Virus record (IMG/VR): IMGVR_UViG_3300032242_003291
Location: 186,001-250,000 of that record
Length of the DNA stretch: 64,000 bases
Direction: 5' to 3' (one strand)
Shown: piece after piece, positions 1-64,000 of the stretch
How the letters are laid out: the number at the start of each line of letters is the position of its first letter
Numbering within the stretch: the first letter of the stretch is position 1
Notes under the pieces: generated by a model
What the model was told of the DNA's origin: nothing
The model's input: the letters and a program-made list of their open reading frames with translations, nothing else
The model's database searches: none
Position numbers and translations under genes: made by a program

Positions 1-22
1 TATTGTCCTCCCGATTTCTATA

Positions 23-54
23 CAAAGATAAGAACTTTTTTACAAACCGTCAAA
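23..54 (-). promoter_or_regulatory. Bacteroidota primary-sigma promoter (-33 TTTG / -7 TATCTTTG, 20-nt spacer)
   Basis: Minus strand reads TTTG-acggtttgtaaaaaagttct-TATCTTTG; drives a gene beyond the left edge. Confidence 0.8.
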
Positions 55-134
55 TCTTTTTTTCTGAGTTTGGATACCGAGTATCTTTCATCACCTATAA
101 GTTCCAAACTCATTACAAAGATATAAAAAACTTT

Positions 135-389
135 TTAATTAAACAACATCCATCCCAACTTATTTTGTTCTTGATATTGAGAATAAGTACATTTACGTAA
201 AGACTTATAATCAGGTCTTAATTTTACATGTTCAGGATATTTCTTTTCAGATTCAATCCTTTCTTTCATGATACGTTTATATGCTTCTTTCTTACTCGAA
301 GCCCATACATCGTTAAAACCACCACCAATCCAATTGAATAAATAAAGATATTCTCCTGTTGGACTTCTGAAAAGTTTTTCTTTTGTCAT
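135..389 (-). CDS. hypothetical early protein
   Basis: 84-aa ORF directly downstream of the promoter at 411-442. Confidence 0.75.
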   Translation of the reverse strand: MTKEKLFRSPTGEYLYLFNWIGGGFNDVWASSKKEAYKRIMKERIESEKKYPEHVKLRPDYKSLRKCTYSQYQEQNKLGWMLFN

Positions 390-410
390 ATTGTTTCTCT
401 ATTTGTTTCA

Positions 411-442
411 CAAAGATAAGAACTATTTCTGAATCCACCAAA
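411..442 (-). promoter_or_regulatory. Bacteroidota primary-sigma promoter
   Basis: TTTG-N20-TATCTTTG on the minus strand. Confidence 0.85.
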
Positions 443-517
443 CTTTTTTTTAAGTACAGGGTGGGAATTTTTCCAGTCTCCCACCCCGTGGCTTTTGAGT
501 ATTTTAGAATCAGAATA

Positions 518-549
518 CAAATATAGAAAGTATTTTTTACATCACCAAA
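518..549 (-). promoter_or_regulatory. Bacteroidota primary-sigma promoter
   Basis: TTTG-N20-TATATTTG on the minus strand, followed by a GC-rich hairpin at ~458-487 and no ORF. Confidence 0.7.
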
Positions 550-588
550 TTTTTTTTGAAAGATAGTATTTATTAAAAAATCTAATAC

Positions 589-717
589 ATGGCAAAAGCA
601 AAATCGTCAGGAGAATCAAGAAAGGTAACTTTCGGTAAAAGAAAAACAGGAGCAGCTAAAAAGACTTACAACAAACATTCTCCAAGACCAAAAGCTTACA
701 AAGGTCAAGGAAGATAA
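589..717 (+). CDS. small basic Lys/Arg-rich protein (42 aa, ends YKGQGR)
   Basis: Not in ORF track; MAKAKSSGESRKVTFGKRKTGAAKKTYNKHSPRPKAYKGQGR; TATTTAT at 567-573. Confidence 0.7.
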   Translation: MAKAKSSGESRKVTFGKRKTGAAKKTYNKHSPRPKAYKGQGR

Positions 718-753
718 TCTTCAAAACACAAATTAATTTGCTATATTTTTATC

Positions 754-1041
754 ATGTTAGATAAGAAAAGGAGAATCTTTCGCCTGATTGAAAATTATAT
801 CAACGATTATCAGGGTAACGCTGTACAAACTTTGTATGGTAAAGGAGCTCATATCAAAATTCATAACATAAATTTTTCAGTAACTCAAAAATCAATTTTG
901 ATGAAGGCCGTTATTATCTTAGGTGAATTAATCAACGAAGAAGTAATGGATAGGACTCTTGCTGATATACTAATTAACGACGCAATGACCTATTTTTATC
1001 CCGAATGTTCCGTAAAAACTTATATTAGATTTGATGTATAA
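754..1041 (+). CDS. hypothetical protein
   Basis: 95-aa ORF with A-rich initiation context. Confidence 0.7.
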   Translation: MLDKKRRIFRLIENYINDYQGNAVQTLYGKGAHIKIHNINFSVTQKSILMKAVIILGELINEEVMDRTLADILINDAMTYFYPECSVKTYIRFDV

Positions 1042-1043
1042 TT

Positions 1044-1075
1044 TTTGGTGAATTCACACAAAAATAATATCTTTG
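1044..1075 (+). promoter_or_regulatory. Bacteroidota primary-sigma promoter
   Basis: TTTG(1044-47)-N20-TATCTTTG(1068-75), ATG at 1080. Confidence 0.85.
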
Positions 1076-1079
1076 TATT

Positions 1080-1556
1080 ATGAAAAGAATATTATACATT
1101 TTAATACCGTTACTATTTTTATCTTTTACAAAACCATTTTATATCCGTTATAAAGTTTTGTTCACATTAGAAAATTTCACAATATCGGGTAAAAAAGTGG
1201 AAAATATTAAACCAATTTTATATGAAGTTTTAGATAACACTACAGATGATTTATCGTTTAGTTTACATAGTAAAATTTCAGACATCAAAAGTAGTAAGAA
1301 AGCAAATTGTATTGGTTATACCAAATATTATAATTCTAAATTAATCGAGAAGTTGAAAGAAAAAGGGATTGGAAATATCACAATTTCACATGCTAGAGTT
1401 AAAATATTATTGTTTGGTGTTAATATTCACGTATTTAATTCAAACTCTTGGAAAGACCACGACGTATCTGTTGTAAAAAATAACACGACAGGAGATGTCT
1501 ATTATGTAGACCCAAGTCTGTCTGAGGTATTTGGAGATATAATTGTTAAACAGTGA
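1080..1556 (+). CDS. exported protein, transglutaminase-like/cysteine-protease fold candidate
   Basis: N-terminal signal peptide; ANCIGY...HA...HD...YYVDPS resembles a Cys-His-Asp triad layout. Confidence 0.5.
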   Translation: MKRILYILIPLLFLSFTKPFYIRYKVLFTLENFTISGKKVENIKPILYEVLDNTTDDLSFSLHSKISDIKSSKKANCIGYTKYYNSKLIEKLKEKGIGNITISHARVKILLFGVNIHVFNSNSWKDHDVSVVKNNTTGDVYYVDPSLSEVFGDIIVKQ

Positions 1557-2589
1557 TATTGACAGGATAACCAGGGTATCCATCTCCTTCTTTGAAGGCA
1601 ACTGCATTTCTCACAACACTATATAAAGTTCCTTTACCAGTAAAATAACCCGATAATGCATCTGTGAAATTTTGCATAATTTTTTCTTTTGGTAATCCAA
1701 CACTGTTAAAATCATAGTTGTCTCTTACAGTTACAGATGTTTTGTCTGGGGACACTTTGATTGCTGGTGGGTCAACTTCCCCTAACGTATACATAAACTC
1801 ACCCGCTAAACCAGGGTCGAATAGACTTCCTTGACCCGATGATTTCAAATTTTGGCTTTCTTTTTCAGAACCAGTGGCTGTCATTGCTGTTGGTAAATTT
1901 CCAGCACCTATTGACTTCCAAAGAGGATAAGTTAATCCTTTTTTAGCATTTGCTATTGCAACGCTTTTAAGAAATTCTTGTTCTTTTCTTGTTAAATCGG
2001 CAGCTGTAAATGGCTCAGTTCTACCACCCAAATAATCCATTAAAGCTCTAATGTGTAATGGTAAACTAGATTTTTTTGCTGGCGGAACTTTTTTAAGTTG
2101 TTTCATAAATCCCAAATATTGTTCTTGAGTCATTCCACCATGTGTTTCTCTTTCAAATCTTCCACCTTTACCCAAATAATCACTGTGTAAATTAGCATCA
2201 TCTTTTGGAAATAACGATTTGTTTAGTCCTGCGAACTTTGGATTGAGAGAAACGTCTGTCTTTCCAATCGATTGTTTTTTTTGTGTTTTACCTGTTGTTG
2301 GTTTTGGTGTAAATGGTAAATTGTTCAATGGTGGTAGTCCACCTATGAATCTTTTTAGTGCGGCATCGGTAAGGTTACCAAAATATCCTGTTGGCACCAT
2401 AGAATCGGTTTTAAGGTATCCTGAATCTATTAATTTTTGTTGTAACGCTTTAACATCATCTCCTCTATCACCAAATTTCAAGTTTTTCGGGTTGAGGTTA
2501 ACATAGGGACTTTGGATATATTTTTGTTCCCTCAAAACCTTTTTAACTATTTTAGTTAAGTCCGATTCTTTTAATTTTATTATTTTCAC
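1546..2589 (-). CDS. leader-bearing protein with peptidoglycan-binding (PG_binding_1-like) domain
   Basis: MKIIKLKESDLTKIVKKVLREQ leader; LKFGDRGDDVKALQQKL...TGYFGNLTDAALKRF. Confidence 0.75.
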   Translation of the reverse strand: MKIIKLKESDLTKIVKKVLREQKYIQSPYVNLNPKNLKFGDRGDDVKALQQKLIDSGYLKTDSMVPTGYFGNLTDAALKRFIGGLPPLNNLPFTPKPTTGKTQKKQSIGKTDVSLNPKFAGLNKSLFPKDDANLHSDYLGKGGRFERETHGGMTQEQYLGFMKQLKKVPPAKKSSLPLHIRALMDYLGGRTEPFTAADLTRKEQEFLKSVAIANAKKGLTYPLWKSIGAGNLPTAMTATGSEKESQNLKSSGQGSLFDPGLAGEFMYTLGEVDPPAIKVSPDKTSVTVRDNYDFNSVGLPKEKIMQNFTDALSGYFTGKGTLYSVVRNAVAFKEGDGYPGYPVNITV

Positions 2590-2897
2590 TATAACGAAGA
2601 TTTATTAAGTGATTTATATAGGTCAGAATTTTCTTTTTGTAGATATTCAACTTTGACTGCTAATGCAGCAACTTGTTCAGTCAATTTCAATATAGTCTGT
2701 CTCATTTCATCTTTTTCTTTTGATGAATTTTCTAATAGTGCCTCCAACTTCGATATTCTGTCTTTACAATCGTGACGAATGAATTCTTCATCTCTTTCTT
2801 TTCTTAATGATTTTTTCTCATAAAATCTCCAAGCACTCGCAGAACCTAAAACTCCAACTATAGTAATTAAAACTGTCCAAACATTTTGTTGTTCCAT
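2589..2897 (-). CDS. membrane protein with coiled coil, holin-like
   Basis: One N-terminal TM helix plus charged coiled coil; TATTTAT at 2912-2918; upstream of a PG-binding gene. Confidence 0.5.
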   Translation of the reverse strand: MEQQNVWTVLITIVGVLGSASAWRFYEKKSLRKERDEEFIRHDCKDRISKLEALLENSSKEKDEMRQTILKLTEQVAALAVKVEYLQKENSDLYKSLNKSSL

Positions 2898-3047
2898 TAT
2901 TCTATTTTAGAATAAATATTACACATTCAAAGAAAAAGTGTCTTTTGGTCAGGATGGAAATAATTATTATTCTTTCAGAATAATAATAAGAATTAATAAA
3001 ATACTAAAAAAAAATTAAAAAACTAGTAATACTAGTTCTAGGGAATT

Positions 3048-3341
3048 TTATTGGAAAACTACACCTACCTCAAAACCTAACAAACCTTCGAGTAGTCGTG
3101 TAACTCGATGACTTTCCAAAACATCACCATCACTATTAAAATGATAGTATTGTTGTTTTGGTGGTGGGTTCTTTTTTTTAAGGACTAAAAAGATGGCGTG
3201 AGAATTAGGGACCCACTCTTTGACTTCCTCATCGTATTTTTGAGTTGGAATAATATCCATATCTACAATAGATATGTCATCTCCGTAGGAGGTGTCCAAG
3301 GAGGATTCTACAAGTCGTTTTATTCTGTCTATTTTGTCCAT
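3048..3341 (-). CDS. hypothetical protein (Y-x-G paralog family)
   Basis: 97 aa, ends LLEGLLGFEVGVVF. Confidence 0.7.
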   Translation of the reverse strand: MDKIDRIKRLVESSLDTSYGDDISIVDMDIIPTQKYDEEVKEWVPNSHAIFLVLKKKNPPPKQQYYHFNSDGDVLESHRVTRLLEGLLGFEVGVVFQ

Positions 3342-3484
3342 ATTTTGTCTCTCATTATCTTAACGACTCTTTACCCCAAATGAATAACATCTTTGAAATT
3401 TGATATGTTTATGTTCGTTTGAGACATAAAAAAAGACCCATTAAGGGTCCTTTAAGTATAAGTTATAAATTTTGAAAGTTCAAA

Positions 3485-3982
3485 TTATTTTCCTTTAATC
3501 ATTTCCATTGCATGTTTCAAAAACTCTTTTGCTCTTGGTGCAACATGTTCCATTCCATAAACCTTTTCGATGTCTTTAACTAATTCTTCACCGTGTTCGT
3601 TTTCTTTGTATAACTCGATGATTTTATCCATTGCGGTTCCACACTCTTTTTTAGTTTCGTCAAAATAGTTGTACGGTTTGAATCCTTTTAGGTGATTCAT
3701 AACGTCATACGCCAAATGTTCTCCACCATCTGAAACCTTTGGGTGTAATCTTAAAGTTTTTAACAATTCAAGTTTGTCAACTAGTCCGTGAACACCTTGT
3801 TTTCTTAATTTAACTCCATCGATATAGTCATCTGCATCACCATCACCCATAATTTCTTCTAATGTCTTAACATTTCCACCATGACAGAATTTTCTGTCAT
3901 CTTTTTGTTCTGACTGCTCAACCAAATACAGTTTTTGTATTTGTTGCTTTTCTGATTCTGTTATTTCAAATCTTTTTCCCAT
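3485..3982 (-). CDS. leader-bearing hypothetical protein
   Basis: MGKRFEITESEK...LVEQ; TATTTAT at 3987-3993; terminator at ~3428-3450. Confidence 0.8.
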   Translation of the reverse strand: MGKRFEITESEKQQIQKLYLVEQSEQKDDRKFCHGGNVKTLEEIMGDGDADDYIDGVKLRKQGVHGLVDKLELLKTLRLHPKVSDGGEHLAYDVMNHLKGFKPYNYFDETKKECGTAMDKIIELYKENEHGEELVKDIEKVYGMEHVAPRAKEFLKHAMEMIKGK

Positions 3983-4017
3983 AACAATAAATATATTGAA
4001 GTATTAAATTGTTTTTT

Positions 4018-4731
4018 TTACAAAATATCGTGTAAAAAAGAATTTTTCTTGGTTTCTGATAAATACTCTTTGGTAAATGAAAATGGGTCGTAAGGAATTA
4101 CGTTAAAAACTTTTTTATAATAACAATAAATCCTTTTTGCCGAGTCAAATTCATAAATTTGGTCAAATTTCAAAGGTCTTGTGGTGATAAATCGATTATT
4201 TTCAATTTTTTGACGAATTTTTTCACTATCGATTGAAGAATCCGATTTAATAAAACTTAAATTTTCTAAATCTTCCTTTAAATTTTCCATTCTAATAAAA
4301 TACTCAGGAATTCTACTATCAAAAGTCCATTTTGAAAAAAAATTGTAGTTAATATTATCAGTTTGATTAAATTTTGATAATTCCACTAAAGTTTTTCTTT
4401 TGATAAATGATTCCAATACCCATTCGTTAAACCTTTCTTTTATTTTTTGATAAATTGACTTTTCGATTACCACATCTCCGTATTGAGTTAACAAAAAAAC
4501 AGCAAAAATTCTATCATAAGGGTTCCTAACACTACAAATTAGTTTATAATTCGAGAATTCTTCAGGTATTTGATTAAAATGACTAGTATACCTCTCTTTC
4601 AAAGATATTTCATCATTTGTTTTCGAATTATAAACAAAAAAGTCATAATCGGATAAAATTTCTCTTGTAATTTTTGTACCACACCTTTCAGGTGCCCACC
4701 ATATAACATTATGTTTGTAAGATATGTTCAT
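4018..4731 (-). CDS. sulfotransferase (Sulfotransfer_2-like)
   Basis: PERCGT 5'-PSB-like loop, SVRNPYDR 3'-PB motif, FIRMENLKEDL. Confidence 0.75.
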   Translation of the reverse strand: MNISYKHNVIWWAPERCGTKITREILSDYDFFVYNSKTNDEISLKERYTSHFNQIPEEFSNYKLICSVRNPYDRIFAVFLLTQYGDVVIEKSIYQKIKERFNEWVLESFIKRKTLVELSKFNQTDNINYNFFSKWTFDSRIPEYFIRMENLKEDLENLSFIKSDSSIDSEKIRQKIENNRFITTRPLKFDQIYEFDSAKRIYCYYKKVFNVIPYDPFSFTKEYLSETKKNSFLHDIL

Positions 4732-4767
4732 ACTTTGGAAATATAATCTATTTATAGTAAAAAATAT

Positions 4768-5433
4768 ATGAAAAAATCATTCAAAAAATTTTGGTTACCT
4801 GTATTAGTAGGTTTCAGTCTTTTTATCTTGTCTTTCGTTGGTGCAAAAGCACAAGATGTTGTTGTTTTGAAACACACAAATTACACATCACATTTTAGTA
4901 AATCAAAACACTACCCAGTTATGGTTGAGTGGTGGATTACTAAAGCAAAAGCGGGTTGTGCAAATCAACTTGCAAGAAAAGACAACTTCAAACCTGACCC
5001 TTTATTGTTGAAAGAAACTGATTTAGCGGCAGACTACGTAGGTAGTGGTACTGATAGAGGTCATAATATGCCAGCGGCGGAAAACCAATGTCAGACTGCT
5101 ACAGTTCAAGACGAATGTTTTTACTTCTCAAACATGACACCACAATATCATTCACTAAATGCTGGTGATTGGAAAACATTAGAAGTTTTAGAAAGACAAA
5201 TTGCTAACGATAATGATTCAGTTCACGTTTGGTGTGGAAGTATTGGTGAAGCAAAGAAAATTGGAAAAGTCTCGGTTCCAACTGAATGTTGGAAAGTTAT
5301 TTACGTATTAAAAACTAAAGAATGGATGGCCTATGAGTTTAAGAACACAACTGATAAACCATCAGGGTTAAACTCTCATAAAGTAACTGTTGCAGATATT
5401 ACAAAATTAACAGGATTAAAATTCGTTAAATAA
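4768..5433 (+). CDS. exported DNA/RNA non-specific endonuclease (NucA/Serratia family)
   Basis: Signal peptide; DRGH motif, FYFSNMTPQ, LNAGDWKTLE, VPTECWKV. Confidence 0.9.
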   Translation: MKKSFKKFWLPVLVGFSLFILSFVGAKAQDVVVLKHTNYTSHFSKSKHYPVMVEWWITKAKAGCANQLARKDNFKPDPLLLKETDLAADYVGSGTDRGHNMPAAENQCQTATVQDECFYFSNMTPQYHSLNAGDWKTLEVLERQIANDNDSVHVWCGSIGEAKKIGKVSVPTECWKVIYVLKTKEWMAYEFKNTTDKPSGLNSHKVTVADITKLTGLKFVK

Positions 5434-5646
5434 ATATTTGTTGATATTGTCTATCGTATTCACAGATTCATATCTGTCATAAACAAAGTCCCACAATGTT
5501 TTATTTTTTAAGAACGGGTGGGGCTGTGTTTTAGCCCAAGATTTACCAAGGGAGTAATCCTTGGAACTCCATGTTAATTTTTTAGAAGGTTTTTTTATAA
5601 AAAAACCTTTAATTTTTATTAAAATTTTACACCAAACAGAAGACAT
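5416..5646 (-). CDS. hypothetical protein
   Basis: 76-aa ORF convergent with the nuclease gene. Confidence 0.6.
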   Translation of the reverse strand: MSSVWCKILIKIKGFFIKKPSKKLTWSSKDYSLGKSWAKTQPHPFLKNKTLWDFVYDRYESVNTIDNINKYLFNEF

Positions 5647-5743
5647 ATTAATGTAATTGTACTTATCAGTAGAGCAATGTCAAGTTTACTGATTTTATGT
5701 TTTGTGAGAAACGTTGTTATTATTTTTTTCACATCCATGATAT

Positions 5744-5769
5744 AAAAAACCCCCTATTAGAAGGGGGTT
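5744..5769 (-). terminator. intrinsic terminator
   Basis: aacccc(c)t-loop-agggggtt hairpin with U-tract on the minus strand. Confidence 0.75.
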
Positions 5770-5776
5770 AAATTTT

Positions 5777-6187
5777 TTATTTATTAAAAGAAATATTAAT
5801 TACTGTTGAGTCGTTTAATAAACCCCAATCTAATAATTTTTCATCTGGTCCGTCAGTTTCTAAAGTCACTCTTAACGCAGTTTCAAAAATGTCAGCATCT
5901 AACTTAATGGTGTTTCCTGAAGTTTGTACCCCTCTATTAACATAAACGCCATCGTTTACATTGAACATTAATGATGAATCACAAATACTACCACCATCAC
6001 CTCTTTCATTAGTATAAAAATGGATTTGCTTGTTATCAGTACCTGTCCATTCAATTGTTTTATCTTCAATTGTACTGTTAGGTGCTATCATTGTTTGGTC
6101 GGCAAGTTCAGGTGTATTTACAATACCTGAAATACCATCAACTTTAACAAAAAAGTCTGTGTTATTTCTTAAATTTATTTTTGCCAT
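5777..6187 (-). CDS. hypothetical beta-rich protein
   Basis: 136 aa; TATTTAT at 6203-6209. Confidence 0.75.
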   Translation of the reverse strand: MAKINLRNNTDFFVKVDGISGIVNTPELADQTMIAPNSTIEDKTIEWTGTDNKQIHFYTNERGDGGSICDSSLMFNVNDGVYVNRGVQTSGNTIKLDADIFETALRVTLETDGPDEKLLDWGLLNDSTVINISFNK

Positions 6188-6219
6188 ATTTTTGTTTAAT
6201 TAATAAATATCTACAAATT

Positions 6220-6414
6220 TTATAGATACAGTTTTTGAGTTTCCATTTCCAATCTTTTAGCTTCTCTTTTTAATTGGTCAATTCTTATTTGGTCTTTTGG
6301 AGATACTTCAAAGTTTTCAGCTTGAATTACTCTAATTTGTTCTTGAATTCTTTGGAATTGGAAAAGTAATTTATTATAGGCTTGAGCTTTTTGTTCGTTT
6401 GTAAGTCTTTGCAT
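6220..6414 (-). CDS. hypothetical coiled-coil protein
   Basis: 64-aa helical ORF. Confidence 0.7.
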   Translation of the reverse strand: MQRLTNEQKAQAYNKLLFQFQRIQEQIRVIQAENFEVSPKDQIRIDQLKREAKRLEMETQKLYL

Positions 6415-6455
6415 GATTTTTTCTTTTAATTTAATTAGTAATTCAAAATTGTAAA

Positions 6456-6740
6456 TTACTCTTCGTATTTTATATTCTCAAAATTTTTGTTAATATCATC
6501 CAAATTTTTATCTAGTCTTCCTTGTAATTCTGGATGTAATTTTTTCCCTGTTTTGAACATTGCAAGAAGTTCTTGCAGTTTATCCATTATTTCTTCAACA
6601 GTTTCTTCAACATCTTCGTTACCATTGCTAGTGTCTATTTGCATTGGTTGTGAATAAATATCCAAATCCATAGCAACAGCATTTAAGCCTTGTTCTTGTA
6701 ATTTTTTTAGTTGTAATTCTGTTAAAATATATTTAGCCAT
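6456..6740 (-). CDS. leader-bearing hypothetical protein
   Basis: MAKYILTELQLKKLQEQ. Confidence 0.8.
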   Translation of the reverse strand: MAKYILTELQLKKLQEQGLNAVAMDLDIYSQPMQIDTSNGNEDVEETVEEIMDKLQELLAMFKTGKKLHPELQGRLDKNLDDINKNFENIKYEE

Positions 6741-6749
6741 TTGATATGA

Positions 6750-6761
6750 TATATTTATAAA
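6750..6761. promoter_or_regulatory. palindromic TATTTATAAATA, candidate bidirectional phage-class promoter
   Basis: Sits between divergent genes starting at 6740 and 6777 and gives TATTTAT on both strands. Confidence 0.6.
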
Positions 6762-6776
6762 TATAAAACAATACGT

Positions 6777-7586
6777 ATGAAAAACTTATTTTTGATTTTA
6801 GGAATAATTCCAATCTTGTCATTTGGACAAGTTTCCAATTGGAGAAGTAATCCACCTCAACAACACTCAACACAACAAAGGTCTGTTCCTTCTACACCGA
6901 CACCTTCAAGAAATGATAATGTAAGTTCTTGGAGAGCAACACCTCAACCTCAATCACCTCGAGAAAATAATAGACCAATTATTCGACAAAATAATATACC
7001 GTATCGTTACGGTAATCCTTACTATTACTATGGAACATATGGTTGGTATTATCCATCATATTACTATTGGTATGACCCATATGGATTTAGAAATAGAGGT
7101 CAGGTTTACATTTATGAAAATGGTAAATCAGATACTATCAGAACAACACCGACAAGATTTACTGTTGGTATTCAAAAGTCAAATGACATGTTAGGTGCTT
7201 GGTCAACAATTGGAAATGACGGATTTCTTATTTTAGATTACGTTACAACATACGAACAAGACAAATCCGATTTTTTCCCTTATGGAAAAATAACTCAAGT
7301 TGATTTCCCAATGGTCTCTGACTATGTTCAAAGAAATATATTTTACATAGGTGCTGGTAAAACTTTAGACCACAAATGGAGATTAAGTGCAAGTATTGGA
7401 TTCGGCAATGAAGTTGTTAGATATAGAGGTAAAGACGCAATTGGATACATTACATTTCCAAAATATTCAGGAAATTTTACAACAGTTAAACTTGGATTAA
7501 TTCGTAACTACAAAAAAGTATCTGCTAAGTTTGATTACGACCTAAGTAAAAAATATCTTTCTTTAGGATTAGGTGTAAATTTTTAA
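6777..7586 (+). CDS. exported protein, probable outer-membrane beta-barrel with low-complexity N-terminus
   Basis: Signal peptide, Pro/Gln/Tyr-rich linker, alternating beta strands, terminal LGLGVNF beta-signal. Confidence 0.6.
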   Translation: MKNLFLILGIIPILSFGQVSNWRSNPPQQHSTQQRSVPSTPTPSRNDNVSSWRATPQPQSPRENNRPIIRQNNIPYRYGNPYYYYGTYGWYYPSYYYWYDPYGFRNRGQVYIYENGKSDTIRTTPTRFTVGIQKSNDMLGAWSTIGNDGFLILDYVTTYEQDKSDFFPYGKITQVDFPMVSDYVQRNIFYIGAGKTLDHKWRLSASIGFGNEVVRYRGKDAIGYITFPKYSGNFTTVKLGLIRNYKKVSAKFDYDLSKKYLSLGLGVNF

Positions 7587-7587
7587 G

Positions 7588-7920
7588 ATGATTACAGTTT
7601 CACAAAAAGCACTAAACCACATAATAGAATTAATGATTGAGTCTGACTTAACACCAGACTCTCATCATTTAAGGGTAGGTGTTAAAGGTGGTGGATGTAG
7701 CGGTCTATCTTACGTTATGGAATTTGGTGATGAAGTTGAACCAACAGATGAAATTATTTCTGTCGATGGGGGTTTGAATGTTGTGATTGACCGAAAATCA
7801 GTTTTATATCTTTACGGAACTGAATTAGATTATTCTGATGGACTTAATGGAAAAGGATTTCAATGGATAAATCCAAATGCAAGCCGTGAATGTGGTTGTG
7901 GTTCCTCTTTTGCAATATAA
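7588..7920 (+). CDS. iscA: A-type Fe-S cluster carrier (HesB/IscA/SufA)
   Basis: LRVGVKGGGCSGLSY, GTELDY, NPNASRECGCGSSF. Confidence 0.95.
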   Translation: MITVSQKALNHIIELMIESDLTPDSHHLRVGVKGGGCSGLSYVMEFGDEVEPTDEIISVDGGLNVVIDRKSVLYLYGTELDYSDGLNGKGFQWINPNASRECGCGSSFAI

Positions 7921-7989
7921 GATTACGATTTTACTTTTTTAAGATTAGGATTTTACTATTTTATAAGATATTTATAATAAACATTTTAT

Positions 7990-8568
7990 ATGTGGTTAAA
8001 TAAAATTAAATTAGTTGAAAGTACTTTTATCAAAAAAAACTCAACAGGTAAGTCATTTGAATATAAAAGAAAAAAACAAGTCGCTGAATTAAAATGTGAC
8101 AATTGTGAAAATTTTTTTGACAGAGATATTCACGAATTAGCAACAAATAGAAGAAATAATAATTACAAACATTTTTGTAACGAATGTGATGCAAAAAGTT
8201 TAGGTGGTAAAATGGCTGGTAAAATCAGAAATAAAAAATATGAAGGGGAAATTGGTAAAATAATAAAACCAAAAGGTGGATATTATGAAATTTATGTCAA
8301 AAAAACTCACCAATACAGGCCAGAACAAAATTGGGTTAGACAACACATATTTGTTATGGAAAATAACATCGGTAGAAAATTGTTAGAAGATGAAGTTGTT
8401 CATCATATAGATGGAGATAAATTAAATAATGATATCAAAAATTTAGATGTATGTTCAATATCAGAACACAATAGTTGTCATGCAAAAGCGGAACAAATTG
8501 TTTTTCAATTATACAAAGAAGGTAAAGTTGGATATGATAAAATAAAAAAACTTTATTATATTATCTAA
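7990..8568 (+). CDS. free-standing HNH endonuclease with Zn-binding CxxC pairs
   Basis: VVHHIDGDKLNNDIKNL; CDNC and CNEC; TATTTAT at 7969-7975. Confidence 0.85.
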   Translation: MWLNKIKLVESTFIKKNSTGKSFEYKRKKQVAELKCDNCENFFDRDIHELATNRRNNNYKHFCNECDAKSLGGKMAGKIRNKKYEGEIGKIIKPKGGYYEIYVKKTHQYRPEQNWVRQHIFVMENNIGRKLLEDEVVHHIDGDKLNNDIKNLDVCSISEHNSCHAKAEQIVFQLYKEGKVGYDKIKKLYYII

Positions 8569-8593
8569 TCTAATCAATTAGTATTTATAATAG

Positions 8594-9691
8594 ATGAATT
8601 TAAGAGAAAAAATATCAAAACTTATAAAAGAAGCATTAGGTATACCTGAAAACATTTATGAAACATCTGTTGATGTATACAATGAAGTCTTGAAACAACT
8701 TGACCAACCTCCTCATATAAAACGTGATGATGACGAAGTCAAATTATATTTTATGATTGAAAAGGGTTTGAGAATTTCGGATTTCTTATTACCAAGAATT
8801 TTAATGGAATTTACAATTCATGTTGATGAAGATTACAATGAATTTGAATTAGTTAGTATGAATGTTCAAAGTGAGACGGAAAGACCAACTGAAGACAACC
8901 CATCAAAACTCAAAAAGACAGAAGTTGAAGATTTGATTATAAATTCGGTATTTGTTGGTCCTGAGACTTTTGTTCTTGAAAATTTCAAAAATTTTTTAGT
9001 TTCAATCAAAAGTGAATTTGTATCTAGTGTTTCTCACGAATTGAAACACGCATATGACCACACCAAAGGGGAGTACGAATCAGTAGAATATAGAGCGGGT
9101 TATAATGCAATAGCAGGTAAGAAATTTAACATCAATTGTGTTGACCTATTTTTTCATGACTTGTATTATGTAATGGCTAGTGAAAATTTAGTTAGACCAA
9201 CAGAAATTGCATCTGCAATCAGAGAAAATAAAATCAGTCAAAAAGACTTTTTGAAGTTTTTAACTAATAGTACAACATATCAAAATCTAAAAAGAATCTC
9301 ACAATTCACATTAGAAGGTTTCAAAGATTGTTTAAGAAAAGAAATGAAATCAGTGGATAAATTCTTTTACCACGTAGGTGGTGGTGAAGGATTGAGTGAA
9401 GAAGAAAAAGTTAGTAAGATTATAGAATTAGTTTACATCAATTTGGTCAATTGGAAAATAGATGCTTTTAGAGAAATATTAACCTCAGAATTTATCGAGG
9501 AAATTTTAGGGTTCAGAGGTCAAAAAAAGAAAACACTCGATAACTTTATCAAAAAAACTTTGAGATTTGAAAAAAACCCTGAAGACTTTTTTAGATATGA
9601 AGAAAAGAATTTTAGGGATGTGGGAAACAAAATGATTAGAAAGATATCCAAACTACACTCTATCACTCATCCAAAATCCGTCGATAGTTAA
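8594..9691 (+). CDS. HExxH zincin-like protein
   Basis: VSHELKHAYD and downstream RPTE; N-terminal LIKE; TATTTAT at 8582-8588. Confidence 0.6.
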   Translation: MNLREKISKLIKEALGIPENIYETSVDVYNEVLKQLDQPPHIKRDDDEVKLYFMIEKGLRISDFLLPRILMEFTIHVDEDYNEFELVSMNVQSETERPTEDNPSKLKKTEVEDLIINSVFVGPETFVLENFKNFLVSIKSEFVSSVSHELKHAYDHTKGEYESVEYRAGYNAIAGKKFNINCVDLFFHDLYYVMASENLVRPTEIASAIRENKISQKDFLKFLTNSTTYQNLKRISQFTLEGFKDCLRKEMKSVDKFFYHVGGGEGLSEEEKVSKIIELVYINLVNWKIDAFREILTSEFIEEILGFRGQKKKTLDNFIKKTLRFEKNPEDFFRYEEKNFRDVGNKMIRKISKLHSITHPKSVDS

Positions 9692-10117
9692 ACTTTTACT
9701 TCCACATTTATTCAAACAATCTAAATAGTGTTTAACTATTAAATAACTAAAACCATGTCGGTCCTTCAGTGACCAATAATGTTTTGTGTCATTTATAATT
9801 CCTTCGATATAATATTCATAGTTTGTATTTCTACGCTGAATATTTTTTATCATAAGATAAGGATGTTTTCCAATCCAAGATTTCAAATAAATTTGATACT
9901 CATAATATTTTAATGTGAATACGTTAAAAAATTGATTAAAATATTTTTGATTATACCAAATATCTCCAGTACAAATTATTTCAAAATACCATTCTTTAGT
10001 ATCCAAATCAAGTAACCAAATAGAACGACCAACAGGATAGAATATCTTTCCACCTAATTCATCTGACAATCTTTGGAATATAATTTTTTTTAATCTTTCG
10101 TTTGCAGAGTCCACCAT
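9653..10117 (-). CDS. hypothetical protein (WF paralog family)
   Basis: FNVF...YLKSWIGKH motif. Confidence 0.7.
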   Translation of the reverse strand: MVDSANERLKKIIFQRLSDELGGKIFYPVGRSIWLLDLDTKEWYFEIICTGDIWYNQKYFNQFFNVFTLKYYEYQIYLKSWIGKHPYLMIKNIQRRNTNYEYYIEGIINDTKHYWSLKDRHGFSYLIVKHYLDCLNKCGSKSLTIDGFWMSDRV

Positions 10118-10139
10118 TTTAGAAATATAGTAAATTTCC

Positions 10140-10466
10140 TTAGTGTTTCCAAGTTGTAATTATATTACCATCGGGTCCCCACACAATAAAATTCATAATC
10201 GGCTTATTAATGTCAAAATACGGGAAGTACTGTTTGATATGATATTCAACCAAATAGTGTGGGTCAAAATCCTTATCATACATGTTTTCTTTGGTTATGG
10301 TCGGGTCATTTACAAATATATCAACTTCCAATCCTCCCCACCCTCTTGGGTTATATAAATCTGAATTATAACGAATATCGATATGGTCAACCATAGGATA
10401 AATATTTTTGATTGTACCTGAGTTGGCTAATTTCTCTAATCCTTTTACTTGAAAATCTTTAATCAT
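10140..10466 (-). CDS. hypothetical protein
   Basis: 108 aa in a tightly packed operon. Confidence 0.75.
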   Translation of the reverse strand: MIKDFQVKGLEKLANSGTIKNIYPMVDHIDIRYNSDLYNPRGWGGLEVDIFVNDPTITKENMYDKDFDPHYLVEYHIKQYFPYFDINKPIMNFIVWGPDGNIITTWKH

Positions 10467-10467
10467 G

Positions 10468-10842
10468 TTATTCTATGGTTTTCACAGGTAATTTGAAATT
10501 ATCAGTAAACCATTTCTTGAATGGTTCGTGCCATTTATCACCAAAATATCCATCTAATTTAATGTCGTATGGATGCTCAAGTTGTACTATTGGACAAAGT
10601 TCTTTAGCTTTACTTCCATCATCAAAATATTCACAACCATACCACATAAAACATCCATCTTCATCTCCATTATAATCTCCAATATAAAATAAAATTCTAC
10701 TTTCGTCATCACCTTCTTCACCTGTTTCATCATCTATTATGTCATAGGGATTGGTCCAATTAATATCATCAACATCAAATATATCATCGAGATATGTCAT
10801 GATTACACTTTCTAATTTGGACTCTGTGATTACGTATCTCAT
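10468..10842 (-). CDS. leader-bearing WF-family protein
   Basis: MRYVITESKL; LDGYFG...FKKWFTDNFKLPVK. Confidence 0.8.
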   Translation of the reverse strand: MRYVITESKLESVIMTYLDDIFDVDDINWTNPYDIIDDETGEEGDDESRILFYIGDYNGDEDGCFMWYGCEYFDDGSKAKELCPIVQLEHPYDIKLDGYFGDKWHEPFKKWFTDNFKLPVKTIE

Positions 10843-11441
10843 TATTTATTTTGACTTTTAATCTTTTCTAATGCTTTATTAACTTTCATCCACTGTTTTT
10901 CTCTTTCGGCTCTTTCAAGGTCTTTCTTTTCTTCTCTTTTTCTCCAATTGGCAAAACTATCAGGATTCATTTTTTCTCTTGCTATACGAATCAAATCATC
11001 CTTATTTTGTAATTTTGTTTCAATATCGGCAGTTCTTTTCTTAAACCCTTGTAAATCAAAATCAGGTTCTAATTTATCTTGACGTGTTGCGTGGTGGGGT
11101 TTTCTAACTTTTGCAGGTAAATCTCTTTCTTCACCATGTAATTTTTTGAATTTAATTCCGTACTTAGCAACTCCACTCTTTCCACCAAATTTATCAAAAA
11201 TCCATTTTGTAACATCTTCTCTTAAATCCTTGTCGGAACTAAAAAACAAATTGTCCTTTAATTCATTGAACGCATCCAAAGAAACAATACCACTTGTAGG
11301 TCCTAATTGAGCCATAAGTTTACCATTAACATAAATGTTTCTATGGTCTCCCTCATGTTTAATCTCATAACCATTAAACATATCTTCTAACATAGAAGAC
11401 ATCAATTCGTTGGCTTGTTGTTCTGTTATTATAATTTTCAT
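10842..11441 (-). CDS. leader-bearing WF-family protein with charged tail
   Basis: MKIIITEQQ; VTKWIFDKFG. Confidence 0.8.
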   Translation of the reverse strand: MKIIITEQQANELMSSMLEDMFNGYEIKHEGDHRNIYVNGKLMAQLGPTSGIVSLDAFNELKDNLFFSSDKDLREDVTKWIFDKFGGKSGVAKYGIKFKKLHGEERDLPAKVRKPHHATRQDKLEPDFDLQGFKKRTADIETKLQNKDDLIRIAREKMNPDSFANWRKREEKKDLERAEREKQWMKVNKALEKIKSQNK

Positions 11442-11442
11442 A

Positions 11443-12036
11443 TTAAATCCCCCCTCTTTTTTTTCTGTTTTGACTATCTACAACATCTAAGTAAAGCTCG
11501 TCAAGGTCTGCTCCGCTTGATTTAATTCTATTTATAACCTCTTCTTTTGTATAAAGTGTATGTTTAACAATATATTCAATCATTTCTTCATCTGTAATTC
11601 CTTCAGGTTTAACAGGTTTATCAAGACAATCTTCTTCTCTTGCCAATACATCTATTTCATCCAAACCTAATCCTGATTCACCAGTAATTGCTTCAAATTT
11701 TGGTATCATTGTTTCATCATACCATTCTTCAATCACATGTAAAACATAGGAACGTCTAATACTTAATAACTTGGAAAGTTTATCAATAATTTTATGAGAT
11801 ATTGCTAAATACCCTTTTTCAAATCCATTATCCCCATAATAATAAATCGATTTAAGAGTTTCTTTACCATCAACACACCAAGTTTCACTTGAACTTACTC
11901 TATGACGAGTTTTGGCGGTTACTTTTCTTTTACCCTCACTGATATATTCATTCATATATTTGATGATGGCATTTGTAATACCTTGGCTACTTTTATTAAG
12001 TCTATTGTACTGACTTTCTGTTATGATAATTCTCAT
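11443..12036 (-). CDS. leader-bearing WF-family protein
   Basis: MRIIITESQY; VIEEWYDETM; TATTTAT at 12041-12047. Confidence 0.8.
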   Translation of the reverse strand: MRIIITESQYNRLNKSSQGITNAIIKYMNEYISEGKRKVTAKTRHRVSSSETWCVDGKETLKSIYYYGDNGFEKGYLAISHKIIDKLSKLLSIRRSYVLHVIEEWYDETMIPKFEAITGESGLGLDEIDVLAREEDCLDKPVKPEGITDEEMIEYIVKHTLYTKEEVINRIKSSGADLDELYLDVVDSQNRKKRGGI

Positions 12037-12054
12037 TATTATAAATACATCGTT

Positions 12055-12312
12055 TTATTCTTCCCAACTGATACCCAACCAATAATGTTTGTTGTGCTTT
12101 AATCCTGTATATTTTTCGATTTCTTGCGCAAGTACAGCACTTGAAAAGGTGATTTTAGGTTGTTTTCCTTCGTATATTATTTCAAATGAGGGATAGAGTC
12201 CGTCGTATGTGGAAATGGTCTCATTTTTGATTATTTTGACCTTAAAACCATAATGTATGTGTGATTGCTCAAGATATCTTGAAATTATCTTTTCAACTTG
12301 AGGTATTTCCAT
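12055..12312 (-). CDS. hypothetical protein (Y-x-G family)
   Basis: LAQEIEKYTGL. Confidence 0.7.
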   Translation of the reverse strand: MEIPQVEKIISRYLEQSHIHYGFKVKIIKNETISTYDGLYPSFEIIYEGKQPKITFSSAVLAQEIEKYTGLKHNKHYWLGISWEE

Positions 12313-12313
12313 A

Positions 12314-13033
12314 TTATACCATATTTGAACCTTTGGATACTCCTAACGAAGCATATACAGGTTCTGCAATTGATTTTGCTTGATTAGCTATTTGTTTAAC
12401 TACATTTTCGTAACCGCTACCAGCATATCTTTGATTGTTTGAATTTGTAAAGTTATTCAATAAATCAGATGCTGTTTTACCAACCAAATAATTTTTGGCA
12501 ATTAAATCAAAATAAGTTTGAATACCGTCCTCAACTGAGGAATGATATACATTCTTTCCTGTATCCACGTTCCCAACATTAAATGGATTTTTGGTTCTAA
12601 TTGGTCTTGCATTTGGATTACTTGCAAATCCACCTTCAGTTGCAAGTTGAGCCAAAGCTAATTCAACAGGAACATATTTGTTAAATTTATTGTAAGTATT
12701 TTTTGCTGCACTTGCTAACATATCACCTGTAATCCCTAATAAGTTTGATGACCTTTTAGAAATGAAATTGTCTGCAATTGTTTTATATGCATCATATCCT
12801 TGGCTTGTATTCAAATCTAATGGTGTAAATGTCCCTGAGGTAGACAATCCAGCAGCACTTGATGTTGATGGCGTAGAGTTATCTTGTTTTTTATCAAGTC
12901 CTTTTAAGAATGATGACAAATAACTTGTAAAATCGTTAGGATTTTTATTTTGACCAAGTCCACCTAACATTTGACTGGCAAATAAGTTGGCTAATTCTTG
13001 TTCAGTTAATATTACTTTGAATTTTTTACCCAT
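12314..13033 (-). CDS. leader-bearing glucosaminidase/lysozyme-like cell-wall hydrolase
   Basis: MGKKFKVILTEQEL; ALAQLATEGGF...KNPFNVG...YFDLIAKNY...RYA; start re-assigned to 13033 (TATTTAT at 13038-13044). Confidence 0.75.
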   Translation of the reverse strand: MGKKFKVILTEQELANLFASQMLGGLGQNKNPNDFTSYLSSFLKGLDKKQDNSTPSTSSAAGLSTSGTFTPLDLNTSQGYDAYKTIADNFISKRSSNLLGITGDMLASAAKNTYNKFNKYVPVELALAQLATEGGFASNPNARPIRTKNPFNVGNVDTGKNVYHSSVEDGIQTYFDLIAKNYLVGKTASDLLNNFTNSNNQRYAGSGYENVVKQIANQAKSIAEPVYASLGVSKGSNMV

Positions 13034-13048
13034 ACCAATAAATACAAC

Positions 13049-13075
13049 AAAACCCCTCATTTTGTGAGGGGTTTT
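13049..13075. terminator. intrinsic terminator (bidirectional-looking)
   Basis: aaaacccctca-tttt-gtgaggggtttt. Confidence 0.75.
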
Positions 13076-13080
13076 ATAAA

Positions 13081-13566
13081 TTATTCTGAGCCACCTAATT
13101 CATGTGCAAAAAAATCACTATGGTCATGGTCATCATCAATGATACTAACTGATGTCATTTTATCGCCAGGGACAATCTTATTGATTACATCGAGTCCTTC
13201 TGTAACAATTCCAAAACAAGTATGATTACCATCCAAATGTTGAGTGTTTTGTCTATTGATACAAACAAAAAACTGAGAACCTCCTGTGTCTCTACCTGCG
13301 TGAGCCATAGATAATACTCCTTTGTCGTGAAATTGTCTTTCACCATATACTTCGCATGGAATAGTATAACCTGGTCCACCTCTACCGTCACCGTTAGGAC
13401 ATCCTCCTTGGATTACAAAATTTGGAATAACTCTATGAAAACTTAATCCATCATAGAATTTTTCGTTAATTAGTTTGATGAAATTTTGAACTGTTTTCGG
13501 TGTTTCATTGTCATATAGTTCGGCAATCATATCACCCTTTTCTGTAGAAATTTTAACTTTAGTCAT
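13081..13566 (-). CDS. cyclophilin-type peptidyl-prolyl cis-trans isomerase
   Basis: FYDGLSFHRVIPNFVIQGG, LSMAHAGRDTGGSQFF, HLDGNHTCFG. Confidence 0.95.
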   Translation of the reverse strand: MTKVKISTEKGDMIAELYDNETPKTVQNFIKLINEKFYDGLSFHRVIPNFVIQGGCPNGDGRGGPGYTIPCEVYGERQFHDKGVLSMAHAGRDTGGSQFFVCINRQNTQHLDGNHTCFGIVTEGLDVINKIVPGDKMTSVSIIDDDHDHSDFFAHELGGSE

Positions 13567-13593
13567 ATTATACTTTTTTAGAAATATAATAAA

Positions 13594-14160
13594 CTAATAT
13601 CTACCAGTCAAATAAACCCACATAGTTTCTGGAATTCTTGTACAAGTGGTTTTGTGACCCTTATCATTTTCACAAGGGATGTTTGGTAGGGTCTTAATCA
13701 TGGCTCTCAATTCCTTAGGGGCCCCTTTTAATAATTTTAATACGTCGTTTTTGGGATAAACGTTTTCTCTATTATATTGCTCTTTGATAATATGTTCTTG
13801 TAGTTCATTATCTTCTTCATCACCATCGAAACTATATCCTGAAAAATCTAAAGAATCAATTTCCGCAATTTTCTTCAGTCCTTTAGCAACGAAGGCTTTC
13901 CTGAATGCATCTTTAGTTTGTTCATTATCAAGACCAAATAAATCTCTGATACTTCTGAATAACGAATGACCAATTAAAATATGATAACCCTCACCCTTTA
14001 CCCAATCAGCCTCAATACCATTATCGGCATCATGAGTTCCCTTTGGAAAAAAAGAAAATTCTTTATACTTCTTAAAACGAAAATCAAGATTATTCAACTT
14101 GTCTAATGCAAATTGAAAGGCTAAATTCTCTAATTGTTGTTCTTGTAATATTATTTTCAT
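13594..14160 (-). CDS. leader-bearing WF-family protein with extra C-terminal module
   Basis: MKIILQEQQL; IRDLFGLDN; internal LQE and IKE before the second module. Confidence 0.75.
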   Translation of the reverse strand: MKIILQEQQLENLAFQFALDKLNNLDFRFKKYKEFSFFPKGTHDADNGIEADWVKGEGYHILIGHSLFRSIRDLFGLDNEQTKDAFRKAFVAKGLKKIAEIDSLDFSGYSFDGDEEDNELQEHIIKEQYNRENVYPKNDVLKLLKGAPKELRAMIKTLPNIPCENDKGHKTTCTRIPETMWVYLTGRY

Positions 14161-14161
14161 A

Positions 14162-14770
14162 TTAAAATCCGTTTTCCTCCGAACATGTGATTCTATAAAT
14201 ATCAAAAAGATATTCACCAAACCAATCTTTACACATTTCAACTAAACTATCATGAATATCATCATAATCTTCACTCTCAAACAAATCCTCATCAATAGTT
14301 AAAAAATTACTAACCGCATACTCTATAACATTATCGGCATAATCAAACTCATCACCAAAATCATCACATAATGTGGGATAATTAATCTCACCGTCTGTAA
14401 TAAATTTCCTCATATTTTCTTTGTTTGCTCTTCTTCTGAACCAAAGAGGTGCGTCGGATTCATCGAGAAACTTGTGTTTTGTTTTTTCAATTTGTCTCTT
14501 AATGCTGTATTCTATTCGTTTTTCTTGTTCTTCTTTATTTAATTGAATAAAATCTTCATCTCTCATCACATAAGCCATTTTTCTTTGTTCATCGTATTCG
14601 TAATTAACATAAATAAACTCTTCCTTACGATTCACAACACTATACTTAACAAGACGTCCATTAAAATTAAAGATTCCACCTTTAACATTACGTTCAGGGT
14701 CTTTGGCATGTCTTTTACGAGACGCATTTAACAATCTTTCGTATTGGTCTTCAGTTAAGATATATTTCAT
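14162..14770 (-). CDS. leader-bearing two-module protein
   Basis: MKYILTEDQY; LDE then WFRRR module; TATTTAT at 14776-14782. Confidence 0.8.
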   Translation of the reverse strand: MKYILTEDQYERLLNASRKRHAKDPERNVKGGIFNFNGRLVKYSVVNRKEEFIYVNYEYDEQRKMAYVMRDEDFIQLNKEEQEKRIEYSIKRQIEKTKHKFLDESDAPLWFRRRANKENMRKFITDGEINYPTLCDDFGDEFDYADNVIEYAVSNFLTIDEDLFESEDYDDIHDSLVEMCKDWFGEYLFDIYRITCSEENGF

Positions 14771-14785
14771 TAAAGATAAATACCT

Positions 14786-15103
14786 TTATTTAACAAAGAC
14801 GGCTGGTCTTCTAAATTCTTTAATTCCAACTTTTGTGTTTAGAAAATTTTCAAAGTAATTTCGTATGTACATACTGATTCGTTCAGTAAAACGTTCTCTA
14901 GTATGTAAATTAGCTGAAAGTATATCATTTTCTGCTTCAGGCGTTATATCAAATTCTACCACAATATAAAGGGTATCTGACCATTCACTATAATTTATAG
15001 GTTCAATTTTTAGGTGCGTCATCCAACTTGCTTTGAGCATCGGAACAAAATGTTCCATAGCCCTTTCAAATGAATTGTGTGACCAATTTCTACTACTTGA
15101 CAT
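14786..15103 (-). CDS. hypothetical protein (Y-x-G family, divergent)
   Basis: 105 aa, coupled to the upstream gene. Confidence 0.7.
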   Translation of the reverse strand: MSSSRNWSHNSFERAMEHFVPMLKASWMTHLKIEPINYSEWSDTLYIVVEFDITPEAENDILSANLHTRERFTERISMYIRNYFENFLNTKVGIKEFRRPAVFVK

Positions 15104-15803
15104 ATTCTAATATTGTTTCGGAATAAGAAGGTGAAAAAATAATTAATGGTGTATCCCTATGGTTATTTTCGAACATACAAGTAATTAAGGGCATCATATC
15201 CTCATAAAGTTTTTCTCTAACTTTTCTTTCAATGTTAGGACTCATTAATTCAGAATGATGTGTTGGTGAAACCGTTATGTGAATCTCCAAAGGTCCATAT
15301 ATAATCGACGAACCGTACAAATTACTACCACTAGTACCACCGCTACCCAAGTGAGGTTTAATTCTTACTTCAGTGATATCCAATATCCAAACATACTTTT
15401 TCATTAAAAAATGTTTGAGTGGTAGGTGGTCCAAAACCAAAGGGTCTTTTGGTGCAGTAAGGGTTGATGTGACATCAGTTATAGTTGTACCACACCATCT
15501 ATCATAATGGTATTCAGATAATGATGACGTACCTGTTGGTACATTTCTTGTTTTTTCTTTTTTAATCTTGTATACAATCTCAGCAACCATTGGTGGCGCT
15601 GGCAGCTCCTTAGGTGTTTGAGGTATTGGTGGTGGAGGTGGTTCGGGAATATAAAAACCCCCTCCATTAATTCTTCGGGTAATATCCTCAATTCTTTCAC
15701 CATCATTATCAATATACCCATGATTTCTAGCCATATCAGGATACCCGTTAGGTAATAATGGTGGTCTACCAGTCAATCTACTTAAAAAATTTAATAAATT
15801 CAT
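15093..15803 (-). CDS. Pro-rich hypothetical early protein
   Basis: -7 element TACTTTTG at 15810-15817; PEPPPPPIP tract; start re-assigned to 15803. Confidence 0.75.
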   Translation of the reverse strand: MNLLNFLSRLTGRPPLLPNGYPDMARNHGYIDNDGERIEDITRRINGGGFYIPEPPPPPIPQTPKELPAPPMVAEIVYKIKKEKTRNVPTGTSSLSEYHYDRWCGTTITDVTSTLTAPKDPLVLDHLPLKHFLMKKYVWILDITEVRIKPHLGSGGTSGSNLYGSSIIYGPLEIHITVSPTHHSELMSPNIERKVREKLYEDMMPLITCMFENNHRDTPLIIFSPSYSETILEYVK

Positions 15804-15834
15804 ACTACGCAAAAGTAGTAAAAGTTTTGGAAAT

Positions 15835-15861
15835 AAAAAACCCCACCTTGAGAGTGGGGTT
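15835..15861 (-). terminator. intrinsic terminator
   Basis: aaaaaaccccac-loop-gtggggtt. Confidence 0.75.
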
Positions 15862-15865
15862 GATT

Positions 15866-16732
15866 TTATGATTCTACTCTTAAATAATTAAGATTATAAC
15901 CCATTCCTTTTAATAACTCTTTAATATTTTCTTTTAATGGTCTTCTAGCACTATAAGAATCATCTTTATATGAAAATTCTATAAATCCACCTAAATTTTG
16001 AGTTCCAGGAGTAAATTTAATTGCATGTATTACTCTTTTAGCATCAGGAAGCTCTTTTATTTTTTTCTTAATTACTTTATTCAAATCATTTTTGACCCAT
16101 TCATCAAGTCCAATATATTCTACACTATGAAAACTAAAAATAAGTTGTCCATGAGTTGGGTTTCCAAGTTCAACCCCTAAAAAACCTTTTATTTTGTCAG
16201 TTAAGTCTTTGGAAATTTCATTCATCTTGTATTTTCTATTATCTTCGGATTTGATAAATCTTTCCCAATCAACTTCTAGTTTAGCATAAACTTTGAATGG
16301 TGAATCTTCGGTGATAACAATTTTCATAAATTCAGGTAAATCCAATTGTTCAATAAAAAACTCTAATGGTTTTTTATATCTCTCTGTAAATTTTTCTTGT
16401 GAACGAAGTGATGGTAATTTGTGTTTTCCTAATTCCACCAGTTTTCTTCCTATATTCGATGCATTTGTTAGACTATTTCTCCATGTAACCATAACGTCTT
16501 CAGCTCTCATTCCATTATCATTACAAAAATCTGAAATATATTTTTTTACTAAATAAGATAATGGGTATTCTCCTATTTCATCACCATGATTCTTTTTAAC
16601 CCATGGTCTAAAATAATGTAAGAATACCTCAACAAAATCTTCATCATCATAAATTTCATCATTGAAAGATTCAACAATCCGATTGATAACTTTGATAAGT
16701 TCAGATTCCGTAAGGGTTAATGTTTTTTTCAT
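15866..16732 (-). CDS. leader-bearing hypothetical protein
   Basis: MKKTLTLTESELIKVINRIVES; TATTTAT at 16738-16744. Confidence 0.8.
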   Translation of the reverse strand: MKKTLTLTESELIKVINRIVESFNDEIYDDEDFVEVFLHYFRPWVKKNHGDEIGEYPLSYLVKKYISDFCNDNGMRAEDVMVTWRNSLTNASNIGRKLVELGKHKLPSLRSQEKFTERYKKPLEFFIEQLDLPEFMKIVITEDSPFKVYAKLEVDWERFIKSEDNRKYKMNEISKDLTDKIKGFLGVELGNPTHGQLIFSFHSVEYIGLDEWVKNDLNKVIKKKIKELPDAKRVIHAIKFTPGTQNLGGFIEFSYKDDSYSARRPLKENIKELLKGMGYNLNYLRVES

Positions 16733-16784
16733 CTTATATAAATACCTTTTAAATTAAAAATCCCTCGTAGTGAGGGATTTGTGG

Positions 16785-16895
16785 TTAGGATTTTAATTTC
16801 TTTAATACTTCGTGATTCTTTTTAATCAATTCGGCAGTTTTAACACCTGATTTTTGGCTTCTCATTGCCCTTGGTTTTTTAGCTCTTGTTCCCAT
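16785..16895 (-). CDS. small basic protein (36 aa)
   Basis: Not in ORF track; MGTRAKKPRAMRSQKSGVKTAELIKKNHEVLKKLKS; TATTTAT at 16909-16915, terminator at 16756-16780. Confidence 0.7.
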   Translation of the reverse strand: MGTRAKKPRAMRSQKSGVKTAELIKKNHEVLKKLKS

Positions 16896-16915
16896 ATTAT
16901 TTTAATTGATAAATA

Positions 16916-17299
16916 TTACCAACTTTGACGTTCTACGTGTTTCACAGGTAATCCCGTATGTTTTGTAAACCATCTTTTGAATAATTCTTGCCATCTTGGA
17001 CCAAAGTATCCATCAAGGGCATCATATTTTTTACTATCAATTGTAATCATAGGACATTTATGTTCAGGTAGGGGGTCCTCATTTGGGTTGTCACATAATG
17101 TATAAAACATATGTGGTTCATCACCATTACCTTCAAAATCTGGGTCAAAGAAAAAAAACATCTCATAGCTTGTATCCATTTCATCATGATAACTTTTTTT
17201 ATCTTCCCATCCTCCTCCTGGTACAAGATGACCATCAAAATATTTCAAGATTGTATCTATCAATTTATTATTTTGTTGCTCTGTTATAATGTATTTCAT
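16916..17299 (-). CDS. leader-bearing WF-family protein
   Basis: MKYIITEQQ; LDGYFG...FKRWFTKHTGLPVK; close paralog of 10468..10842. Confidence 0.8.
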   Translation of the reverse strand: MKYIITEQQNNKLIDTILKYFDGHLVPGGGWEDKKSYHDEMDTSYEMFFFFDPDFEGNGDEPHMFYTLCDNPNEDPLPEHKCPMITIDSKKYDALDGYFGPRWQELFKRWFTKHTGLPVKHVERQSW

Positions 17300-17605
17300 T
17301 TAATTATTCCAATTACTGTCACCCAACACACGAGTATTGGTTTTATCGAATACAACATTTATCCCTGTATAATCTTTAATTTTGGACCTCAATTTCATTT
17401 TAACTTGATGACTAAAGGCGGCTCTATTAATGTCATCCATACTACTCCACCACTCTTCAGGGACATAAAACACGGCATGTAATGTAAATTCACCTGGTGC
17501 CGTGTGACGTACGTCAAAGGCAACATGTTTTATTGGGTCAGGTAATATGTTTGGTAATAACTTTTCTAACGTTGATTCTACTTTGTCTTGGTCCATATTA
17601 TTCAA
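17300..17605 (-). CDS. hypothetical protein (Y-x-G family)
   Basis: LRSKIKDYTGINVVF. Confidence 0.7.
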   Translation of the reverse strand: MNNMDQDKVESTLEKLLPNILPDPIKHVAFDVRHTAPGEFTLHAVFYVPEEWWSSMDDINRAAFSHQVKMKLRSKIKDYTGINVVFDKTNTRVLGDSNWNN

Positions 17606-17912
17606 TTATTTGAAATGCAGAAATTACCATATCATCGGGGTAATGTTTATCAAACCACTTTTCCAATAGTTTTTCCGTTTCTCTTTTATCTAAACCAAAT
17701 AAGTTCATCATATGATGAAACAAATGTTCCTCAACACCCAAATGATAATCCATATAACGAAACATTGTTTTCATATCTTTATCAACAATCTCAAAATCTC
17801 CTTCTGTAGCATTGATGTGGTCTAAATCAACTTTTTTAAGTTCTCCGACAGTATCTTTAAGATATTTGTCAACGAAATCCACCAATCTATTTTCTGTTAT
17901 TAGATACTTCAT
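17598..17912 (-). CDS. leader-bearing WF-family protein
   Basis: MKYLITENRL; MNLFG...LEKWFDKHY; start re-assigned. Confidence 0.8.
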   Translation of the reverse strand: MKYLITENRLVDFVDKYLKDTVGELKKVDLDHINATEGDFEIVDKDMKTMFRYMDYHLGVEEHLFHHMMNLFGLDKRETEKLLEKWFDKHYPDDMVISAFQIIE

Positions 17913-17916
17913 TTTA

Positions 17917-18180
17917 TTATACTGCTGGGTCTTTATCGATAAATACAATAAAAATATCAATTCCCATATAGTTCATTATGTCACTTTTAATCTTCTCACG
18001 TATTTTAGTTTCATATTCTGACCTCAAATAATTTTCGGTTAATATAACAATAGTTAATTCTCCATGAGCTTCACCTAATATTAGTCTTGAAACTTTTGAT
18101 ATATTCTGACCTTTAATCACATCTATTATGTATGGTTCAAGTTTTTTATATTTTGATAAATCAGATTTTATTTTCATCAA
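17917..18180 (-). CDS. hypothetical protein (Y-x-G family)
   Basis: IKSDIMNYMGIDIFIVF. Confidence 0.7.
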   Translation of the reverse strand: MMKIKSDLSKYKKLEPYIIDVIKGQNISKVSRLILGEAHGELTIVILTENYLRSEYETKIREKIKSDIMNYMGIDIFIVFIDKDPAV

Positions 18181-18476
18181 TCTACTTTTTTCACTTCAAC
18201 ACCAAATTTATATTCAAAAAACTTTCCAACAAATACACTTGTCTCAATATAGCTTTTACCAAATAAATCCATTAAAGTTTTTCTAAACTCTTTTAGAAAC
18301 CACAATCTACCATCCTCACCGTCATATTCCATTTCAACTTCATTGTTCGCTTCTCCGTTACGATTTTCAAGGACAATAAATCTATCGAATTCAATAATTT
18401 CCTTAGCGTCAATCCACGAATTTATATAATCCGCCATTAACATATCTATCTTACTTTCTTTAATAATATATTTCAT
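18177..18476 (-). CDS. leader-bearing WF-family protein
   Basis: MKYIIKESKI; MDLFG...FFEYKFGVEVK. Confidence 0.8.
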   Translation of the reverse strand: MKYIIKESKIDMLMADYINSWIDAKEIIEFDRFIVLENRNGEANNEVEMEYDGEDGRLWFLKEFRKTLMDLFGKSYIETSVFVGKFFEYKFGVEVKKVD

Positions 18477-18478
18477 AG

Positions 18479-18832
18479 TTACATTCTGTCTACTGTTGTA
18501 CAATTTTCACCTGTAAAGTTATTATACCATTCTAAAAATAATGTACCAATGTGATTAAAATTAAAACCAAAAAGTCTTGAGACCGTATCCCACATTATTG
18601 GCCTTACTAAAAGCATTCTACCTTCTTCAGTTTCATCTTCCTCATCGTCATCAAAATTATAGGCTTCAAACATGGCATCAGATGGATGTTCATTTTTTCC
18701 TCGAACATATAATCTTGTCATATCTTCATATTCGTATCCTTCATCGGAAACCTCCCAATCATAAGAATCAAGATAATTAAAGACCATCTTCTTCATTTTT
18801 TCGTACTGAGATTCTGTTATAATGATTTTCAT
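18479..18832 (-). CDS. leader-bearing WF-family protein
   Basis: MKIIITESQY; SRLFG...FLEWYNNF. Confidence 0.8.
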   Translation of the reverse strand: MKIIITESQYEKMKKMVFNYLDSYDWEVSDEGYEYEDMTRLYVRGKNEHPSDAMFEAYNFDDDEEDETEEGRMLLVRPIMWDTVSRLFGFNFNHIGTLFLEWYNNFTGENCTTVDRM

Positions 18833-18895
18833 AATTTTAAGCAATCATAAATTACATCTTTTTTTTCAAAAAATTTTATCAATAAAATAATTTTT

Positions 18896-20047
18896 TTATA
18901 GTTGTATTAAAATACTACCGTCTGAATTTGACGATACTATCAAATTTACCTGATTTGTTCCTGTATTATAAGAACCACCTCCTCCTGCGCCAGCGCCATT
19001 ACCACCTGCACCACCTCCACTATATCCTCCACCTCCTCCACCACCATCATAAGCTTGACCTGCACCACCACCGAATCCACCATCTCCACCACAAACACTG
19101 TAACCAAGACCGCCCGTAGCATTATTTGTATATGAAAGACCACCACCACCAAATCCTGAACTTGCACCATTTCCCGTGTATCCTCCACCACCATTTCCTG
19201 CAAGTATTGATGCTGTAGTGGTTCCACCTCCACCACCTGAACCGCCAGCATATTGTCCTGACACACCTGTGGTACCTGTAGAGGCATTATACCCGTTTCC
19301 AATGTTAGTATCACCATTCTTTGAAGCCCCTCCTCCACCGCCAGCGGCTAAAATTAATGTTCCGTTTTGTAAGACAAATGAGCCACCACCACCTCCTCCA
19401 TTTTGAGCAATACATGCATTGTTGGCCGATATTCCTTTTTGTCCAACGACCATGGTAATAGTATCTCCAACATTAAATGTAAAAGTACCTTGCATTGAGG
19501 CGGCCAAACCACCTGTTACTCCTGGAGGATACGAATCCGCGCCACCACCTCCGATTGCTCTTACAGTATACGACCCTGCTTTCGTAATTGTCAAAATTTG
19601 TTTACCAGATGAAACCGAAAAATTACCCGATAAGAAAGATTGTCCCGCGTATGCGGTCTGACATTGAGTTAAAGTTGGTCCGTTGACTCCTGTAGCACCT
19701 GCAGGAGTAAATAAATTACTAAATTGTGTTGTTCCCGTAGTTATAAAAACATTATTCGAGTTATTAGCCCATGTAATATTTTGGTCAACAGTGACTCCTG
19801 TTCCTCCTGCGCCAAGTAATATAGAATTTAAACCTGTGGTATCTGTTGCAACTCTTGCAGTCCATCCAGTTGAACCACCAATTTGATAAACGGTAAACCC
19901 ACCAATTGGTGAATCGATACCACTGTAGAATCCAGTACTACTGGTTGGTCCTAAGTCTTTAGTTGAACCTGAGAAGTAACTAAAACTTCCTTTAACTGTT
20001 GCTCCCGCAATTGCAGTTGTTCCCGATTTAATAATAATTATTGACAT
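18896..20047 (-). CDS. glycine-rich putative virion/tail-associated protein
   Basis: GGGG repeats in the C-terminal half with YTVRAIGGGG/VVGQKG pattern; TATTTAT at 20052-20058. Confidence 0.65.
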   Translation of the reverse strand: MSIIIIKSGTTAIAGATVKGSFSYFSGSTKDLGPTSSTGFYSGIDSPIGGFTVYQIGGSTGWTARVATDTTGLNSILLGAGGTGVTVDQNITWANNSNNVFITTGTTQFSNLFTPAGATGVNGPTLTQCQTAYAGQSFLSGNFSVSSGKQILTITKAGSYTVRAIGGGGADSYPPGVTGGLAASMQGTFTFNVGDTITMVVGQKGISANNACIAQNGGGGGGSFVLQNGTLILAAGGGGGASKNGDTNIGNGYNASTGTTGVSGQYAGGSGGGGGTTTASILAGNGGGGYTGNGASSGFGGGGLSYTNNATGGLGYSVCGGDGGFGGGAGQAYDGGGGGGGYSGGGAGGNGAGAGGGGSYNTGTNQVNLIVSSNSDGSILIQL

Positions 20048-20083
20048 ACAAATAAATATCCACAAAAATAAAAATGAAAAAAA

Positions 20084-20386
20084 CTATATATAATGAACAA
20101 ACTTTCTTAAGTCTCTTACCTTTTTCATTTTATATTTGTCCCCAAACCAAGTTTTAATAAATTTTGCCGCATCATCTTCACTAACTGAAAACAAACCACT
20201 AATGGTACGACAAAGTGGTGGGTATCTATATAGTTTTATGAATTCCCAATCATCTTTTGTTCTGAACGAAAAAATATGAGTGTTATTGTTTGAATAAACG
20301 GCATAGTAATCGTGTTGACATTTTAATTTAACACCAGGGCCAACTACCTCCTCCAAAAAATTATAAATTATTTGTTCCATGAGCAC
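20084..20386 (-). CDS. WF-family protein without leader
   Basis: ISGLFS...FIKTWFGDKY. Confidence 0.75.
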   Translation of the reverse strand: MLMEQIIYNFLEEVVGPGVKLKCQHDYYAVYSNNNTHIFSFRTKDDWEFIKLYRYPPLCRTISGLFSVSEDDAAKFIKTWFGDKYKMKKVRDLRKFVHYI

Positions 20387-20555
20387 TTTTATTAGTTATA
20401 CCCTCAATACAACGGTCCATTTTATCATTAAATTTTTTTTCAGCCAATTCTATTTCTTTCGTAAGGTCAACACGTACTTTTTCTTGGATTTCTCTGAGTA
20501 ATTCCATATCAATTTCATGTTTAATCCTTTCTTCTAATATTTTTACTGCATCCAT
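20361..20555 (-). CDS. hypothetical coiled-coil protein
   Basis: 64 aa, overlapping operon. Confidence 0.65.
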   Translation of the reverse strand: MDAVKILEERIKHEIDMELLREIQEKVRVDLTKEIELAEKKFNDKMDRCIEGITNKSAHGTNNL

Positions 20556-20929
20556 TATTCTACAAGATAATTTGTTATTCTTCCATCTCTATAAGGTATT
20601 AATGTATTATACCGATTATAATCTCCATTTGCTATCACAATACAATTAGGATATAGTTTTTTATTTGTTTTATTTTTCCATATGTTAAGGCAAAAATCCA
20701 TAAACTCATTATGAGCATCAGTATATGCCATTAACTTAGCAATATCTACATCACAAGAAAGTTCACCATTATCATATATGCGAACATAACTATTATTTTC
20801 GATAAATAAATTTCTTTTTGATGGATAAAAAAGTATAGACCCAATATAATTCTTACCTATAAAAACAACAGGTGGACAATCAATCTTAACCGTCCAATAA
20901 TCGAAAAATTTATCGTACATTGTTTTCAT
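20555..20929 (-). CDS. hypothetical protein
   Basis: 124 aa, operonic. Confidence 0.7.
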   Translation of the reverse strand: MKTMYDKFFDYWTVKIDCPPVVFIGKNYIGSILFYPSKRNLFIENNSYVRIYDNGELSCDVDIAKLMAYTDAHNEFMDFCLNIWKNKTNKKLYPNCIVIANGDYNRYNTLIPYRDGRITNYLVE

Positions 20930-21143
20930 TTATTTTATGAATAGCATTGTGCCGTTTAATCATTAAATCGGGTATAAACATAATATAATAATCAAATGCT
21001 TCAGTTGTTAAATCTTTCCATGGACCCCACACTTTAGTACGTATTCCCATAATTCGGTCCTTAAGGTTACCCATATCAACTTCATATTTTTTCATGTAGG
21101 ATTCACCAAAATAATCATCAACCTCAAATATTAAATCTTTCAT
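20910..21143 (-). CDS. hypothetical protein
   Basis: 77 aa, operonic. Confidence 0.65.
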   Translation of the reverse strand: MKDLIFEVDDYFGESYMKKYEVDMGNLKDRIMGIRTKVWGPWKDLTTEAFDYYIMFIPDLMIKRHNAIHKINENNVR

Positions 21144-21146
21144 ACA

Positions 21147-21956
21147 CTATAATTTTACTCCACCTTCAATAACCTTGCCAGCTTCAAACTCATCAGACCA
21201 ATCATACTCTCCCGAATTTTGGTCAGGATAGATATTCTTTATACCTTCTTCAATAACCATCCATATGTCCGTAGTGTTTGCACTACAGCCTGGGTCATAA
21301 TAAAATCTATCCATTCCCTGAGCAGGAACAACCACACGGTGAGGTTTAACATCCTTAACGATTCTTGGTATTAAATTCTGTGCTCTCATCTGCCTATGAG
21401 TTGAACTTGAATCATATACTTCTTTAAGACCATAATTCATCACATTACGAACATTAAATTCAGCATTACTATTCAATCCTTCAACTCCCTTAACACCGTT
21501 ACCAATCACAGCTCGAGTATGCCATTCGAATTCATCACCATGATTTTTACCGTGTTGTCCAATCTTTTTTATTCCCTCATCAACAACCTTATCAATATAA
21601 TCCTTACCCAATGCTCGTGTACTACTAACATTCTTTATTCCATTTTCGAGAACATTCGGGGTTTCGTTTCTACCTTTATCACGAGGATATGCAATCGTAC
21701 GATGAGCGCAGTCCTTATAGAAGAAATCATTAGCCCACTGTATAATATACCCATCCATTTCGGTTCCAACAGTTATTGAAACATATTTGAATATATCGTT
21801 GAAGAACTTATAGTTATACCATAAGGTCCCCTCATCGGTCAACTCAACAACCCATCTTGTTTGATTTGTAAAGATTAACCATGTGGCATTTTTCCACCGA
21901 TAAACATCTACTCCTTTAATTGAAGAAGTTATAAGCTCATTGACAATTTTTTGCAT
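21147..21956 (-). CDS. early WF-family domain fused to short tandem repeats
   Basis: -7 TATCTTTG at 21961-21968; repeated V-[IL]-x-x-G-[IV]-K units. Confidence 0.75.
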   Translation of the reverse strand: MQKIVNELITSSIKGVDVYRWKNATWLIFTNQTRWVVELTDEGTLWYNYKFFNDIFKYVSITVGTEMDGYIIQWANDFFYKDCAHRTIAYPRDKGRNETPNVLENGIKNVSSTRALGKDYIDKVVDEGIKKIGQHGKNHGDEFEWHTRAVIGNGVKGVEGLNSNAEFNVRNVMNYGLKEVYDSSSTHRQMRAQNLIPRIVKDVKPHRVVVPAQGMDRFYYDPGCSANTTDIWMVIEEGIKNIYPDQNSGEYDWSDEFEAGKVIEGGVKL

Positions 21957-21985
21957 AACACAAAGATACAAAAATATTTTGATAT

Positions 21986-22011
21986 AAAAAACCCACCTTA
22001 AGGGTGGGATT
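21986..22011 (-). terminator. intrinsic terminator
   Basis: aaaaacccacc-ttaag-ggtggg. Confidence 0.75.
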
Positions 22012-22285
22012 ATATTTTATCTACTGCTTTTGTAAACTTGTGACATTTTTCGGATACACCTCCTTCTTCATGGTCAGTAATGGATAATTTTACATTATCA
22101 TAATGAACGGTCATATCAGGATGGTGATTTTGTTTATCTGCAATTTTCATTACCGAATTAACAAATGGCATAACCTCTTTATAGTCTTTGAAATAGAATG
22201 TTTTAATAAGTTTATTACCACTTTCTTTCCAATCACTTTTATTCATAATTGTTCTTTTTTGTTGTTCTGTGATAATATATTTCAT
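22010..22285 (-). CDS. pterin-4-alpha-carbinolamine dehydratase (PhhB-like) with N-terminal leader
   Basis: W..SGNKLIKTFYFKDY..VMPFVN.V...ADKQNHHPD...ITDH..GGVSE; MKYIITEQQ leader. Confidence 0.85.
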   Translation of the reverse strand: MKYIITEQQKRTIMNKSDWKESGNKLIKTFYFKDYKEVMPFVNSVMKIADKQNHHPDMTVHYDNVKLSITDHEEGGVSEKCHKFTKAVDKI

Positions 22286-22297
22286 AATGAGACTACT

Positions 22298-22780
22298 TTA
22301 CCAAGTTCTACATGCCCAATAACGTGGCTTCCATCTTGGTCCAGGATTATCACAATTCATTCTCGCTCTAAAGTTTCTTCTACGTTCGGGATTATTCTTT
22401 TTAATTGTCATTCTTTTACCGTGAGCAGATTTTCCACCAAACCCAAAGTTAACCTTAACAACCTTACCCTTATCATTTTTAACATATACCTTGGACTTCT
22501 TCACATCACCTTGCATAATCTTTCCAAGTTGAACTTTACGTCCTTGATATTCAGCCTCATTTATGGAACCTTCTTCAAATTCTGTTTCTTCAACTGAACC
22601 ATACTCATCTTCATATAAAGTTTCATTTTTAGGCTTTATACCTTTTTTCTTCATGTTGATGGCAATTGCTGCTTGTTGTGCAGGACTTGATGCTTCGTCC
22701 ATTTCATTTTCAGATTCTTTAAGAACACGTTTAACCAATTTCATCAAATCGGATTCTGTAAGTCTAACTATCTTTGGCAT
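22298..22780 (-). CDS. leader-bearing multi-module protein
   Basis: MPKIVRLTESDLMKLVKRVLKES; modules after MDE and INE; C-terminal RARMNCDNPG...YWACRTW; TATTTAT at 22796-22802. Confidence 0.8.
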   Translation of the reverse strand: MPKIVRLTESDLMKLVKRVLKESENEMDEASSPAQQAAIAINMKKKGIKPKNETLYEDEYGSVEETEFEEGSINEAEYQGRKVQLGKIMQGDVKKSKVYVKNDKGKVVKVNFGFGGKSAHGKRMTIKKNNPERRRNFRARMNCDNPGPRWKPRYWACRTW

Positions 22781-22813
22781 AATAAATGTTTTATTATAAA
22801 TACATACGGAAAT

Positions 22814-22837
22814 AAAAAACCCACCATAAAGGTGGGT
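22814..22837 (-). terminator. intrinsic terminator, near-identical to 24325-24349
   Basis: aaaaaacccaccataaaggtggg. Confidence 0.75.
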
Positions 22838-22846
22838 CAATATTTA

Positions 22847-24286
22847 CTATTGTTCTAACAAATTAAGTTGTGATTTCAAATACTCTGATTGTTTTGCAAT
22901 TTTCTTTAAAAATTCTTGATAATATTTTTTATTATACTGATAAAGTCCATTTAGATGTTGGGAACCTTTGTTTCCCAATAATTCAAGACTTTCTTTTGAT
23001 AATGAATTTTTACCTGAGGCATATCCAATTAAATTATCCAATTCTTGTTTAGCACCTTTAGCTCCGACTTTTTGAACTAAACCATTAATTTCGCTTGTCA
23101 TATTATTTAAAATCATCTGATTATTTGCAACTATTTCTTGTGGATGATAAAGATATTGTTGATATAAATCTTTATACTTTTCACCAGCATTTATTGCGTT
23201 ATCAATACCTTGACCTGTTTCAGACGCTTTAGCATATGCTGATTTATAGTTAGATAATTCAGTTTGTTTAGCGTTTTGAATGGCTTCATAAGAATTATTC
23301 AATTTTGGACTAACCAAAGATGGGTCCTTGATGTGAGTTGCTTCATGATTTAAAACTTGTCTTATTTCTTCTTCACTCTTACCTGCCAATGCGTCCAAGT
23401 TCATATAAATTTTATTTCTACCAACAGCTTCACCAGCAAAAGTTTCGCCAGGAAAACTTTTAACAATCACATCAACTTCTTTTGTAGTACCATTAACAAT
23501 CAAATCCAATTTTAAAAAACGTTGTTCCCCTTGTTTAATTATTGGGACCAATTGTGAAATTTGATTTAATTCTGATTCTGCAAATTTAATTCCTCCTTGA
23601 ACTGCCATTCTGGCCAACTTATATGTATTGCCTGACGCGGACTTCAAATTATTTAAAAATCCTTCTTTGGTTATTTTATTTGAAAGAAATTGTTGGAGTA
23701 ATTCATTATATTTTTGTTGTCCAAATTTTGAAATAAAATTTGGTTTTAATGATTCGACACTATTAACAATGGGAGTAAGTTTTGTTGACGCACTTTCTAA
23801 ACCTTGTTTGACTAAGACCTCATTTTCTTTAATAGCATTCAAAGCAGTTGCTTCCGCAGGAGAGAAAATTTTCACACCTTTAGCAATTTTGCTTCCCAAT
23901 GCTGCCATTGCCTTTGAACCTAATTGTTTTACACCAGGAATCTCACCAATGAAAGGTAACAAAGAAAAGGCTGCGGTTATACCCGCAGCTTTTGTATCTC
24001 CTTCATTGTAATAAATTGCTGAATCAGCCAATCCAATACCCGCAGAAATAAATGGACCTACAGCAGGAATAAAGGCCGTACCGATGGCGAGAAATCCCAT
24101 AAGTGTATGTACATCAAATGGTACCCCTTTGCCGTTTGTTGGGTCAATTGTTCCTGATTTAACATTTGTTGTTGGCTGAAGAAAATTTGATGGTGCTGAT
24201 GGTGTAAGAGTTGCGGCAGGTTTGACTCCCTTAACTTGTTCAGATAAGACTCTATTAAATTGTGATTCTGTGACAATAATTTTCAT
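22847..24286 (-). CDS. leader-bearing polymorphic-toxin-like protein with hydrophobic pre-toxin segment and HExxH motif
   Basis: MKIIVTESQF..VLSEQ; AIGTAFIPAVGP...EGD...AAFSLLPFIG; LNHEATHI; TATTTAT at 24292-24298. Confidence 0.6.
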   Translation of the reverse strand: MKIIVTESQFNRVLSEQVKGVKPAATLTPSAPSNFLQPTTNVKSGTIDPTNGKGVPFDVHTLMGFLAIGTAFIPAVGPFISAGIGLADSAIYYNEGDTKAAGITAAFSLLPFIGEIPGVKQLGSKAMAALGSKIAKGVKIFSPAEATALNAIKENEVLVKQGLESASTKLTPIVNSVESLKPNFISKFGQQKYNELLQQFLSNKITKEGFLNNLKSASGNTYKLARMAVQGGIKFAESELNQISQLVPIIKQGEQRFLKLDLIVNGTTKEVDVIVKSFPGETFAGEAVGRNKIYMNLDALAGKSEEEIRQVLNHEATHIKDPSLVSPKLNNSYEAIQNAKQTELSNYKSAYAKASETGQGIDNAINAGEKYKDLYQQYLYHPQEIVANNQMILNNMTSEINGLVQKVGAKGAKQELDNLIGYASGKNSLSKESLELLGNKGSQHLNGLYQYNKKYYQEFLKKIAKQSEYLKSQLNLLEQ

Positions 24287-24324
24287 TAACAATAAATATA
24301 CCGACCCATTTGTTTGATATAAAT

Positions 24325-24349
24325 AAAAAACCCACCATAAAGGGTGGGT
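24325..24349 (-). terminator. intrinsic terminator
   Basis: aaaaaacccaccataaagggtggg. Confidence 0.75.
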
Positions 24350-24372
24350 CTTAATATAGAATTATGTTTTAT

Positions 24373-24930
24373 TTAATTATTTTTACGTTTTGCAAACTCT
24401 GAAAGTTCATATAGTTTAGCAAGGATTGAATCAACGTTCCCACTTAAAAGAATTGTTTCTGTTGTTGGTTGATATCCGTTTCCAACTATCTCAACAAAAA
24501 TACCTTTATAAAGTTTTCTCATGGCAAAAGTTGGGGTATAATTTTGTACTGTAATAGGATTTATATTGGCAGTACTATTAGGATATAAAGAATACACTAA
24601 TGGTTTACCATATTCAAATTCCATTCTACTAGGAAACATTATATTATCCGTGTTAACATCACTTTTGGTTAAAACCAATGGACTATAAGTTGAGGTTGCA
24701 TATTGACTTTTTGAATTTAACAACCAAGGAAACCCGCGGCGTCCGTTATTCATTACTAACCCTTTTAAGAACTTTGTTACCTCTTGTTTTTCTTGTGGAG
24801 TTAATCCCTTTACCGCAGAATTAACATTTGCAGCAGAAGTTGCCGCAACATCGTCTTCTTTTAATAATCTTTTTTCCAATTTAAGATTAGCCTCTTGCAT
24901 GTGTCTAATCTTACTCATACTTCTATTCAT
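24373..24930 (-). CDS. hypothetical protein with variant leader
   Basis: MNRSMSKIRHMQEANLKLEKRLLKED; TATTTAT at 24945-24951. Confidence 0.75.
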   Translation of the reverse strand: MNRSMSKIRHMQEANLKLEKRLLKEDDVAATSAANVNSAVKGLTPQEKQEVTKFLKGLVMNNGRRGFPWLLNSKSQYATSTYSPLVLTKSDVNTDNIMFPSRMEFEYGKPLVYSLYPNSTANINPITVQNYTPTFAMRKLYKGIFVEIVGNGYQPTTETILLSGNVDSILAKLYELSEFAKRKNN

Positions 24931-24971
24931 AAAATTTCTTTATAATAAATATATTGTCAGACCCATTTGTT

Positions 24972-25286
24972 TTATTCAGCCGCATCATAGGATTGAATAT
25001 TTTCTTCAACTACTTCATCAATCATTGGTTGGTCTTCCAACTCTTCAATAACAATGTTAATTGCTTCAGGATAATTACAACTATATGACTGAAAGTATAT
25101 CCCCGCAAGACCCAATACCTCATTGTTAATGTAGTGACGATTCTTACCTTTACCTTTTAATATTTCGTGGTCCATCGACACATCATTCCAATCACCCAAT
25201 ACACATCTATGTCCACCTTTTTCTTTGTGTAATAGTCTAACGACATTATTATGACTGAAGTTTTCAATAAATTCTTTTAGTTTCAT
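24972..25286 (-). CDS. hypothetical protein
   Basis: 104 aa, last gene of an early operon. Confidence 0.7.
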   Translation of the reverse strand: MKLKEFIENFSHNNVVRLLHKEKGGHRCVLGDWNDVSMDHEILKGKGKNRHYINNEVLGLAGIYFQSYSCNYPEAINIVIEELEDQPMIDEVVEENIQSYDAAE

Positions 25287-25287
25287 A

Positions 25288-25458
25288 TTAGTTATGTATT
25301 ATTTTTGGTTCTTTAATTCCACGAAGTTCTGTAAGATGTTTTTTAGCGTCTTCAATTGATTTGTGTGATTTGTAAGGCCATGCAGGTCTAACCGAGCTTT
25401 GTGATGTGTATATGTGAATTGATTCACTACAACTGAATGTTATTATTCTTTCTCCCAT
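25288..25458 (-). CDS. small hypothetical protein (56 aa)
   Basis: Not in ORF track; MGERIITFSCSES...; shares the junction motif of its neighbours. Confidence 0.6.
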   Translation of the reverse strand: MGERIITFSCSESIHIYTSQSSVRPAWPYKSHKSIEDAKKHLTELRGIKEPKIIHN

Positions 25459-25459
25459 A

Positions 25460-25642
25460 TTATTTGATTAAAAAATTGATGATTAATAGTGCAACGACTC
25501 CCCCAATAACGAATCCACGCAAAAAATATGTAAATCTTTCAACTTGTAAAATTTCTTTTAGATGTTTTGTTGCATAATCTACACTATGTTCTTGTTTTGA
25601 AACAAGTCTTAAAATTGATTTAATTAAATCTATTGTTTTCAT
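25460..25642 (-). CDS. small membrane protein
   Basis: C-terminal hydrophobic helix. Confidence 0.65.
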   Translation of the reverse strand: MKTIDLIKSILRLVSKQEHSVDYATKHLKEILQVERFTYFLRGFVIGGVVALLIINFLIK

Positions 25643-25656
25643 ATTATTTGTTTTAT

Positions 25657-25851
25657 CTAATACATACCTTTATTTTCTTTTGTCCTTTTGAATAATTTCC
25701 AATCATAATCTGTTAATTCTCTTGAATATAACACGTGAGTGTCTCTTCCTAACTCTTTCTCTATGAGTATAAAATTTTCTATTGATGTCATTTCACCAAA
25801 AATAGTTTCGTGCTTTCCCTCTCTTAAAATTGTTAAATGATATGCTTTCAT
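25657..25851 (-). CDS. hypothetical protein
   Basis: 64 aa. Confidence 0.65.
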   Translation of the reverse strand: MKAYHLTILREGKHETIFGEMTSIENFILIEKELGRDTHVLYSRELTDYDWKLFKRTKENKGMY

Positions 25852-25852
25852 A

Positions 25853-25969
25853 TTATTTGTTTTTTGATTTTCTTATTTTAATTTCAGACACCATAAAAAA
25901 TAGTAAAAACATTAATGTAACTCCACTCCAAAAGTATATCCAAACAAGCGACTCTTGATGTAAATTCAT
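25853..25969 (-). CDS. small membrane protein (38 aa)
   Basis: Not in ORF track; MNLHQESLVWIYFWSGVTLMFLLFFMVSEIKIRKSKNK. Confidence 0.6.
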   Translation of the reverse strand: MNLHQESLVWIYFWSGVTLMFLLFFMVSEIKIRKSKNK

Positions 25970-25972
25970 AGG

Positions 25973-26527
25973 TTATTTGTTTTTAACAATTTGAATCATT
26001 CTTTTAAGACACGCAAGTTGTGCATCATCATAATTCAAAGTGGTTTCTTTATAGATTTTTCTCTTGGATGGAAATTCGTAGATTGGTATGAGATTATGAT
26101 TGATATTAGATGTAAAGGATGTTGATTCAGGTGTCACATGAATTTCATATCCATTAAAATATATCAATGGCAATAACGTAAATTGTCCTTCCAAATAACT
26201 TGATTCATCACTAATGCGAGTTATAATCATCTCTCTCAAAAACTTAAATGCTTGTTGGTAGAGTGGTGCTGATATAATTAATATCTCAGTTGTATTAAAA
26301 ATATCATTTATTGATGTGATTAGTTCATTACCTACATAATACCCAAAGCATTGCTCATCAAAACCTAATTCTTTAAGTTCTAATGCTTGTTCATATGGGA
26401 TAAATTGATTGTTCATATTATTTGTTTTTAATGTAGCATTAAAATTGTAATGTACACCACCGTTTTCGTCTTTAGTTGGTTCTATTCCTGTACCTGCAAA
26501 TAGTTCTTCAAATGTTTTAGGTTTCAT
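25973..26527 (-). CDS. hypothetical protein, probably with an internal start at 26416
   Basis: FIPYEQALELKELGFDEQCFGYY...APLYQQAF; -7 element TATCTTTG at 26557-26564. Confidence 0.7.
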   Translation of the reverse strand: MKPKTFEELFAGTGIEPTKDENGGVHYNFNATLKTNNMNNQFIPYEQALELKELGFDEQCFGYYVGNELITSINDIFNTTEILIISAPLYQQAFKFLREMIITRISDESSYLEGQFTLLPLIYFNGYEIHVTPESTSFTSNINHNLIPIYEFPSKRKIYKETTLNYDDAQLACLKRMIQIVKNK

Positions 26528-26654
26528 ATTATTTATTTTATATTACAAAACTAATACAAAGATATGATATATCCATCAGTATTTATACTGAATTTTTTTC
26601 GGGGTCGGGTTAATCTGAGATGGTCATAATGAGGGGGTGATTATATGAACCAAT

Positions 26655-26727
26655 CCGAACCACCGAAGGTGGTCGGGGACCGTCGGTCAAAAACGGGGGA
26701 AAATATCGACGAAGTCGTTTTCGTCGG
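26655..26727. repeat. cluster of GC-rich hairpins with GAA triloops
   Basis: accaccGAAggtggt and cgacGAAgtcg in a non-coding gap. Confidence 0.6.
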
Positions 26728-26757
26728 CGAATATCTGGTTAAAAGCAGAATTAATTC

Positions 26758-27057
26758 TTACTGATGCCCATATACACCATCAGTTTCAAGAACATCTTCA
26801 TTAAGTGTGTGAGCAACCCATCTCTTCATATACCAATCAACTTCTTCCACACTAAGAGAAAACATATCCATAATTGCAACCTGAATATGTTGCATATAGT
26901 TAAATTGTTTGCGGGCATAAATTAATGCGCCGACAACATAAAAATTATCATGATATAGAATAAGGTGGTTATTCTGAAGTGCAGTTTTATAATCACCGAA
27001 CCTATCCGTTATGAACTGTAGTATCAACTTTTCCATGAATTTTTTCATTTCCTCCAA
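26758..27057 (-). CDS. WF-family protein without leader
   Basis: IMDMFS...YMKRWVAHTL. Confidence 0.7.
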   Translation of the reverse strand: MEEMKKFMEKLILQFITDRFGDYKTALQNNHLILYHDNFYVVGALIYARKQFNYMQHIQVAIMDMFSLSVEEVDWYMKRWVAHTLNEDVLETDGVYGHQ

Positions 27058-27217
27058 ATTTATATCTAAGCTGAAAAAGTTTCATTATTTTATCATATTC
27101 ATCCTCGATTTCTTGCCAATATTTTTTTGCATACAAATCACCTTCCTCTGTAGCAACACCACCTAAACTTTTCAACTTCTCAACGTGTGGAAATCTATCT
27201 TCTGTTACTATATTCAT
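27002..27217 (-). CDS. tandem-array paralog (DRFPH...R.KFGG..IH)
   Basis: MNIVTEDRFPH...RYKFGGNEKIH. Confidence 0.75.
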   Translation of the reverse strand: MNIVTEDRFPHVEKLKSLGGVATEEGDLYAKKYWQEIEDEYDKIMKLFQLRYKFGGNEKIHGKVDTTVHNG

Positions 27218-27395
27218 TATGTATTTTTTTATTACCACCGATTCTAAATCTTTCCAAAGTATTTTCCATAATGAAATCAGATTCTATGATAAATTCCGAA
27301 TAGTTGTCATTATAATACTTTTCCGCTTCTATAGTTTCACCCAACTTCATTAAATTATAATGGTGCGGGAACCTATCTTTGTTTGCTATTGTCAT
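27195..27395 (-). CDS. tandem-array paralog
   Basis: DRFPHH...RFRIGGNKKIH. Confidence 0.75.
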   Translation of the reverse strand: MTIANKDRFPHHYNLMKLGETIEAEKYYNDNYSEFIIESDFIMENTLERFRIGGNKKIHNEYSNRR

Positions 27396-27585
27396 TATGA
27401 ATTATTTTATTACCACCAAATGTTTGTCTAATTGTTACGGTTTCCACGAGGAATTCATATTCTTTATTCAACAGGTCACTATACACCTGATTATACCATC
27501 TAGCTTCATCAGTAGTTCCACCAAGTCTCATCAATTCTTTATAGTGGGGGAATCTATCTTTATTTGATATTGTTGCTATTGTCAC
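27373..27585 (-). CDS. tandem-array paralog
   Basis: DRFPHYKEL...RQTFGGNKIIH; GTG start. Confidence 0.75.
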   Translation of the reverse strand: MTIATISNKDRFPHYKELMRLGGTTDEARWYNQVYSDLLNKEYEFLVETVTIRQTFGGNKIIHNDNSKQR

Positions 27586-27772
27586 TATTAATTATTTTAT
27601 GAATAAATTCACTTCCACCCAATTGTTTTCTAAACCTATTTTCATCAATAAGTCTATCATATTCTTTATTTATCACATATTGATTTTGTTCTGTATACAA
27701 ACGACCTTCAGCAGTTTCAGAATTACCCAAACGAAATAACTCTTTAATGTGGGGGTACTTATCTATAATCAT
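27560..27772 (-). CDS. tandem-array paralog
   Basis: DKYPHIKEL...RKQLGGSEFIH. Confidence 0.75.
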   Translation of the reverse strand: MIIDKYPHIKELFRLGNSETAEGRLYTEQNQYVINKEYDRLIDENRFRKQLGGSEFIHKIINSDNSNNIK

Positions 27773-27968
27773 ATTTAACGTATTTGTGAATAGCTTTATT
27801 TCCACCAAACTTATATCTTAATTCAACATCATATAAATCCAAGTAGTTACCACGATTTTTCATGGAAGGAATACCATACATTCCTGCTGAAAGAACAAAC
27901 TTGCGTCTCCTTATTTGATTTTTGGCATCAAGATACTTGTTCCACTGTTTTACTTCTTCTTGTTTCAT
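27759..27968 (-). CDS. tandem-array paralog (C-terminal motif only)
   Basis: LRYKFGGNKAIH. Confidence 0.7.
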   Translation of the reverse strand: MKQEEVKQWNKYLDAKNQIRRRKFVLSAGMYGIPSMKNRGNYLDLYDVELRYKFGGNKAIHKYVKYDYR

Positions 27969-28119
27969 TTTTAATTAATTCATGTATTGCTCGGTCCCCA
28001 CCCAATTTAAGTCTGAGATTATACATCTGCAATTTTTTTACAGCATCCGTCAACTCAAACCATAAAGAACCATTCGGGTTAACAAAATATAAACGTTCGT
28101 TATAACTATTCTCTTTCAT
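27928..28119 (-). CDS. tandem-array paralog (C-terminal motif only)
   Basis: LRLKLGGDRAIH. Confidence 0.7.
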   Translation of the reverse strand: MKENSYNERLYFVNPNGSLWFELTDAVKKLQMYNLRLKLGGDRAIHELIKNETRRSKTVEQVS

Positions 28120-28399
28120 ATACGCATTCAGTTGGTTTATTCTTCTCCCACATATCAAATATAAAATCCAAAAATTCGGGACCTACTGCAAAGTAATCCA
28201 AAAAGTCGTGAACAGATGCATACTCACACATTCTACCATGTTTATAATTATCGTATAATCCAATATTCACTCTCTCCCCCTCCTTATAAAAGATATTCTT
28301 CTTCGTTGCAACAAGTGTCACGGTCCCCAACTTATCTGACCTATTGGATAATACATCAAGATAACATCTTTGAAATGTGAAAAATTTATTGAAGTCCAT
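28106..28399 (-). CDS. hypothetical protein
   Basis: 97 aa, head of the array operon. Confidence 0.7.
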   Translation of the reverse strand: MDFNKFFTFQRCYLDVLSNRSDKLGTVTLVATKKNIFYKEGERVNIGLYDNYKHGRMCEYASVHDFLDYFAVGPEFLDFIFDMWEKNKPTECVYERE

Positions 28400-28848
28400 A
28401 TACTATTTTCTTTTATCCATTTTTTCATCCACAATGGTCCATACAAATATAACAACCACCATCCCGAAAAAGATAATCATTGAGTAGTCCATATTATCTT
28501 TTTTTGAATAGGTTAATAAATCCACTTATAGTTGAAAATACCAACACATAGTATAATCCAATTACAATCCATTTAACAATTTCCATAATATAATTTTTAC
28601 AAACATAGTATATTCCACAAAATTTTCCAAAAATTTTTTTTCTCGTTGGGTGAGTATAATAAAAGTGGGGGGTCATGTTCTTAAATAAGTTACCTATTGT
28701 TCTTAACTCAAGAGGTGATGCACTTAAATTGGAAATATATTTCTAAATTATTAAAATTAAATAATGACTTGTTATTTTTTAGGTTGTAAACATATAATAA
28801 TAATTTACAATTGGAAATATGTTTCTAATATTAAGTATATTTATTAGT

Positions 28849-29421
28849 ATGAGTAATTTTTTAATATATGGATTGAGATGTCCAAAAACAGATGACTACA
28901 AATATATCGGTAAAAGTAGTTCAGGATATGAAAGAGCAAAGGCTCACTTAACCTTTTCACATAATAATTCAGTTAATCTTTGGGTGAGTGAATTGAGAGA
29001 AGAAGGACTGTCCCCACTAATTGATGTCCTTGAAGAATGTGATGAAAATAATCTCACAATTAAAGAACAATTTTGGATACAATTTTATGATGATAAAGGA
29101 TGTAAATTAATGAACCACATAAAGTATGATGGTAAAGCAATTCATAAATTGAAACAAGACATTTTAATCGAACAAGAAAAACTTAATAAAGAATTAGAGA
29201 CCGCTAAAAATAATTTACAAGAGTTTTCTAACATTTCTTTATTCATAAAAAAAAGAAGAAAACAATTAAACATAAATCAAATTGACTTATCAGAAATGGT
29301 AGGTATAACTAATAGAACCCTCACCATGATTGAGAATGAAACAGGTAATCCTTCATACTCCACAATTGTATCATTGTTAGATACCCTTGGATACAAATTG
29401 GTCCCAATATTGAAGACATAA
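28849..29421 (+). CDS. GIY-YIG endonuclease with C-terminal XRE/HTH_3 domain
   Basis: LIYGLRCP...YKYIGKS...RAKAH; IKKRRKQLNINQIDLSEMVGITNRTLTMIENETGNPS; TATTTAT at 28838-28844. Confidence 0.85.
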   Translation: MSNFLIYGLRCPKTDDYKYIGKSSSGYERAKAHLTFSHNNSVNLWVSELREEGLSPLIDVLEECDENNLTIKEQFWIQFYDDKGCKLMNHIKYDGKAIHKLKQDILIEQEKLNKELETAKNNLQEFSNISLFIKKRRKQLNINQIDLSEMVGITNRTLTMIENETGNPSYSTIVSLLDTLGYKLVPILKT

Positions 29422-29448
29422 AAAAAACCCCACCTAAAAGATGGGGTT
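29420..29448. terminator. intrinsic terminator between convergent genes
   Basis: aaaaaaaccccacc-loop-atggggtt. Confidence 0.7.
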
Positions 29449-29474
29449 AAAATTTTCATGCACAAATTTTAAGA

Positions 29475-29756
29475 CTATTCAGAATCTTCTTCTGACTCCT
29501 CTTCATCTTCGTCCTCATCATCTGAATAAACATCATCCTCTAAATCAGAAACTCTCTCTTCTAAATCATAGATTTTTTCTTTTAACATAGAGATTTCTAA
29601 AGCTGATGAGTTCTCCACTTCATCCTCTTCAGTTTCATCATCAGAAGTTGTTTCTTCTGTTTCTTCCTCAGTTGTTTCTTCGTCAGTTGTGTCAACTGTT
29701 TCTTCAGCCAATTCCTCATCAGCTGGTAATACTTGTTCATCATCTAAATTTAACAT
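29475..29756 (-). CDS. highly acidic protein with short coiled coil
   Basis: Asp/Glu-dominated sequence, LEISMLKEKIYDLEERVSDLE. Confidence 0.7.
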   Translation of the reverse strand: MLNLDDEQVLPADEELAEETVDTTDEETTEEETEETTSDDETEEDEVENSSALEISMLKEKIYDLEERVSDLEDDVYSDDEDEDEEESEEDSE

Positions 29757-29840
29757 GTTAAAATGGGTTTTGTTTTATTTATGTTTTAACACTAATAAAT
29801 AGTTTTTGGACATGACCCATAATGTAAATTTATTGTTAAT

Positions 29841-29867
29841 AAAAAACCCCACCTGAGGAGTGGGGTT
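29841..29867 (-). terminator. intrinsic terminator
   Basis: aaaaaaccccacc-tgagga-gtggggtt. Confidence 0.75.
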
Positions 29868-29891
29868 CTTAATATCATTTAATATGTGGGG

Positions 29892-30725
29892 TTACATTTT
29901 CATACCCGATTGATTCAAACACTCAACCAATCTACGTAATTCTTCTGCAGCTGCAGGGTCTTTTTTAATTCCAAAGGTTACAAGTAAATCCACAACAATA
30001 TTATCCAATTGTTTAGTTTCTTCTCTTTTCATAAATTCAGAAATTTTAGGGTAACCACCTTTTGCAATACACGCTTTAATTGCTGGCATTGCATTTGCAA
30101 TTGGTTTAGCAATTGCAGAATTCATTTTGTTCTTGATTGATGGTAATGCATTTGCGATTGGTTCATCAATAACTGATTTTAAACTTGGTTGATAAGGTAA
30201 TTGTTGTTCATTAAGTCCAGCAACTCCAAGTAATGCTCCTTTTGCCACATCACCCCATGAACCACCTGATGATTGAGGTTTGTTTCCCATTCCTGATTGC
30301 ATTTGTTTGATGAATGGTGCTGCAATTCCCGTAAGACTTGTTGCAATGTTAGAAAGGGTTTTTGAAATATCTCCCCCTGTTACAGCATTTTTCAATGTTT
30401 GATAATGTTGACCCAATCTTGATTTCTCTTGGTCAAGAACTTGATTAAAAGATTTAGCATCTCCGCTTGCCGCCGATTTAATCATGTTAAACAATGAAGT
30501 TGTTGGTAATGTTTGAAGAATGACATTTCCTAATTGACCATTTATTTCAAGGCCATTTCCAACAGCGCCTAACGAACTTTGTTCATTAACCAATGGTTTA
30601 GAATCCCCAAGTTTAGAGTTAATTAATTTAGAAAAATTCTCAGTCATTACTTTCATTCCTCCTGAGTGTTGTTCACGGATTGCATTTTTTTCTTCTTCCG
30701 TTAAGTTATTCAATATGTGCTTCAT
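29892..30725 (-). CDS. leader-bearing helical protein with internal L-N-E junctions
   Basis: MKHILNNLTEEEKNAIREQH; LVNEQ, LNEQ; TATTTAT at 30740-30746. Confidence 0.8.
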   Translation of the reverse strand: MKHILNNLTEEEKNAIREQHSGGMKVMTENFSKLINSKLGDSKPLVNEQSSLGAVGNGLEINGQLGNVILQTLPTTSLFNMIKSAASGDAKSFNQVLDQEKSRLGQHYQTLKNAVTGGDISKTLSNIATSLTGIAAPFIKQMQSGMGNKPQSSGGSWGDVAKGALLGVAGLNEQQLPYQPSLKSVIDEPIANALPSIKNKMNSAIAKPIANAMPAIKACIAKGGYPKISEFMKREETKQLDNIVVDLLVTFGIKKDPAAAEELRRLVECLNQSGMKM

Positions 30726-30749
30726 AAAATTTGTTTAATATAAATATAA

Positions 30750-31184
30750 CTAAAATCCTTTAATAATCTTTTTAACCAATCTGTTGATATCAGATTCATC
30801 AATCTTCTTGAACTTACTAACTCTATGGTTTTTATAATAATTTAATAAGTCTTCCAACTTAAGTCCCATATAAGCAATTCTTAATTGACCTTCAACTTCA
30901 AATGGATTTATTACACGACCAATTTCATCAGATACTCTTAATGGTTCATCTTCTCCAAGTGGATTCTTAACACCACTCGGTAATAATATCAAATATTTCT
31001 TTGGAGGTACGGAAACATAAAAGAATTGTCCCAACTTTGAATAGTGGTCCCAAAACCCTGGACCAAATACCTGTGGATTTCTAAACTCCTTTGGTAATTC
31101 CTTATAAGAATTAATCATTTTAATTTGGTTCCAAAAATGTTTTCCAAATTCTTTCTTTAATAGTTTAATCATCATTTCATTCAT
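30750..31184 (-). CDS. hypothetical protein with leader-like motif at the C-terminus
   Basis: Ends KKIDESDINRLVKKIIKGF; TATTTAT at 31189-31195. Confidence 0.75.
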   Translation of the reverse strand: MNEMMIKLLKKEFGKHFWNQIKMINSYKELPKEFRNPQVFGPGFWDHYSKLGQFFYVSVPPKKYLILLPSGVKNPLGEDEPLRVSDEIGRVINPFEVEGQLRIAYMGLKLEDLLNYYKNHRVSKFKKIDESDINRLVKKIIKGF

Positions 31185-31222
31185 ATCAATAAATACAAAA
31201 TTTTTCCAGAAATTTTTTAATT

Positions 31223-31252
31223 AAAAAACCCCCTTCGTAATTGAAGAGGGTT
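31223..31252 (-). terminator. intrinsic terminator
   Basis: aaaaaacccccttc-loop-gaagagggtt. Confidence 0.7.
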
Positions 31253-31274
31253 AGTGTTATAATATAGAACAAAA

Positions 31275-31736
31275 TTAGAATTGACTAGTTGCACCTGTTG
31301 CACCCCCACCATATTGTGTTTGGTTAGGAGCTCCTCCAGTTGCTTTGTTTGGGTATAATTTATTTTTTAATTGAAGTGCATATGCAATTGCGTTTTGAGA
31401 TGCTTTTTGTGAATTAGGTGAAACATTAAAAGATTTCACACCTTTATTACCTTGATAAAAAACTTCTAGAGTCCATGGATTTCTTGATGGGTCATCTCCA
31501 CAATTTAAAAATACGTTAATACCTGTACTGTGGTTGTTGAAATACATATACTTACAACAAGCATATGGACATTTTTTCCATGTTGTTGCTTTGGACTCAT
31601 CAACCAATTTGAATCCCTCTTTAGTTAATTGAGGTACGATTAATTTATTCCAATAATCGAAATCTTCTTGCTCTTTAATTACTCTATTCACCAAACGAAC
31701 CAAATCGTTTTCTGTTAATCTTATTATTTTACTCAT
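31275..31736 (-). CDS. leader-bearing hypothetical protein
   Basis: MSKIIRLTENDLVRLVNRVIKEQ; TATTTAT at 31752-31758. Confidence 0.8.
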   Translation of the reverse strand: MSKIIRLTENDLVRLVNRVIKEQEDFDYWNKLIVPQLTKEGFKLVDESKATTWKKCPYACCKYMYFNNHSTGINVFLNCGDDPSRNPWTLEVFYQGNKGVKSFNVSPNSQKASQNAIAYALQLKNKLYPNKATGGAPNQTQYGGGATGATSQF

Positions 31737-31809
31737 AAAAAATATTTTATAATAAATATATCGAAAAGGTCATTTTTTTCCCAAAAATTTTTTTTGCGTA
31801 ACTCAAGGT

Positions 31810-32015
31810 ATTATCCCCCCCAAATGACATTCTGACAGTATAGTAAGGGGGGATACGGGGGGAGGGGGGGTGCCTACCCCATGCCAAGGGGGGTATATGG
31901 GGGAGGTAGTTATCCACATTTAGTCCCCACCCCTCCCGTTGTCGGTGTGGATAACAAACACCCCCTCCTGACATGTTGTCTCATAAAAAGTTATCCCCAT
32001 ATGGGATGGGGATAA
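31810..32015. other. candidate replication origin/terminus element: G-run tract plus paired DnaA boxes
   Basis: TTATCCACA at 31910-31918 (+) and 31946-31954 (-); TTATCCCCA pair at 31991-31999 and 32007-32015; multiple G5-G7 runs. Confidence 0.55.
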
Positions 32016-32020
32016 GTTTA

Positions 32021-32052
32021 TTTGGTTGTGTGAAAGCTATGTTGTATCTTTG
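32021..32052 (+). promoter_or_regulatory. Bacteroidota primary-sigma promoter, antisense to 32057..32503
   Basis: TTTG-N20-TATCTTTG. Confidence 0.8.
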
Positions 32053-32056
32053 TAGG

Positions 32057-32503
32057 TTATTCAGGTATGGTGTGAGTGTCCTTGTAGCCAGCGGGGACAA
32101 TCCATCTACCGATAGATAGTCTTCTTGTGCCAGGTAGCTTAAGGTCGTAAGGCATTGCTGCGGACTTATGAATACCTTTGATTGTATCTTCTATCTCGTT
32201 TGTTACTTCTTTGGCGTCTTCGTATGTACATTTGAATCCTGTGGACAGATATGGGGAGTTATATTCTCTACCATGTTCGATAGAACTTACAAGCCAACTT
32301 GCAAGACCCCAACCATATTCATCCTCTATCAAGTAGGGGTCGAAGTAAACGTCAATGAAGATAAGGTTATATTCATTTATTCTATCCTCTTCCACCCCGA
32401 CATCAAGTATCCATGGGTATTCACGTTTCAGCGCTTTAGCTGTAACCTTATACTCATAGTTGTCATATAATTCCTGTGGGGTCATTGGGTCCGATACTGC
32501 CAT
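32057..32503 (-). CDS. hypothetical protein
   Basis: 148-aa ORF. Confidence 0.7.
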   Translation of the reverse strand: MAVSDPMTPQELYDNYEYKVTAKALKREYPWILDVGVEEDRINEYNLIFIDVYFDPYLIEDEYGWGLASWLVSSIEHGREYNSPYLSTGFKCTYEDAKEVTNEIEDTIKGIHKSAAMPYDLKLPGTRRLSIGRWIVPAGYKDTHTIPE

Positions 32504-32546
32504 AATGGTAAAACCACATTTGGTTTAGAATGTGGGGATAACTTCT

Positions 32547-32578
32547 TTTGGTTATATCATAAATACTACATACCTTTG
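32547..32578 (+). promoter_or_regulatory. Bacteroidota primary-sigma promoter
   Basis: TTTG-N20-TACCTTTG. Confidence 0.8.
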
Positions 32579-32682
32579 TATTGTTCGAAGCGGGAGTGTA
32601 GAACGGGCGGGGGCAATGTGTCAGCTGAAGAAATCAGAGGTAGGCTATTTGGTCCCCACCCCAAACAGACGAGGGCGTAATA

Positions 32683-32714
32683 CAAAGGTACGTCTTTTTT
32701 CTGTAACTACCAAA
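32683..32714 (-). promoter_or_regulatory. Bacteroidota primary-sigma promoter convergent with 32547-32578
   Basis: TTTG-N20-TACCTTTG on the minus strand. Confidence 0.8.
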
Positions 32715-32750
32715 TCTTTTTTTCGGGATTATTTCGTATCTTTGTACCCT

Positions 32751-33143
32751 ATGAGACTGACAGATAAGATATATAATATGGACCTATCATACAGGGTGGT
32801 GAACTTGACCATTAAGTGGTGTGAGAAGTTCTTTACTGCTCCACACATTAAAAGACGTAGGGAACTTCTTGTCATGATATATCATTCCCCCACCCATCAG
32901 GTGTTCGGACAATACTGTGATAAGAACCATTGGTTGAGTATTAACATACATAACTGTCCGACAGTTAGGGACCTTATTAAAACTACCATCCATGAATATA
33001 CCCACGTATGTCAGGACCTGAAGGAATATGCTCTTATGAATAAGATGGTGGGGTATGATAAGAATCCTCTTGAAGTCGAAGCAAGATTGAATGAGGACAC
33101 ATACTATAAGAATTGTTGGAGGAGCATTAAATCGAAGCTTTAA
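32751..33143 (+). CDS. small HExxH metallopeptidase-like protein
   Basis: TIHEYTHVCQ...YDKNPLEVEAR; -7 TATCTTTG at 32737-32744; start re-assigned. Confidence 0.7.
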   Translation: MRLTDKIYNMDLSYRVVNLTIKWCEKFFTAPHIKRRRELLVMIYHSPTHQVFGQYCDKNHWLSINIHNCPTVRDLIKTTIHEYTHVCQDLKEYALMNKMVGYDKNPLEVEARLNEDTYYKNCWRSIKSKL

Positions 33144-33387
33144 TTAACTCCTGACACTTAGCCACAATATCCTTGGGAGTAATCTCTTCCCCACCATGGA
33201 CATATAGTCCTTCCACCTTTGCATCCACACAGGCCCATCCATCTAATCCTATGGGTTTCCTTGAGAAGGACCTCTTAGCCTTCTCGAAATATAAGGTCCC
33301 TAACTCCACTTCCCCACCCATCATCGTGACCACGACCCTGATTCTGTCAGGGTCTAACTGTGTTAACTCATAAGATAATTTGTCCAT
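33127..33387 (-). CDS. hypothetical protein
   Basis: MDKLSYEL... start re-assigned. Confidence 0.65.
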   Translation of the reverse strand: MDKLSYELTQLDPDRIRVVVTMMGGEVELGTLYFEKAKRSFSRKPIGLDGWACVDAKVEGLYVHGGEEITPKDIVAKCQELIKASI

Positions 33388-33421
33388 GTGTATAAGTATA
33401 CTTACGGAACACATAAAAATA

Positions 33422-33551
33422 AAGTTATCCACAGGTGGGGAATGGTCCTGACGATATGACAGGGTGGAAAAAAAGTTGGGGATGTGGATAACTTTGGGGG
33501 TAAAATATTTGGATTTGTCAGAATGTCAGGGGACCGTTACGATGGGGATAA
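33422..33551. other. second inverted DnaA-box pair
   Basis: TTATCCACA at 33425-33433 (+) and 33483-33491 (-); TTATCCCCA at 33543-33551 (-). Confidence 0.6.
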
Positions 33552-34161
33552 TCCCTCGACACACTTTTCCCCCACTTTCTACCACTATTGTTTCCCACAT
33601 TTTACCACCGAAATAGTCCCCACGTATATAAAAACACCACTTTTTCCCCTCTGTAGGGGTCTACAGGACCAGTTTTTTACTATATATAAAACCTAGCAAA
33701 AAAAGGAGTAATAAGTGTGAGACGCGGGGAAACGAACGTAGTGAGTGTTTCATGACTATTCAGTCATGGTTTAACCCCCCTTCAAGGAGGGAACCGATAT
33801 GTTTTATTACCTCCAACGAGGTGACAACTCAGTCCCCCACTCGTGGTGGAGACCTGTAGTCTGTGATAATATATCGTGTAAATGTATGATATTTCATTTT
33901 ATCGTGGGAATCCACGATGCTTATATATCATCTCATCCACATATGTAATGTGTCATAAGTAAACTTATAGCTTGACCCGTAGGGATGTTTTGTAAAGTTA
34001 TAGCTTGACACACTATATCACATATTAAAGTCTCTTCATATATGTGGGGAATATATTTGGTGGGGGATGTTCCCGACATGGATGTCGGAGACATATGGAT
34101 ATCCATATTTATCCGCAAATATACGATTGCATATCCGATATTATGTTATACCTTTGTGATT

Positions 34162-34446
34162 ATGAGAAGATTGATATGGGAGTTCCTTAATATGAAGTAT
34201 AAAGATATTGTAATATATCATCAGGTCTTTGACCTTGATAACAGACGCACTGAAAAGTTTGTCACTGAAAGTTATCAGAGCATTATGGAATTTACTTATT
34301 TCTATAGTGGCAAAGATGTAAGGACTCATATAACTCCTGATATTAGAAAAAATATACAGAACTATTTCTGTGTTAATGCTTTAGATGTTGAATCATATAT
34401 TCTTGAATGGTGCCGTGATAAAAGTTATAAGACTATTGAAATGTAA
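34162..34446 (+). CDS. early WF-family protein without leader
   Basis: -7 TACCTTTG at 34149-34156; IQNYF...YILEWCRDK. Confidence 0.7.
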   Translation: MRRLIWEFLNMKYKDIVIYHQVFDLDNRRTEKFVTESYQSIMEFTYFYSGKDVRTHITPDIRKNIQNYFCVNALDVESYILEWCRDKSYKTIEM

Positions 34447-34447
34447 T

Positions 34448-34765
34448 ATGGATGAAGAATTAAACTTTGGTGAAAAGATTAAGATTGTGCTTAATAAGAT
34501 GGTTGTACCTGACTATGATGCTATTGACCGCGTGGAGTATACAAAGTTTGGTGATATAGGTGAAAGTCGATATTATGAAATCATATATATAGTCAAAAAA
34601 GGTTGCTATAGTGACTTAGATATTAATATAGGTACTGAAATCATTGAAAAAACTCAGAGAATTGTTCCTATGGTTGGATTGTTACCTCATGAAGGTTATA
34701 ATGTTTTGTTTCGTATCGATGGAAAGAAATATAATACATTGGAAGGAATGGGATTATACGATTAA
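34448..34765 (+). CDS. hypothetical protein
   Basis: MDEELNF..., coupled to the upstream stop. Confidence 0.7.
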   Translation: MDEELNFGEKIKIVLNKMVVPDYDAIDRVEYTKFGDIGESRYYEIIYIVKKGCYSDLDINIGTEIIEKTQRIVPMVGLLPHEGYNVLFRIDGKKYNTLEGMGLYD

Positions 34766-34767
34766 TG

Positions 34768-34825
34768 AAAGAAGTGAGGGACATCCACGGAACGTAGTGT
34801 AGTGGATTGTTCTTGTCCCGAACTG
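34768..34825. repeat. nested hairpin with GAACGTAGTG loop
   Basis: gggaca/tgtccc and tccac/gtgga stems; the same loop motif occurs at ~33735-33747. Confidence 0.55.
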
Positions 34826-34862
34826 AGTGAATTAATTGGATAATCTAAAAGTATTTATTCAT

Positions 34863-35183
34863 ATGAAGATAATCATCACAGAAGAACAATACGACAAAAT
34901 CATTAGTCAGAAATCTCTTTTTTGGATTAAGAGAAGAATTGATTTGGTTAAAGACGGATTGAAAGAAACCTTTGAACTTATGGAGTATGATATTTGTCGA
35001 ATCGATGATTATTATAAGTTTGAAAAGAAATTCTTCTCTGTATTAATGGATGGTCTTCATCCATATTTTTATGATGATGAAAGTTTTGACCACGCAGAAT
35101 ATGATGCTATGTATAATACATTAAAGGATTTATACTATGTTGAGTGTACCGAGTTTTATTTTGACGGTAGAGAACGCTGCTAA
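34863..35183 (+). CDS. leader-bearing WxKRR-module protein
   Basis: MKIIITEEQY; FWIKRR; TATTTAT at 34852-34858. Confidence 0.8.
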   Translation: MKIIITEEQYDKIISQKSLFWIKRRIDLVKDGLKETFELMEYDICRIDDYYKFEKKFFSVLMDGLHPYFYDDESFDHAEYDAMYNTLKDLYYVECTEFYFDGRERC

Positions 35184-35187
35184 TTTT

Positions 35188-35219
35188 TTTGATTCTCACA
35201 CCCTTTTTTCATACCTTTG
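35188..35219 (+). promoter_or_regulatory. Bacteroidota primary-sigma promoter
   Basis: TTTG-N20-TACCTTTG. Confidence 0.8.
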
Positions 35220-35235
35220 TATTGTGGAAAAACTT

Positions 35236-35538
35236 ATGCATTTATATCTGAAAACAATTTATCCTAAAGCTTATGTTTATAAATCTAAGTTTGGTTCCCT
35301 TATTTATAATATGGATGAATCTACTAGCTTTTGTTTGAAGTTTAATACTAAATTTCACATTAACAAAAAACCAGTTGTGAATCAATTGATTCACCTATTT
35401 TGTTGTGACGAAAATGTTGCTGAAAATGTTTATTATAATTGGTTTGAAAGTCTCCCCGTATATGTTATGGGTAAAAACTTAACTTGTGAAGATGTTCTTG
35501 TACCATTGGTAACTGAATGTAATTCTACTGTCAGTTAA
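35236..35538 (+). CDS. early WF-family protein without leader
   Basis: LIHLF...VYYNWFES. Confidence 0.7.
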   Translation: MHLYLKTIYPKAYVYKSKFGSLIYNMDESTSFCLKFNTKFHINKKPVVNQLIHLFCCDENVAENVYYNWFESLPVYVMGKNLTCEDVLVPLVTECNSTVS

Positions 35539-35582
35539 TAATAACTTAATATTCCCCGACAAAGTATATCCTATTTATCTAT

Positions 35583-36281
35583 ATGGTTAAAGATTTTCTT
35601 ACTATTGTAATCCCCACAAAAAATGAGAGTGAACTTATCGATATCACTCTTTGTCATCTGAATAAACAAACCGATATAAACGGCACTAAAGTTATAATTT
35701 GTGATTGTTCTGACGATAATACTGTGGAAGTTATTAAAACGGGTAATTACAAAAACTTAGATATTGTTTTTACTGATGGTGGACTTCCGAGCGTTGCCAG
35801 AAATAACGGTGCCAAGTTATGTGATACTCCTTATGTTTTATTCTTGGATGCTGATATCTTCTTGGTGAATATTAATACCATAAAAGATACTCTTAATCTT
35901 ATTAAGAACAATAATCTTTATTTGGTAACAACTAAGTTCAGAGTCAGAGGTATCTATTCATTTGTATTCCCTATCTTCGAATTCTTTAGAGACTTAACCG
36001 TATATAAAGCCCCATGTGCTGTCGGAGGTTTCATGCTCTTTGACATATTCGAATTTAATCGTCTTGGAGGATTTAATAATGAAGATAAGTTTGCCGAGGA
36101 CTTTCATATCAGCTTGAAGGTTAATCCATTCAGATTTCATGTATCCCCACATAAGATATACACAACAGATAGACGTTTCAAAAAGAAAGGTTTGTTCTAT
36201 ATGTTGAAGATGTCTTTCCTCTCTTATATCAATAGAGATAATCCTGAGTTCTTTAAGAACGACCACAAATATTGGAACTAA
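35583..36281 (+). CDS. glycosyltransferase family 2
   Basis: LTIVIPTKNE, ICDCSDDNT, ARNNGA, VLFLDAD, FAED. Confidence 0.9.
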   Translation: MVKDFLTIVIPTKNESELIDITLCHLNKQTDINGTKVIICDCSDDNTVEVIKTGNYKNLDIVFTDGGLPSVARNNGAKLCDTPYVLFLDADIFLVNINTIKDTLNLIKNNNLYLVTTKFRVRGIYSFVFPIFEFFRDLTVYKAPCAVGGFMLFDIFEFNRLGGFNNEDKFAEDFHISLKVNPFRFHVSPHKIYTTDRRFKKKGLFYMLKMSFLSYINRDNPEFFKNDHKYWN

Positions 36282-36383
36282 TATGGAAGATTGGATTGGA
36301 TTCTTTTATATGTTAATAATTAAAGGAATGTTATCAGCTCTAATTGTGATTGGAGTTTATGCCCTTATTAAAAGAAAAAGAAA

Positions 36384-37124
36384 ATGAATTATAAAGCCGT
36401 TGTAATGTCTGACCTTCATTTGGGTATGAAGGACTGCAAACCACAAAAGATATTGGACTTCTTGGATTCTATGAGGACCGACATCTTAATATTAAATGGA
36501 GACGTTATCGACTTTGATGCTCTTCGCAGAGGAAGCAAATGGAAAAATAAACATACAAAAGTTATTACCAAGATATTAGATATTTCTCGTCATGTTCCCG
36601 TGGTTTATATTCGCGGGAACCATGATGATGATATCCGTGAGTTCTTCGGAATGGAAATTGGTAACATACAATTTACAGATGAATATATTATTGATACTAA
36701 AGAATGGGTTGAAAATGATGTCTATCACAATAGAAGATATCTTGTTTTTCACGGTGACCAAATTGATGTCACATCCAAGTTCAAACTACTTACTCAGATT
36801 GGCTCTGTGGGCTACGACCTGGCTCTAAGATTGAATACAATCTATAACCGTTACAGAGAATGGAGAAAACTTCCTTATTATTCCATATCAAAAAGGATTA
36901 AAGAAAACTTTAAGAAAGCATTGAGCTTCATTAATAACTTTGAAGATAATGCCGTTCAGTATGGTAAAAGAAAAGGATGTAATGGTGTGATATGTGGGCA
37001 CATACATATTCCTGTGATGAAAGAAATTAACGGAGTTAACTATTATAACTCAGGTGATTGGGTTGAAAACTTTACAGCAGTTGTTCTTACTACAGATTAC
37101 AAATGGGAGTTAATTCATTTATAA
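36384..37124 (+). CDS. LpxH-like metallophosphoesterase (UDP-2,3-diacylglucosamine diphosphatase family)
   Basis: SDLHLG, NGDVID, RGNHD, FHGD, CGHIH, NSGDWVE. Confidence 0.85.
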   Translation: MNYKAVVMSDLHLGMKDCKPQKILDFLDSMRTDILILNGDVIDFDALRRGSKWKNKHTKVITKILDISRHVPVVYIRGNHDDDIREFFGMEIGNIQFTDEYIIDTKEWVENDVYHNRRYLVFHGDQIDVTSKFKLLTQIGSVGYDLALRLNTIYNRYREWRKLPYYSISKRIKENFKKALSFINNFEDNAVQYGKRKGCNGVICGHIHIPVMKEINGVNYYNSGDWVENFTAVVLTTDYKWELIHL

Positions 37125-37757
37125 ATTTTCTCTTATTATTTTACAAGGTGAACCGTACGCAATTACGTTATCGGGAATGTCTTTTGTTACGACTGAACCC
37201 GCACCTATGATTGTGTTCTTTCCTATCTTTACTTCATGTAATATGTTTGTCCCCATCCCTATTGTTGTACCTTTACCTATGGTCACGTTTCCTGCGATGT
37301 TGGTACCAGGATTGATTGAACAATAATCACTTATGATTGTATGATGACCTATGGAAACATGTCTATTAATGGATACAAAATTACCTATCTTTGTTTGTGC
37401 TGCAATTGATACTTTGGAATTGATTAATACCCCACATCCTATTTTGCTTGTATGGGAAATATCTAAACCACTATGAATTACACTAATAAACTTGTTGAAG
37501 TCAGGATTTAATTCTTGTATTATTTTTATTTTATGTTGAGGTTGATATACCCCGAGAACAAATGCTGTGTAGTCATCTAAGTTAACTTCATTCAAAACTT
37601 CTATGTTAAATCTGTCGTGATTAAACGTATTCAGTATTGGTAAATCTAAATTGTTATAGATTGTTATCTTTGGCATTTGATGAATTGAATATAAGTTATC
37701 TAATATCATCGTGACAATATTATCTCCTTTACCTATAACTAATAATTTTGTTCCCAT
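37119..37757 (-). CDS. NeuD/PglD-like hexapeptide sugar acyltransferase
   Basis: Left-handed beta-helix repeats, IGHHT, IGAGSVVTKDIP, AYGSPCK. Confidence 0.9.
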   Translation of the reverse strand: MGTKLLVIGKGDNIVTMILDNLYSIHQMPKITIYNNLDLPILNTFNHDRFNIEVLNEVNLDDYTAFVLGVYQPQHKIKIIQELNPDFNKFISVIHSGLDISHTSKIGCGVLINSKVSIAAQTKIGNFVSINRHVSIGHHTIISDYCSINPGTNIAGNVTIGKGTTIGMGTNILHEVKIGKNTIIGAGSVVTKDIPDNVIAYGSPCKIIRENL

Positions 37758-38556
37758 ATCCTTTTTTTCTTAATTCGTATGATGTGTAATGAGTCATATC
37801 TAATTCATTCATTATTCTATGTGCTCGTTTTAATAACTCTATGTTGGTTGTCTTTTCCTTATCTTTGAAATATAAGTTATCTTCTAATCCGATTCTTATT
37901 CCATCGAAATCTAACAGACCATAAGTTGTGCTTTTTAGTTGTTGTGAACCTATCCCACCTAAACAAACGTATGAATTTGTTGGTAGATTAGATTTTATTG
38001 TTGATAATGTTCCGAAGTCACACTGACCGTTATATATGTTTCCCAATATAACGTTAATGTGATATGGTGGATTTAATCTGTTCTTTGAAATAAGGTAATT
38101 GGTATAGTTTAACATCCCTGTATCAAAACATTCTATCTCAGGCTGAACCCCGTGTTTGTTCATCTCTTCTATCAAAGATAGTATCATCTCAGGTTGATTT
38201 AGAGATGCTCCTGATGGGAAGTTTAATGATGACATCGTTAATGAACCCATGTCAGGATATAATTGTAATACTTCTGCTCTTTGTTCTAATTCAGGAAAGT
38301 TTCTTCCAGTTAGTGAGACGCAAATCAATAATTCAGGACAATGTTTTTTTACACCTTCTATAATCTTTTGATACACTTCTTTCTTGTAAGTGTTCTTTAA
38401 TGTATTTTCATCCCGAGCATGTAAATGCACAATCGATATACCCACTTCATGTGCGTTATGAATTTCCTCTATTATTTCGTTCGGTAATAGTGGAGCAAGA
38501 GAATTATCCCTTGTTGTTTGAGTACCTGTTGGTGTGAAATTGATTATTTTATGCAC
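37729..38556 (-). CDS. beta-keto acid cleavage enzyme (BKACE/Kce, DUF849)
   Basis: IINFTPTG, GISIVHLHARD, PEIECFDTGM, IRIGLEDN; probable GTG start overlapping the upstream stop. Confidence 0.9.
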   Translation of the reverse strand: MHKIINFTPTGTQTTRDNSLAPLLPNEIIEEIHNAHEVGISIVHLHARDENTLKNTYKKEVYQKIIEGVKKHCPELLICVSLTGRNFPELEQRAEVLQLYPDMGSLTMSSLNFPSGASLNQPEMILSLIEEMNKHGVQPEIECFDTGMLNYTNYLISKNRLNPPYHINVILGNIYNGQCDFGTLSTIKSNLPTNSYVCLGGIGSQQLKSTTYGLLDFDGIRIGLEDNLYFKDKEKTTNIELLKRAHRIMNELDMTHYTSYELRKKGYGNKIISYR

Positions 38557-39499
38557 TTGTAATATATGATTTGATTTTGAACACTTCCCTAAATTGATTA
38601 TCGAATGCTTTTTCATAAATAACTTTTTGTGAGTTATCAACTCTTACGTGATTGATATCATCAAAAATTCCCAAAGGTCTTATGTGCCAGTGGTAAGGTT
38701 TTGTTGTTATGTTAACAATTGTAGATTTATTTACAATTACAACAATTTCTTCAGAGGTGTCTTTCACGGATTTATAAAAAATGTTCAATGTTTTGTCTGA
38801 TGGATTATAGTACAAAGTGAAATGGACCCCCCTATGAAAAACTTTATCTCCCCTTTGAAATTTATCTTCCAAAGGTTCATCTTTGAATAATATTTTTCCC
38901 GAGTTTAATAGAAGGTTTTTTGTGAAATGCTCTAATTGGGTTTCTTTCATTTTTTTCATTTCTCTTTCAATATATTCCTTGTCATAATTTTTTATTTTTT
39001 CAGGTAAAGAACTTACTTTCATAGACTTGAAAGAACCAAAAAGAAACCCGTCTTCTTGCCCATTATTAGTATAAATTACAGAATCATACCTTTCTAAAAA
39101 ATTACTATTTTCGTCAACTAAATTTTTATCTAACAGCAAACAATCATACTCGATATGATGAATATTTTGATATCCAAAATTTATTGCTATTTGGCAAGCA
39201 ATCGATAACATTCTATAAATCGCAAATCCATAAAAATATTTATTAAAAAATCTTGATTTTATTTTTGAATTTCCAAATTCGAAATACATGTAGCCTAACA
39301 AATCATAATCCTCTGAAATTTCATTTTTATAATCATAAACATAATAATGACATTTTTTTTGAATATGAATTGGAACATGCGAATGAGAAACTAACGCAAT
39401 ATGTTTACCACATTCTAAAACAGAATTAATACATTTTTCTAAAATTATTTCTTGTTCTTCTGTTGGACAATAAGCAGAAATAAAAATTAAATCTTTCAT
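38549..39499 (-). CDS. hypothetical glycan-modification protein (GT-like N-terminus)
   Basis: IALVSHS, HHIEYDC; TATTTAT at 39509-39515. Confidence 0.6.
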   Translation of the reverse strand: MKDLIFISAYCPTEEQEIILEKCINSVLECGKHIALVSHSHVPIHIQKKCHYYVYDYKNEISEDYDLLGYMYFEFGNSKIKSRFFNKYFYGFAIYRMLSIACQIAINFGYQNIHHIEYDCLLLDKNLVDENSNFLERYDSVIYTNNGQEDGFLFGSFKSMKVSSLPEKIKNYDKEYIEREMKKMKETQLEHFTKNLLLNSGKILFKDEPLEDKFQRGDKVFHRGVHFTLYYNPSDKTLNIFYKSVKDTSEEIVVIVNKSTIVNITTKPYHWHIRPLGIFDDINHVRVDNSQKVIYEKAFDNQFREVFKIKSYITSA

Positions 39500-39566
39500 T
39501 CCCCAAAAATAAATAAAAATAGTTTTTAATCAATAAAATGTTTTACCCTAAAAAGTATTTATTAAT

Positions 39567-39884
39567 ATGGACTATATTATGAACCAAAGACAACTTGATA
39601 AGTTGATGAAACCATATTGGGATATGCATTTTAATGATGCATACTTTGGTAAAGTTAATTTGAGTGGTGAAGATTGGGTAGGTTTGATTAAAAAAGATTC
39701 TAAAGGTATTCCTGAATTATTGTTGGGACATCCTGAAGATAGAGAAGAAATGATGTGGTATTGTAATGGACCAACTTTTAATGGTGGACATACACTTTTT
39801 AGTATTAAGCGTAGTGCATTTAATGAATCTATGAAAAGATATGTTAAGGATAGATTTAACATTACAACAAAAGATATTATGTAA
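39567..39884 (+). CDS. WF-family protein with degenerate leader
   Basis: MDYIMNQRQL; TLFS...MKRYVKDRF; TATTTAT at 39556-39562. Confidence 0.7.
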   Translation: MDYIMNQRQLDKLMKPYWDMHFNDAYFGKVNLSGEDWVGLIKKDSKGIPELLLGHPEDREEMMWYCNGPTFNGGHTLFSIKRSAFNESMKRYVKDRFNITTKDIM

Positions 39885-40139
39885 CTACTTCTTTTTTACC
39901 TTAACACAATTTGGGTATCTCTTTCCGAACATTGTCTTCATCCCCTTTTGAGTATATCCTTTCCAACATCTCTCAGTTATTTCTGATTCATTATTCTCAT
40001 GTTTGAAGTGTTCGTGGTCGGGCTCCATTTCGAATGCTGGTGCTGCGTAAGCCCCAACGCCTTCTTTTTCTTCTTGTTCTTTCGAAGGTAAATTGTTCTC
40101 AATGTGTTCCCTGAGTATTTTTTTGATAAGTTGTCTCAC
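39885..40139 (-). CDS. leader-bearing multi-module small protein
   Basis: MRQLIKKILREH; ITE then RCWKGYTQKGMKTMFGKRYPNCVK; TATTTAT at 40144-40150. Confidence 0.8.
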   Translation of the reverse strand: MRQLIKKILREHIENNLPSKEQEEKEGVGAYAAPAFEMEPDHEHFKHENNESEITERCWKGYTQKGMKTMFGKRYPNCVKVKKK

Positions 40140-40167
40140 AATAATAAATATCCTATATTTGAATTAG

Positions 40168-40470
40168 ATGGAAAGATTAATCAATTCTTTTTTGGAAACT
40201 AAATACACTGATAAACTCCGTATTAAAACTAGATATATTACTGAAGGTATAAAGTGTATTGAATATAATATATCATCAGGTTATGATGATATAATAACTG
40301 TTTATCTTTATTCCGAACACCAAAAAGGTTTTAAGGTTTTTGGTCCTTTAGCTAAAGAATTGGAATCATGGTTCGATATTAAATTTAGAGGGAAAGTAGA
40401 AGAGCTTGTATTCTCTTGGTGTAAAACCAAAATAGATTTTAATAATAAAAACCTAGAATATTTTGTATAG
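40168..40470 (+). CDS. WF-family protein without leader
   Basis: LESWF...LVFSWCKTK. Confidence 0.7.
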   Translation: MERLINSFLETKYTDKLRIKTRYITEGIKCIEYNISSGYDDIITVYLYSEHQKGFKVFGPLAKELESWFDIKFRGKVEELVFSWCKTKIDFNNKNLEYFV

Positions 40471-40583
40471 TGTTAATGTCTATAATGTGGATGATGTTTG
40501 TGCCAATGACGATGATGTTTTGTGGTTACACATGAAACCATTAAAATTGAAATGATTGATATTAAAAATAACTTTTTCATAAT

Positions 40584-41672
40584 TTACCAATTAAAATCTG
40601 TATTAGTATTTGTTGATTCGTAATTAATTATTAGTGGCATCCCCGTTGATATTCGTAGTCTTTTCTCTAATTCATAAGCTATATCATCAGCATCAAAATC
40701 ACCCCTCCTTATTGAAGAATAGTAAACCATAAGTTTTATATGCATGTACTTTTGTTCTATGGTCTTATTGCTATGCATAATTGTAACCCAATCCGCATCG
40801 TTAACCTCAATTTTTTCTAATTCTTCGAGTTGGTTACAATGTTCATCATTACTGTAATCAGGATAATCAATCATACCATCTTCACATTCTTTTCGAATGT
40901 GTTTTATCTCTCTATCAATAACTTCTTGGAATAATTGTCTATATTTTTGTGATTCTAAAATAAGATTATATTGTGATTCTGTTACGATGTATTTTTTTTT
41001 AGATTCTTTGATATCATCAATTAACATTGATTCGTATGGAATACCAAGTTTGTCCAAACTCCAAAGTATTTGATTATATTTTCCATCATAAAGATTTTTT
41101 GAAAAATCTTTACCTTTCCAATGTTTTGTTGGTGCTGAACGAGTAACGGCTTTGTGAATCCAACTGTCGGGACTTGAATGTTTTACGTTGTGTAATGTAA
41201 TTAAATGAGTACTAGGTTCGTTAAGAAATTTTTTATAATCTTTTGAGTTTGGGTCACCCTCAATTGCTGGTGTAACAAATACCGCGCCAGCGTCAACTAA
41301 TTTGTTTATATCAAATGGTAATCTTTCAGGAGATTCATTTCTACCCTCTTGATAATCATAAACAATTGATTCGTTCAAACCATGTGTCTCTCTATATCTT
41401 CTGTTAATGTATCCAGCAAATTTTTTATAAAGGTACCAATATAATTCGTCTTTTTCTGCAAGACTTACTTTACGACCTGTTTGTTCCCATATATAATCGA
41501 GAATTTTCTCATTCAACCAATTACACACCTCTTCCACACAATCTGTGGCATCGCTAAATGCACCCAAATCTAAATCATAATCTAATACGACGTTTAATTC
41601 ATCCAACAATTCACCATCATCCAATCTTCTTTTAACATGTGGAGACATTGACTCAAACAAAGATATTCCCAT
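40584..41672 (-). CDS. polyprotein-like three-module protein with an internal leader copy
   Basis: LFES / LNES / IKESKKKYIVTESQYNLILESQ junctions; TATTTAT at 41678-41684. Confidence 0.8.
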   Translation of the reverse strand: MGISLFESMSPHVKRRLDDGELLDELNVVLDYDLDLGAFSDATDCVEEVCNWLNEKILDYIWEQTGRKVSLAEKDELYWYLYKKFAGYINRRYRETHGLNESIVYDYQEGRNESPERLPFDINKLVDAGAVFVTPAIEGDPNSKDYKKFLNEPSTHLITLHNVKHSSPDSWIHKAVTRSAPTKHWKGKDFSKNLYDGKYNQILWSLDKLGIPYESMLIDDIKESKKKYIVTESQYNLILESQKYRQLFQEVIDREIKHIRKECEDGMIDYPDYSNDEHCNQLEELEKIEVNDADWVTIMHSNKTIEQKYMHIKLMVYYSSIRRGDFDADDIAYELEKRLRISTGMPLIINYESTNTNTDFNW

Positions 41673-41692
41673 ACAATATAAATATAGAATAA

Positions 41693-41881
41693 TTACTTCT
41701 TGTCTTCAGGTAATATTCTGAAGTTCATTACACGTTTACCATTCACTGTGGGCATACCATATTCATCTTTACCAATAGTTTTAACTGTGGTTTTTTTATT
41801 TCTGAATCTACCTGTATATATTATATCACCTACCTTCAAAGGAATATAAATGCCGTCTATTCTGTTTTCTTTTGAACTCAT
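41693..41881 (-). CDS. small basic beta-barrel-like protein
   Basis: IPLKVGDIIYTGRFRNK...KTIGKDEYGMPTVNG. Confidence 0.7.
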   Translation of the reverse strand: MSSKENRIDGIYIPLKVGDIIYTGRFRNKKTTVKTIGKDEYGMPTVNGKRVMNFRILPEDKK

Positions 41882-41898
41882 AGTTTTATTTTTAATGA

Positions 41899-42522
41899 AT
41901 GAAATCTTGGTTTGTTAACATTTCTGAACAATATAAATATTTTACATGGACCCCTGAAAGAACGGGTTCAACTCATTTTACTAATGTAATATCAAAACTT
42001 GGTTTTAAGTCTGCAGATGTTGTTGATTATAAAATTGTTTCATACGTAGATAATGTTCGTCATAATCATTTTTGTTCTCTTTTTGAAAACCATTGGGATT
42101 ATAAATTAATAATAACAACTAGGAATCCTTACTCAATGGTTATATCAAGGTCAGGTGCGTCTTCACTCAATAATATATCTGATGTTCAATCTGAAATAGA
42201 ATTAAGAATTGAAAATATGATGCAAAATCCCGTTGACAGTCCTTTTTGTTGTCAATGCTTTCAAGATAGAAAACCTGATTATTTCTTGAGGTTGGAAAAT
42301 TTATATGAGGATTGGCTCAAAATACCATTTGTTCAAACACATGAATTTAATCTTTCAGGTGAATTAAAAAAATTAACATCAATCAGGTTGAATGAACAAA
42401 AAAATACTGAAAACATTAATTATTGGAAAAAATATTACAACAAAAGGATTGCTGATTTAGTTTACTATAATTTCCCAAACAATTTCGAATTATTTGGATA
42501 TGATAAAGATTCTTGGAAATAA
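41899..42522 (+). CDS. sulfotransferase (Sulfotransfer_2-like)
   Basis: PERTGS, TTRNPYS, YFLRLENLYED. Confidence 0.75.
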   Translation: MKSWFVNISEQYKYFTWTPERTGSTHFTNVISKLGFKSADVVDYKIVSYVDNVRHNHFCSLFENHWDYKLIITTRNPYSMVISRSGASSLNNISDVQSEIELRIENMMQNPVDSPFCCQCFQDRKPDYFLRLENLYEDWLKIPFVQTHEFNLSGELKKLTSIRLNEQKNTENINYWKKYYNKRIADLVYYNFPNNFELFGYDKDSWK

Positions 42523-42524
42523 GA

Positions 42525-42965
42525 TTACATTTGGTTCAAGACCATATGTTCAATCTCATTTTTATTAATCAAATATACAGGTAAGTGTGTCAAGTGTTTT
42601 ATATTAATTGCTTTGTATAACCTATTTAATCCATCTGAAACTGATAAATTACCATCTTTTTCTTTTACCACTAATAAGGGATAAGATAAATCTGCCTTCA
42701 AAACTCTATTCTTATCGTTAGGATTACTAATGTCATAACTTAAGTCCCACCATTCCAAATTATGTTTAATTTTACTTAATGGAAATTTTTTATGTAAATA
42801 TTTTTCGGGGTTACTTTCAACAAAATCATATATGGATTTTACACTAAAAAGATTGCCATCGTCATCGGCAAATTTACTATCCTCAAAAGGTTCATTAACA
42901 TCTCTATCTAATTTATCTTCATATAAGATACTTTTGATTCTTGATATTTCTTCGTGAAGTTTCAT
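42525..42965 (-). CDS. leader-bearing ParB/Srx-like domain protein
   Basis: MKLHEEISRIKSILYE; ADLSYPLLV...SDGLNRLYKA. Confidence 0.65.
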   Translation of the reverse strand: MKLHEEISRIKSILYEDKLDRDVNEPFEDSKFADDDGNLFSVKSIYDFVESNPEKYLHKKFPLSKIKHNLEWWDLSYDISNPNDKNRVLKADLSYPLLVVKEKDGNLSVSDGLNRLYKAINIKHLTHLPVYLINKNEIEHMVLNQM

Positions 42966-43369
42966 TATTTTTCTCCGTACATTAATTCTTCATATTTGAA
43001 AAAATCTTTTTCAAATGATTTAATAAAAATACTAGCCAATACGTTAGCCATATTTTCTTCAGGTCCACCAATATCTTTTATTGGTTGGTCGTCTCTTAAT
43101 CCCATTTTTTGATGTTGATATTCATGTACCCATTCATGTGCAATTGTTTTGAGAACATCGATTAATAGACGATGTGCAGATAAAACATATATTTCATGAT
43201 TAGGAAGTCTAACTCCTGTAGTCATTGGCTCAACTCTTTTTTCTAAAAATGTAAAAGTGACATCCTCAGTAAGTTGTAGTTTGGTTTGAATAAATTTAAT
43301 AAAATCTTTAATCACTTTTATTTCGTCAGGATTAAATAACTTTTTGGTATTTTTAAGACAGACTCTCAT
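42965..43369 (-). CDS. small HExxH metallopeptidase-like protein
   Basis: TIAHEWVHEYQH...GPEENMAN. Confidence 0.7.
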   Translation of the reverse strand: MRVCLKNTKKLFNPDEIKVIKDFIKFIQTKLQLTEDVTFTFLEKRVEPMTTGVRLPNHEIYVLSAHRLLIDVLKTIAHEWVHEYQHQKMGLRDDQPIKDIGGPEENMANVLASIFIKSFEKDFFKYEELMYGEK

Positions 43370-44474
43370 GATTATAAATATCTGTAATCATTTTTAATGC
43401 CTGAGCAATTATTTGATGCATGTCGTAATACACATATGTTGCCAATCTGCCACCAAATATAACGTTTTTAAGACCCTTAGTTAGTTCGTGATACCTATTA
43501 TAGACCTGAGTGTTTTTATCGTCTCTAATTGGGTAATATGGTTCGTTATGACCATCGTATTCTTCAGGGAACTCGTAACTTATGATTGTACCTTTTTGAC
43601 CTTGATAGTCAAACCATTTATGTTCTAATATTCTGGTAAAAAGAGTTGTGGAATCTGTATAATTAACCACAGGATTACCTTGGAAATTACCTTCATCTAT
43701 CGTAACATTGGTCCAACTCAAACTTCTGTAATCTAACTTACCAAACTGATAATCAAAATATCTGTCTATCGGTCCTGTATATATTATTTTCTCTGCAAGA
43801 TTGTCATAATATTCACGGTTATCGAAATAATCTTGACCTAAAGAAACATCAATACCTTCTAACATTTTTTCAAATATTTGAGTATATCCACCTATAGGTA
43901 TTCCAGTATATTTGTCATTAAAGTAATTACTATCCCACGTGAATCTTATAGGTAATCTTTTAATAATTGATGCTGGTAATTCACTACAGGGTCTACCCCA
44001 TTGTTTAGTGGTATAGCCATTGATAAGTTTTTCGTAAATATCATCACCAACAATTGACCTTGCTTGTTCTTCGAGATTTTTAACTTCGCCTTTATACCTT
44101 TGTTTTTTGATGATTTCTTTTGCATCTTCTTCGGTTTTAACACCCCACAGTTGGTTAAAGGTCCACATGTTGAATGGGAGTGTGAACATTTCTCCGTTGT
44201 AATTCGCAATAACATTATGACTATATTGTTTAAATTCAGCAAATTGATTTATGTAATCCCAAATATATTTTTCATTAGTGTGGAATATATGTGCCCCGTA
44301 TCTGTGAACATGAATACCATTAACATTTTCAGTGTAACAATTTCCTCCAAGAGTGTTTCTTTTATCAATGACTAAACAAGATTTACCTCTCTTAGTAAGT
44401 TCATAAGCACAAACGGAACCATAAGGTCCCGCTCCTATTATGAGGTAATCATATTTTTTATCGATTAAAATCAT
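43353..44474 (-). CDS. glf: UDP-galactopyranose mutase
   Basis: IIGAG, GGNC, HRYGAHIFH, YTGPID, TRILEHK, EPYYP, GRLATYVYYDMHQ. Confidence 0.97.
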   Translation of the reverse strand: MILIDKKYDYLIIGAGPYGSVCAYELTKRGKSCLVIDKRNTLGGNCYTENVNGIHVHRYGAHIFHTNEKYIWDYINQFAEFKQYSHNVIANYNGEMFTLPFNMWTFNQLWGVKTEEDAKEIIKKQRYKGEVKNLEEQARSIVGDDIYEKLINGYTTKQWGRPCSELPASIIKRLPIRFTWDSNYFNDKYTGIPIGGYTQIFEKMLEGIDVSLGQDYFDNREYYDNLAEKIIYTGPIDRYFDYQFGKLDYRSLSWTNVTIDEGNFQGNPVVNYTDSTTLFTRILEHKWFDYQGQKGTIISYEFPEEYDGHNEPYYPIRDDKNTQVYNRYHELTKGLKNVIFGGRLATYVYYDMHQIIAQALKMITDIYNHESLS

Positions 44475-45628
44475 TTGAAATCAAATTTAATTGAATCTAA
44501 ATTAATTGAAAATTCTCCAACCTTTTTTTCTATTTTGTTTTTCCAATCAACAAGATGGTTGCTTGAATTGTAATAAGCTCTATCTTCAATAAGGAACGCA
44601 AGTGTTGGGAATGGATTAACTCTTTCAGGTTGTAACATTTTTTTAAAATGAGGAATCATTTCTTCTAACTTTCCTTTTCTTTCTAAATGTTCACACAAAT
44701 AGAGTAAATGTTCATTTCTTTGTGGTTGGAATTGTTCAGCCAATAAATAATGTTCTTCAGCAGATTTATTGTCTCCAATAAAACTATGTGCATGTCCCAT
44801 CGTACAAAGAGCAAAATAACACATTTCATCTTCATGTTTAGCAGTCTTAGAGTTAGACCAATCATGAGTTAATTCTAAAAATCTTTCATAGTACCATATT
44901 GAACGTCTAGCATATTCATCGGAATGTTTTTTACCAAAGGGTAGTTCACTTGGATTACCATAACAATCAGCATAACTTTTGGCAATATACCATAAATGAT
45001 AATAGTCTTCCAAAACTTTATTTCCAACAACCTTATCTTTCTCTAATTCCAACGCATCATTTAGAAATTTTCTTGGTACGTGCCAAGTTTCACCATCTTG
45101 TGATACCTTGTGTCTAAACCCCCATGGCATTCCAACTCTTTGAAACCCTTCTCCGATTTCAGGTAAATGAATTGTCTCGTGTCTTTTATCATGTTGGAAA
45201 AACCAAGGTAATTTAGCATTCCAAAGCCATGTTCTAAAATATTTGGTATCACCAGCTTCAGCACCAATATTGAAACTTTGTATTGATGTGTTATCAAATA
45301 TAGACCAATCAAAATCTTCATCAACATGAAGTCTTTCATCAGCATCCATTCTTAAAATCCAATCACATCCATGTAAAGTTTTAAGTGCTTCTTGCAGGGT
45401 ATGGTCTCTGTTAAATCCAGGAAAGTTCCATTCAGTAAAATAAGTAAATCCTGGTATTTTTTTTTCTTCAAAGAAATTATCAATAACTTCTTTTGTGTTA
45501 TCTTCGGTTCCATTACATTGGATTACATAATAATCTATATATGGTGCAACTGACTCCAACATTCTTGTAATGGTCTTAGACTCATTGCCGACCATAGCAT
45601 TCAAACAAATTTTTGTTTTTTTATTCAT
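44471..45628 (-). CDS. glycosyltransferase family 2 with helical/TPR-like C-terminus
   Basis: CLNAMVGNE, NRDHTL, WILRMDADE, RHETIH. Confidence 0.85.
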   Translation of the reverse strand: MNKKTKICLNAMVGNESKTITRMLESVAPYIDYYVIQCNGTEDNTKEVIDNFFEEKKIPGFTYFTEWNFPGFNRDHTLQEALKTLHGCDWILRMDADERLHVDEDFDWSIFDNTSIQSFNIGAEAGDTKYFRTWLWNAKLPWFFQHDKRHETIHLPEIGEGFQRVGMPWGFRHKVSQDGETWHVPRKFLNDALELEKDKVVGNKVLEDYYHLWYIAKSYADCYGNPSELPFGKKHSDEYARRSIWYYERFLELTHDWSNSKTAKHEDEMCYFALCTMGHAHSFIGDNKSAEEHYLLAEQFQPQRNEHLLYLCEHLERKGKLEEMIPHFKKMLQPERVNPFPTLAFLIEDRAYYNSSNHLVDWKNKIEKKVGEFSINLDSIKFDFK

Positions 45629-46868
45629 AAATGTAATTCATAACTTGTTCTTCTTTGAAGAACTTTTTAACGGGTTGATGATTCTGAAATTTATGAGAAT
45701 GTTCTCTTTCTTCATCCCAACACCAATCTTCAAATCCTAATTCTTGGATTCTTTTATGTATTGCCTTGTCATAATAATCTCTTATCAATCTGGCTCTTCT
45801 GTTTATATCTTGTGCATTATTATCAACTGTACTATTTCTATTGTTATATTGTAAGTATAACATTCGTTTTACGTGAATAAACCTTGTATGTAAAAAACTC
45901 TTAACAATCATTTCAAAATCATCAGCAACGGGGGTATTTTTGTTATGTCCACCGATTTTGTGGTAAAGATTTCTTTCCCACATTCTAACGTGGTCTGGCA
46001 TTGAAATATTGAATCTTATTGTTAAAGGATTTATATCAGGGTACCAATGAGCTAAATAATCTTTACCGTCAGCGTTAACCCATGTATGACCAGCATATCC
46101 AAAATCAAAATAGTTATCATGTCTTCCGTACCAATTACCTGACCAATCGTGGTCATATGTTTTCATTTCTCCATCATCATATAATTCACAAACATCGCTA
46201 TATAAAAATCCTGCATCAGGATGTTTTAAAATTGCGTCATTACATATCTCAAGACACTTATTTACAAATTTATCATCGTGGTCTAACTCAACCAACCAAT
46301 CGCCATCACATAACATTGCCGCCCTATGTTTAGCAAGTCCGACATTACCACCTGATACTGGTAATATTTTATGTATTTTTACCCTATAATCATTTTTAGA
46401 TATATCTTGGATAATATTCCATGTCTCATCATCAGGTGAATCATCAACAATAACCCATTCCCAATTTGTCCACGTTTGATTAACCAAACCTTGATAGGTT
46501 CTTTTAATTCTTTCTCCTGTTTGATATGTTGGAGTAAAAATTGAGAATCTCGGTCTGTTGACTTTAGTATGTCTAAAAACTGTTTGACACACTATAACAT
46601 TTGCCAACACATTATCGCCCAACATCTCATCATAATGAATGTGCATTTGTCTCAATTGGTGATGAGGAATTTCGATTAGTTCATTAAAAGATATAATTAA
46701 ATCAGGTTGATAATTTGTATAATCACCGACAACATCATTGTTATAAGGTAAAGAATAGACAACAACGTCGTCAAACAAAGATTCTTCAAAATAAACATCA
46801 GAAACTAAAGTTATTTCTCCTTTGATTTCTAGTCCATAAACAATTGCGCTTGGTTTTTTTGTCTTCAT
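45621..46868 (-). CDS. glycosyltransferase family 2 (C-terminal domain)
   Basis: FSIFTPTY, WVIVDDS, ELDHDD, VADD. Confidence 0.9.
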   Translation of the reverse strand: MKTKKPSAIVYGLEIKGEITLVSDVYFEESLFDDVVVYSLPYNNDVVGDYTNYQPDLIISFNELIEIPHHQLRQMHIHYDEMLGDNVLANVIVCQTVFRHTKVNRPRFSIFTPTYQTGERIKRTYQGLVNQTWTNWEWVIVDDSPDDETWNIIQDISKNDYRVKIHKILPVSGGNVGLAKHRAAMLCDGDWLVELDHDDKFVNKCLEICNDAILKHPDAGFLYSDVCELYDDGEMKTYDHDWSGNWYGRHDNYFDFGYAGHTWVNADGKDYLAHWYPDINPLTIRFNISMPDHVRMWERNLYHKIGGHNKNTPVADDFEMIVKSFLHTRFIHVKRMLYLQYNNRNSTVDNNAQDINRRARLIRDYYDKAIHKRIQELGFEDWCWDEEREHSHKFQNHQPVKKFFKEEQVMNYIYE

Positions 46869-47194
46869 GTTTCGTAAGGGTCATTCAAATCCCAACTTGT
46901 TAATACAAATTCTAATTGAAGAAAAGTAATTTGTCCATAGTCATCTTTAATTGCGGTCGCTTTTAACCCTCCGCTTGAAACAAAATATTCTTCTTCAGGT
47001 GAAGCATATAATAAACAATTTTTGATTACTGATTCGAGTCTTTCTCGGGCCGCTATTCTTACATCGTCAACAGTTGGAATTCCGTTTGGATACCATATCC
47101 ATTCGAGGCATGTCATAGCTTTTTGAATTTTTTCGTATTCAAAATTGTTCATTATATCAAACATCATCTTCTGATGTCTCTCCCTATGTTTCAT
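46865..47194 (-). CDS. hypothetical protein
   Basis: 109 aa. Confidence 0.7.
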   Translation of the reverse strand: MKHRERHQKMMFDIMNNFEYEKIQKAMTCLEWIWYPNGIPTVDDVRIAARERLESVIKNCLLYASPEEEYFVSSGGLKATAIKDDYGQITFLQLEFVLTSWDLNDPYET

Positions 47195-47398
47195 TAGTTT
47201 AACTTATATTTGATGCCATCACCAAACTTAATCCAACCTTTTTTCTTTTTCATTCCAAAATGGTCTAATACCATTTTATAATTTCTTGGGTCAAGTACGT
47301 TGTTTTTTGAAAGTTTTTTTAATGTTGATAAAAATTCAACGACTTCCATTTCAGATATTTCGTTGTTCTCAATTAATTCTTTTAGATTAGATTTCATA
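47194..47398 (-). CDS. hypothetical early protein
   Basis: -7 TACCTTTG at 47412-47419; start re-assigned. Confidence 0.7.
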
Positions 47399-47425
47399 CT
47401 ATTAGTTTTTACAAAGGTAATAAAT

Positions 47426-47455
47426 AAAAAACCCCTAATCAAATGTTAGGGGTTT
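47426..47455 (-). terminator. intrinsic terminator
   Basis: aaaaacccctaa-loop-ttaggggttt. Confidence 0.7.
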
Positions 47456-47472
47456 GTTTATTGATTGTTTTG

Positions 47473-47958
47473 TTAAAGATTTTTTGGTTTACCAGCTCCT
47501 CTGTATGCTTTCTTATAATTTGGTTCATTCAGACTACTAATTTTAACACCTTCATATTTATTTGAAGCATGGACAAACATTGTTTCACCTATGTAAGTTC
47601 CGCAATGCCATTTGGATGGAGATGCCTTACTTTTGAAAAAAACAATATCACCGACCTGTAAACTATCCTTCTTTACTCTTTCCGTTGTCTCCCATTGTAA
47701 AATACAGGTATTTTCAATGTTTATCTTATAAACATCCGAAGCCAGTCTTTTGTTAAATTGAGAGCAATCAATACCTTTCTCGGTACTTCCTCCCAATTTG
47801 TATGGTTTTCTTAACCAATAGGTAATAAAATTATTCAAATTAGAATCTACTGCGAATCTGGGTTTAGTTTCAAATATTTGTGTTGGAACAAACACCTGAG
47901 CGTTTAGTTTTGTTGTAAATAAAAGTACAATAACTGTACTAAAAATAAGTTTTTTCAT
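47473..47958 (-). CDS. exported NlpC/P60 peptidoglycan peptidase
   Basis: Signal peptide; PYKLGG...GIDCS, GDIVFF, HCGTYIG...FVHAS. Confidence 0.92.
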   Translation of the reverse strand: MKKLIFSTVIVLLFTTKLNAQVFVPTQIFETKPRFAVDSNLNNFITYWLRKPYKLGGSTEKGIDCSQFNKRLASDVYKINIENTCILQWETTERVKKDSLQVGDIVFFKSKASPSKWHCGTYIGETMFVHASNKYEGVKISSLNEPNYKKAYRGAGKPKNL

Positions 47959-47999
47959 TTTATAAATTAAATTAAGGGGACGTTTCTGTCCCCTTTTAA

Positions 48000-48740
48000 T
48001 TACATTGTTTTCAGGATTGATTCAGTCATACCTGTCCACTTCTTGATTTGTTTTCTTGGAATCCAAAACTCCATCTCTCCAATTTCCTCGACTCTTTTCA
48101 AGTAGTCTTCACGAAAACGAGCCGCTTCAGAAGCATCCTTGATGTAAGGTACTCTCATATGATTTGCACATATCTTACCCATACCTGTTAACATTGAAAA
48201 CTCATCTGTCAAATCCTTCATACAAGAAGTACAGATTTTACCACGTTTGATAGTCATCTTACCAGCAAATTTAACTGCCTTTGGACTAACCGCTAATAAC
48301 TTTGTGATATCCAATAAAGTTGGATTGAATTGTAATCCGTAAGTTTCTTTTAACTCTTGACCAATTTTGCGACCAATGATGATTGTTTCGCTAGGAGTTG
48401 GCCAATTCATTCGAATGGTTTTTTCTTGGTCTTCCTCTTTTTGAATCTGAGCTAAAGCCGCTGACTTTTGTTTGTCGGTCAAGGTTCCGTACTTTTGTAA
48501 CTTCTCAGCAATATCCTTAACAAATTTATTCTCACCTGTATAATCAACAATACGTTTCGTATCTTCAGTCATTTCTTCAGTTTTAACAGTCGCAACAGCG
48601 TTAAGACACTTCTCAACTGCTGCTAATTGGTTTGGTGTTAATCCGTTATACTTAGTAACAACGGTTTTCATTTTCAATACAAATGAGTTATTACCTTCGT
48701 AGTTTCTAACTCTGTCTAAAGTGGTAGTGGTAGTAGTCAT
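48000..48740 (-). CDS. early protein with DUF6011-like Zn ribbon
   Basis: CTSCMKDLTDEFSMLTGMGKICA; promoter at 48762-48793; start re-assigned. Confidence 0.65.
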   Translation of the reverse strand: MTTTTTTLDRVRNYEGNNSFVLKMKTVVTKYNGLTPNQLAAVEKCLNAVATVKTEEMTEDTKRIVDYTGENKFVKDIAEKLQKYGTLTDKQKSAALAQIQKEEDQEKTIRMNWPTPSETIIIGRKIGQELKETYGLQFNPTLLDITKLLAVSPKAVKFAGKMTIKRGKICTSCMKDLTDEFSMLTGMGKICANHMRVPYIKDASEAARFREDYLKRVEEIGEMEFWIPRKQIKKWTGMTESILKTM

Positions 48741-48761
48741 ATTTTTATCGTTTTGTGAATA

Positions 48762-48793
48762 CAAAGATAAGACCTTTATACGAATCCACCAAA
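48762..48793 (-). promoter_or_regulatory. Bacteroidota primary-sigma promoter
   Basis: TTTG-N20-TATCTTTG. Confidence 0.85.
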
Positions 48794-48800
48794 TGTTTTT

Positions 48801-49022
48801 TTAACTTAAATCTTTGATGATTTTAGATATCTTTTTTTCATAATATGATTTAATCATACTAAGAACATTCATTATTGCAAACAGAATGAATACCCCACCC
48901 ATTAGTCTGATTACTATGGTAGATGTGATTGGTCGAGCATAAATAAGGTAATCAAGTCCTCCGACAAGATATAGTAATGTGGTTGGAATTAACCACCAAT
49001 ATGACTTAGTAAAGTTTTTCAT
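48801..49022 (-). CDS. small two-TM membrane protein
   Basis: Two hydrophobic helices; coupled to the downstream end of the muramidase-like gene. Confidence 0.65.
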   Translation of the reverse strand: MKNFTKSYWWLIPTTLLYLVGGLDYLIYARPITSTIVIRLMGGVFILFAIMNVLSMIKSYYEKKISKIIKDLS

Positions 49023-49597
49023 TATAATTTTGTACTTGGAGTTTTACGTTTTATGATTTTTTTTTTATGTGTAGGGGTTTTTTTTGTTTTAGGTTTTATT
49101 GTTTCATCCCACTCCTTTGGTAAATCCAATCGTTTGATAATATCCTCTAATTGACGTGAATAACTCGAACCGACCTCACTGTAGGTACTATTGAGATACT
49201 TCATATATTCGTCCCTGGATGTCCTTATAATCGATTCCCTGACTGATTGTAAGAGGTAATAATCAACAACAGACATTTTCCAATTTGAATAATGAGCATA
49301 TGCACCAACTGTAGTGTCAGATGTTGAAATCCTACTATATGACCTTCTCATACCAAACAAGTTATTGTTGTTAATACAGTTTTGAGATTTGAACCATCCT
49401 GTTTCAAGGATTGCCTGAGCAACAACAATATTTTTATGTTTGAATGGGAGTGCCCATATTGTTAAAATTAAATTATCAACCGTTAAGGTATCTCCCATCG
49501 CAATTTGTGGTGCTTTAGGTCCGTTTTTCTTTTTTGTTACTTCAGTGAATGAACATGCCATTATACCAAAAGTTAATATCAATAAAAATTTCTTCAT
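49022..49597 (-). CDS. exported glucosaminidase-family (FlgJ-like) hydrolase, possible lipoprotein
   Basis: GIMAC lipobox-like; IVVAQAILETGWF...NNLFGM. Confidence 0.8.
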   Translation of the reverse strand: MKKFLLILTFGIMACSFTEVTKKKNGPKAPQIAMGDTLTVDNLILTIWALPFKHKNIVVAQAILETGWFKSQNCINNNNLFGMRRSYSRISTSDTTVGAYAHYSNWKMSVVDYYLLQSVRESIIRTSRDEYMKYLNSTYSEVGSSYSRQLEDIIKRLDLPKEWDETIKPKTKKTPTHKKKIIKRKTPSTKL

Positions 49598-49644
49598 TAT
49601 TCAATGATACAAAAAAAAATCCCCTATTTCAAGGGGATTATATT

Positions 49645-50115
49645 TTAATTTTGAACGAATGCTTTGTCCGCCCATGTTTTTGTATTAACCAACTCCCACA
49701 ATTTCATATCACACATATCAGGAAAAGATTGTCTCATAGTTCCAACTGTAATCACTTCAAGAAATCCACGGTCAATTGAGTACCACTTACCTCCTTTAGT
49801 TGTAAACACATTGTGCCAAATTACACGTCCATCTTCCCATGTATGTTTCACTTGAATATTAACAAGAGAATTTTTAGACCATCCTCTCATCATGTCAGAT
49901 GCCGTACCTTTACTATCGTGGATGTTAATGAAACCCGCTTGACATTTGTTTGCGATACGGAATTCATACTCTTGATTCACATCTTTGATGTGGTTGGAAA
50001 CCAAAACTTTGATTAACTTGTTCTTTACTGTGGTGTTGAAAGAGCCGTAGAAAACGTCTCCTGCTAATGTACCTGTTGTTAACTTTACTGCTGGAATTGT
50101 AGGTGTGTTTGTCAT
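49645..50115 (-). CDS. hypothetical early protein
   Basis: Promoter at 50137-50168; start re-assigned. Confidence 0.75.
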   Translation of the reverse strand: MTNTPTIPAVKLTTGTLAGDVFYGSFNTTVKNKLIKVLVSNHIKDVNQEYEFRIANKCQAGFINIHDSKGTASDMMRGWSKNSLVNIQVKHTWEDGRVIWHNVFTTKGGKWYSIDRGFLEVITVGTMRQSFPDMCDMKLWELVNTKTWADKAFVQN

Positions 50116-50136
50116 ATATCTTGTGTTTTGTGAATA

Positions 50137-50168
50137 CAAAGATAAGGAGACTATTTCAAACCGCCAAA
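50137..50168 (-). promoter_or_regulatory. Bacteroidota primary-sigma promoter
   Basis: TTTG-N20-TATCTTTG; downstream leader TATTCACAAAAC shared with 48762. Confidence 0.85.
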
Positions 50169-50175
50169 ACTTTTT

Positions 50176-50592
50176 TTATTTATTATAACAATCCATACAT
50201 AATTGGCCTGAACCGTCCACATAACCTATTCTCATATCCACGTGTGTGGAACGTAAATAAGCCGTTTCTTTTCCACATAGTACACATTTATCTAATGTGT
50301 TAGGGTCTTCTGCCTCCTGTTTCAAAACACATCCCAAATGGTCGTACCCCACCAAATAGTCGTATTCCACGTTTGATGTATCTTCGCCACAGATAGAACA
50401 GGTATATGGACGGACTATAGACTTAACAAGACCATCTTCTCCGATAATGATACCGAAGTGTTCATCATCATATTGAGGTCCTTCTTGGTCCCTTCTGGCT
50501 TGCCAGTATTTATTTCTTGTTAATTCACCTAACATTGCATCGTTTGGTGTATCAAGGATTTCTTTTTCTGTTAAAGTAACTTTAATTGACAT
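50176..50592 (-). CDS. Cys-rich Zn-binding hypothetical protein
   Basis: CSIC...HLGC and CVLC...LCMDC. Confidence 0.7.
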   Translation of the reverse strand: MSIKVTLTEKEILDTPNDAMLGELTRNKYWQARRDQEGPQYDDEHFGIIIGEDGLVKSIVRPYTCSICGEDTSNVEYDYLVGYDHLGCVLKQEAEDPNTLDKCVLCGKETAYLRSTHVDMRIGYVDGSGQLCMDCYNK

Positions 50593-50651
50593 ATGTTATT
50601 TTTGAAAAAAACTAATTGAAATTTTTTTATAAGTCAAATCTATTTATTACT

Positions 50652-51041
50652 ATGATTAACAAAGAATCTTTGGTCGAGAAGTTAAAATATTTGATTACTG
50701 TAAATGGGAAATCTAAAATGTTTGACATAATGAACGTTTATATTGAACTAAACTTTGTTGACCAAGAACAAACTAAGTTAACAGGTTATGATTTGGATGT
50801 CAAATTTGATTATCAAGGAGCATTTGATTTTGAAATGTCCACTTTTTTATATGATATTCAAAAGATGGAACAAAAACTAAGAGAATTTGTTGGTGAATAT
50901 GTTTTAACTCCTGATGGTAAAATTGTAAGTCGTGCAAACACAGACGTTTCAATGTCAGACGCAAAGGTTTTTAGCATAGAGTTTGCCGTGGACGAAAAAC
51001 ACATCTTTGATTTAGGATATAGCTTTTATTTTGGAGAATAG
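50652..51041 (+). CDS. hypothetical protein
   Basis: TATTTAT at 50641-50647; start re-assigned. Confidence 0.75.
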   Translation: MINKESLVEKLKYLITVNGKSKMFDIMNVYIELNFVDQEQTKLTGYDLDVKFDYQGAFDFEMSTFLYDIQKMEQKLREFVGEYVLTPDGKIVSRANTDVSMSDAKVFSIEFAVDEKHIFDLGYSFYFGE

Positions 51042-51042
51042 T

Positions 51043-51885
51043 ATGAGTGATAAATTAAAAAGATTAGCCAAGAACCTTTCGGAACTATCATTAGCCGAGG
51101 TTGACAACCTACAAGAGGTTTACATCAGACTATGCGGTGTGATGTCCAATCAAAAAGAATACTTCGAACATCTCGGAACTTCCAACGTAATCAAATTACT
51201 TTTTTATATTTGGTCTTACAAACAAACAGGTCAGTTTGAAATGGGTGATAAGATGATAAATCAAATTGCCTTTGCAATCCTTATCACAACAGAAGGTGAC
51301 AATTATGTTGAATCCTGTGATGGTTGTGCAGGCGATGGTTACGTCAGATGTGATGTTTGTGATGGAACTGGTGGAGTAGAATGTTCAGAATGTGATGGAA
51401 CAGGTGAAGAAAATTGTTATCAATGTGATGGTGAAGGTGAAGTTGGTGGTGAAACTTGTGATGAATGTGAGGGTACAGGTAGTATGACATGTACAAATTG
51501 TGATGGTGATGAAAATTTACAATGTTCTGAATGTGATGGTGGAGATAAAACATGTGATACCTGTGACGGGAATGGTGATGTTCAAACAGATGAGTACGAA
51601 TATAAAAAATATTATATAGTGACTTGGAGCAAACTAATCAAAGACAGATGTGAGATAACCGAGGGTGATACTGACATCACAATGAGTGAATATGATTTTG
51701 ATAGACTAAGAGAAAAATATGTAGTATTACATCTTGAAAACTTACATGATGAATTTCAAGAGTATGTTCAATCTAATGAAATGTATTGTACAACCTATAC
51801 AGATACCCCAAGATTATACTTCACACAACATATGGAACAATACTTCAAAGAAGACCGTGACGTAATAAAAAACTATATCGTCTAA
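51043..51885 (+). CDS. protein with eight DnaJ-type CxxCxGxG repeats, no J-domain
   Basis: CDGCAGDG, CDVCDGTG, CSECDGTG, CYQCDGEG, CDECEGTG, CTNCDGDE, CSECDGGD, CDTCDGNG. Confidence 0.8.
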   Translation: MSDKLKRLAKNLSELSLAEVDNLQEVYIRLCGVMSNQKEYFEHLGTSNVIKLLFYIWSYKQTGQFEMGDKMINQIAFAILITTEGDNYVESCDGCAGDGYVRCDVCDGTGGVECSECDGTGEENCYQCDGEGEVGGETCDECEGTGSMTCTNCDGDENLQCSECDGGDKTCDTCDGNGDVQTDEYEYKKYYIVTWSKLIKDRCEITEGDTDITMSEYDFDRLREKYVVLHLENLHDEFQEYVQSNEMYCTTYTDTPRLYFTQHMEQYFKEDRDVIKNYIV

Positions 51886-51887
51886 CC

Positions 51888-52385
51888 ATGAGTGACTTAA
51901 ATATATTCTTAAAAGCATTAAAAAAAGTTGGTTATCCAAATCCTGATGTAGTTTCTATTGCCCGAATGATGGATTACGACTTGGAACAATTCTTACCTGA
52001 TTTAGTCGATGAAGTTGGCGAAGAAAAAGCTGACGAGTTCACTGAAAAAGCACTGAATAAAATAACACCAAAAGAAGGTATTAGAGTTAATCTTTATGAC
52101 GACCCAAACCAATATGCCTACATCCATATACATAATCCACGTCTTGATTTAGAAAATGACGAGACAACAGTACTATGTGATTGGAGTTGGGGAGAAACAC
52201 AAATTTTACATCAAGACGAAGATGGTAATGAAACTTATAAATCAATCGATGAAATAAGCGAAGACCTTGGTATGGGAGATTGGGCAGAATATGATGAGTT
52301 AGTTGACGGAATCAAAGCAGATTGTAGTGATATTGTTTTCAACAATTGTGGTTTCGGTGTATGGTGGGATGACTATAAATATTAA
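51888..52385 (+). CDS. acidic hypothetical protein
   Basis: 165 aa, followed by a hairpin at 52384-52411. Confidence 0.75.
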   Translation: MSDLNIFLKALKKVGYPNPDVVSIARMMDYDLEQFLPDLVDEVGEEKADEFTEKALNKITPKEGIRVNLYDDPNQYAYIHIHNPRLDLENDETTVLCDWSWGETQILHQDEDGNETYKSIDEISEDLGMGDWAEYDELVDGIKADCSDIVFNNCGFGVWWDDYKY

Positions 52386-52449
52386 AAAAAGAGAGACCGA
52401 AGTCTCTCCTTTGAGGCCGTACAGTTTTGTACAGATTCCACCACCAAGT

Positions 52450-52743
52450 TTAACGAACTTGGAAACCTTTTCCAAATATTTTATTAAGGAGTTCTGTTAA
52501 ATCTTCTCCTTTCATATAACCAACAACGTCATCGCTTCCTTCGGGATAAAAAAACTTTGTGATAAATTCATCACTTTTTCTGTCAAATATTGCCAGTTCA
52601 AAATCTTTTTCGAAGTCACCATACAATCCACTTCTTCCACCAACGATTGAAGCCTCAACTTCTTCGTTAAAGATACGAGTCATTTTACCACCTTCTAATT
52701 GGTGTGGCTTAGACCATTCAATTATGTTTTCTACTGTTATCAT
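52450..52743 (-). CDS. hypothetical protein
   Basis: 97 aa. Confidence 0.7.
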   Translation of the reverse strand: MITVENIIEWSKPHQLEGGKMTRIFNEEVEASIVGGRSGLYGDFEKDFELAIFDRKSDEFITKFFYPEGSDDVVGYMKGEDLTELLNKIFGKGFQVR

Positions 52744-53009
52744 TTTTTACCTAGTATTTGATTCAGTTTAACCTGAAGTAATTCAATATTATATCTATCC
52801 TTTTGAGTTTTATTGGGTTTATTTTTAATTTCACGAATCAAATCAAGAATATAATCTTCTTCACTGTTTGAATCAAATTCAACAATTGGTTCTGCTTTTG
52901 GTTGTGGATTAACGTTTGTTTGTTTTCCACTACTTTGTCCAGCTTTATATGCACCATACACAACTGCTGCAAATAAACCCAACTTTACTATATTTTTTAA
53001 TGTACTCAT
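52740..53009 (-). CDS. small membrane-anchored protein
   Basis: N-terminal hydrophobic helix. Confidence 0.7.
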   Translation of the reverse strand: MSTLKNIVKLGLFAAVVYGAYKAGQSSGKQTNVNPQPKAEPIVEFDSNSEEDYILDLIREIKNKPNKTQKDRYNIELLQVKLNQILGKK

Positions 53010-53287
53010 TTTGTTTCTAATGCCTCCATTTTTGATTTGTTAATTAAATGTTCCGCTAAAGTATATGTATCCACATTAGTTGTAATTATTGAATTTACTA
53101 ATTGTTTGTGTGGAATGTGAACTAAAAAATCCACACCATTGAAGAATGTTAAATCATTTTTCATTTCAATACATCCTTGTACCATTTTCAAAAACAATTT
53201 GAATTGTGTTGGGTTAACAAAAGTTTCATTCAAAAGAACACCAAATGTCTCGTGTTGAATTTTGATAATGTGTTGTGGTAGATTCAT
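53006..53287 (-). CDS. hypothetical early protein
   Basis: -7 TATATTTG at 53306-53313, TTTG 19 nt upstream. Confidence 0.75.
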   Translation of the reverse strand: MNLPQHIIKIQHETFGVLLNETFVNPTQFKLFLKMVQGCIEMKNDLTFFNGVDFLVHIPHKQLVNSIITTNVDTYTLAEHLINKSKMEALETK

Positions 53288-53337
53288 ATGTCTTTATTTA
53301 GATTACAAATATAGTAAATTTATTTGAAACAACAAAA

Positions 53338-54003
53338 ATGAACAATTTTTTTTTATTTTCTGAAAAACATGAGTCTTTTGTATGGCTTCCATCGAGAACA
53401 GGAAGTAATCATTCATTTAGTATTCTAAAGTCTTTCGAGTTTGAAAATTATACATATTCAAAAAAAACTAATATGTTGGAACGTTCAAATACTTTTGGTT
53501 ATGGGCATTCACTTAATCGATTTCCAAACGATGAAAATTATTGTTTGATAAGTACCGCAAGGCATCCATATACAAGATTGGTTTCTTTTTTCAAGATTTC
53601 AAGATGTTTCAAATATAAAAATAGTTATTCAATAAATTATACGATGGATGAACCTCTGAACGAAAGAAAATTAAAATTCAAAAATTTTTTAGATGGTATA
53701 TTAAATAATCCATCTATAATTCATCCTGCACTTAGAAGTTATACTTTAGATAGAATTCCTAACTTTTTTTTAAGGGTTGAAAATTTGTATGAAGACTATA
53801 TTAAAATTCCCTTCATATCATCAAGTGAATTTAATTTGAGTGGTGAATTAGAAAAAAAATGTTTAATAAAAGAAAACCCAAACAAAATCGATTTGACTCC
53901 TTGGCGAGAATATTTTGACCAATCAGTCGCAGATTTGATTTACAGTAAAACTGAACAATATTGTAACTTATTAGGTTATGAAAGGGATATTTGGAAGAAT
54001 TAA
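53338..54003 (+). CDS. sulfotransferase (Sulfotransfer_2-like)
   Basis: PSRTGS, TARHPYTR, FLRVENLYED. Confidence 0.75.
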   Translation: MNNFFLFSEKHESFVWLPSRTGSNHSFSILKSFEFENYTYSKKTNMLERSNTFGYGHSLNRFPNDENYCLISTARHPYTRLVSFFKISRCFKYKNSYSINYTMDEPLNERKLKFKNFLDGILNNPSIIHPALRSYTLDRIPNFFLRVENLYEDYIKIPFISSSEFNLSGELEKKCLIKENPNKIDLTPWREYFDQSVADLIYSKTEQYCNLLGYERDIWKN

Positions 54004-54524
54004 TTCTTGATAGGATTTTGAATATCCGACATAAGTCTATAAGTTCTTATGATACCTAAATCAGTTAAAGTAACTCTTTCAACTTCTATTCCCCAATCTT
54101 TTGCCAATACTTTAACCTCTTCTGTAATGACATCATTAACATCAACCAAGTCATTCCAGTCTGTTCTTTCAACAATATCTCTAATAACTCCTTGAGTGGT
54201 GTCAACAAGGACATCCGCAGCGTGATTAACACTCATTAGAAATTTTTTCACATCATACACATGATATCTTATTATTGATTTTAATACAATATTTTTTTCA
54301 TCCTGTGTAGTTAAAGTTTGAGGTTGGAGATGTACTGTTTGTGTGATAACATATGATGTCCAAATATGGTCTAAAAACGGGATTTTGAATCTAATTCCAG
54401 GTTTTATAATTCTTAAAAACTTTCCGCCTCTCATGTGAATTCCTCCCATCCATTCACTAACAATAACCACAGGTATTAGTTCATCTTTTAAGTTTAACAG
54501 GAAATCTATCAGTTTATCGAACAT
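54000..54524 (-). CDS. SPFH/band-7 domain protein
   Basis: PGIRFKIPF, QTLTTQD, WGIEVERVTLTD; promoter at 54543-54574. Confidence 0.85.
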   Translation of the reverse strand: MFDKLIDFLLNLKDELIPVVIVSEWMGGIHMRGGKFLRIIKPGIRFKIPFLDHIWTSYVITQTVHLQPQTLTTQDEKNIVLKSIIRYHVYDVKKFLMSVNHAADVLVDTTQGVIRDIVERTDWNDLVDVNDVITEEVKVLAKDWGIEVERVTLTDLGIIRTYRLMSDIQNPIKN

Positions 54525-54542
54525 ATATTTTAATTTGAAATA

Positions 54543-54574
54543 CAAAGATAAACATTTTTTCTTAAATCAACAAA
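54543..54574 (-). promoter_or_regulatory. Bacteroidota primary-sigma promoter
   Basis: TTTG-N20-TATCTTTG. Confidence 0.8.
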
Positions 54575-54596
54575 AAACCCTCCAATTGGAGGGTTT
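54572..54596 (-). terminator. intrinsic terminator
   Basis: aaaaaaccctcc-aatt-ggagggttt. Confidence 0.75.
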
Positions 54597-54604
54597 CTAT
54601 TATT

Positions 54605-55642
54605 TTAATACCATGTTTGTCTTTTCTCATCAAACGTCCAACCATCTCTTTGTTCTCCAGGTTCTCCTGTACCTGTTGGTGGTTGTGGTGATTTTTGTGT
54701 TGTTTGCTCAGGTGCTTGTTGTGCTGATTGTTGCGCTTGTTGTGGCGCTGGTTGTGTTGTATCATTATCCCCTTCAACACCTTGTTTTGTTGTATTTCCA
54801 CTATCTTCAACAGCTGTGTAGTCACTGTATGGATTATTATTCTGAGTTTGGCCACCTTTCAAATATTCATCTTTATATGACGCCCATGCCTTTGTTGTTC
54901 TTGGACCCATTCTACCATAACCCGCACCTGTTTTGTTCAAAATATTATTAGCATACCCTGTAGCCCAACCTGCCTTGTTTTCATCTAACCAATCTTGGAA
55001 AGCCTTTACTCCTTTAATATCTTTTAATTCAGGTGGCGTCGGAGTTACACTTGAAGTAGAGCCACCCCCGCCACTTTTTTTATTAGTATCACTTTTCCAT
55101 TTTTTTGTCGCAGAAGTAAAACTATCACCATCAGCAGTGTTTATTATTAGATTAGTTCCATCTACTTTCCAAGTTCCAGTCCATGTGTCAGATACTGCTT
55201 TTCTAGCTAAAAGATTATCCCATCCATCAGAAATATAAAATTTTCCATCAGGCATAAATCCATAATAATACTTTTCATTCTCACCAGTTCTTTGTGCAGC
55301 AAGTAATCCAGTGTCTTTATTTCTCACAGTTGGATAATGAATAACCTTAAAATAAGATGTATCTTTTAGGAAAGCCATCAAAATAGGAAATTTGTCAAAC
55401 CATCCTGTAGTTGAGGCAACATTATATTTAGCGTCAAGTTCTGCTTGCTTTTTGTTAGCTGCGGCAATGTCGTCAGCAGTTCTGTGTTCAGTACCAGGGT
55501 CTATTTTGTTTAGTTCCGCTCTTTCATAACTACCAATCACATCTTCATTAAATTCTTGTTCAGAAATTACTCTACCTCTTTGATATCCAAATAAGGATTT
55601 CATTCTTGTGATATCTTCATTAATCAATTTTTTTGAATCCAT
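54605..55642 (-). CDS. leader-bearing protein with PG-binding-like segment and Gln/Pro/Thr tail
   Basis: MDSKKLINEDITRMKSL...VISEQ; VKAFQDWLD...GPRTTKAW; TATTTATAAATA at 55651-55662. Confidence 0.7.
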   Translation of the reverse strand: MDSKKLINEDITRMKSLFGYQRGRVISEQEFNEDVIGSYERAELNKIDPGTEHRTADDIAAANKKQAELDAKYNVASTTGWFDKFPILMAFLKDTSYFKVIHYPTVRNKDTGLLAAQRTGENEKYYYGFMPDGKFYISDGWDNLLARKAVSDTWTGTWKVDGTNLIINTADGDSFTSATKKWKSDTNKKSGGGGSTSSVTPTPPELKDIKGVKAFQDWLDENKAGWATGYANNILNKTGAGYGRMGPRTTKAWASYKDEYLKGGQTQNNNPYSDYTAVEDSGNTTKQGVEGDNDTTQPAPQQAQQSAQQAPEQTTQKSPQPPTGTGEPGEQRDGWTFDEKRQTWY

Positions 55643-55674
55643 GTCTATTTTATTTATAAATATTCAATAAAACA

Positions 55675-55705
55675 AAAAACCCCATCCGTAGAAACGGACA
55701 GGGTT
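55675..55705 (-). terminator. intrinsic terminator after the large ncRNA
   Basis: aaccc-tgtccgt..acggatgggtttttt on the minus strand. Confidence 0.7.
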
Positions 55706-55716
55706 AAGGCAAAAAA

Positions 55717-56480
55717 GGTTGAGAATACACCAAATTGAGAGAGTCTTTACAGGAGATTATTTTGATTCCTCCGATTTCCACTTCCTTTTGAGAAGTAACT
55801 CTCAGTCACGGTCAATTAGATTAACCAATCCTTAAGTCGTAATATACTCTATTCTTACTCATCACTCTTCGAGGTTGCCACCCCAATTAATCCTTGCGAG
55901 ATTAGAGAACTTTCAAAACAATCGTATCGGGTTTGGGACCCTCTACGGCCATGAACAACTCATGACTAAGTAGTGACCTGTCTACCACGACTGATGAACA
56001 CTTTTCCTTGTATTATTAATTGATTTGTTAGAATCCAAATTTTAACAAAGGTTGTGATTTGTGGATGATAGATGTAGCGGTTCATCAAACCAGCCATCTC
56101 ATCTTTTGAACGAGACGATACTGAACTACACCTTGAAGTCTCCCGACCTCCATATCTCAAGTTTACTTCATAACTCCTACCTTGGTAGGTGAAGAGTAAG
56201 GAGAACAACAGCACCACCTGTACGAACCCATACCTTTCGGTTTTAAGTCTACTCTAATATTGAACTCCGTAATTGTATAGTTGGATGACCATACTTCTTA
56301 CAACAGCTCTACGAGTTATTCTTATTGGAGTTCCCTCCTCAACCAAACGACCCACATCGCTTGGTCACCCAACCACTTTCCCTACAGTGTTACCCTCAGT
56401 ACTAAAGGTCAGATGATATCCCGCTTGTCTACTCGAGCTCCCTTTCGGAAGCCGCAACCGTTCCAATCAAGAACGAATCA
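55717..56480 (-). ncRNA. large structured ncRNA (~760 nt), probably GOLLD class
   Basis: GC-richer tract without credible CDS; own promoter (56626-56657) and boxA-like site; long-range helices 56336-56344/55717-55725 and 56217-56222/55748-55753; next to a tRNA; 5' end approximate. Confidence 0.6.
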
Positions 56481-56625
56481 CTTTATACTACTTTCATAGT
56501 TTATTTTATGGATTATAGACCACCCAATATTTTTATTCAAAGAACTATCAAATTTGAAGGAGAGAGGAAACTTTACGACCAAGTAAACTTGGAACCTTTA
56601 CTACCTCTTTCCTTCATTTGTCTTA

Positions 56626-56657
56626 CAAAGATAAGATTGTTTTTGGAAACAATCAAA
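56626..56657 (-). promoter_or_regulatory. Bacteroidota primary-sigma promoter for the large ncRNA
   Basis: TTTG-N20-TATCTTTG; AGTTCTTTGAA at ~56536-56546 downstream. Confidence 0.85.
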
Positions 56658-56689
56658 TCTTTTAAGAGATTTTTTAACATAATAACTGA

Positions 56690-56770
56690 TTTAGTTATTC
56701 TCCATTGAAGATGTGTTATTCACCTTCAATCACCCCCTACTCGTAATAGGACAGGTTAACTTTCTCTCCG
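56690..56770 (-). ncRNA. small structured RNA of unknown class
   Basis: Own promoter (56806-56837) and boxA-like AGTTCTTTAACA (56771-56782); two hairpins; no ORF. Confidence 0.5.
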
Positions 56771-56805
56771 TGTTAAAGAACTAACAACTCTCGTCGTTTG
56801 TTTTT

Positions 56806-56837
56806 CAAAGATAAGAAGAACTTTTCAATTCGTCAAA
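56806..56837 (-). promoter_or_regulatory. Bacteroidota primary-sigma promoter
   Basis: TTTG-N20-TATCTTTG. Confidence 0.85.
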
Positions 56838-56893
56838 TCTTTTTTTAAAAATAGGGAACCTCGATTTTACGACCATAGTCAACCCATTCTTAG

Positions 56894-56965
56894 TTGCGAG
56901 GGATGGATTCGAACCACCGACCTAAAGGTTATGAGCCTTCCGAGCTACCTCTGCTCTACCTCACG
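56894..56965 (-). tRNA. tRNA-Met(CAT), initiator type
   Basis: Cloverleaf with CAT anticodon, TTCGAAT T-loop, C1:A72 mismatch, A11:U24; no encoded CCA. Confidence 0.92.
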
Positions 56966-56977
56966 ATATATCTTAAT

Positions 56978-57045
56978 GATTACAAACCCACTTCCCCACG
57001 GTCACCTATCCACGTCATGCGCTGGTTGTACCAGCGGGTGTAATC
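56978..57045 (-). ncRNA. tRNA-sized structured RNA of unknown class
   Basis: 7-bp closing stem GATTACA/TGTAATC, internal CGCTGGT/ACCAGCG hairpin, between a boxA-like site and tRNA-Met. Confidence 0.5.
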
Positions 57046-57131
57046 AAATTTATTAAAGAACTATCTCAAAAAGAAGTCCCACAAGCTTCAGTATTTCTCT
57101 CGAATCACACACTCGTGGGACATTTGTTTTA

Positions 57132-57163
57132 CAAAGGTAAGTGATAGTTTTGACACTGTCAAA
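57132..57163 (-). promoter_or_regulatory. Bacteroidota primary-sigma promoter for the tRNA unit
   Basis: TTTG-N20-TACCTTTG; leader hairpin 57077-57120; AGTTCTTTAA at 57053-57062. Confidence 0.85.
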
Positions 57164-57263
57164 TTTTTATAAAACTTTTTTTGGGGATGTTTGTCCATTC
57201 GGACTTGGATATATAAATATATCCGTTTTCATCAAAGTCTCACAAAGATAGATAAATTTTTCA

Positions 57264-57683
57264 CTATTGTAAAATAATTTCAGCTAATTTGTAAAAATAT
57301 TCTCCTGATGTCTCAGGTTTTATCTCTTTCAGAGTAAAATAACCACACTCTGTATGTTCATCTCCATCTATTGCATTCAACAGGTCAGGGTATAATGGAG
57401 TCTCAATTTCTAATAAATAAACATACATAAAACCTTTTACTTTTTTTCCGTCTCGGGTATGTCTTGGGATTAATCCGACAAACTTTAATTCAAGGTCACC
57501 AATATTAATATTTGTTTCCTCGAGAAACTCTCTTTTAGCGCCCTCTTGTGTTGTTTCATTTTCTTCTAACTTGCCACCAGGTATAGACCACATACCAGGA
57601 TATGACCCCTGATTATTTCTTTTACATAAAAGAAGTTTGTTTTTATATTTTACAGCAACCCCGACGTATCTTTTTTTATCCAT
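57264..57683 (-). CDS. NUDIX hydrolase
   Basis: WSIPGGKLEENETTQEGAKREFLEETNI Nudix box. Confidence 0.95.
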   Translation of the reverse strand: MDKKRYVGVAVKYKNKLLLCKRNNQGSYPGMWSIPGGKLEENETTQEGAKREFLEETNINIGDLELKFVGLIPRHTRDGKKVKGFMYVYLLEIETPLYPDLLNAIDGDEHTECGYFTLKEIKPETSGEYFYKLAEIILQ

Positions 57684-57697
57684 GGTATTTATATTAT

Positions 57698-58045
57698 ATG
57701 AAAGTTAAAATTAACGAAAATATTATTAAAGTAAAAACATTAATTGACAAACATTCTCAAGCAATTGGTATGATGGGAAAAAAATTTGACAAATCATTTA
57801 ATGGTTTATTATTTTTAATGGGTGGAAAAAAACAATGCTTTTGGATGAAGAATTGTATCATCCCATTAGACATAATAATAATAAAAAATAATGTAATAGT
57901 TAATATACATCAAGATTGTCCTCCTTGTAATGAAGAACCTTGTCCTTCTTATTGTGGAAGAGGTAATATAGTTTTAGAACTTGCTGGTGGTAGTTGTGAG
58001 AGTCTTAACATACAACCTGGTGATTCTGTTGAATATCTATTTTAA
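57698..58045 (+). CDS. DUF192 family protein
   Basis: GMMG, GLLF, FWMKNCIIPLDII, VLELAGG...NIQPGD; TATTTAT at 57686-57692. Confidence 0.9.
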   Translation: MKVKINENIIKVKTLIDKHSQAIGMMGKKFDKSFNGLLFLMGGKKQCFWMKNCIIPLDIIIIKNNVIVNIHQDCPPCNEEPCPSYCGRGNIVLELAGGSCESLNIQPGDSVEYLF

Positions 58046-59449
58046 TTTAGATTCTTTTTCTTCTTCAATCTTTTCTTTTAGTTTTGTTTTGAATTCGTTG
58101 GCTATCATCTTTGTAAATTTAACATAAGGGTGGTCTTCGCTCTCAGGATTATAACGATAAGAACCTTGAGGTGGTCTTGTACCTCTACCCAAATAACTTA
58201 ATCCTCCAATGTTTGTGATACATTTATGCCCACCTGAATTAGATTGAATTAAATCCCATGCATTTACCAAGATACTGTCTAAAATGTTTTTTTCTCTATC
58301 AGTCAAATCTTTGAATGGTTTCTCCATCATCTCCCTAATCTTATCTAAAGCTTCCTCCCCTTTTGGAATACCTATGAATTTACCACCATATATCGCATCA
58401 AAATCTTGGAACGTATACCCAATACTTTCAGGACCAACACTAGTCTCGCTAATCCATTTAATTGTAGATAATGGTATTTTCTTGTCTTTGAGTTGACCTT
58501 CCCATTTTGATAATACTTCTTGTGCTATCTCACCTAAATTTACGCCTTTAAGTCCTCGGTCTTTTTTGAAGGGATTACAAGATGCTTGAACTAATCCCAT
58601 GGGCCAAGCCATAATCAAAAAATCGGATTCAGGATTATTTCTGAATGGTGTGTATCTATCATAAGAACCTGGTTTGAACATACTACCACCACCATATTGA
58701 TAAATTATATTATCACTAACCTGAGGAAAATCCTTCATTTGTTGTGCATAATCATCTGCATTTGATTGTAATTCTTCAGGACCTACTGAATTGGTCTTTT
58801 TCATCCACTCTTTGATGTTTCCTAATATTGAAAGTAATGATGGTTCCGAATCCATAACCAATCCTTCCAAAAAACCTGGCTTATTTTTGAATGCTAAAAT
58901 TAATTTGTTAATGACCAAACCTAACAACATTTTATTTTTTTGTAATGATTTGTCTTTATCGAATCTGTATATATAATTTACGACTTCATCAGGAGTAATA
59001 TTGTGTTTAATAAAATCCGCAGAGTCTACAGTATTAATTAACAAAACATCTGATGTTGGAAACAAATCTTTTGTTGATACTACTTGAGATATCGTTTCGA
59101 CATTTGAACGTGCACCTCTAAATTGTTTTGATGTTCCCTTTTCAACCCCTACTTGTGTGTCATGATGGTCAGTATGAATTTTGAACATTGGTTTACCGTG
59201 AGCAAAATCTACAAGGACAGGCATTGTATCACCTGTTGCATCATTTTTTTTAACTGAAAACTCCTTGTCACCATATTGAATTACATGAGCCCCAACAACA
59301 TCAATACCATTATCTTCAAGATATTTTTTCATTGCAATTGCTGTTGTAACACCATCTAAGTCCTGATGAAAATAAATTTCGGCTTTGGGATATCTTTTCC
59401 TCAAAGCCGAAATATCTCTTATACCGCTTTCGTTAATTAATTTTTTCAT
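58037..59449 (-). CDS. DHH-family phosphoesterase-like protein with short leader
   Basis: MKKLINE-SG; YFHQDLDG, VDFAH, HTDHH, INTVDSAD, SGGH. Confidence 0.75.
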   Translation of the reverse strand: MKKLINESGIRDISALRKRYPKAEIYFHQDLDGVTTAIAMKKYLEDNGIDVVGAHVIQYGDKEFSVKKNDATGDTMPVLVDFAHGKPMFKIHTDHHDTQVGVEKGTSKQFRGARSNVETISQVVSTKDLFPTSDVLLINTVDSADFIKHNITPDEVVNYIYRFDKDKSLQKNKMLLGLVINKLILAFKNKPGFLEGLVMDSEPSLLSILGNIKEWMKKTNSVGPEELQSNADDYAQQMKDFPQVSDNIIYQYGGGSMFKPGSYDRYTPFRNNPESDFLIMAWPMGLVQASCNPFKKDRGLKGVNLGEIAQEVLSKWEGQLKDKKIPLSTIKWISETSVGPESIGYTFQDFDAIYGGKFIGIPKGEEALDKIREMMEKPFKDLTDREKNILDSILVNAWDLIQSNSGGHKCITNIGGLSYLGRGTRPPQGSYRYNPESEDHPYVKFTKMIANEFKTKLKEKIEEEKESKLK

Positions 59450-59814
59450 TAAAGTCCAATCCAATTTAGGAATCTATCCATTAAACCTCCTTCATCTGCA
59501 ACAAGGTCTTGTAATTGTTTTCTGTCTTGTGGTGGCATTTTACTCCAAGTTTCTTCACCCCACACTCCATCAGGTCTTCTACAACCAATACTTGATTGAT
59601 ATCTCGATATTGCTTGTGATGTTTGTGATGTTTGATTGATGTCCGTTTTACCGTCAACAGTCAGTGGTTGTCTATTATCACCTGTAATTTTTTTATTATT
59701 CAAGAATCTTTGAATTGCTCTAATGAATTGTCTATCCATGTTTTGTTCTGAAATAACTCTTTTAACAAGATTAGTTAAATCGTTTTCTGTAAGTCTTATT
59801 ATTTTTTTTGCCAT
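59449..59814 (-). CDS. leader-bearing peptidoglycan-binding domain protein
   Basis: MAKKIIRLTENDLTNLVKRVISEQ; IRAIQRFLN...LTVDG...AISRYQ...PDGVWGEETW. Confidence 0.8.
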   Translation of the reverse strand: MAKKIIRLTENDLTNLVKRVISEQNMDRQFIRAIQRFLNNKKITGDNRQPLTVDGKTDINQTSQTSQAISRYQSSIGCRRPDGVWGEETWSKMPPQDRKQLQDLVADEGGLMDRFLNWIGL

Positions 59815-59829
59815 GTTATTGTTTTTATA

Positions 59830-61002
59830 TTAAACTGCTGCTAATGCCGATTTAGCCACTTGACTACCAAATAGTGATGAGAAAAAGTCTCCCACAGGAT
59901 TTGATGATGATGTTGATTGTGTTGTTGATTGTGAAGGTTGTGTTTGTTGTTGAGTTCCTTGAGGTGTTTCTGTACCAAAACTATCTTTAAAATATTGTTG
60001 TGCTTGTGGTGTCTGATTATATTGTGCAACTTTAGACTCAAACTTATCTTGACCCATTTTTTCAACTGCTTCCTCAGGTCCTACAAAATTTCCTATTCCC
60101 ATCCAATCTAAAAAACCCAACCACCATTTGGTTTGTCTTGCTAAAGCTCTAACTGATTTGTTTCTACCCATCAACTGTGGCATGCCACCAAATAAAGTTT
60201 TCCAAGATAAAGCACCTTTAGTTGTCCTATATGATGTAAAGAGTCCTCCCGCTTCTTTGGACATTTTAATTAAATTTTCTAAGTTTTTAACTTGGTCAGC
60301 TTTGCTCAGTCTCAATATACCAGCACCACCCGCAGGAATTCCTTTAATTTTTGCCGCTAAATCAACACCAGCAGTTCTTATAGCCGCTCCTTTAGTTGCT
60401 CCTTTTTCAAATAATTCAATCCATTGTAATATTGTGTTTTTTAACCCTTTAAATGGTCCCATCGGCATTTTTTCGATGAAACCTTTCATTTTACTTCCAA
60501 TTCTACCCATTCCCTCTGTAAATTTACCAATAATTCCACCACCTTTAGTAAGTTTTTCAAGTTCAGCTGCCGCTTCTACAGATTTACCTGCTTCAGATAA
60601 TTTTAACACTCCCTCCAAAGCTTTGGCACTCGGTGCTCCAAGTTTTAATGCCCCCATCACAGGTTTTGCAACAATATCACCAATATATGGAACCGCAGAC
60701 ACTAAAGATAAAAATCCAAATAACTTATCTCCTTGAGAGATGTAAGAAATTCCATTAACTAAATCTACAACACCAGTTGGGTCAAAAATTCCAACAATAT
60801 CACCCAATGTATTATACCAATGACTTTCATTTAATTTTTTGGCTTTTTTTGGATACAAAACTTTTAAGAATTCTACAACAAATTCTTTTTCGTTAGTTGA
60901 AAATTTTTCCCAATTTTCAGTTGCTAATTTCCTATTATTTTCTTTTGAAATGTTTTCTTGAATTACTGCAAGTTGTTTTGTGGATATAATAATTTCCGCC
61001 AT
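59830..61002 (-). CDS. pre-toxin TG (PT-TG)-like domain protein
   Basis: LGDIVGIFDPTGVVDLVNG...QGD...LSLVSAVPYIGD; variant leader; TATTTAT at 61017-61023. Confidence 0.65.
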   Translation of the reverse strand: MAEIIISTKQLAVIQENISKENNRKLATENWEKFSTNEKEFVVEFLKVLYPKKAKKLNESHWYNTLGDIVGIFDPTGVVDLVNGISYISQGDKLFGFLSLVSAVPYIGDIVAKPVMGALKLGAPSAKALEGVLKLSEAGKSVEAAAELEKLTKGGGIIGKFTEGMGRIGSKMKGFIEKMPMGPFKGLKNTILQWIELFEKGATKGAAIRTAGVDLAAKIKGIPAGGAGILRLSKADQVKNLENLIKMSKEAGGLFTSYRTTKGALSWKTLFGGMPQLMGRNKSVRALARQTKWWLGFLDWMGIGNFVGPEEAVEKMGQDKFESKVAQYNQTPQAQQYFKDSFGTETPQGTQQQTQPSQSTTQSTSSSNPVGDFFSSLFGSQVAKSALAAV

Positions 61003-61033
61003 TTTTATTTTTCTTTATAAATATCCAAGAAAC

Positions 61034-61058
61034 AAAAAAAGGGTCATTCGACCCTTTT
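61034..61058 (-). terminator. intrinsic terminator
   Basis: aaaaaaagggtc-attc-gacccttt. Confidence 0.75.
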
Positions 61059-61059
61059 A

Positions 61060-61911
61060 TTATAAACCTAATTCTAATTGTTTGTTCAAATCAACAAAAT
61101 GTTGTACTCTTTCTTTTGCAATTTTGGTATAAGCATCACTTAATTCAATCCCAATCCACCTTCTGTTCCATATTTCAGCAGCACAAATACTTGTACCTGA
61201 ACCTGTAAATGGGTCTAACACAATATCATTTTTATATGATAGTATTTTGATGGCTTTGACTGGAATATCCATTGAGAATGTTGCCTTAGTCAATTGCTTG
61301 GTATCTGCAAAGTAATCCCATTGACCATAAACTAAATCCATAAATTCTTTCTTATCATCTTCTTGATATACATTTTTCTTTTTTACTGCACCGTCCTCCT
61401 GCTCGACGTCAATAATTTGTCCTTTCCATTGAGGTTCACCTTTAATTTTCTTAATGTGTGTTTTTTTGTAAGCCAACAATACACATTCTTTTGGATTATA
61501 TATGTATGGTGCCGATGGTGACATCCAAGAACCCCACGCTGTGGTTTTACTCCTATGTGGAGATTCTTCTTCCAAATCAACTATACCATAAAACTTATAA
61601 CCAATGTTTTTCATAATCTGCCAAAGTTCTGATACCATTAAAATTCTCCCACCTTTATCCTGTCTGTTAATTTCATAAGGAATGTTTAGGGCTATCCTCC
61701 CATCATCTTTCAATACTCTGTACGCCTCTCTTAACCAATTAGCACTGAAAACTTTGTATTGTTCAAATTCTATATCATCATCAAATGTATCATATTTGAT
61801 TCCAACACCGTAAGGTGGTGATGTTACGATTAGGTCTACGGAAGACTCAGGCATTTTTGCCATGACTTCAATACAATCCCCATTAATTACTTTACCTATA
61901 TAATCTTCCAT
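61060..61911 (-). CDS. orphan beta-class amino DNA methyltransferase (SPPY, likely N4-cytosine)
   Basis: DLIVTSPPY (motif IV) before VLDPFTGSGT (motif I); start re-assigned. Confidence 0.9.
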   Translation of the reverse strand: MEDYIGKVINGDCIEVMAKMPESSVDLIVTSPPYGVGIKYDTFDDDIEFEQYKVFSANWLREAYRVLKDDGRIALNIPYEINRQDKGGRILMVSELWQIMKNIGYKFYGIVDLEEESPHRSKTTAWGSWMSPSAPYIYNPKECVLLAYKKTHIKKIKGEPQWKGQIIDVEQEDGAVKKKNVYQEDDKKEFMDLVYGQWDYFADTKQLTKATFSMDIPVKAIKILSYKNDIVLDPFTGSGTSICAAEIWNRRWIGIELSDAYTKIAKERVQHFVDLNKQLELGL

Positions 61912-61916
61912 TATTT

Positions 61917-62150
61917 TTATTTTACTATTACTACGTCGCCCTTCCAAATGACTTCATTTGCCTGACAACTCATATGATGTTTATCCACTCGTTCACCTCT
62001 TTTATTATCCCAAACTAAATCTCTTGTGGTGTGTAAAGGTATCTCAACTATTACGTTAGATGCTGTCCATTCTACGCCATCAATTAGAATTCTCCAAAAC
62101 ATGTGATTATCTTCACACAAGGTATTCCATCTTATTTTAACGTCTATCAT
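61917..62150 (-). CDS. hypothetical protein
   Basis: 77 aa, operonic. Confidence 0.7.
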   Translation of the reverse strand: MIDVKIRWNTLCEDNHMFWRILIDGVEWTASNVIVEIPLHTTRDLVWDNKRGERVDKHHMSCQANEVIWKGDVVIVK

Positions 62151-62548
62151 AACTTACCTTCTTGCTTTAGTTGTTCTCTGATTTTGGTTGCGGAGATTTC
62201 ACTAACTTCTTGTGGTGGTATATGTTCGATAACATCATAACCGACTCCCCTTCCGAAATTAACTGACTCTATATCTGGGATTTTAATAACTTCAACCCTT
62301 CCTTCACTGATTAAATCCAACAATTCAACAGTTATGTTTGAATGAACTTGATTGGCTGTGAAAGGATTTTTTTCATCAGGTTCAACATCCCTAATACAAA
62401 TTAAAACATTTTTTCCTTGTTCTAATCTTTGGTCTATTAACCATCTATGACCTGCGTGCCATGGCTGCCATCTTCCAATAAACATTGAATATTGTTTACC
62501 GACGCTGTTTTTTAATTTTGGGTCTCCCTCTACGTGTATTTTTTCCAT
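62147..62548 (-). CDS. small HxGH nucleotidyltransferase (cytidylyltransferase/NadM-like)
   Basis: FIGRWQPWHAGH, KNPF, ISATKIR. Confidence 0.85.
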   Translation of the reverse strand: MEKIHVEGDPKLKNSVGKQYSMFIGRWQPWHAGHRWLIDQRLEQGKNVLICIRDVEPDEKNPFTANQVHSNITVELLDLISEGRVEVIKIPDIESVNFGRGVGYDVIEHIPPQEVSEISATKIREQLKQEGKL

Positions 62549-62549
62549 A

Positions 62550-62993
62550 TTAATATTCGTACGCCAGAATTGTTCTAGCACATTCTTGAACCGTTTTATT
62601 ATCAGTATTGATATCTACGAAAAGCTCAGTTGGAGCTTCATAGTTTTCTACAAAGAAATTTTCACGTCCTCTCACCTCTGTTGTATGAACGTAAAATTCA
62701 ACAAGATTATCTCCCATTTTTTTCTTGAAGTTCTCTCTTTGGTCTTTATACGGTGAAACTAACGACACAATAACATTATGTCCTTTAGATACTAGATATT
62801 GTGAAAGTTGTTGAGCCAACTCGATATTCTTTCTTCTACCTTGTTCCGAATAATCTTTATTATCAAATAATTCTCTGATGTCATCACCATCAACATTGAA
62901 TGAATTTTGAGTTAAAAGATTATTACAAATGTATTTTGCAATTGTAGTTTTTCCTGCTCCAGGTTGTCCTGTTAGCCAATAAATTTTAGCCAT
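62550..62993 (-). CDS. cysC: adenylyl-sulfate (APS) kinase
   Basis: WLTGQPGAGKTT, VDGDDIR, GRRKNI, VSLVSPY, YEAP. Confidence 0.9.
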   Translation of the reverse strand: MAKIYWLTGQPGAGKTTIAKYICNNLLTQNSFNVDGDDIRELFDNKDYSEQGRRKNIELAQQLSQYLVSKGHNVIVSLVSPYKDQRENFKKKMGDNLVEFYVHTTEVRGRENFFVENYEAPTELFVDINTDNKTVQECARTILAYEY

Positions 62994-63216
62994 TGTTTTC
63001 TAAGTTTTTTATTTTTCTATCTAAATAGAATGCCGCTTTCTTGAGGTCTTCCAATTCTTTTGCAGGGTCTTTCTTACCCGCTCTTGCAACATATTTAACT
63101 ACATTGAATAGGTACGCATCATAATCTAATCCCCAAGCTTCACAGACTTTTATTACTTCGTATGGATTATCTGCCCCACCATAGTGAGAAGGTCCATTTA
63201 CCATTTCTTTACTCAT
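62986..63216 (-). CDS. DUF3310-like phage protein
   Basis: VNGPSHY...NVVKYVARAGKK...EDLKKAAFYL. Confidence 0.85.
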   Translation of the reverse strand: MSKEMVNGPSHYGGADNPYEVIKVCEAWGLDYDAYLFNVVKYVARAGKKDPAKELEDLKKAAFYLDRKIKNLENNG

Positions 63217-63321
63217 TTTTTATTCCCCCATTTTTTTTCCATGTACTCAATATACCTGTCAGTTTTATTACCGTTGTATAAGAAATATACAAAATAATAA
63301 TCCCAAATCCAGTCTAATTTT

Positions 63322-63609
63322 TTAAGAAACTTTTTCATTTTTCTTCTTTTTCTTTTCTTTATCTTTTTGGTATTGTGCCGCGGTGTTTAAAGAAACTGCT
63401 GCCGCCTCATCGATTAAAACTTTATCAGTTTCGTGATTAGGATTAACTTCCGTTTCAACAACTTTCTTTCCTTTTGATAACTTCCACTCTGTTTTGGAAA
63501 TATATTGCCAGCTGCTGCCGACCATATTCATTGCAGTTTTTTCATCAACTCTTTTGATGTCACCTACATCTACGCCTTTAGACGCTCTGATTGCTTTGAT
63601 ACACTTCAT
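63322..63609 (-). CDS. hypothetical protein
   Basis: 95 aa, basic tail. Confidence 0.7.
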   Translation of the reverse strand: MKCIKAIRASKGVDVGDIKRVDEKTAMNMVGSSWQYISKTEWKLSKGKKVVETEVNPNHETDKVLIDEAAAVSLNTAAQYQKDKEKKKKKNEKVS

Positions 63610-63817
63610 TGGTTTTTTCCTCCATGTTTTTTTTGTTATTTATAATAGATAGAATCTCTTCATCAGTTTTTCCCTGAATGAATAGTTCATATATTTCTAC
63701 GCTTTCATCATCTTCGAAAGTGAGTCCATCACTTTTTCCGTAATACTTTCTTAAACCGCCTTCGCTCAAGGCTCTATAACTTCTTTCAAAGTCTACATAT
63801 CGTTGATTGAATCCCAT
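63578..63817 (-). CDS. hypothetical early protein
   Basis: Promoter at 63822-63853. Confidence 0.75.
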   Translation of the reverse strand: MGFNQRYVDFERSYRALSEGGLRKYYGKSDGLTFEDDESVEIYELFIQGKTDEEILSIINNKKNMEEKTNEVYQSNQSV

Positions 63818-63821
63818 ACAA

Positions 63822-63853
63822 CAAAGATAGTAAAATTATAATTCAGAGTCAAA
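63822..63853 (-). promoter_or_regulatory. Bacteroidota primary-sigma promoter
   Basis: TTTG-N20-TATCTTTG. Confidence 0.85.
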
Positions 63854-64000
63854 ATTACTTATCTTTTGAAAATTAACTACCTGAAAGACATATTGCATAA
63901 TTTTACGTTTCATAATTGGAATTAACGTTTCTTGCATTGGAAATGATTGTGAACATCTTGTTTCAAAGATTGGGAACTCTTTGTAATTTTCAACATTTGT

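What the first reader, a model, noticed from the sequence alone, without database searches (positions are those of the whole stretch)
22010..22285. A metabolic enzyme (PhhB-like) carrying the putative packaging leader
Seen: an intact pterin-carbinolamine dehydratase signature with its N-terminus replaced by MKYIITEQQ. Known: PCD folds also act as protein-binding cofactors (DCoH). Inference: a captured host gene re-addressed into the virion, showing the leader can be grafted onto new cargo.
Basis: partly seen in the sequence, partly recalled or inferred. Interest (0 to 1): 0.6.

Follow-up and report, generated by a model that had tools for sequence, protein, structure and literature searches.

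The report
Phage pterin dehydratase with shared N-terminal tag
A freshwater T4-like jumbo phage carries a small, apparently intact pterin-recycling enzyme. Its first nine residues match an N-terminal tag found on about twenty unrelated proteins of the same phage; whether the tag sends proteins into the virion is untested, and it was probably not simply grafted on.

Summary
The ORF at 22010-22285 (-) is real. It encodes a 91-aa pterin-4a-carbinolamine dehydratase (Pfam E 9e-20) with the HHP and His catalytic residues and a confident PCD/DCoH model.

Its start, MKYIITEQQ, is identical to that of the unrelated ORF 16916-17299. It fits a protein-level N-terminal module, MK[IY]I[IVL]TE.Q[YFL]..[LI], plus an RLTESDL..VKRVIKE variant. 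About 21 mostly unrelated ORFs of this 317-kb T4-like phage carry it, as do 20-30 ORFs in each of two complete relatives and at least 99 ORFs in IMG/VR.

The tag core I/L-T-E fits the L/I-x-E specificity of the gp21-type prohead protease that the genome encodes. A T4 CTS-like packaging or processing tag is therefore plausible, but nothing here tests it.

"Replaced" is only partly supported. The protein has no extra length, and the segment sits where the canonical PCD N-terminal helix lies. The sister cellular PCDs (Cytophagales) begin ME-I-T-x-x-Q..EL, sharing the I-T-x-x-Q..L skeleton. On tag positions 3-13 the phage PCD scores 18.0 bits, against 11.9 or less for about 70 cellular PCDs and 19-31 for true tags. 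Residues 1-9 are more conserved than most of the fold.

Verdict: real enzyme and real tag family; virion addressing and grafting unproven.

The parts
22010..22285 (-). CDS of the 91-aa pterin-4a-carbinolamine dehydratase (PCD/DCoH fold), stop codon included
   Evidence: ORF list; Pfam PF01329 E 9e-20; PDB sequence hits 1uso, 1ru0, 4c45, 2ebb; AF2 model and Foldseek
22247..22285 (-). Codons 1-13 (MKYIITEQQKRTI): the segment that matches the clade-wide N-terminal tag; I5-T6-E7 is a candidate L/I-x-E protease site
   Evidence: residues 1-9 have mean entropy 0.58 bits in 104 relatives, with I5, E7 and Q9 invariant
22070..22126 (-). Codons 54-72, from H54-H55-P56 to D71-H72: catalytic block of PCD
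   Evidence: alignment to DCoH2/PCBD2; invariant columns; lowest-entropy block, 0.38 bits
21992..22008 (-). Intrinsic terminator-like hairpin plus T-run directly after the PCD stop codon
   Evidence: sequence read
22298..22780 (-). Upstream gene, probably co-transcribed: 160 aa with the type-B tag (MPKIVRLTESDLMKLVKRVLKE); C-terminal domain matches phrog_7595; stop lies 12 nt before the PCD ATG
   Evidence: the same neighbour (ending ..WACRTW) sits upstream of PCD in relative L119
22796..22802 (-). TATTTAT box, 15 nt before the ATG at 22780; promoter-like motif shared with head genes and many tag genes
22818..22838 (-). Terminator-like hairpin that closes the preceding unit and bounds the two-gene unit holding PCD
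16916..17299 (-). 127-aa ORF of unknown function that starts with the identical nine residues MKYIITEQQ
22847..24286 (-). 479-aa type-A tag protein (MKIIVTESQFNRVLSE) with an HExxH motif
10468..18832 (-). Array holding 11 of the tag-bearing ORFs. Starts at 10842, 11441, 12036, 13033, 14160, 14770, 16327, 17299, 17912, 18476 and 18832
   Evidence: the bodies after residue 26 are mostly unrelated by blastp
31275..31736 (-). 153-aa type-B tag protein (MSKIIRLTENDLVRLVNRVIKE)
34863..35183 (+). 106-aa type-A tag protein (MKIIITEEQYDKII)
59449..59814 (-). 121-aa type-B tag protein with a PG_binding_1 domain

Best explanation
The ORF encodes a probably active pterin-4a-carbinolamine dehydratase. It is an accessory gene of a clade of freshwater T4-like jumbo phages (about 270-320 kb, host probably Bacteroidota), descended from a cellular, Bacteroidota-type PCD.

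Its first 9-13 residues function as a member of a clade-wide, protein-level N-terminal tag (hydrophobic strand, then T-E-x-Q/D helix start). The tag marks about 20-35 otherwise unrelated proteins per genome. The most likely role of the tag is addressing to, and/or processing in, the assembling head. Its invariant core I/L-T-E is a site for the gp21-type prohead protease, as with the capsid targeting sequences of T4 internal proteins. On that reading, PCD would be made with a tagged partner from one transcription unit, loaded into proheads and possibly delivered with the DNA.

The tag on PCD most likely arose by remodelling the native N-terminal helix, which already had I-T-x-x-Q..L, and not by addition of a foreign leader.

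Shown: the enzyme family and fold, the tag family and its statistics, the T4-like head genes, and the phylogenetic placement. Inferred: that the tag is functional on PCD, that it is a packaging or cleavage signal, and the route by which it arose.
For: Enzyme: Pfam 71 bits; catalytic His residues aligned and invariant; model pLDDT 86 and rmsd 1.2 A to 1usm/1ru0.

Tag family: about 21 ORFs in the genome; synonymous codon variation; bodies mostly unrelated. At least 99 further ORFs in IMG/VR show strong conservation at positions the search pattern left free: Y/F/L at position 10 in 73 of 99, L/I at position 13 in 91 of 99. Two complete relatives have about 20-30 tag genes each.

PCD as a member: 8th of 1946 starts. 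On positions 3-13 it scores 18.0 bits, against 19.2-30.8 for left-out true tags and 11.9 or less for about 70 cellular PCDs. Residues 1-9 have entropy 0.58 bits, against 1.39 for residues 10-18 and 0.72-0.85 for core blocks, and only position 8 is free, as in the tag consensus.

Head link: Peptidase_S77 and Gp23 in the genome. S77 is present in 4 of 4 tag-bearing relatives that are at least 90% complete. gp21 cleaves after L/I-X-E and a 10-residue CTS loads diverse proteins into T4 heads (PMC9026906 and PMC3012670). The MCP N-terminus has ..L-I-N-E-A... One tag gene sits inside the structural module. A TATTTAT box precedes the scaffold, protease and portal genes and many tag genes. In relatives L080/L081 PCD lies 1.5 kb from Gp23, S77 and portal.

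In-situ origin: collinearity with Pfam positions 5 onward; Cytophagales sister PCDs start ME-I-T-x-x-Q.
Against: There is no proteomic, transcript or cleavage datum. The complex prediction with the protease gave no answer.

Tag conservation continues past the putative cleavage site (Q9, Y10, L13), unlike the T4 CTS, so the tag may be a docking helix or something else. PCD lacks the aromatic residue at position 10 and has no linker between tag and fold.

I, T, Q and L are shared with cellular sister PCDs, so part of the match and part of the conservation may be native PCD structure. Enrichment of the TATTTAT box at tag genes is weak: 7 of 15 against 85 of 379, p 0.054. The box precedes 22% of all genes, so it is not shown to be 'late'.

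PCD is absent from two complete relatives, so it is dispensable. A packaged pterin enzyme has no obvious use, and the genome has no pterin-pathway partner.
Confidence: 0.4

Rival explanations
1. The resemblance is mostly inherited or coincidental. The phage PCD keeps a native PCD N-terminal helix (I-T-x-x-Q..L, the usual L-S/T-x-x-E/Q-I start of the family). AT-rich start-codon-proximal bias (MK, I, Y) then pushed it toward the tag consensus. The protein is an ordinary cytoplasmic auxiliary metabolic enzyme (pterin recycling or a Moco-related COG2154 role) and is not packaged.
For: The Pfam match starts at residue 7 and there is no extra length. The best cellular windows reach 11.9 and 11.1 bits (Spirosomataceae ME-I-T-K-S-Q-I-E-E-L; Nitrospinaceae K-I-A-L-T-E-Q-M-L). 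The Cytophagales clade is sister to the phage clade with 100/97 support, and its N-terminus is itself conserved. PCD lacks Y/F at position 10. Another phage record (MT835479.1) carries a PCD with a canonical L-T-P-E-Q-I start.
Against: Nine of nine residues are identical to a paralogous tag, and K2, I4 and E7 are not in the cellular sisters. The score exceeds that of all roughly 70 cellular PCDs by 6 bits or more. Residues 1-9 are more conserved than most of the fold in 104 relatives, with the same free position 8 as the tag. In the model residues 1-10 have pLDDT 55 and do not superpose on native long-form N-termini: rmsd rises to 8-9.5 A when they are included.
Confidence: 0.3
2. The tag is real and functional on PCD, but it is not a capsid-targeting signal. 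It would serve another shared purpose for about 20-35 phage proteins. One option is a docking helix for a common partner such as a chaperone, membrane or assembly factor. Another is a nascent-peptide or 5'-coding feature that favours translation of mRNAs with very short leaders in a host without Shine-Dalgarno use.
For: Conservation extends through positions 9-16, beyond any I/L-T-E site. The TATTTAT box often ends only 5-8 nt before the ATG, implying very short 5' UTRs. The phage encodes its own ribosomal protein S21. Cargo includes a GH24 lysozyme with LysM, PG_binding_1 and glucosaminidase-like proteins, which need not be in the head. An internal copy of the motif exists in ORF 40584-41672.
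Against: Codons vary synonymously, so the constraint is on the peptide. The tag is not hydrophobic enough for a Sec, Tat or lipoprotein signal (sequence). The co-occurrence with the S77 protease and the exact I/L-x-E fit would be left unexplained.
Confidence: 0.25
3. PCD acts here as a DCoH-like protein-binding cofactor and not as cargo. Its beta-sheet saddle would bind helical N-terminal tags of other phage proteins, as DCoH binds the N-terminal helical dimerisation domain of HNF-1.
For: The fold matches DCoH, including the HNF-1 complex entry 1f93. The tags are predicted N-terminal helices (for PCD's own). PCD is co-transcribed with a tagged protein.
Against: No test was done. The catalytic residues are strictly conserved, which argues for enzymatic use. 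PCD is absent from complete relatives that keep 20-30 tagged genes, so it cannot be a general tag receptor.
Confidence: 0.03

Closest known systems
Capsid targeting sequences (CTS) of T4 internal proteins IPI/II/III and Alt, removed by prohead protease gp21
   Same: A short N-terminal peptide starting MK, shared by otherwise unrelated and variable small proteins of a T4-like phage. It ends in an I/L-x-E motif, and a gp21-family protease is encoded in the genome. Several of the genes form arrays with their own promoter-like boxes (PMC9026906, PMC3012670).
   Different: There is no experimental link to the head. The consensus sequence is different. Conservation runs past the putative cleavage site. 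There are three sub-types (A, B with RLTESDL, C with ITEEEK) and far more members, 20-35 per genome. On PCD the tag is part of the domain's own N-terminal helix and not a detachable prefix.
Bacterial PCD / PhhB (COG2154, Pfam PF01329)
   Same: Same family, length, catalytic HHP and His residues and fold. The closest cellular relatives are Bacteroidota at 38-58% identity.
   Different: It is encoded by a phage, with no phenylalanine hydroxylase or other pterin gene in the genome. Its N-terminus conforms to the phage tag.
DCoH/PCBD1-2 and PCD-like Rubisco assembly factors (RAF2, acRAF 4low)
   Same: Same fold, with precedents for non-enzymatic, protein-binding use of the fold (PMC5859369 listed).
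   Different: Those with pure chaperone roles have lost catalytic residues, which this protein keeps. No partner is known here.
Propeptides of phiKZ/SPN3US-type giant phage head and ejection proteins
   Same: Many head-internal proteins are processed after Glu by a diverged gp21 homologue (PMC9026906).
   Different: Those sites are S/A-x-E with no conserved N-terminal tag sequence. The phage lineage is different.

Membership tests
Pterin-4a-carbinolamine dehydratase / DCoH (PF01329, COG2154) | Profile match above the curated threshold over the whole domain | tested here: met
   71 bits against a cut-off of 26, residues 7-90 on profile positions 5-90 of 91; also found by genome search
Pterin-4a-carbinolamine dehydratase / DCoH (PF01329, COG2154) | Catalytic histidines: the HHP motif plus the downstream His (His61/62/79 in the mammalian enzyme; numbering from my own knowledge) | tested here: met
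   H54-H55-P56 and H72 align with the HHP and H of 1ru0/4wil; invariant in 26 relatives
Pterin-4a-carbinolamine dehydratase / DCoH (PF01329, COG2154) | beta-beta-alpha-beta-beta-alpha fold | tested here: met
   AF2 elements E20-22, E25-32, H35-52, E57-60, E64-69, H79-89, pLDDT 86; Foldseek probability 1.00 and rmsd 1.2 A to 1usm, 1ru0 and 4c45
Pterin-4a-carbinolamine dehydratase / DCoH (PF01329, COG2154) | Dehydratase activity on 4a-hydroxytetrahydropterin | not testable with these tools
   needs an enzyme assay or PhhA-dependent complementation
PhhB in the strict sense (partner of phenylalanine hydroxylase PhhA) | An aromatic amino-acid hydroxylase in the same genome or operon | tested here: not met
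   no Biopterin_H match in the 317-kb genome; FolE, PTPS and DUF2237 also absent
T4-type capsid targeting sequence / gp21-processed propeptide | The same short N-terminal peptide on several otherwise unrelated proteins of one T4-like phage | tested here: met
   about 21 ORFs; bodies mostly unrelated; Gp23 and S77 present
T4-type capsid targeting sequence / gp21-processed propeptide | A gp21-family prohead protease encoded by the phage | tested here: met
   Peptidase_S77 at 78 bits; present in 4 of 4 near-complete tag-bearing relatives
T4-type capsid targeting sequence / gp21-processed propeptide | The peptide ends at an L/I-x-E cleavage motif | tested here: met
   I5-T6-E7 in PCD and I/L-T-E in all sub-types; motif taken from PMC9026906. 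Only the sequence fit is shown, not cleavage
T4-type capsid targeting sequence / gp21-processed propeptide | Sequence similarity to the T4 IPIII CTS itself | not tested
   The T4 sequence was not fetched. From memory only the MK start and the I-x-E end are shared
T4-type capsid targeting sequence / gp21-processed propeptide | Tag-dependent encapsidation and removal of the tag in the prohead | not testable with these tools
   No virion proteome, and no RNA runs hold the locus. The complex prediction gave no answer
DCoH-type protein-binding cofactor | A helical partner domain bound on the sheet surface of the PCD dimer | not tested
   No partner was tested. PCD is absent from tag-rich relatives

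The most novel reading that the evidence does not exclude
The MK-I-I-I-T-E-x-Q / R-L-T-E-S-D-L module is a portable capsid-targeting and protease-processing signal. It would define a 20-35 member, fast-turning-over 'injected proteome' in a widespread clade of uncultured freshwater T4-like jumbo phages. PCD would then be a metabolic enzyme converted into injected cargo by reshaping its own N-terminal helix into the signal. That would make it a natural example of how new cargo is recruited.
Probability: 0.25. Interest if true: 0.75.

Novelty: new variant of a known kind. Interest (0 to 1): 0.5.

Why it matters
If the tag is an addressing signal, one short motif would read out the whole set of proteins these abundant uncultured phages load into their heads and inject. 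That set includes lysozymes, a zincin-like protein, small Zn-ribbon-like proteins and a pterin enzyme. It would also generalise the T4 CTS principle far beyond the T-even phages and offer a new natural tag for loading cargo into phage heads.

For PCD itself, the gene gives a rare view of how an enzyme's own terminal helix might be converted into such a signal. Even if the packaging idea is wrong, an unreported N-terminal module on 5-10% of the genes of a phage clade needs an explanation.

Tried and rejected
1. Complex prediction of the prohead protease (alignment A2) with PCD (A1) scored 0.00 and gave no verdict. It counts neither for nor against binding.

2. A DNA-level repeat as the cause of the shared start was rejected. 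Upstream regions differ and the codons vary synonymously.

3. The tag genes being one paralogous family was rejected at blastp level. Only 2 of 210 pairs match beyond residue 26.

4. tblastn aligned PCD residues 1-13 with 'LEYITLEEL' of the Chitinophagaceae fusions, which would suggest a shared native N-terminus. This was rejected because that stretch is the tail of the DUF2237 domain: DUF2237 covers residues 9-121 and Pterin_4a starts at 119.

5. A search for pterin-pathway partners in the genome (Biopterin_H, GTP cyclohydrolase I, PTPS, DUF2237) found none.

6. Enrichment of the TATTTAT box at tag genes is weak (p 0.054) and is not used as evidence of late expression.

7. GenBank phages gave no close relative. 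blastn gave only a 109-nt pelagiphage match in the neighbouring gene. tblastn of PCD gave one distant hit. The type-B tag protein and the tag peptide gave no match.

8. Literature searches for the motif strings and for phage PCD found nothing relevant.

9. Sequencing runs were all DNA from freshwater or aquatic metagenomes, with no RNA holder.

10. The cellular comparison therefore rests on a pattern-seeded scan of GTDB species genomes and could miss closer cellular PCDs.

Full report
**What is at the coordinates.** The window is bases 186001-250000 of a 317,259-bp IMG/VR virus record with 33% G+C, rated complete. On the minus strand, 22010-22285 is an ATG-started ORF of 91 codons plus stop. 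It matches Pfam Pterin_4a at 71 bits (cut-off 26, E 9e-20), residues 7-90 on profile positions 5-90 of 91. By sequence it finds solved PCD/DCoH proteins: 1uso/1usm, 1ru0, 4wil, 4c45 and 2ebb. H54-H55-P56 and H72 align with the catalytic HHP and His. An AlphaFold2 model built on 26 relatives has pLDDT 86 and shows beta-beta-alpha-beta-beta-alpha preceded by a short helix at residues 7-12. Residues 1-10 have pLDDT of only 55. Foldseek places the core on PCD/DCoH structures at rmsd 1.2 A over 74 columns. The overlapping 164-aa plus-strand ORF 22103-22597 was not searched against any family and is taken as spurious.

**The N-terminus and the tag family.** The protein starts MKYIITEQQ. The same nine residues start the unrelated 127-aa ORF 16916-17299, with three synonymous codon differences. 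Across the genome about 21 ORFs start with one of two related forms:
- Type A is MK[IY]I[IVL]TE.Q[YF]..[LIM], with looser variants.
- Type B is K-[IV]-[IV]-R-L-T-E-[SN]-D-L..L-V-K-R-V-[IL]-K-E.

Thirteen of the 21 lie between window positions 10.5 and 24.3 kb, including the two genes directly upstream of PCD. Codons vary synonymously and the upstream DNA differs, so the constraint is on the peptide. After residue 26 the proteins are mostly unrelated by blastp. A matrix built from seven type-A tags, without PCD, ranks the PCD start 8th of 1946 ATG starts: 25 bits against a background mean of -8.9, sd 5.8.

**The tag is a hallmark of a phage clade.**
- In 99 ORFs read from the hits, positions the pattern left free are strongly conserved: Y/F/L at position 10 in 73 of 99, and L/I at position 13 in 91 of 99.
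- The proteins behind the tag range from 40 to over 500 aa. They include a GH24 lysozyme with LysM, a DHH-like protein and an L5 gp82-like protein.
- By size and CheckV completeness, the 30 tag-bearing records that were checked all look like pieces of genomes of roughly 270-350 kb. All four that are at least 90% complete encode Peptidase_S77.
- Two complete relatives (268.7 and 296.3 kb) have about 20-30 tagged ORFs each. These include a third sub-type, K-x-F-[IL]-I-T-E-E-E-K..I-L-G.
- No paper in the searchable library contains the motif strings.

**Genome context.** The genome has a T4-type head module:
- large terminase and portal;
- a phage-encoded ribosomal protein S21;
- Peptidase_S77 (the gp21 prohead protease family);
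- an acidic 537-aa scaffold-like protein;
- a Gp23-family major capsid protein.

The closest cultured capsid proteins are only about 42% identical: Flavobacterium phage immuto and Microcystis phage Mel-JY01. The locus occurs in freshwater and aquatic metagenomes from several studies.

T4 gp21 cleaves after L/I-X-E, and the first ten residues of IPIII (the CTS) suffice to load diverse proteins into the prohead core (PMC9026906 and PMC3012670). The invariant core of all three tag sub-types is I/L-T-E. The capsid protein here has ..L-I-N-E-A.. in its N-terminal part, where (from memory) T4 gp23 is cut at L-T-E/A. One type-B gene sits inside the structural module. A TATTTAT box precedes the scaffold, protease and portal genes and other head-region genes, as well as many tag genes. 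However, it precedes 22% of all genes, and its enrichment at tag genes is weak at p 0.054.

**Transcription unit.** On the minus strand the order is as follows:
1. hairpin and T-run at 22838-22818;
2. TATTTAT box at 22802-22796;
3. the 160-aa type-B gene at 22780-22298;
4. 12 nt of spacer;
5. PCD at 22285-22010;
6. hairpin and T-run at 22008-21992.

PCD is thus probably co-transcribed with a tagged partner. In relative L119 the same partner precedes PCD, but a terminator and a TATTTAT box lie between them. In L077 PCD also has its own box. In L080/L081 PCD lies 1.5 kb from Gp23, S77 and portal.

**Was the N-terminus replaced?** The word search found 164 relatives, and the 120 listed are 65-100% identical. 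Most of them start M[KR][IY]IITE.Q (106 of the 120 by pattern match). The exceptions are mostly alternative start calls or truncated ORFs.

A scan of one genome per prokaryotic species found 72 cellular PCD loci. The nearest are Chitinophagaceae proteins at 50-58% identity. In these, PCD is the C-terminal domain after DUF2237, which covers residues 9-121, with Pterin_4a starting at residue 119. The apparent match of their 'LEYITLEEL' to the phage start therefore lies in DUF2237 and is coincidental.

The next nearest are stand-alone Cytophagales PCDs at 38-46% identity, which start ME-I-T-K-S-Q-I-E-E-L..D-W. In the tree, the Cytophagales are sister to a clade of phage plus Chitinophagaceae fusions, with 100/97 support. 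The fusion clade nests inside the phage sequences with 99/94 support, although phage monophyly is not rejected (p-AU 0.084).

With one single-residue indel, the phage start aligns with the Cytophagales start at I5, T6, Q9, I13/L, K16, D18 and W19. K2, [IY]3, I4 and E7 are new in the phage. On tag positions 3-13 the scores are as follows:

| Sequence set | Score (bits) |
|---|---|
| Phage PCD | 18.0 |
| Left-out true tags | 19.2-30.8 |
| About 70 cellular PCDs | 11.9 or less |

Within 104 phage PCDs the block entropies are:

| Block | Mean entropy (bits) |
|---|---|
| Residues 1-9 | 0.58 |
| Residues 10-18 | 1.39 |
| Core blocks | 0.72-0.85 |
| Catalytic block | 0.38 |

I5, E7 and Q9 are invariant and only position 8 is free, exactly as in the tag consensus.

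My reading is that the segment is under tag-like selection. It stands where the native helix stood and shares that helix's skeleton, so remodelling in place is more likely than a graft. By contrast, in the tagged lysozyme the Pfam domain starts only at residue 67, so there the tag is a true prefix.

**What the enzyme might do.** The genome has no aromatic amino-acid hydroxylase, GTP cyclohydrolase I, PTPS or DUF2237. PCD is also absent from two complete relatives. It is therefore an accessory gene acting on host pterins, or else a moonlighting PCD fold. One other phage record carries a PCD, with a canonical L-T-P-E-Q-I start.

**Assessment.** My estimates are:

| Claim | Probability |
|---|---|
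| The ORF is a PCD | about 0.97 |
| The tag family is real and acts at protein level | about 0.95 |
| The PCD start functions as a tag | about 0.6 |
| The tag is a head-targeting or gp21-processed signal | about 0.35-0.4 |
| The tag reached PCD by a graft | about 0.25 |

The complex prediction of protease with PCD returned no verdict and is not used as evidence.

Noticed in passing
L005-L014 (Chitinophagaceae / Sediminibacterium MAG contigs): In these freshwater Bacteroidota, PCD is the C-terminal domain of a DUF2237-PCD fusion. In the tree this fusion clade nests inside the phage PCD clade, next to P0048 (99/94). This hints at phage-to-host transfer followed by fusion. Phage monophyly is not rejected (p-AU 0.084).
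   Followed up: partly
window 40584-41672 (-), motif near 40988: An internal copy of the tag (..K-K-K-Y-I-V-T-E-S-Q-Y-N-L-I-L-E..) lies about 228 residues into a 362-aa ORF. It is either a fusion of an upstream gene with a tagged gene or evidence that the module is not strictly N-terminal.
   Followed up: no
window 22796-22802 and upstream of starts 12036, 13033, 14770, 24286, 31736 and 34863; L082 upstream of the scaffold, protease and portal genes: A (G)TATTTAT box lies 5-25 nt before many ATGs, within 45 nt upstream of 22% of genes. It often ends only 5-8 nt before the ATG, which would give very short or no 5' UTRs. There is no obvious Shine-Dalgarno sequence.
   Followed up: partly
L082 13686-13871 (+) = G000 107686-107871; also L080 16404-16595: A ribosomal protein S21 gene sits inside the head module, between the protease region and the portal gene, and is conserved in relatives.
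   Followed up: no
window 21992-22008, 22818-22838 and 24327-24352 (-): The terminator hairpins between tag genes are near-copies of one another (..CCCACC-loop-GGTGGG plus a T-run), so each small gene or gene pair forms a stand-alone cassette.
   Followed up: no
window 18896-20065 (-): A 389-aa ORF whose C-terminal half is extremely glycine-rich (GGGG runs), next to the tag-gene array. It has no family assignment.
   Followed up: no
L082 6306-6986 (-) = G000 100306-100986: A 226-aa protein near the capsid gene ends with ..E-Q-L-T-D-I-I-R-R-V-I-R-E-N, which resembles the type-B tag but at the C-terminus.
   Followed up: no
window 22298-22552 (-): The C-terminal domain of the PCD partner (phrog_7595, ending ..RYWACRTW) is the only part of the 6-kb stretch searched (window 20000-26000) with nucleotide similarity to GenBank phages: 74% over 109 nt to Pelagibacter phages Aegir and Kolga.
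   Followed up: no
L020 (4.7-kb contig binned as Rhodospirillales): A PCD relative at 43% identity has lost the HHP motif (..K-Y-R-Y-Q-P-T..) and lacks the tag (start M-V-K-S-S-L-Q-T-K). It is a possibly degenerate, non-catalytic offshoot.
   Followed up: no
window 56893-56965 (-): A tRNA-Met (CAT) gene, the only tRNA in the window.
   Followed up: no

What the first reader, a model, noticed from the sequence alone, without database searches (positions are those of the whole stretch)
27002..28119. Tandem array of six overlapping paralogous microgenes (~190-bp period)
Seen: six ORFs end in R-x-K-[FL]-G-G-x-x-x-I-H and four start with D-[RK]-[FY]-P-H-x-x-x-L-x-x-L-G. Each overlaps the next by 14-41 nt in another frame, and in two junctions the conserved ATxCATAATG encodes both I-H-N of one gene and the ATG of the next. 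Inference: a gene accordion in which the C-terminal motif may be constrained partly as a translation-coupling signal, with diversified bodies.
Basis: partly seen in the sequence, partly recalled or inferred. Interest (0 to 1): 0.62.

Follow-up and report, generated by a model that had tools for sequence, protein, structure and literature searches.

The report
Overlapping microgene array in a freshwater jumbo phage
A 317-kb uncultured freshwater phage carries one operon of six (arguably seven) overlapping ~65-residue genes from an undescribed helical microprotein family; the odd staircase of overlaps is a by-product of how the units were duplicated, not a special coding trick, and the proteins' function is unknown.

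Summary
Six minus-strand microgenes (27002-28119) share R-x-x-[FLI]-G-G-x3-I-H near the C-terminus. Four also share D-[RK]-[FY]-P-H…L-G near the N-terminus. Neighbours overlap by 14-41 nt, always with the downstream gene in the +1 frame.

They are coding: orthologue dN/dS is 0.16-0.5 in the bodies. The family has no Pfam, PHROGs, PDB or fold match, but comprises 84 clusters of 30-95 aa proteins in metagenomes.

The staircase is geometric. Unit periods are all 3n+1. Most ORFs in the window and its relatives run past I-H into the next unit until an out-of-frame TAG/TAA made by the GAT-AGR/GAT-AAG (D-R/D-K) codons of the next unit's motif. Those tails are unconstrained (dN/dS about 1.5-1.9).

The motif is conserved at the protein level. 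Its codons vary synonymously, and synonymous sites upstream of the next start show no extra conservation.

Units group by array position, not by genome, so this is an old birth-and-death array rather than a fresh accordion. Whole units are still gained and lost by recombination at the motif; the window lacks one 187-nt unit, with the breakpoint on the Gly-Gly codons.

Promoter and start-site signals suggest a Bacteroidota host and a single operon. The function (early accessory or host-interaction proteins) is inferred only.

The parts
28600..28631 (-). Bacteroidota-type promoter match (TTTG-N-TAnnTTTG), probable operon promoter
   Evidence: 24 matches in the window against 6.4 +/- 2.5 expected, and 0 of 100 shuffles reach 24. 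This match precedes the gene block, and there is none inside the array. The same sequence is conserved in L001, read there as ...KKIFGKFC... upstream of the first gene.
28106..28399 (-). 'up', a 97-aa ORFan; conserved 5' flank of the array, overlaps g6 by 14 nt
   Evidence: It is 81% identical to the gene that precedes a differently composed array in L008. No Pfam, PHROGs or PADLOC hit.
27928..28119 (-). g6 (63 aa), a unit with the C-terminal motif only (RLKLGGDRAIH)
   Evidence: Profile E 9e-5. Orthologues are unit 'a' in L001, L004 and L007.
27759..27968 (-). g5 (69 aa), a unit with the C-terminal motif only (RYKFGGNKAIH)
   Evidence: Profile E 3e-4. Orthologues are unit 'c'.
27560..27772 (-). 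g4 (70 aa), a full unit (DKYPH ... RKQLGGSEFIH)
   Evidence: It falls in clade 'd'. A contig in run X6 lacks this unit (joint 27596->27783).
27373..27585 (-). g3 (70 aa, GTG start), a full unit (DRFPH ... RQTFGGNKIIH); the protein that was modelled
   Evidence: AlphaFold2 pLDDT 82.7, with helices 13-21, 26-34, 36-55 and 58-62. The GTG start is conserved in L001, L004 and L006.
27195..27395 (-). g2 (66 aa), a full unit; a chimera of the unit-f body and the unit-g C-terminus
   Evidence: the window lacks 187 nt present in L001 (4735-4921) and L006, and the breakpoint at window 27234/27235 lies on the Gly-Gly codons.
27002..27217 (-). g1 (71 aa), a full unit (DRFPH ... RYKFGGNEKIH)
   Evidence: It falls in clade 'h' (95/95 support).
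26758..27036 (-). 'dn', a 92-aa gene that ends the array in all close relatives (L001, L004, L006, L007); overlaps g1 by 35 nt in the +1 frame
   Evidence: It has T-D-R-F-G-D where g1's TAG lies, but the N-terminal profile does not detect it, so homology to the units is unproven.
26600..26760 (-). Conserved GC-rich hairpin element 3' of the operon, including a terminator-like hairpin at 26726-26707
   Evidence: Three compensatory pairs in one hairpin in L004. No Rfam match.

Best explanation
The region is a single operon of a 317-kb freshwater jumbo phage whose host is probably a member of the Bacteroidota. It holds a birth-and-death array of stand-alone helical microproteins of about 65 residues from an undescribed family.

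Shown:
- The units are protein-coding and under purifying selection.
- They belong to a family of at least 84 sequence clusters. All members are small proteins, found singly or in arrays.
- Every unit keeps its own ATG or GTG start.
- Unit periods are 3n+1. Most ORFs in the window and its relatives run past the functional end (…G-G-x3-I-H) into the head of the next unit, and stop at the out-of-frame TAG or TAA that the GAT-AGR or GAT-AAG (Asp-Arg/Lys) codons of the next unit's D[RK][FY]PH motif create. A few (g4, g6) end at an earlier chance stop.
- These read-through tails are unconstrained, whereas the overlapped heads of the downstream genes are constrained.
- The +1 staircase is therefore a geometric consequence of duplicating a unit that contains an out-of-frame gene junction. 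Only periods equal to 1 mod 3 keep every copy open.
- Whole units are gained, lost and exchanged by recombination within the motif DNA, the stretch most alike between units. This also places the same C-terminal module of about 15 residues on unrelated bodies.

Inferred:
- One transcript runs from the host-type promoter at about 28631-28600 to the hairpins at about 26726.
- Each unit is initiated independently, using the A-rich context supplied by the upstream unit's last codons.
- The proteins are early accessory factors that act on the host (takeover or counter-defence). The conserved R…GG…IH tail would be the shared functional element and the variable helical body would give specificity.
For: Coding and selection:
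- NG86 dN/dS is 0.24 (window vs L001), 0.63 (window vs L007) and 0.44 (L001 vs L007).
- Bodies give 0.16-0.51, with at least 99% of bootstraps below 1.
- The N-terminal heads inside overlaps give 0.15-0.91.
- The C-terminal tails inside overlaps give 1.55-1.92, with confidence intervals that include 1.
- Motif codons vary synonymously.

Family:
- 61 word-search hits.
- 84 clusters, all 30-95 aa, in an exhaustive profile search of 1.84 billion representatives.
- Distant members occur singly or in arrays with the same staircase.

Geometry:
- Frames and overlaps.
- Stops lie in GATAGR/GATAAG contexts in the window and in six relatives' loci.
- Overlaps of at least 14 nt occur at 7 of 8 array junctions against 2 of 14 flanking junctions in independent JGI gene calls (Fisher p 0.0015).

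Turnover:
- Positional orthology with units present or absent.
- A 187-nt unit deletion with its breakpoint on the GG codons.
- Unit-sized joints in contigs from other lakes.
- A conserved 'up' flank (81% identical) next to a different array in L008.

Expression signals:
- No Shine-Dalgarno signal, and A enriched at -11/-12 and -3. This matches Bacteroidota initiation as described in PMC6847099.
- Unit starts score like true starts.
- Bacteroidota-type promoters are enriched about four-fold. One lies ahead of the block and none inside it.
- Terminator-like hairpins lie 3' of the block.

Structure: a helical model with pLDDT 82.7.
Against: - There is no RNA or protein evidence; none of the 20 listed runs is RNA.
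- The function rests only on context: an ORFan-rich neighbourhood, a host-type promoter, hypervariability and a divergent HTH gene.
- No homology or fold match supports any activity.
- The host assignment is indirect.
- The metagenome joints come from short contigs laid at 80% likeness. Some have short sides (30-33 nt) and could be assembly artefacts.
- The origin of the units that carry only the C-terminal motif is unresolved: shuffling, or divergence beyond recognition.
- dN/dS estimates come from few, short, partly overlapping genes.
Confidence: 0.6

Rival explanations
1. One reading: the conserved C-terminal motif is kept largely because its nucleotides serve as a translation-coupling or initiation signal for the next microgene (dual coding).
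For: - All unit starts lie inside the upstream unit's coding sequence and still score as good starts (82nd-99.9th percentile against internal ATGs).
- The codons after G-G are A-rich (AAT AAA AAA ATA CAT AAT), which fits the A-rich leaders of this Shine-Dalgarno-less genome (PMC6847099).
- Two junctions have CATAATG.
Against: - G, I and H codons vary synonymously.
- Synonymous divergence in the 30 nt before the next start is no lower than in the body (p 0.35-0.61).
- The His codon overlaps the next start or lies up to 16 nt before it.
- R and G-G lie too far upstream, and the genome uses no Shine-Dalgarno signal.
- The motif persists in single-copy members followed by unrelated genes, and in an L012 unit separated from the next gene by a gap.
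Confidence: 0.15
2. A true gene accordion: recent amplification of one gene under strong selection, now beginning to diverge or collapse.
For: - Copy number differs among relatives.
- Unit-sized joints occur in environmental contigs.
- L007 has a lineage-specific d/d2 duplicate.
Against: - Paralogues are only 30-47% identical in protein and 59-67% in DNA.
- Units cluster by position across phages, so the duplications predate the split of these phages.
- Tandem Repeats Finder sees no array.
Confidence: 0.1
3. The units are joined into a multi-domain polyprotein by programmed +1 ribosomal frameshifting at each junction, since every junction needs exactly a +1 shift.
For: The +1 offset is uniform at all junctions in the window and its relatives.
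Against: - Every complete unit in all the loci keeps an ATG or GTG at the homologous place.
- The junctions share no slippery or hungry-codon site.
- No family member among the 84 clusters exceeds 95 aa.
- Single-copy members exist.
- The +1 offset is fully explained by periods of 3n+1.
Confidence: 0.04
4. The G-G tail is a ubiquitin- or Pup-like tag: the microproteins are processed after G-G and conjugated to targets.
For: The sequence resembles such tails: L-R-L-K-L-G-G in g6 and R-Y-K-F-G-G-N in g1/g5 recall ubiquitin and Pup C-termini (my own knowledge). The size, about 60 residues up to G-G, is also similar.
Against: - The phage genome has no Pup ligase, prokaryotic JAB or ThiF/E1 gene.
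- The fold is helical, not beta-grasp.
- Conservation extends beyond G-G to an invariant I-H. A discarded extension would not be expected to keep this.
Confidence: 0.04
5. It is not a set of genes: either a decayed repeat protein broken by frameshifts, or non-coding repeats with chance ORFs.
For: Short ORFs, no database annotation and no expression data.
Against: - dN/dS is clearly below 1 in the bodies.
- Conservation is higher in protein than in DNA.
- The frame offsets and start codons are conserved across divergent phages.
- 84 clusters of stand-alone homologues exist.
- The AlphaFold2 model is confident.
Confidence: 0.03

Closest known systems
Poxvirus K3L-type gene accordions (my own knowledge: Elde et al. 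2012)
   Same: Head-to-tail tandem copies of a small viral accessory gene, with unit number changing by recombination between copies.
   Different: Accordion copies are near-identical and change within a few passages. Here the copies are 30-47% identical, are positionally orthologous across phages, and include units with unrelated bodies.
Clusters of small early/host-takeover or anti-defence ORFans in large phages, such as T4 hyperplastic regions, the SPO1 host-takeover module, and anti-CRISPR operons with an HTH 'aca' gene (my own knowledge)
   Same: Runs of tightly packed ORFans of 50-100 aa behind a host-type promoter, hypervariable between relatives, with an HTH regulator next door.
   Different: Those clusters are mostly made of unrelated genes. 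Here one family is repeated, with a shared C-terminal module. The HTH gene is divergent, not co-operonic. No anti-defence homology was found.
Translationally coupled overlapping genes (ATGA/TAATG-type overlaps in operons; my own knowledge)
   Same: Same-strand overlap of stop and start in a polycistronic unit; one relative's junction is a classic TAATG (L001 b->c).
   Different: The overlaps are long (14-41 nt). They are set by where an out-of-frame stop happens to lie in the next gene's conserved motif, and the overlapped tails evolve neutrally.
Pup / ubiquitin-like C-terminal Gly-Gly tails (my own knowledge)
   Same: A basic/hydrophobic-G-G sequence near the C-terminus of a protein of about 65 aa.
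   Different: G-G is internal (5-21 residues follow the His), I-H beyond it is invariant, the fold is helical, and the genome has no ligase or protease partner.

Membership tests
Gene accordion (poxvirus sense) | Tandem head-to-tail copies of one gene | tested here: met
   g1-g4 are mutual homologues (E 3e-8 to 6e-21) in direct tandem.
Gene accordion (poxvirus sense) | Copies near-identical; expansion recent and lineage-specific | tested here: not met
   30-47% protein identity. Units cluster by position, not by genome. No TRF array.
Gene accordion (poxvirus sense) | Copy number changes by recombination between units | tested here: met
   A 187-nt unit indel with its breakpoint at the GG codons; 4-6 full units among relatives; unit-sized joints in contigs (weaker).
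Translationally coupled overlapping genes | Same-strand overlap of upstream stop and downstream start | tested here: met
   Overlaps of 41, 14, 26, 23, 23 and 35 nt (the last from the 92-aa gene start used).
Translationally coupled overlapping genes | Downstream translation depends on upstream translation | not testable with these tools
   Needs reporter or ribosome-profiling experiments. No RNA run holds the locus.
Dual-coding initiation signal within the C-terminal motif | Excess conservation of synonymous sites upstream of the next start | tested here: not met
   dS in the 30 nt before the next start equals dS in the body (p 0.35-0.61). Synonymous codon variety at the motif. Power is limited (60-80 codons).
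Programmed +1 frameshift polyprotein | Conserved shift site and absence of independent starts | tested here: not met
   No shared slippery site at the junctions. ATG/GTG is kept at the homologous place in every complete unit of the loci examined. No member exceeds 95 aa.
Ubiquitin/Pup-like modifier | Cognate ligase, E1 or JAB peptidase encoded alongside | tested here: not met
   PF03136, PF14464 and PF00899 are absent from the 317-kb genome, with positive controls working. A host-encoded partner is not excluded.
Ubiquitin/Pup-like modifier | Beta-grasp fold (ubiquitin) or a terminal GG[QE] (Pup) | tested here: not met
   Helical model. G-G is followed by a conserved x3-I-H and 5-21 further residues.
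Any curated protein family (Pfam, PHROGs, PADLOC) or solved fold | Significant profile or structural match | tested here: not met
   - No Pfam or PADLOC hit.
- Best PHROGs hit has E 0.0012, to a family of unknown function.
- PDB by sequence: E >= 1.8.
- Foldseek: no match at E <= 0.001.
- VIA-align: best Z 4.0.
- ESM Atlas: TM <= 0.43.
Anti-CRISPR/aca-type operon | Small ORFans co-transcribed with an HTH regulator | tested here: inconclusive
   An HTH_3 gene (28819-29421, E 8e-13) lies adjacent but is transcribed divergently. Inhibitory activity cannot be tested here.

The most novel reading that the evidence does not exclude
The R-x-x-[FL]-G-G-x3-I-H tail is a portable C-terminal module that recombination at its own DNA grafts onto unrelated small bodies. 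At least five body types carry it in this phage clade. The array would then be a cassette system that directs a changing set of microproteins to one common partner, such as a host machine, a phage enzyme or the virion. The overlap staircase would be the scar of that cassette exchange.
Probability: 0.2. Interest if true: 0.7.

Novelty: new variant of a known kind. Interest (0 to 1): 0.42.

Why it matters
The finding adds an uncharacterised microprotein family, seen only in uncultured phages and mostly in freshwater samples, to the 'dark matter' of jumbo phages.

It also gives a clean, testable account of how a staircase of long out-of-frame overlaps can arise and persist without selection on the overlap itself. 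Three things suffice: a duplication unit that contains a gene junction, periods of 3n+1, and stops fixed by a conserved Asp-Arg/Lys codon pair. This is a useful caution for reading overlapping genes as adaptive dual coding.

If the shared C-terminal module proves to be a docking or targeting tag, the array would be a natural cassette system for diversifying small host-directed proteins. It would then be a good entry point for finding new phage-host interactions in Bacteroidota.

Tried and rejected
- **Tandem Repeats Finder:** no array.
- **The search for related loci:** With g3 alone it found nothing in viral contigs.
- **Phage GenBank records:** tblastn found no match. blastn gave only two short hits, outside the array, to huge uncultured phages.
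- **Family and structure libraries, nothing usable:** Pfam, PHROGs and PADLOC; PDB by sequence; Foldseek against PDB and BFVD; VIA-align wide (best Z 4.0); ESM Atlas by features and by shape.
- **Alternative genetic code:** rejected. Code 11 gives 91% coverage by ORFs of at least 100 aa, and recoding any stop does not lengthen the long ORFs.
- **GGTGG as a Shine-Dalgarno element:** rejected. The genome has no SD signal and G is depleted upstream of starts.
- **Ubiquitin/Pup-like tag:** no partner enzymes in the genome.
- **'dn' as a seventh unit:** it has D-R-F at the expected place, but the N-terminal profile does not detect it, so this is left as unproven.
- **C-motif-only units as frameshifted derivatives of full units:** no relic of the N-terminal half in any other frame.
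- **Motifs elsewhere in the genome:** only two chance-level hits (E 0.04-0.06).
- **Other tandem micro-families in the genome:** none.
- **Complex prediction on g3 with g2:** no verdict (score 0.02). This counts neither for nor against binding.
- **Literature searches:** found no description of this family or architecture.
Full report
**Setting**

The window is bases 186001-250000 of a 317,259-bp virus record rated complete. GC content is about 31%.

The standard code fits. ORFs of at least 100 aa cover 91% of the genome, and reading any stop codon as sense does not lengthen the long ORFs.

The genome lacks Shine-Dalgarno signals. Upstream of 232 long ORFs, G is depleted, A peaks at -11/-12 and -3, and TAAAA occurs in 32% of leaders against 6% background. 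This is the pattern described for Bacteroidota (PMC6847099).

The Bacteroidota promoter form TTTG-N17-23-TAnnTTTG occurs 24 times in the window against 6.4 +/- 2.5 expected. Near-identical or related DNA is found in freshwater, lake and aquatic metagenomes from 13 studies, and none of the listed runs is RNA. A freshwater jumbo phage of a Bacteroidota host is therefore the best reading. It is an inference.

**The observation**

Six minus-strand ORFs are present exactly as described:

| Unit | Coordinates |
|---|---|
| g6 | 27928-28119 |
| g5 | 27759-27968 |
| g4 | 27560-27772 |
| g3 | 27373-27585 (GTG start) |
| g2 | 27195-27395 |
| g1 | 27002-27217 |

- All six end in R-x-x-[FLI]-G-G-x3-I-H followed by a short tail.
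- g1-g4 also begin with D-[RK]-[FY]-P-H-x3-L-x2-L-G.
- Successive genes overlap by 41, 14, 26, 23 and 23 nt.
- The next gene, 'dn' (26758-27036, 92 aa), overlaps g1 by 35 nt.
- At every junction the downstream gene lies in the +1 frame, and all stop-to-stop periods (169, 199, 187, 178, 193) equal 1 mod 3.

The paralogy is significant. Among g1-g4, blastp gives E 3e-8 to 6e-21. A profile built without g5/g6-type sequences still finds g6 (E 9e-5) and g5 (E 3e-4), and nothing else, among 4305 ORFs of the genome.

At the DNA level the repeat is faint. TRF reports nothing. g1-g4 are 59-67% identical, and g5 and g6 share only the motif.

**Are these genes?**

Yes, by four lines of evidence.

1. Independent gene callers call the same overlapping small genes in related contigs.
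2. Orthologue comparisons give dN/dS of 0.24, 0.63 and 0.44 overall and 0.16-0.51 for the non-overlapping bodies. At least 99% of bootstraps fall below 1.
3. The family is large. A word search found 61 proteins. An exhaustive profile search of 1.84 billion representatives found 84 clusters, all 30-95 aa. All conserve [FY]-P-H … L-G-G-x2-T-x-E-G-x2-Y … E … R-x3-G-G-x3-I-H. R53 and H63 are invariant, and P13, E42, G57 and I62 nearly so.
4. AlphaFold2 with 88 sequences gives pLDDT 82.7. The model is a small helical bundle (helices 13-21, 26-34, 36-55), with the motif forming a G-G turn and a short helix at 58-62.

No curated family, solved structure or predicted structure resembles it. No cultured phage carries it.

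**Why the staircase?**

In the window and six related loci, most upstream genes stop at a TAG or TAA lying in GATAGR or GATAAG. These are the Asp-Arg or Asp-Lys codons of the next unit's D[RK][FY]PH motif read one base out of frame. Such an ORF runs past its conserved end and terminates where the next unit's conserved motif supplies a stop. A few, including g4 and g6 in the window, end at an earlier chance stop.

Where a relative uses GAC for Asp, the tail simply runs on to the next chance stop (L001 unit e, 41-nt overlap).

Selection agrees with this. Codons of the downstream head inside overlaps are constrained (dN/dS 0.15-0.91). The same nucleotides read as the upstream tail are not (1.55-1.92, CI includes 1).

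Because each repeat contains such an out-of-frame junction, a duplicate stays open only if the period is 1 mod 3. That accounts for the uniform +1 progression without any selection on it. The same staircase appears in a distant array (L012).

Long overlaps are concentrated in the array: 7 of 8 junctions against 2 of 14 flanking ones in L001 (Fisher p 0.0015).

**Is the motif a coupling signal?**

Mostly not.

- Codons at the conserved residues vary synonymously across 27 distinct versions: second Gly GGA 12, GGT 7, GGG 5; Ile ATT 13, ATA 9; His CAT 22, CAC 5.
- Synonymous divergence in the 30 nt before the next start equals that of the gene body in three comparisons (p 0.35-0.61).
- The His codon overlaps the next start or lies up to 16 nt before it.
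- Single-copy members followed by unrelated genes keep the motif.

Something of the idea survives. All unit starts have contexts typical of true starts in this genome (82nd-99.9th percentile against 5354 internal ATGs). The A-rich codons after G-G therefore do provide a usable leader. A small dual role cannot be excluded with 60-80 codons of data.

**Accordion or old array?**

Related phages carry the same ordered series, a(g6)-b-c(g5)-d(g4)-e(g3)-f(g2)-g-h(g1)-dn, with whole units present or absent: b, g, d2, a2, x, y and z. In a maximum-likelihood tree the units group by position (supports 87-95%), not by genome. Only d/d2 in L007 is lineage-specific. The duplications are therefore old.

Turnover nevertheless continues, and it happens at the motif.

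- The window lacks exactly 187 nt relative to L001 and L006. The breakpoint falls on the Gly-Gly codons at 27234/27235, so g2 is the body of unit f joined to the C-terminus of unit g.
- In L004 two extra units sit between h and dn, and the original tail of h has moved to the last of them.
- Contigs from two other lakes show joints that skip 186, 321 and 383-395 nt or replace units. These come from short contigs and are weaker evidence.
- A more distant relative keeps the 5' flank 'up' at 81% identity but has a quite different array behind it.

The locus is thus a hypervariable island evolving by birth and death. The motif DNA, the stretch most alike between units, serves as the recombination site. 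This also explains why at least five unrelated body types carry the same C-terminal module. A search for frameshifted relics of the N-terminal half in those bodies found none.

**Operon context**

A Bacteroidota-type promoter lies at 28631-28600 and none lies inside the array. The block then runs through:

1. two tiny membrane-like ORFs;
2. 'up' (28106-28399);
3. g6 to g1;
4. 'dn';
5. a conserved GC-rich hairpin element (26600-26760), with a terminator-like hairpin at 26726-26707 and three compensatory pairs in one relative.

A Cro/CI-type HTH gene is transcribed divergently at 28819-29421. The neighbouring genes are ORFans. Transcription as one unit from a host-type, hence probably early, promoter is inferred, not shown.

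**Function**

Nothing identifies an activity.

- The proteins are not markedly acidic, so a DNA-mimic role has no support.
- The Gly-Gly tail resembles ubiquitin and Pup tails. However, the genome has no Pup ligase, JAB peptidase or E1, the fold is helical, and conservation continues past G-G.
- A complex prediction for g3 with g2 gave no verdict.

My committed reading is that these are early accessory proteins acting on the host (takeover or counter-defence), with the R…GG…IH tail as the shared functional element and the variable body giving specificity. I put this functional part at roughly 0.3. The architectural and evolutionary account stands at roughly 0.85.

**Verdict**

This is a new protein family in an unusual but explicable arrangement, which makes it a new variant of a known kind (tandem multigene families of small accessory genes in large phages). 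Interest is moderate.

Noticed in passing
window 26600-26760 (minus strand); L001 5396-5555, L006 1913-2076, L007 4458-4617, L004 2364-2524: A GC-rich non-coding element of about 140 nt, nearly invariant, lies just 3' of the operon in an AT-rich genome. It has several hairpins, and one shows three compensatory pairs in L004. The fold z-score is -2.5. It has no Rfam match. It may be a terminator/stabiliser cluster or a small RNA.
   Followed up: partly
window, 24 sites (e.g. 23-54, 411-442, 28600-31, 48762-93, 50137-68, 56806-37): The Bacteroidota-type promoter consensus TTTG-N17-23-TAnnTTTG is enriched about four-fold, often in the form TTTGGTG…TTATCTTTG. Together with the lack of Shine-Dalgarno sites, this points to a Bacteroidota host.
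   Followed up: partly
window 28494-28676 (minus strand): The listed 60-aa ORF probably starts at the internal ATG at 28586 (M-E-I-V-K-W…, a 30-aa hydrophobic peptide), because its 5' part is the promoter sequence. A second hydrophobic micro-ORF lies at 28403-28525.
   Followed up: no
window 28819-29421 (plus strand): A 200-aa protein with a C-terminal Cro/CI-type HTH_3 domain (E 8e-13) is transcribed divergently from the array operon. It may regulate the operon.
   Followed up: no
L008 2200-3500; L004 1438-1780; L005 2930-3266: Relatives carry further unit types that share only the …G-G-x3-I-H or …[IV]-H ending, including g6-like bodies with N-P-[DN]-G … L-[NT]-D. In L008 the array behind a conserved 'up' gene has entirely different content.
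   Followed up: partly
window 26345-26424: Short blastn hits (78-84% over about 70-80 nt) to two huge uncultured phage genomes (LR756500, LR756502). They lie inside the 184-aa ORF 25973-26527.
   Followed up: no
genome C1 255377-262153 and other sites (outside the window): The genome holds 19 other small paralogue groups, for example three adjacent large genes at 255-262 kb. None is a tandem micro-gene array like this one.
   Followed up: no

What the first reader, a model, noticed from the sequence alone, without database searches (positions are those of the whole stretch)
31790..34100. Candidate origin/terminus: paired DnaA boxes, G-run tract and CCCCACC repeats
Seen: four perfect TTATCCACA boxes in two inverted pairs (31910/31946 and 33425/33483) and four TTATCCCCA variants (31991, 32007, 32533, 33543) within 1.7 kb. 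A tract with many G5-G7 runs (31846-31904) could form a G-quadruplex. TCCCCAC(C) recurs, and ~650 bp at 33430-34100 is palindrome-rich without a credible CDS. Known: TTATCCACA is the consensus DnaA box. Inference: a host-DnaA-dependent phage origin, a DnaA-titrating decoy that stalls host replication, or the genome end/packaging region.
Basis: partly seen in the sequence, partly recalled or inferred. Interest (0 to 1): 0.8.

Follow-up and report, generated by a model that had tools for sequence, protein, structure and literature searches.

The report
Conserved DnaA-box module in jumbo phage
A ~320-kb phage, probably of Flavobacteriaceae, carries a conserved two-armed stretch of non-coding DNA packed with binding sites for the host replication initiator DnaA, plus G-runs and other repeats, around a small gene cassette; it is most likely a replication-start or control site, but no function has been shown.

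Summary
All 4 perfect TTATCCACA boxes, and 8 of the 9 TTATCC[A/C]CA sites in the 64-kb window, lie in 31910-33551. The window's only canonical G4 motif is at 31847-31870.

The locus is conserved. The window comes from a 317-kb IMG/VR contig, and 32 related viral contigs (up to 321 kb, probably Flavobacteriaceae phages) carry the same architecture:
- two non-coding arms, IG1 and IG3, that are partial inverted copies of each other;
- in each arm, DnaA-type boxes, a TGTCA-N3-TGTCA repeat and a GGGGATWATCCCC palindrome;
- between the arms, a cassette of two orphan proteins (F0 about 150 aa, F1 about 85 aa; an HExxH protein is optional).

In relatives chosen without reference to boxes, boxes are 6-25 times denser in the arms than in the flanks. 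Boxes change sequence but keep their positions. IG3 spacing is fixed to within 1-2 nt. No structured RNA is supported.

Tests that did not support an origin or a genome end: no oriC-type box/trio unwinding unit, no GC-skew switch, no replication or terminase genes within about 30 kb, and no recognisable initiator. The module is internal in four 317-321-kb contigs.

Best reading (about 0.36): a bipartite replication-initiation region assisted by host DnaA. Close rivals: a DnaA-gated transcription switch, or a DnaA-capture site like the phage T5 iss region.

The parts
31721..31800 (.). AT-rich tract at the left edge of IG1. It includes the conserved T7-CCC-A5-T8 tract (31773-31795) and the likely promoter of the leftward gene 31275-31736.
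   Evidence: The least stable 40-bp window of the whole 64 kb starts at 31721; with 60-bp windows it ranks only in the top 3.6%. The T/A tract is conserved in 18 relatives.
31807..31837 (-). Outer end motif of IG1: GGTATTATCCCCCCC (GGGGATTATCCCC palindrome in most relatives) followed by TGACATTCTGACA. It is the inverted copy of the IG3 end motif.
   Evidence: (I19, I24).
31844..31870 (+). Invariant G-run core TAAGGGGGGATACGGGGGGAGGGGGGG. It contains the only canonical G4 motif of the window (31847-31870).
   Evidence: 100% identical in L029 although the flanking genes are about 76% identical. The 18-nt core is present in 28 viral contigs. G4 regex and G4Hunter score 3.0.
31881..31968 (.). Second pair of G-runs, then the inverted box pair 31910(+)/31946(-) inside 20-nt inverted arms, with C-runs at 31925-31937 and 31959-31968.
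   Evidence: I8, I20; z = -2.3.
31969..31980 (.). TGACA-N3-TGTC dyad.
   Evidence: Equivalent dyads are present in relatives.
31991..32015 (.). Inverted pair of TTATCCCCA boxes. It forms a 10-bp hairpin followed by a T-run on the minus strand, so it looks like a terminator for F0. Relatives keep an inverted box pair at this position, mostly without a T-run.
   Evidence: (z = -4.6; L029 keeps the hairpin with both arms changed).
32021..32053 (+). Full Bacteroidetes-type promoter (TTTG-N21-TAnnTTTG) pointing into the antisense strand of F0. In L038 the same promoter precedes an extra gene.
32057..32503 (-). F0, a 148-aa orphan protein. It is present in the cassette of all 11 non-redundant relatives in which cassette ORFs were recognised.
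   Evidence: Model pLDDT 92.6. No match in PDB or BFVD, Pfam or PHROGs, or the protein atlas.
32533..32541 (-). Single TTATCCCCA box in IG2. It is kept only in the closest relatives (L029, L128).
32547..32714 (.). IG2: two full Bacteroidetes-type promoters facing each other (plus strand 32547-32578, minus strand 32714-32683), with about 90 nt of GC-rich overlap between them.
32751..33143 (+). F2, a 130-aa protein with an HExxH motif. It is an optional cassette gene, present in 5 of 11 relatives.
33127..33387 (-). F1, an 86-aa orphan protein, found in the same 11 relatives as F0. Its conserved leader and promoter region abut the first IG3 box.
   Evidence: Model pLDDT 78. No significant structural match.
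33406..33491 (.). IG3 box cluster: box 33425(+), the CTGAC-N5-GACAG dyad (33448-33462), an A-tract (33466-33475) and box 33483(-). Both boxes overlap TAnnTTT(G/A) elements resembling the -7 promoter box.
   Evidence: Start-to-start spacing of 57-58 nt is conserved.
33516..33555 (+). TGTCAGAATGTCAG direct repeat and the palindrome TGGGGATAATCCC. This is the outer end motif shared, in inverted orientation, with IG1.
   Evidence: The palindrome lies +28/29 from the repeat in all relatives.
33569..33649 (+). Three iteron-like direct repeats, CCAC-T4/5-NCC, at 33569-33585, 33593-33609 and 33635-33649, spaced 23 and 42 nt apart.
   Evidence: (D9).
33651..33712 (+). Short hairpin, then the conserved GACCAnTTTTTTACTATATA motif and an AT-rich tract.
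   Evidence: The motif lies +150-152 from the TGTCA repeat in all relatives. It is unique within the window.
33713..33850 (.). Distal part of IG3: moderately conserved non-coding DNA containing recurring YTCAACGA-type motifs.

Best explanation
The locus is a real cis-acting module, conserved across a clade of jumbo phages of about 310-320 kb that probably infect Flavobacteriaceae.

Anatomy. Two non-coding arms, IG1 (31737-32056) and IG3 (33388 to about 33850), are partial inverted copies of each other. Each carries a cluster of strong and weak DnaA-type boxes, a TGTCA-N3-TGTCA repeat and a GGGGATWATCCCC palindrome. They bracket a 1.1-1.8-kb cassette that always encodes two orphan proteins, F0 and F1. 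IG1 additionally holds an invariant G-run core able to form a G-quadruplex. IG3 additionally holds three iteron-like repeats and an AT tract, all at fixed spacing.

Proposed mechanism. I think it most likely works as a bipartite replication-initiation region assisted by host DnaA:
- Host DnaA binds the boxes in both arms.
- The two arms are brought together, looping out the cassette. This resembles the bipartite oriC of Bacillus subtilis and Helicobacter pylori, and the DnaA boxes that flank P1 oriR (comparisons from my own knowledge).
- Together with an unidentified phage factor bound to the TGTCA, palindrome and CCAC-T5 repeats, the complex opens a neighbouring AT tract (31721-31800 or 33668-33712).
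- The G-runs could act as a G4 or R-loop element, or as a barrier.

Shown: the sites exist, they are strongly enriched, they are conserved in position while their sequences change, and the region is not a coding sequence and not a structured RNA. Inferred: every binding, looping and unwinding step, and the involvement of DnaA itself.
For: - Enrichment in the window: all 4 perfect boxes and 8 of 9 TTATCC[A/C]CA sites lie in 3.6% of the window.
- Enrichment in 20 non-redundant relatives chosen by the G-run core only: 8.7-12.6 boxes per kb at +0 to +200 and 2.0-7.5 per kb at +1000 to +1900, against 0.53 per kb outside. Perfect boxes are 1.47 against 0.05 per kb.
- Same result in 20 relatives chosen by the F0 protein only.
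- Box turnover with position retained: CCCCA changes to CCACA in L029; extra or shifted boxes occur in L038, L122 and L126; TTATTAACA and TTATCAACA occupy the same positions in L164 and L167. The mixture of strong and weak variants is typical of DnaA sites.
- The logo of 81 distinct instances is AG-TTATCC[A/C]CA, with no further flank information.
- IG3 length is 188-191 nt in 9 phages, and motif spacing is conserved to 1-2 nt. Box-to-box spacing of 57-58 nt and box-to-palindrome spacing of 60 nt are conserved.
- Iteron-like repeats lie 23 and 42 nt apart, followed by an AT tract.
- The least stable 40-mer of the 64 kb sits at the edge of IG1.
- No RNA structure: z = +0.93, -0.5 and +0.27; consensus folds have 1 and 0 compensatory pairs.
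- All the other motifs are unique to this locus within the window.
- The locus lies at a divergence of transcription units.
Against: - No box has an adjacent run of DnaA-trios within 16 bp; the best cases are three NTN triplets with 0-1 consensus matches.
- The AT tracts are about 110-190 nt from the nearest perfect box.
- There is no GC-skew inflection. Cumulative skew keeps falling on both sides. Coding-strand GC skew of minus-strand genes left and right of the module does not differ significantly (0.192 against 0.160, p = 0.07; third positions p = 0.24).
- None of the 72 window ORFs screened against Pfam (62 in one batch, plus those) is a polymerase, helicase, primase, DnaA or Rep protein.
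- F0 and F1 show no similarity to initiators or DNA-binding folds.
- Several boxes coincide with promoter-like -7 elements and with a terminator-like hairpin, as expected for regulatory sites.
- Some relatives (L163) have almost no recognisable boxes.
- Whether large lytic phages use host DnaA at all is unknown. In T5 the conserved boxes are argued not to be an origin (bioRxiv 10.1101/866236).
Confidence: 0.36

Rival explanations
1. Transcription switch. The boxes and dyads are operators that gate the promoters of the F1-F0 cassette and of the two diverging gene blocks. Host DnaA, whose level reports the growth state of the cell, or a phage factor, would act as repressor or activator. The module would then be a regulatory hub and not an origin.
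For: - Both IG3 boxes overlap TAnnTTT(G/A) elements resembling the Bacteroidetes -7 promoter box, one on each strand (TGTGGATAACTTTG at 33483; TGTGGATAACTTTA on the minus strand at 33425). The F1 leader next to the box is the most conserved stretch of IG3.
- The 31991/32007 pair is a terminator-like hairpin just after the F0 stop codon.
- IG2 has two full promoters facing each other.
- Boxes occur as inverted pairs and dyads, as dimer-type operators do.
- The cassette genes are always enclosed by the arms.
- DnaA is a known transcription factor that binds pairs of sites (PMC11317965).
Against: - The -7-like elements at the IG3 boxes lack a properly spaced -33 TTTG, so they did not register as full promoters.
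- This reading does not explain the invariant G-run core, the iteron-like repeats, the AT tracts, or the inverted homology of the two arms 1.1-1.8 kb apart.
- The T-run after the hairpin is not conserved, whereas the box pair is.
- The E. coli site pairs are spaced 2-3 bp apart (PMC11317965); here the spacing is 5-49 bp.
Confidence: 0.28
2. DnaA capture without replication. The module would recruit host DnaA for another purpose. One option is a pause or anchor of the entering genome, as proposed for the injection stop signal (iss) of phage T5. Another is titration or re-charging of DnaA to disturb host replication, in the manner of datA, DARS or the DnaA-box clusters of B. subtilis.
For: - The formal resemblance to T5 iss is striking. 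T5 iss is a large untranslated region full of repeats and palindromes, with two inverted-repeat sets carrying consensus and variant boxes (TTATCCCCA, TTATCAACA, TTATTAACA), separated by a variable 1.8-4.3 kb, and conserved although the neighbouring genes are not (bioRxiv 10.1101/866236). The comparable features here are shown.
- The surrounding genes are many small orphans of the early-gene type.
- Inverted box pairs occur in more than 119 viral contigs, far above chance.
Against: - The T5 model itself is untested.
- T5 boxes are pairs spaced 3 bp apart and lie in the terminal repeat. Here the module is about 99-103 kb from the nearer end of four contigs of 317-321 kb.
- There is no sequence similarity to any deposited phage.
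- A plain decoy would not need fixed spacing or the other motifs. A sponge-like array looks different (L061).
Confidence: 0.15
3. The 9-mers are sites for a phage-encoded DNA-binding protein. Their match to the DnaA box would then be coincidental or convergent, and host DnaA would play no part.
For: - Whole lineages shift their boxes together toward TTATTAACA and TTATCAACA (L164 and L167).
- Two flank positions (AG) are conserved beyond the 9-mer.
- Other motifs clearly unrelated to DnaA (TGTCA repeats, GGGGATWATCCCC, CCAC-T5) show that at least one unknown binding factor must exist.
Against: - The commonest form is the exact universal high-affinity box (50 of about 108 instances inside the modules), and the variants are the classical weak-box forms.
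- Boxes act as single units in variable number, orientation and spacing, like DnaA sites and unlike a fixed operator.
- No candidate DNA-binding protein is encoded in the cassette.
Confidence: 0.12
4. Genome end or packaging (pac or cos) region.
For: Seven of 30 contigs of at least 25 kb end inside the module, against 0.78 expected (P = 1.7e-5). Two of them (L173, L180) run from the module exactly to the far end shared with the ~320-kb contigs.
Against: - The break points differ. One is a poly-G artefact inside the G-runs, two lie at or just before the palindrome, one lies before the T-run, and others lie inside the cassette.
- The module is internal at 213.8-218.1 kb in four contigs of 317-321 kb.
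- There is no terminase gene in the 64-kb window.
- G-runs, palindromes and a variable cassette are enough to explain broken assemblies.
Confidence: 0.04
5. The GC-rich non-coding stretches encode structured RNAs.
For: GC-rich islands in an AT-rich genome often mark RNA genes (my own knowledge). A hairpin followed by a T-run lies at 33651-33678. The IG2 plus-strand stretch has z = -1.7.
Against: - No Rfam match.
- The IG3 consensus fold is only -9.4 kcal/mol with 1 compensatory pair, and the window sequence folds no better than shuffles (z = +0.93).
- Distal IG3 has 0 consensus pairs and z = -0.5.
- IG1 has z = +0.27 on the plus strand and -0.48 on the minus strand.
Confidence: 0.03

Closest known systems
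Injection stop signal (iss) region of phage T5 and its relatives (bioRxiv 10.1101/866236)
   Same: A large untranslated region in a lytic phage. It has two inverted-repeat sets separated by a variable distance of a few kb. Each set carries consensus DnaA boxes plus the same variants (TTATCCCCA, TTATCAACA, TTATTAACA), with many repeats and palindromes. It is conserved although the neighbouring small genes diverge.
   Different: There is no sequence similarity. T5 boxes are pairs spaced 3 bp apart, whereas here they are inverted pairs spaced 5-49 bp apart. T5 iss lies in the terminal repeat near the left end, whereas this module is internal in the assembled contigs. This module has an invariant G-run core and always encloses a two-gene cassette. 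The proposed role of T5 iss is itself unproven.
Bipartite chromosomal origins (B. subtilis, H. pylori) and the box/trio unwinding unit (PMC8287927, PMC6669920)
   Same: Two clusters of DnaA boxes separated by a gene-bearing segment of about 1.3-1.8 kb. Strong and weak boxes are mixed. AT-rich DNA lies at the flank.
   Different: No dnaA gene lies between the clusters. No DnaA-trio run lies within 16 bp of a box. There is no skew switch. The box orientations are mostly inverted pairs, not a directional array.
Iteron origins with auxiliary DnaA boxes (P1 oriR, pSC101, F, RK2; lambda ori). Review: PMC4980987; details partly from my own knowledge.
   Same: DnaA boxes at the edges, short direct repeats in helical phase, an adjacent AT-rich tract, and promoters next to the origin.
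   Different: There are only three short repeats, of about 12-16 nt. No Rep or O-like initiator gene is recognisable next to them. No homologue was found on any plasmid.
Non-origin DnaA-box clusters of bacterial chromosomes (E. coli datA, DARS1/2; B. subtilis DnaA-box clusters). From my own knowledge and PMC12371093.
   Same: Clusters of several boxes outside an origin, some in opposed orientation, acting on DnaA availability or nucleotide state.
   Different: Those are cellular loci. No IHF or Fis sites could be tested here. The extra conserved motifs and the fixed architecture have no counterpart in them.
G-rich primer or R-loop elements (mtDNA CSB II G-runs, the ColE1 RNA II G-rich hybrid). 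From my own knowledge.
   Same: G6-A-G7 type runs close to a putative initiation region, with G4 potential on the G-rich strand.
   Different: No promoter was found that would transcribe the G-rich strand through the tract. There is no evidence of an R-loop. The intervening bases (ATAC) are invariant as well, which points to sequence-specific recognition more than to a structure alone.

Membership tests
oriC-type DnaA-dependent origin (box/trio unwinding unit) | A cluster of several DnaA boxes matching TTATCCACA or close variants | tested here: met
oriC-type DnaA-dependent origin (box/trio unwinding unit) | A DnaA box followed, within 16 bp, by at least 3 DnaA-trios (NAN, consensus 3'-GAT-5') leading into the unwinding region (definition from PMC8287927) | tested here: not met
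   Four boxes have no run at all. The other four have the minimum of 3 triplets with 0-1 consensus matches, which is expected by chance in AT-rich DNA.
oriC-type DnaA-dependent origin (box/trio unwinding unit) | An easily melted AT-rich element directly next to the boxes | tested here: inconclusive
   The least stable 40-mer of the 64 kb starts at 31721, but it lies about 190 nt from the first perfect box and ranks only in the top 3.6% with 60-bp windows. The IG3 AT tract is unremarkable.
oriC-type DnaA-dependent origin (box/trio unwinding unit) | A switch in compositional skew at the origin | tested here: not met
   within the 64-kb window only. The whole 317-kb contig could not be retrieved.
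oriC-type DnaA-dependent origin (box/trio unwinding unit) | DnaA binds, and replication starts here | not testable with these tools
   Needs EMSA or ChIP and marker-frequency analysis.
Iteron-type phage or plasmid origin with auxiliary DnaA boxes | An array of direct repeats (iterons) in helical phase | tested here: inconclusive
   Three CCAC-T4/5-NCC repeats, 23 and 42 nt apart. Two are strongly conserved and one weakly. They are shorter and fewer than classical iterons.
Iteron-type phage or plasmid origin with auxiliary DnaA boxes | A cognate initiator (Rep or O) gene adjacent to the iterons | tested here: not met
   F0, F1 and F2 have no Rep-like or DNA-binding match in Pfam, PHROGs, PDB, BFVD or the atlas. 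An unrecognisable initiator cannot be excluded.
Iteron-type phage or plasmid origin with auxiliary DnaA boxes | DnaA boxes flanking the repeat and AT-rich core | tested here: met
T5-type iss region | A large untranslated region with two inverted-repeat sets that carry DnaA and DnaA* boxes, a few kb apart | tested here: met
   compared.
T5-type iss region | Boxes arranged as pairs separated by 3 bp, with a 52-bp spacer between the repeats | tested here: not met
   Here the inverted pairs have 5-49 bp between them.
T5-type iss region | Location in the terminal repeat, close to the end that enters the cell first | tested here: inconclusive
   The module is internal in four contigs of 317-321 kb and 11 kb from an end in one contig of 309 kb.
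T5-type iss region | Sequence homology to T5-like phages | tested here: not met
G-quadruplex-forming element | At least four G3+ tracts with loops of 7 nt or less | tested here: met
   31847-31870 is the only such motif in the window; G4Hunter score 3.0. It is conserved in 28 contigs.
G-quadruplex-forming element | It actually folds into a G4 | not testable with these tools
   Needs CD, melting or polymerase-stop assays.
Structured non-coding RNA | Thermodynamic stability beyond shuffles, and covarying base pairs | tested here: not met
Packaging site or genome terminus | Lies at the physical ends, or next to the terminase genes | tested here: not met
   The excess of contig breaks has scattered positions.

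The most novel reading that the evidence does not exclude
Large lytic phages of unrelated lineages (T5-like phages of enterobacteria, and these Flavobacteriaceae jumbo phages of about 320 kb) would have converged on the same device: a two-armed, inverted array of strong and weak DnaA boxes that captures the host initiator for a purpose other than starting phage replication. Examples would be pausing or anchoring the entering genome at the membrane, or reprogramming host initiation. In this clade the device would be combined with an invariant G-quadruplex element and two dedicated orphan proteins (F0, F1).
Probability: 0.15. Interest if true: 0.8.

Novelty: new variant of a known kind. Interest (0 to 1): 0.58.

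Why it matters
Replication origins and early control regions of jumbo phages are almost entirely unmapped, and whether such phages use the host initiator DnaA is not known. This work provides a sharply defined element of about 2.1 kb, conserved in at least 32 contigs, with named motifs and fixed spacing. It can be tested directly by DnaA binding, minireplicon assays, marker-frequency analysis and G4 assays.

If it is an origin, it would be the first defined for this clade and would be a tool for building Flavobacterium vectors. If it is not, its parallel with the T5 iss region would suggest that capturing DnaA is a recurrent phage strategy. The two always-linked orphan proteins, one with a confident fold that has no match in the PDB or BFVD, are obvious candidates for new DNA-transaction or host-takeover functions.

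Tried and rejected
- Close or distant relatives among deposited phages and plasmids: none.
- Rfam matches: only one weak chance-level hit.
- Structured RNA in IG3, distal IG3 and IG1: rejected.
- Function of F0, F1 and F2 through Pfam, PHROGs, structure prediction with PDB and BFVD searches, and the protein atlas: no lead. F1 shows only a weak, non-significant resemblance to half a GNAT fold.
- Box/trio unwinding unit: not found.
- Skew switch: not found.
- Invertible segment or mobile element bounded by the inverted arms: considered. All relatives examined have the same orientation and the same kind of flanking genes, so it was set aside.
- The 31991/32007 pair as merely a terminator: only partly. 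The T-run is not conserved, but the box pair is.
- The G-run core in three Flavobacteriaceae MAG contigs, followed up as a possible RNA 5' end: inconclusive (z = -1.2; the three copies are too similar for covariation).

Full report
**Observation.**
TTATCCACA occurs four times in the 64-kb window, and all four copies are here: 31910(+), 31946(-), 33425(+), 33483(-). About 1.2 would be expected by chance. TTATCCCCA occurs at 31991(+), 32007(-), 32533(-) and 33543(-), plus once elsewhere. Thus 8 of the 9 TTATCC[A/C]CA sites, and 12 of the 34 sites with at most one mismatch, fall in or next to a stretch that is 3.6% of the window. The G-run tract contains the only canonical G4 motif of the window (31847-31870), and all six G4Hunter peaks of the window lie between 31.8 and 34.1 kb. 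GC content rises to 0.41 against a background of about 0.31. TCCCCAC is enriched, with 8 of its 15 copies here.

**What genome this is.**
The window is part of IMGVR_UViG_3300032242_003291, a contig of 317,259 bp; window position 1 is about contig position 186,004.
- No deposited phage or plasmid resembles it.
- Promoter motifs are of the Bacteroidetes type, TTTG-N17-23-TAnnTTTG.
- The invariant G-run core also occurs in three contigs of Flavobacteriaceae or Flavobacterium MAGs.

The host is therefore probably a flavobacterium. This is an inference. Pfam screening of 72 window ORFs (62 of them in one batch) finds accessory functions only: glycosyltransferases, NUDIX, cyclophilin, a nuclease, cell-wall hydrolases, HNH and a DNA methylase. 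There are no replication genes and no terminase genes.

**Anatomy.**
The boxes lie in three intergenic gaps.
- IG1 (31737-32056) reads, from left to right: an AT-rich tract with a conserved T7-CCC-A5-T8 element; GGTATTATCCCCCCC (a GGGGATTATCCCC palindrome in most relatives); TGACATTCTGACA; the G-run core; a second G-run pair; the inverted box pair 31910/31946 with C-runs; a TGACA-N3-TGTC dyad; and the inverted CCCCA pair 31991/32007.
- Next come F0 (32057-32503, minus strand); IG2 with one box and two full promoters facing each other; F2, an HExxH protein (32751-33143, plus strand); and F1 (33127-33387, minus strand).
- IG3 (from 33388) reads: the F1 leader; box 33425; a CTGAC-N5-GACAG dyad; an A-tract; box 33483; TGTCAGAATGTCAG; the palindrome TGGGGATAATCCC (which contains the '33543 box'); three CCAC-T4/5-NCC direct repeats 23 and 42 nt apart; a small hairpin; the motif GACCAGTTTTTTACTATATA with an AT tract; and a distal part with YTCAACGA-type motifs.

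Read on opposite strands, IG1 and IG3 share, in the same order, ATTATCCCC, then TGACATTCTGACA, then GTTATCCACA, then TGTGGATAAC. The two arms are therefore partial inverted copies of one unit. All of these non-box motifs are unique to this locus within the 64 kb.

**Conservation.**
- A composite IG3 pattern retrieved 6 further viral contigs.
- The 18-nt G-run core retrieved 28.
- A profile of the F0 protein retrieved 32, several of them 309-321 kb long.

In IG1 the segment 31811-31873 is 100% identical in L029, although the flanking genes are only about 76% identical. IG3 measures 188-191 nt from the TGTCA repeat region to the T-run in nine distinct phages, and the internal distances are kept to within 1-2 nt: box at -32 to -34, palindrome at +28/29, T-run motif at +150 to +152. 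Between the arms, F0 and F1 are present in all 11 non-redundant relatives in which cassette ORFs were recognised. F2 is present in 5 of those 11, and other small genes come and go.

**Are the boxes the selected feature?**
Two samples chosen without reference to boxes say yes.
- In 20 non-redundant loci picked by the G-run core, sites with at most one mismatch reach 8.7-12.6 per kb just right of the core and 2.0-7.5 per kb at +1.0 to +1.9 kb, against 0.53 per kb elsewhere. Perfect boxes are 1.47 against 0.05 per kb.
- In 20 loci picked by the F0 protein alone, the peaks are 6.7 per kb immediately beyond the F0 stop codon and 3.3-5.8 per kb at 0.75-1.5 kb on the other side, against about 0.5 per kb over the surrounding ±8 kb.

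Boxes turn over while the positions persist. CCCCA in the window corresponds to CCACA in L029. L038, L122 and L126 have extra or shifted boxes. L164 and L167 carry TTATTAACA and TTATCAACA at the same places. The variants used inside the modules (TTATCCACA 50, TTATCCCCA 19, TTATCAACA 10, TTTTCCACA 9) are the classical weak-box forms. A logo of 81 distinct instances adds only AG on the 5' side.

**What it is not.**
- It is not a structured RNA. There is no Rfam hit. The IG3 consensus fold is -9.4 kcal/mol with one compensatory pair, and the window's own sequence folds worse than shuffles (z = +0.93). Distal IG3 has no consensus pair. IG1 has z near 0 on both strands.
- It is not an oriC-type unwinding unit. 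Using the published definition (box, spacer of 16 bp or less, at least three NAN trios; PMC8287927), no box qualifies beyond chance level.
- It is not a skew switch. Cumulative GC skew falls on both sides. Minus-strand genes to the left and right have similar coding-strand skew (0.192 against 0.160, p = 0.07; third positions p = 0.24).
- It is not a terminus in the assemblies. The module sits at 213.8-218.1 kb, 98.8-103.4 kb from the nearer end, in four contigs of 317-321 kb.

Contigs do break here far too often: 7 of 30 contigs of at least 25 kb, against 0.78 expected (P = 1.7e-5). The break points are scattered, however. One is a poly-G artefact inside the G-runs, two lie at or just before the palindrome, one lies before the T-run, and others lie inside the cassette. 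That fits sequencing and assembly trouble at G-runs, palindromes and a variable cassette better than a single physical end.

**The cassette proteins.**
They give no help. F0 has a confident model (pLDDT 92.6) with no match in the PDB or BFVD. F1 (pLDDT 78) has only non-significant, partial GNAT-like hits. Pfam, PHROGs and the protein atlas give nothing.

**Interpretation.**
The data show a protein-DNA assembly site with at least two kinds of ligand: something that reads DnaA-type 9-mers as independent units, and something that reads the TGTCA, GGGGATWATCCCC and CCAC-T5 motifs.

The simplest candidate for the first ligand is host DnaA. The commonest site is its universal high-affinity box, and the variants are its known weak forms. 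This is an inference.

I rank a bipartite initiation region assisted by DnaA first, at about 0.36. It has two box clusters around a gene-bearing segment of 1.1-1.8 kb, iteron-like repeats, A-tracts and AT tracts in fixed register, and the least stable 40-mer of the window at its edge. It is also the only such locus within the 64-kb window and within ±8 kb of the cassette in the relatives.

A DnaA-gated transcription switch is nearly as good, at about 0.28. The IG3 boxes overlap -7-like promoter elements on both strands, the CCCCA pair is a terminator-like hairpin behind F0, and IG2 has face-to-face promoters. The two readings are not exclusive.

The closest formal analogue in a lytic phage is the T5 iss region. 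It has two inverted-repeat sets with consensus boxes and the same variant boxes, at a variable distance of a few kb (bioRxiv 10.1101/866236). It differs in box pairing (3-bp spacing), in location (terminal repeat) and in sequence. A DnaA-capture role without replication therefore stays open, at about 0.15.

**Limits.**
- The rest of the 317-kb contig could not be fetched, so genome-wide skew, box density and the location of the replication genes remain unknown.
- All binding and mechanistic steps are inferred.

Noticed in passing
window 32547-32714: Two complete Bacteroidetes-type promoters face each other (plus strand 32547-32578, minus strand 32714-32683). The mRNAs of F2 and F0 would therefore start with about 90 nt of mutually complementary, GC-rich leader. 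This could be a convergent-promoter switch. The plus-strand stretch 32584-32706 folds marginally better than chance (z = -1.7) and ends in a weak hairpin and T-run, so it is also a small-RNA candidate.
   Followed up: partly
L150 146-500; L151 about 4480-4990 (minus strand); L152 about 6600-7110 (minus strand) and 7166-7669: The invariant G-run core and its upstream T/A tract also occur in three Flavobacteriaceae or Flavobacterium MAG contigs. There they have no DnaA boxes and no F0 or F1. They lie at the start of a conserved non-coding stretch of about 330-480 nt that ends in a hairpin and T-run, next to a gene resembling the HExxH protein F2. The core is thus a separable unit of unknown function. 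The test for RNA structure was inconclusive.
   Followed up: partly
L061 12862-13347 (IMGVR_UViG_3300043009_000020): An unrelated viral contig carries 23 perfect TTATCCACA boxes within about 480 bp, 22 of them in the same orientation. This is a far denser, sponge-like DnaA-box array. L041, L093 and L024 have 9-10 boxes each.
   Followed up: no
By my own rough estimate only a handful would be expected by chance. Paired DnaA boxes seem widespread on phage-classified contigs of many GC contents.
   Followed up: no
L153-L183 (coordinates): The module is a hotspot for contig ends (7 of 30 large contigs; P = 1.7e-5). L173 begins with a run of 17 G inside the G-tract, which looks like a poly-G sequencing or assembly artefact. 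Four contigs of 317-321 kb from different samples have the module at nearly the same coordinate (213.8-218.1 kb). This suggests that these assemblies share fixed, non-arbitrary ends.
   Followed up: partly
window 32021-32053 (plus strand): A canonical promoter points into the antisense strand of F0. In L038 the same promoter precedes an extra 133-aa gene (L038 7116-7517). In the window it may therefore be a relic, or it may drive an antisense RNA.
   Followed up: no
window 31275-31736 (minus strand); L038 4718-6407 and 11973-12621; L123 8392-11361: Many small flanking proteins start with a shared N-terminal motif (roughly M-K-x-I-I-R-L-T-E-S-D-L-x-R-I-V-K-R-V-I-x-E). This appears to be a large family of paralogous orphan proteins in this phage clade.
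   Followed up: no
window 28819-29421 (plus strand) and 56893-56965 (minus strand): A 200-aa protein has a C-terminal HTH_3 domain (Pfam) and, by eye, an N-terminus resembling a GIY-YIG nuclease. A tRNA-Met gene lies at 56893-56965.
   Followed up: no
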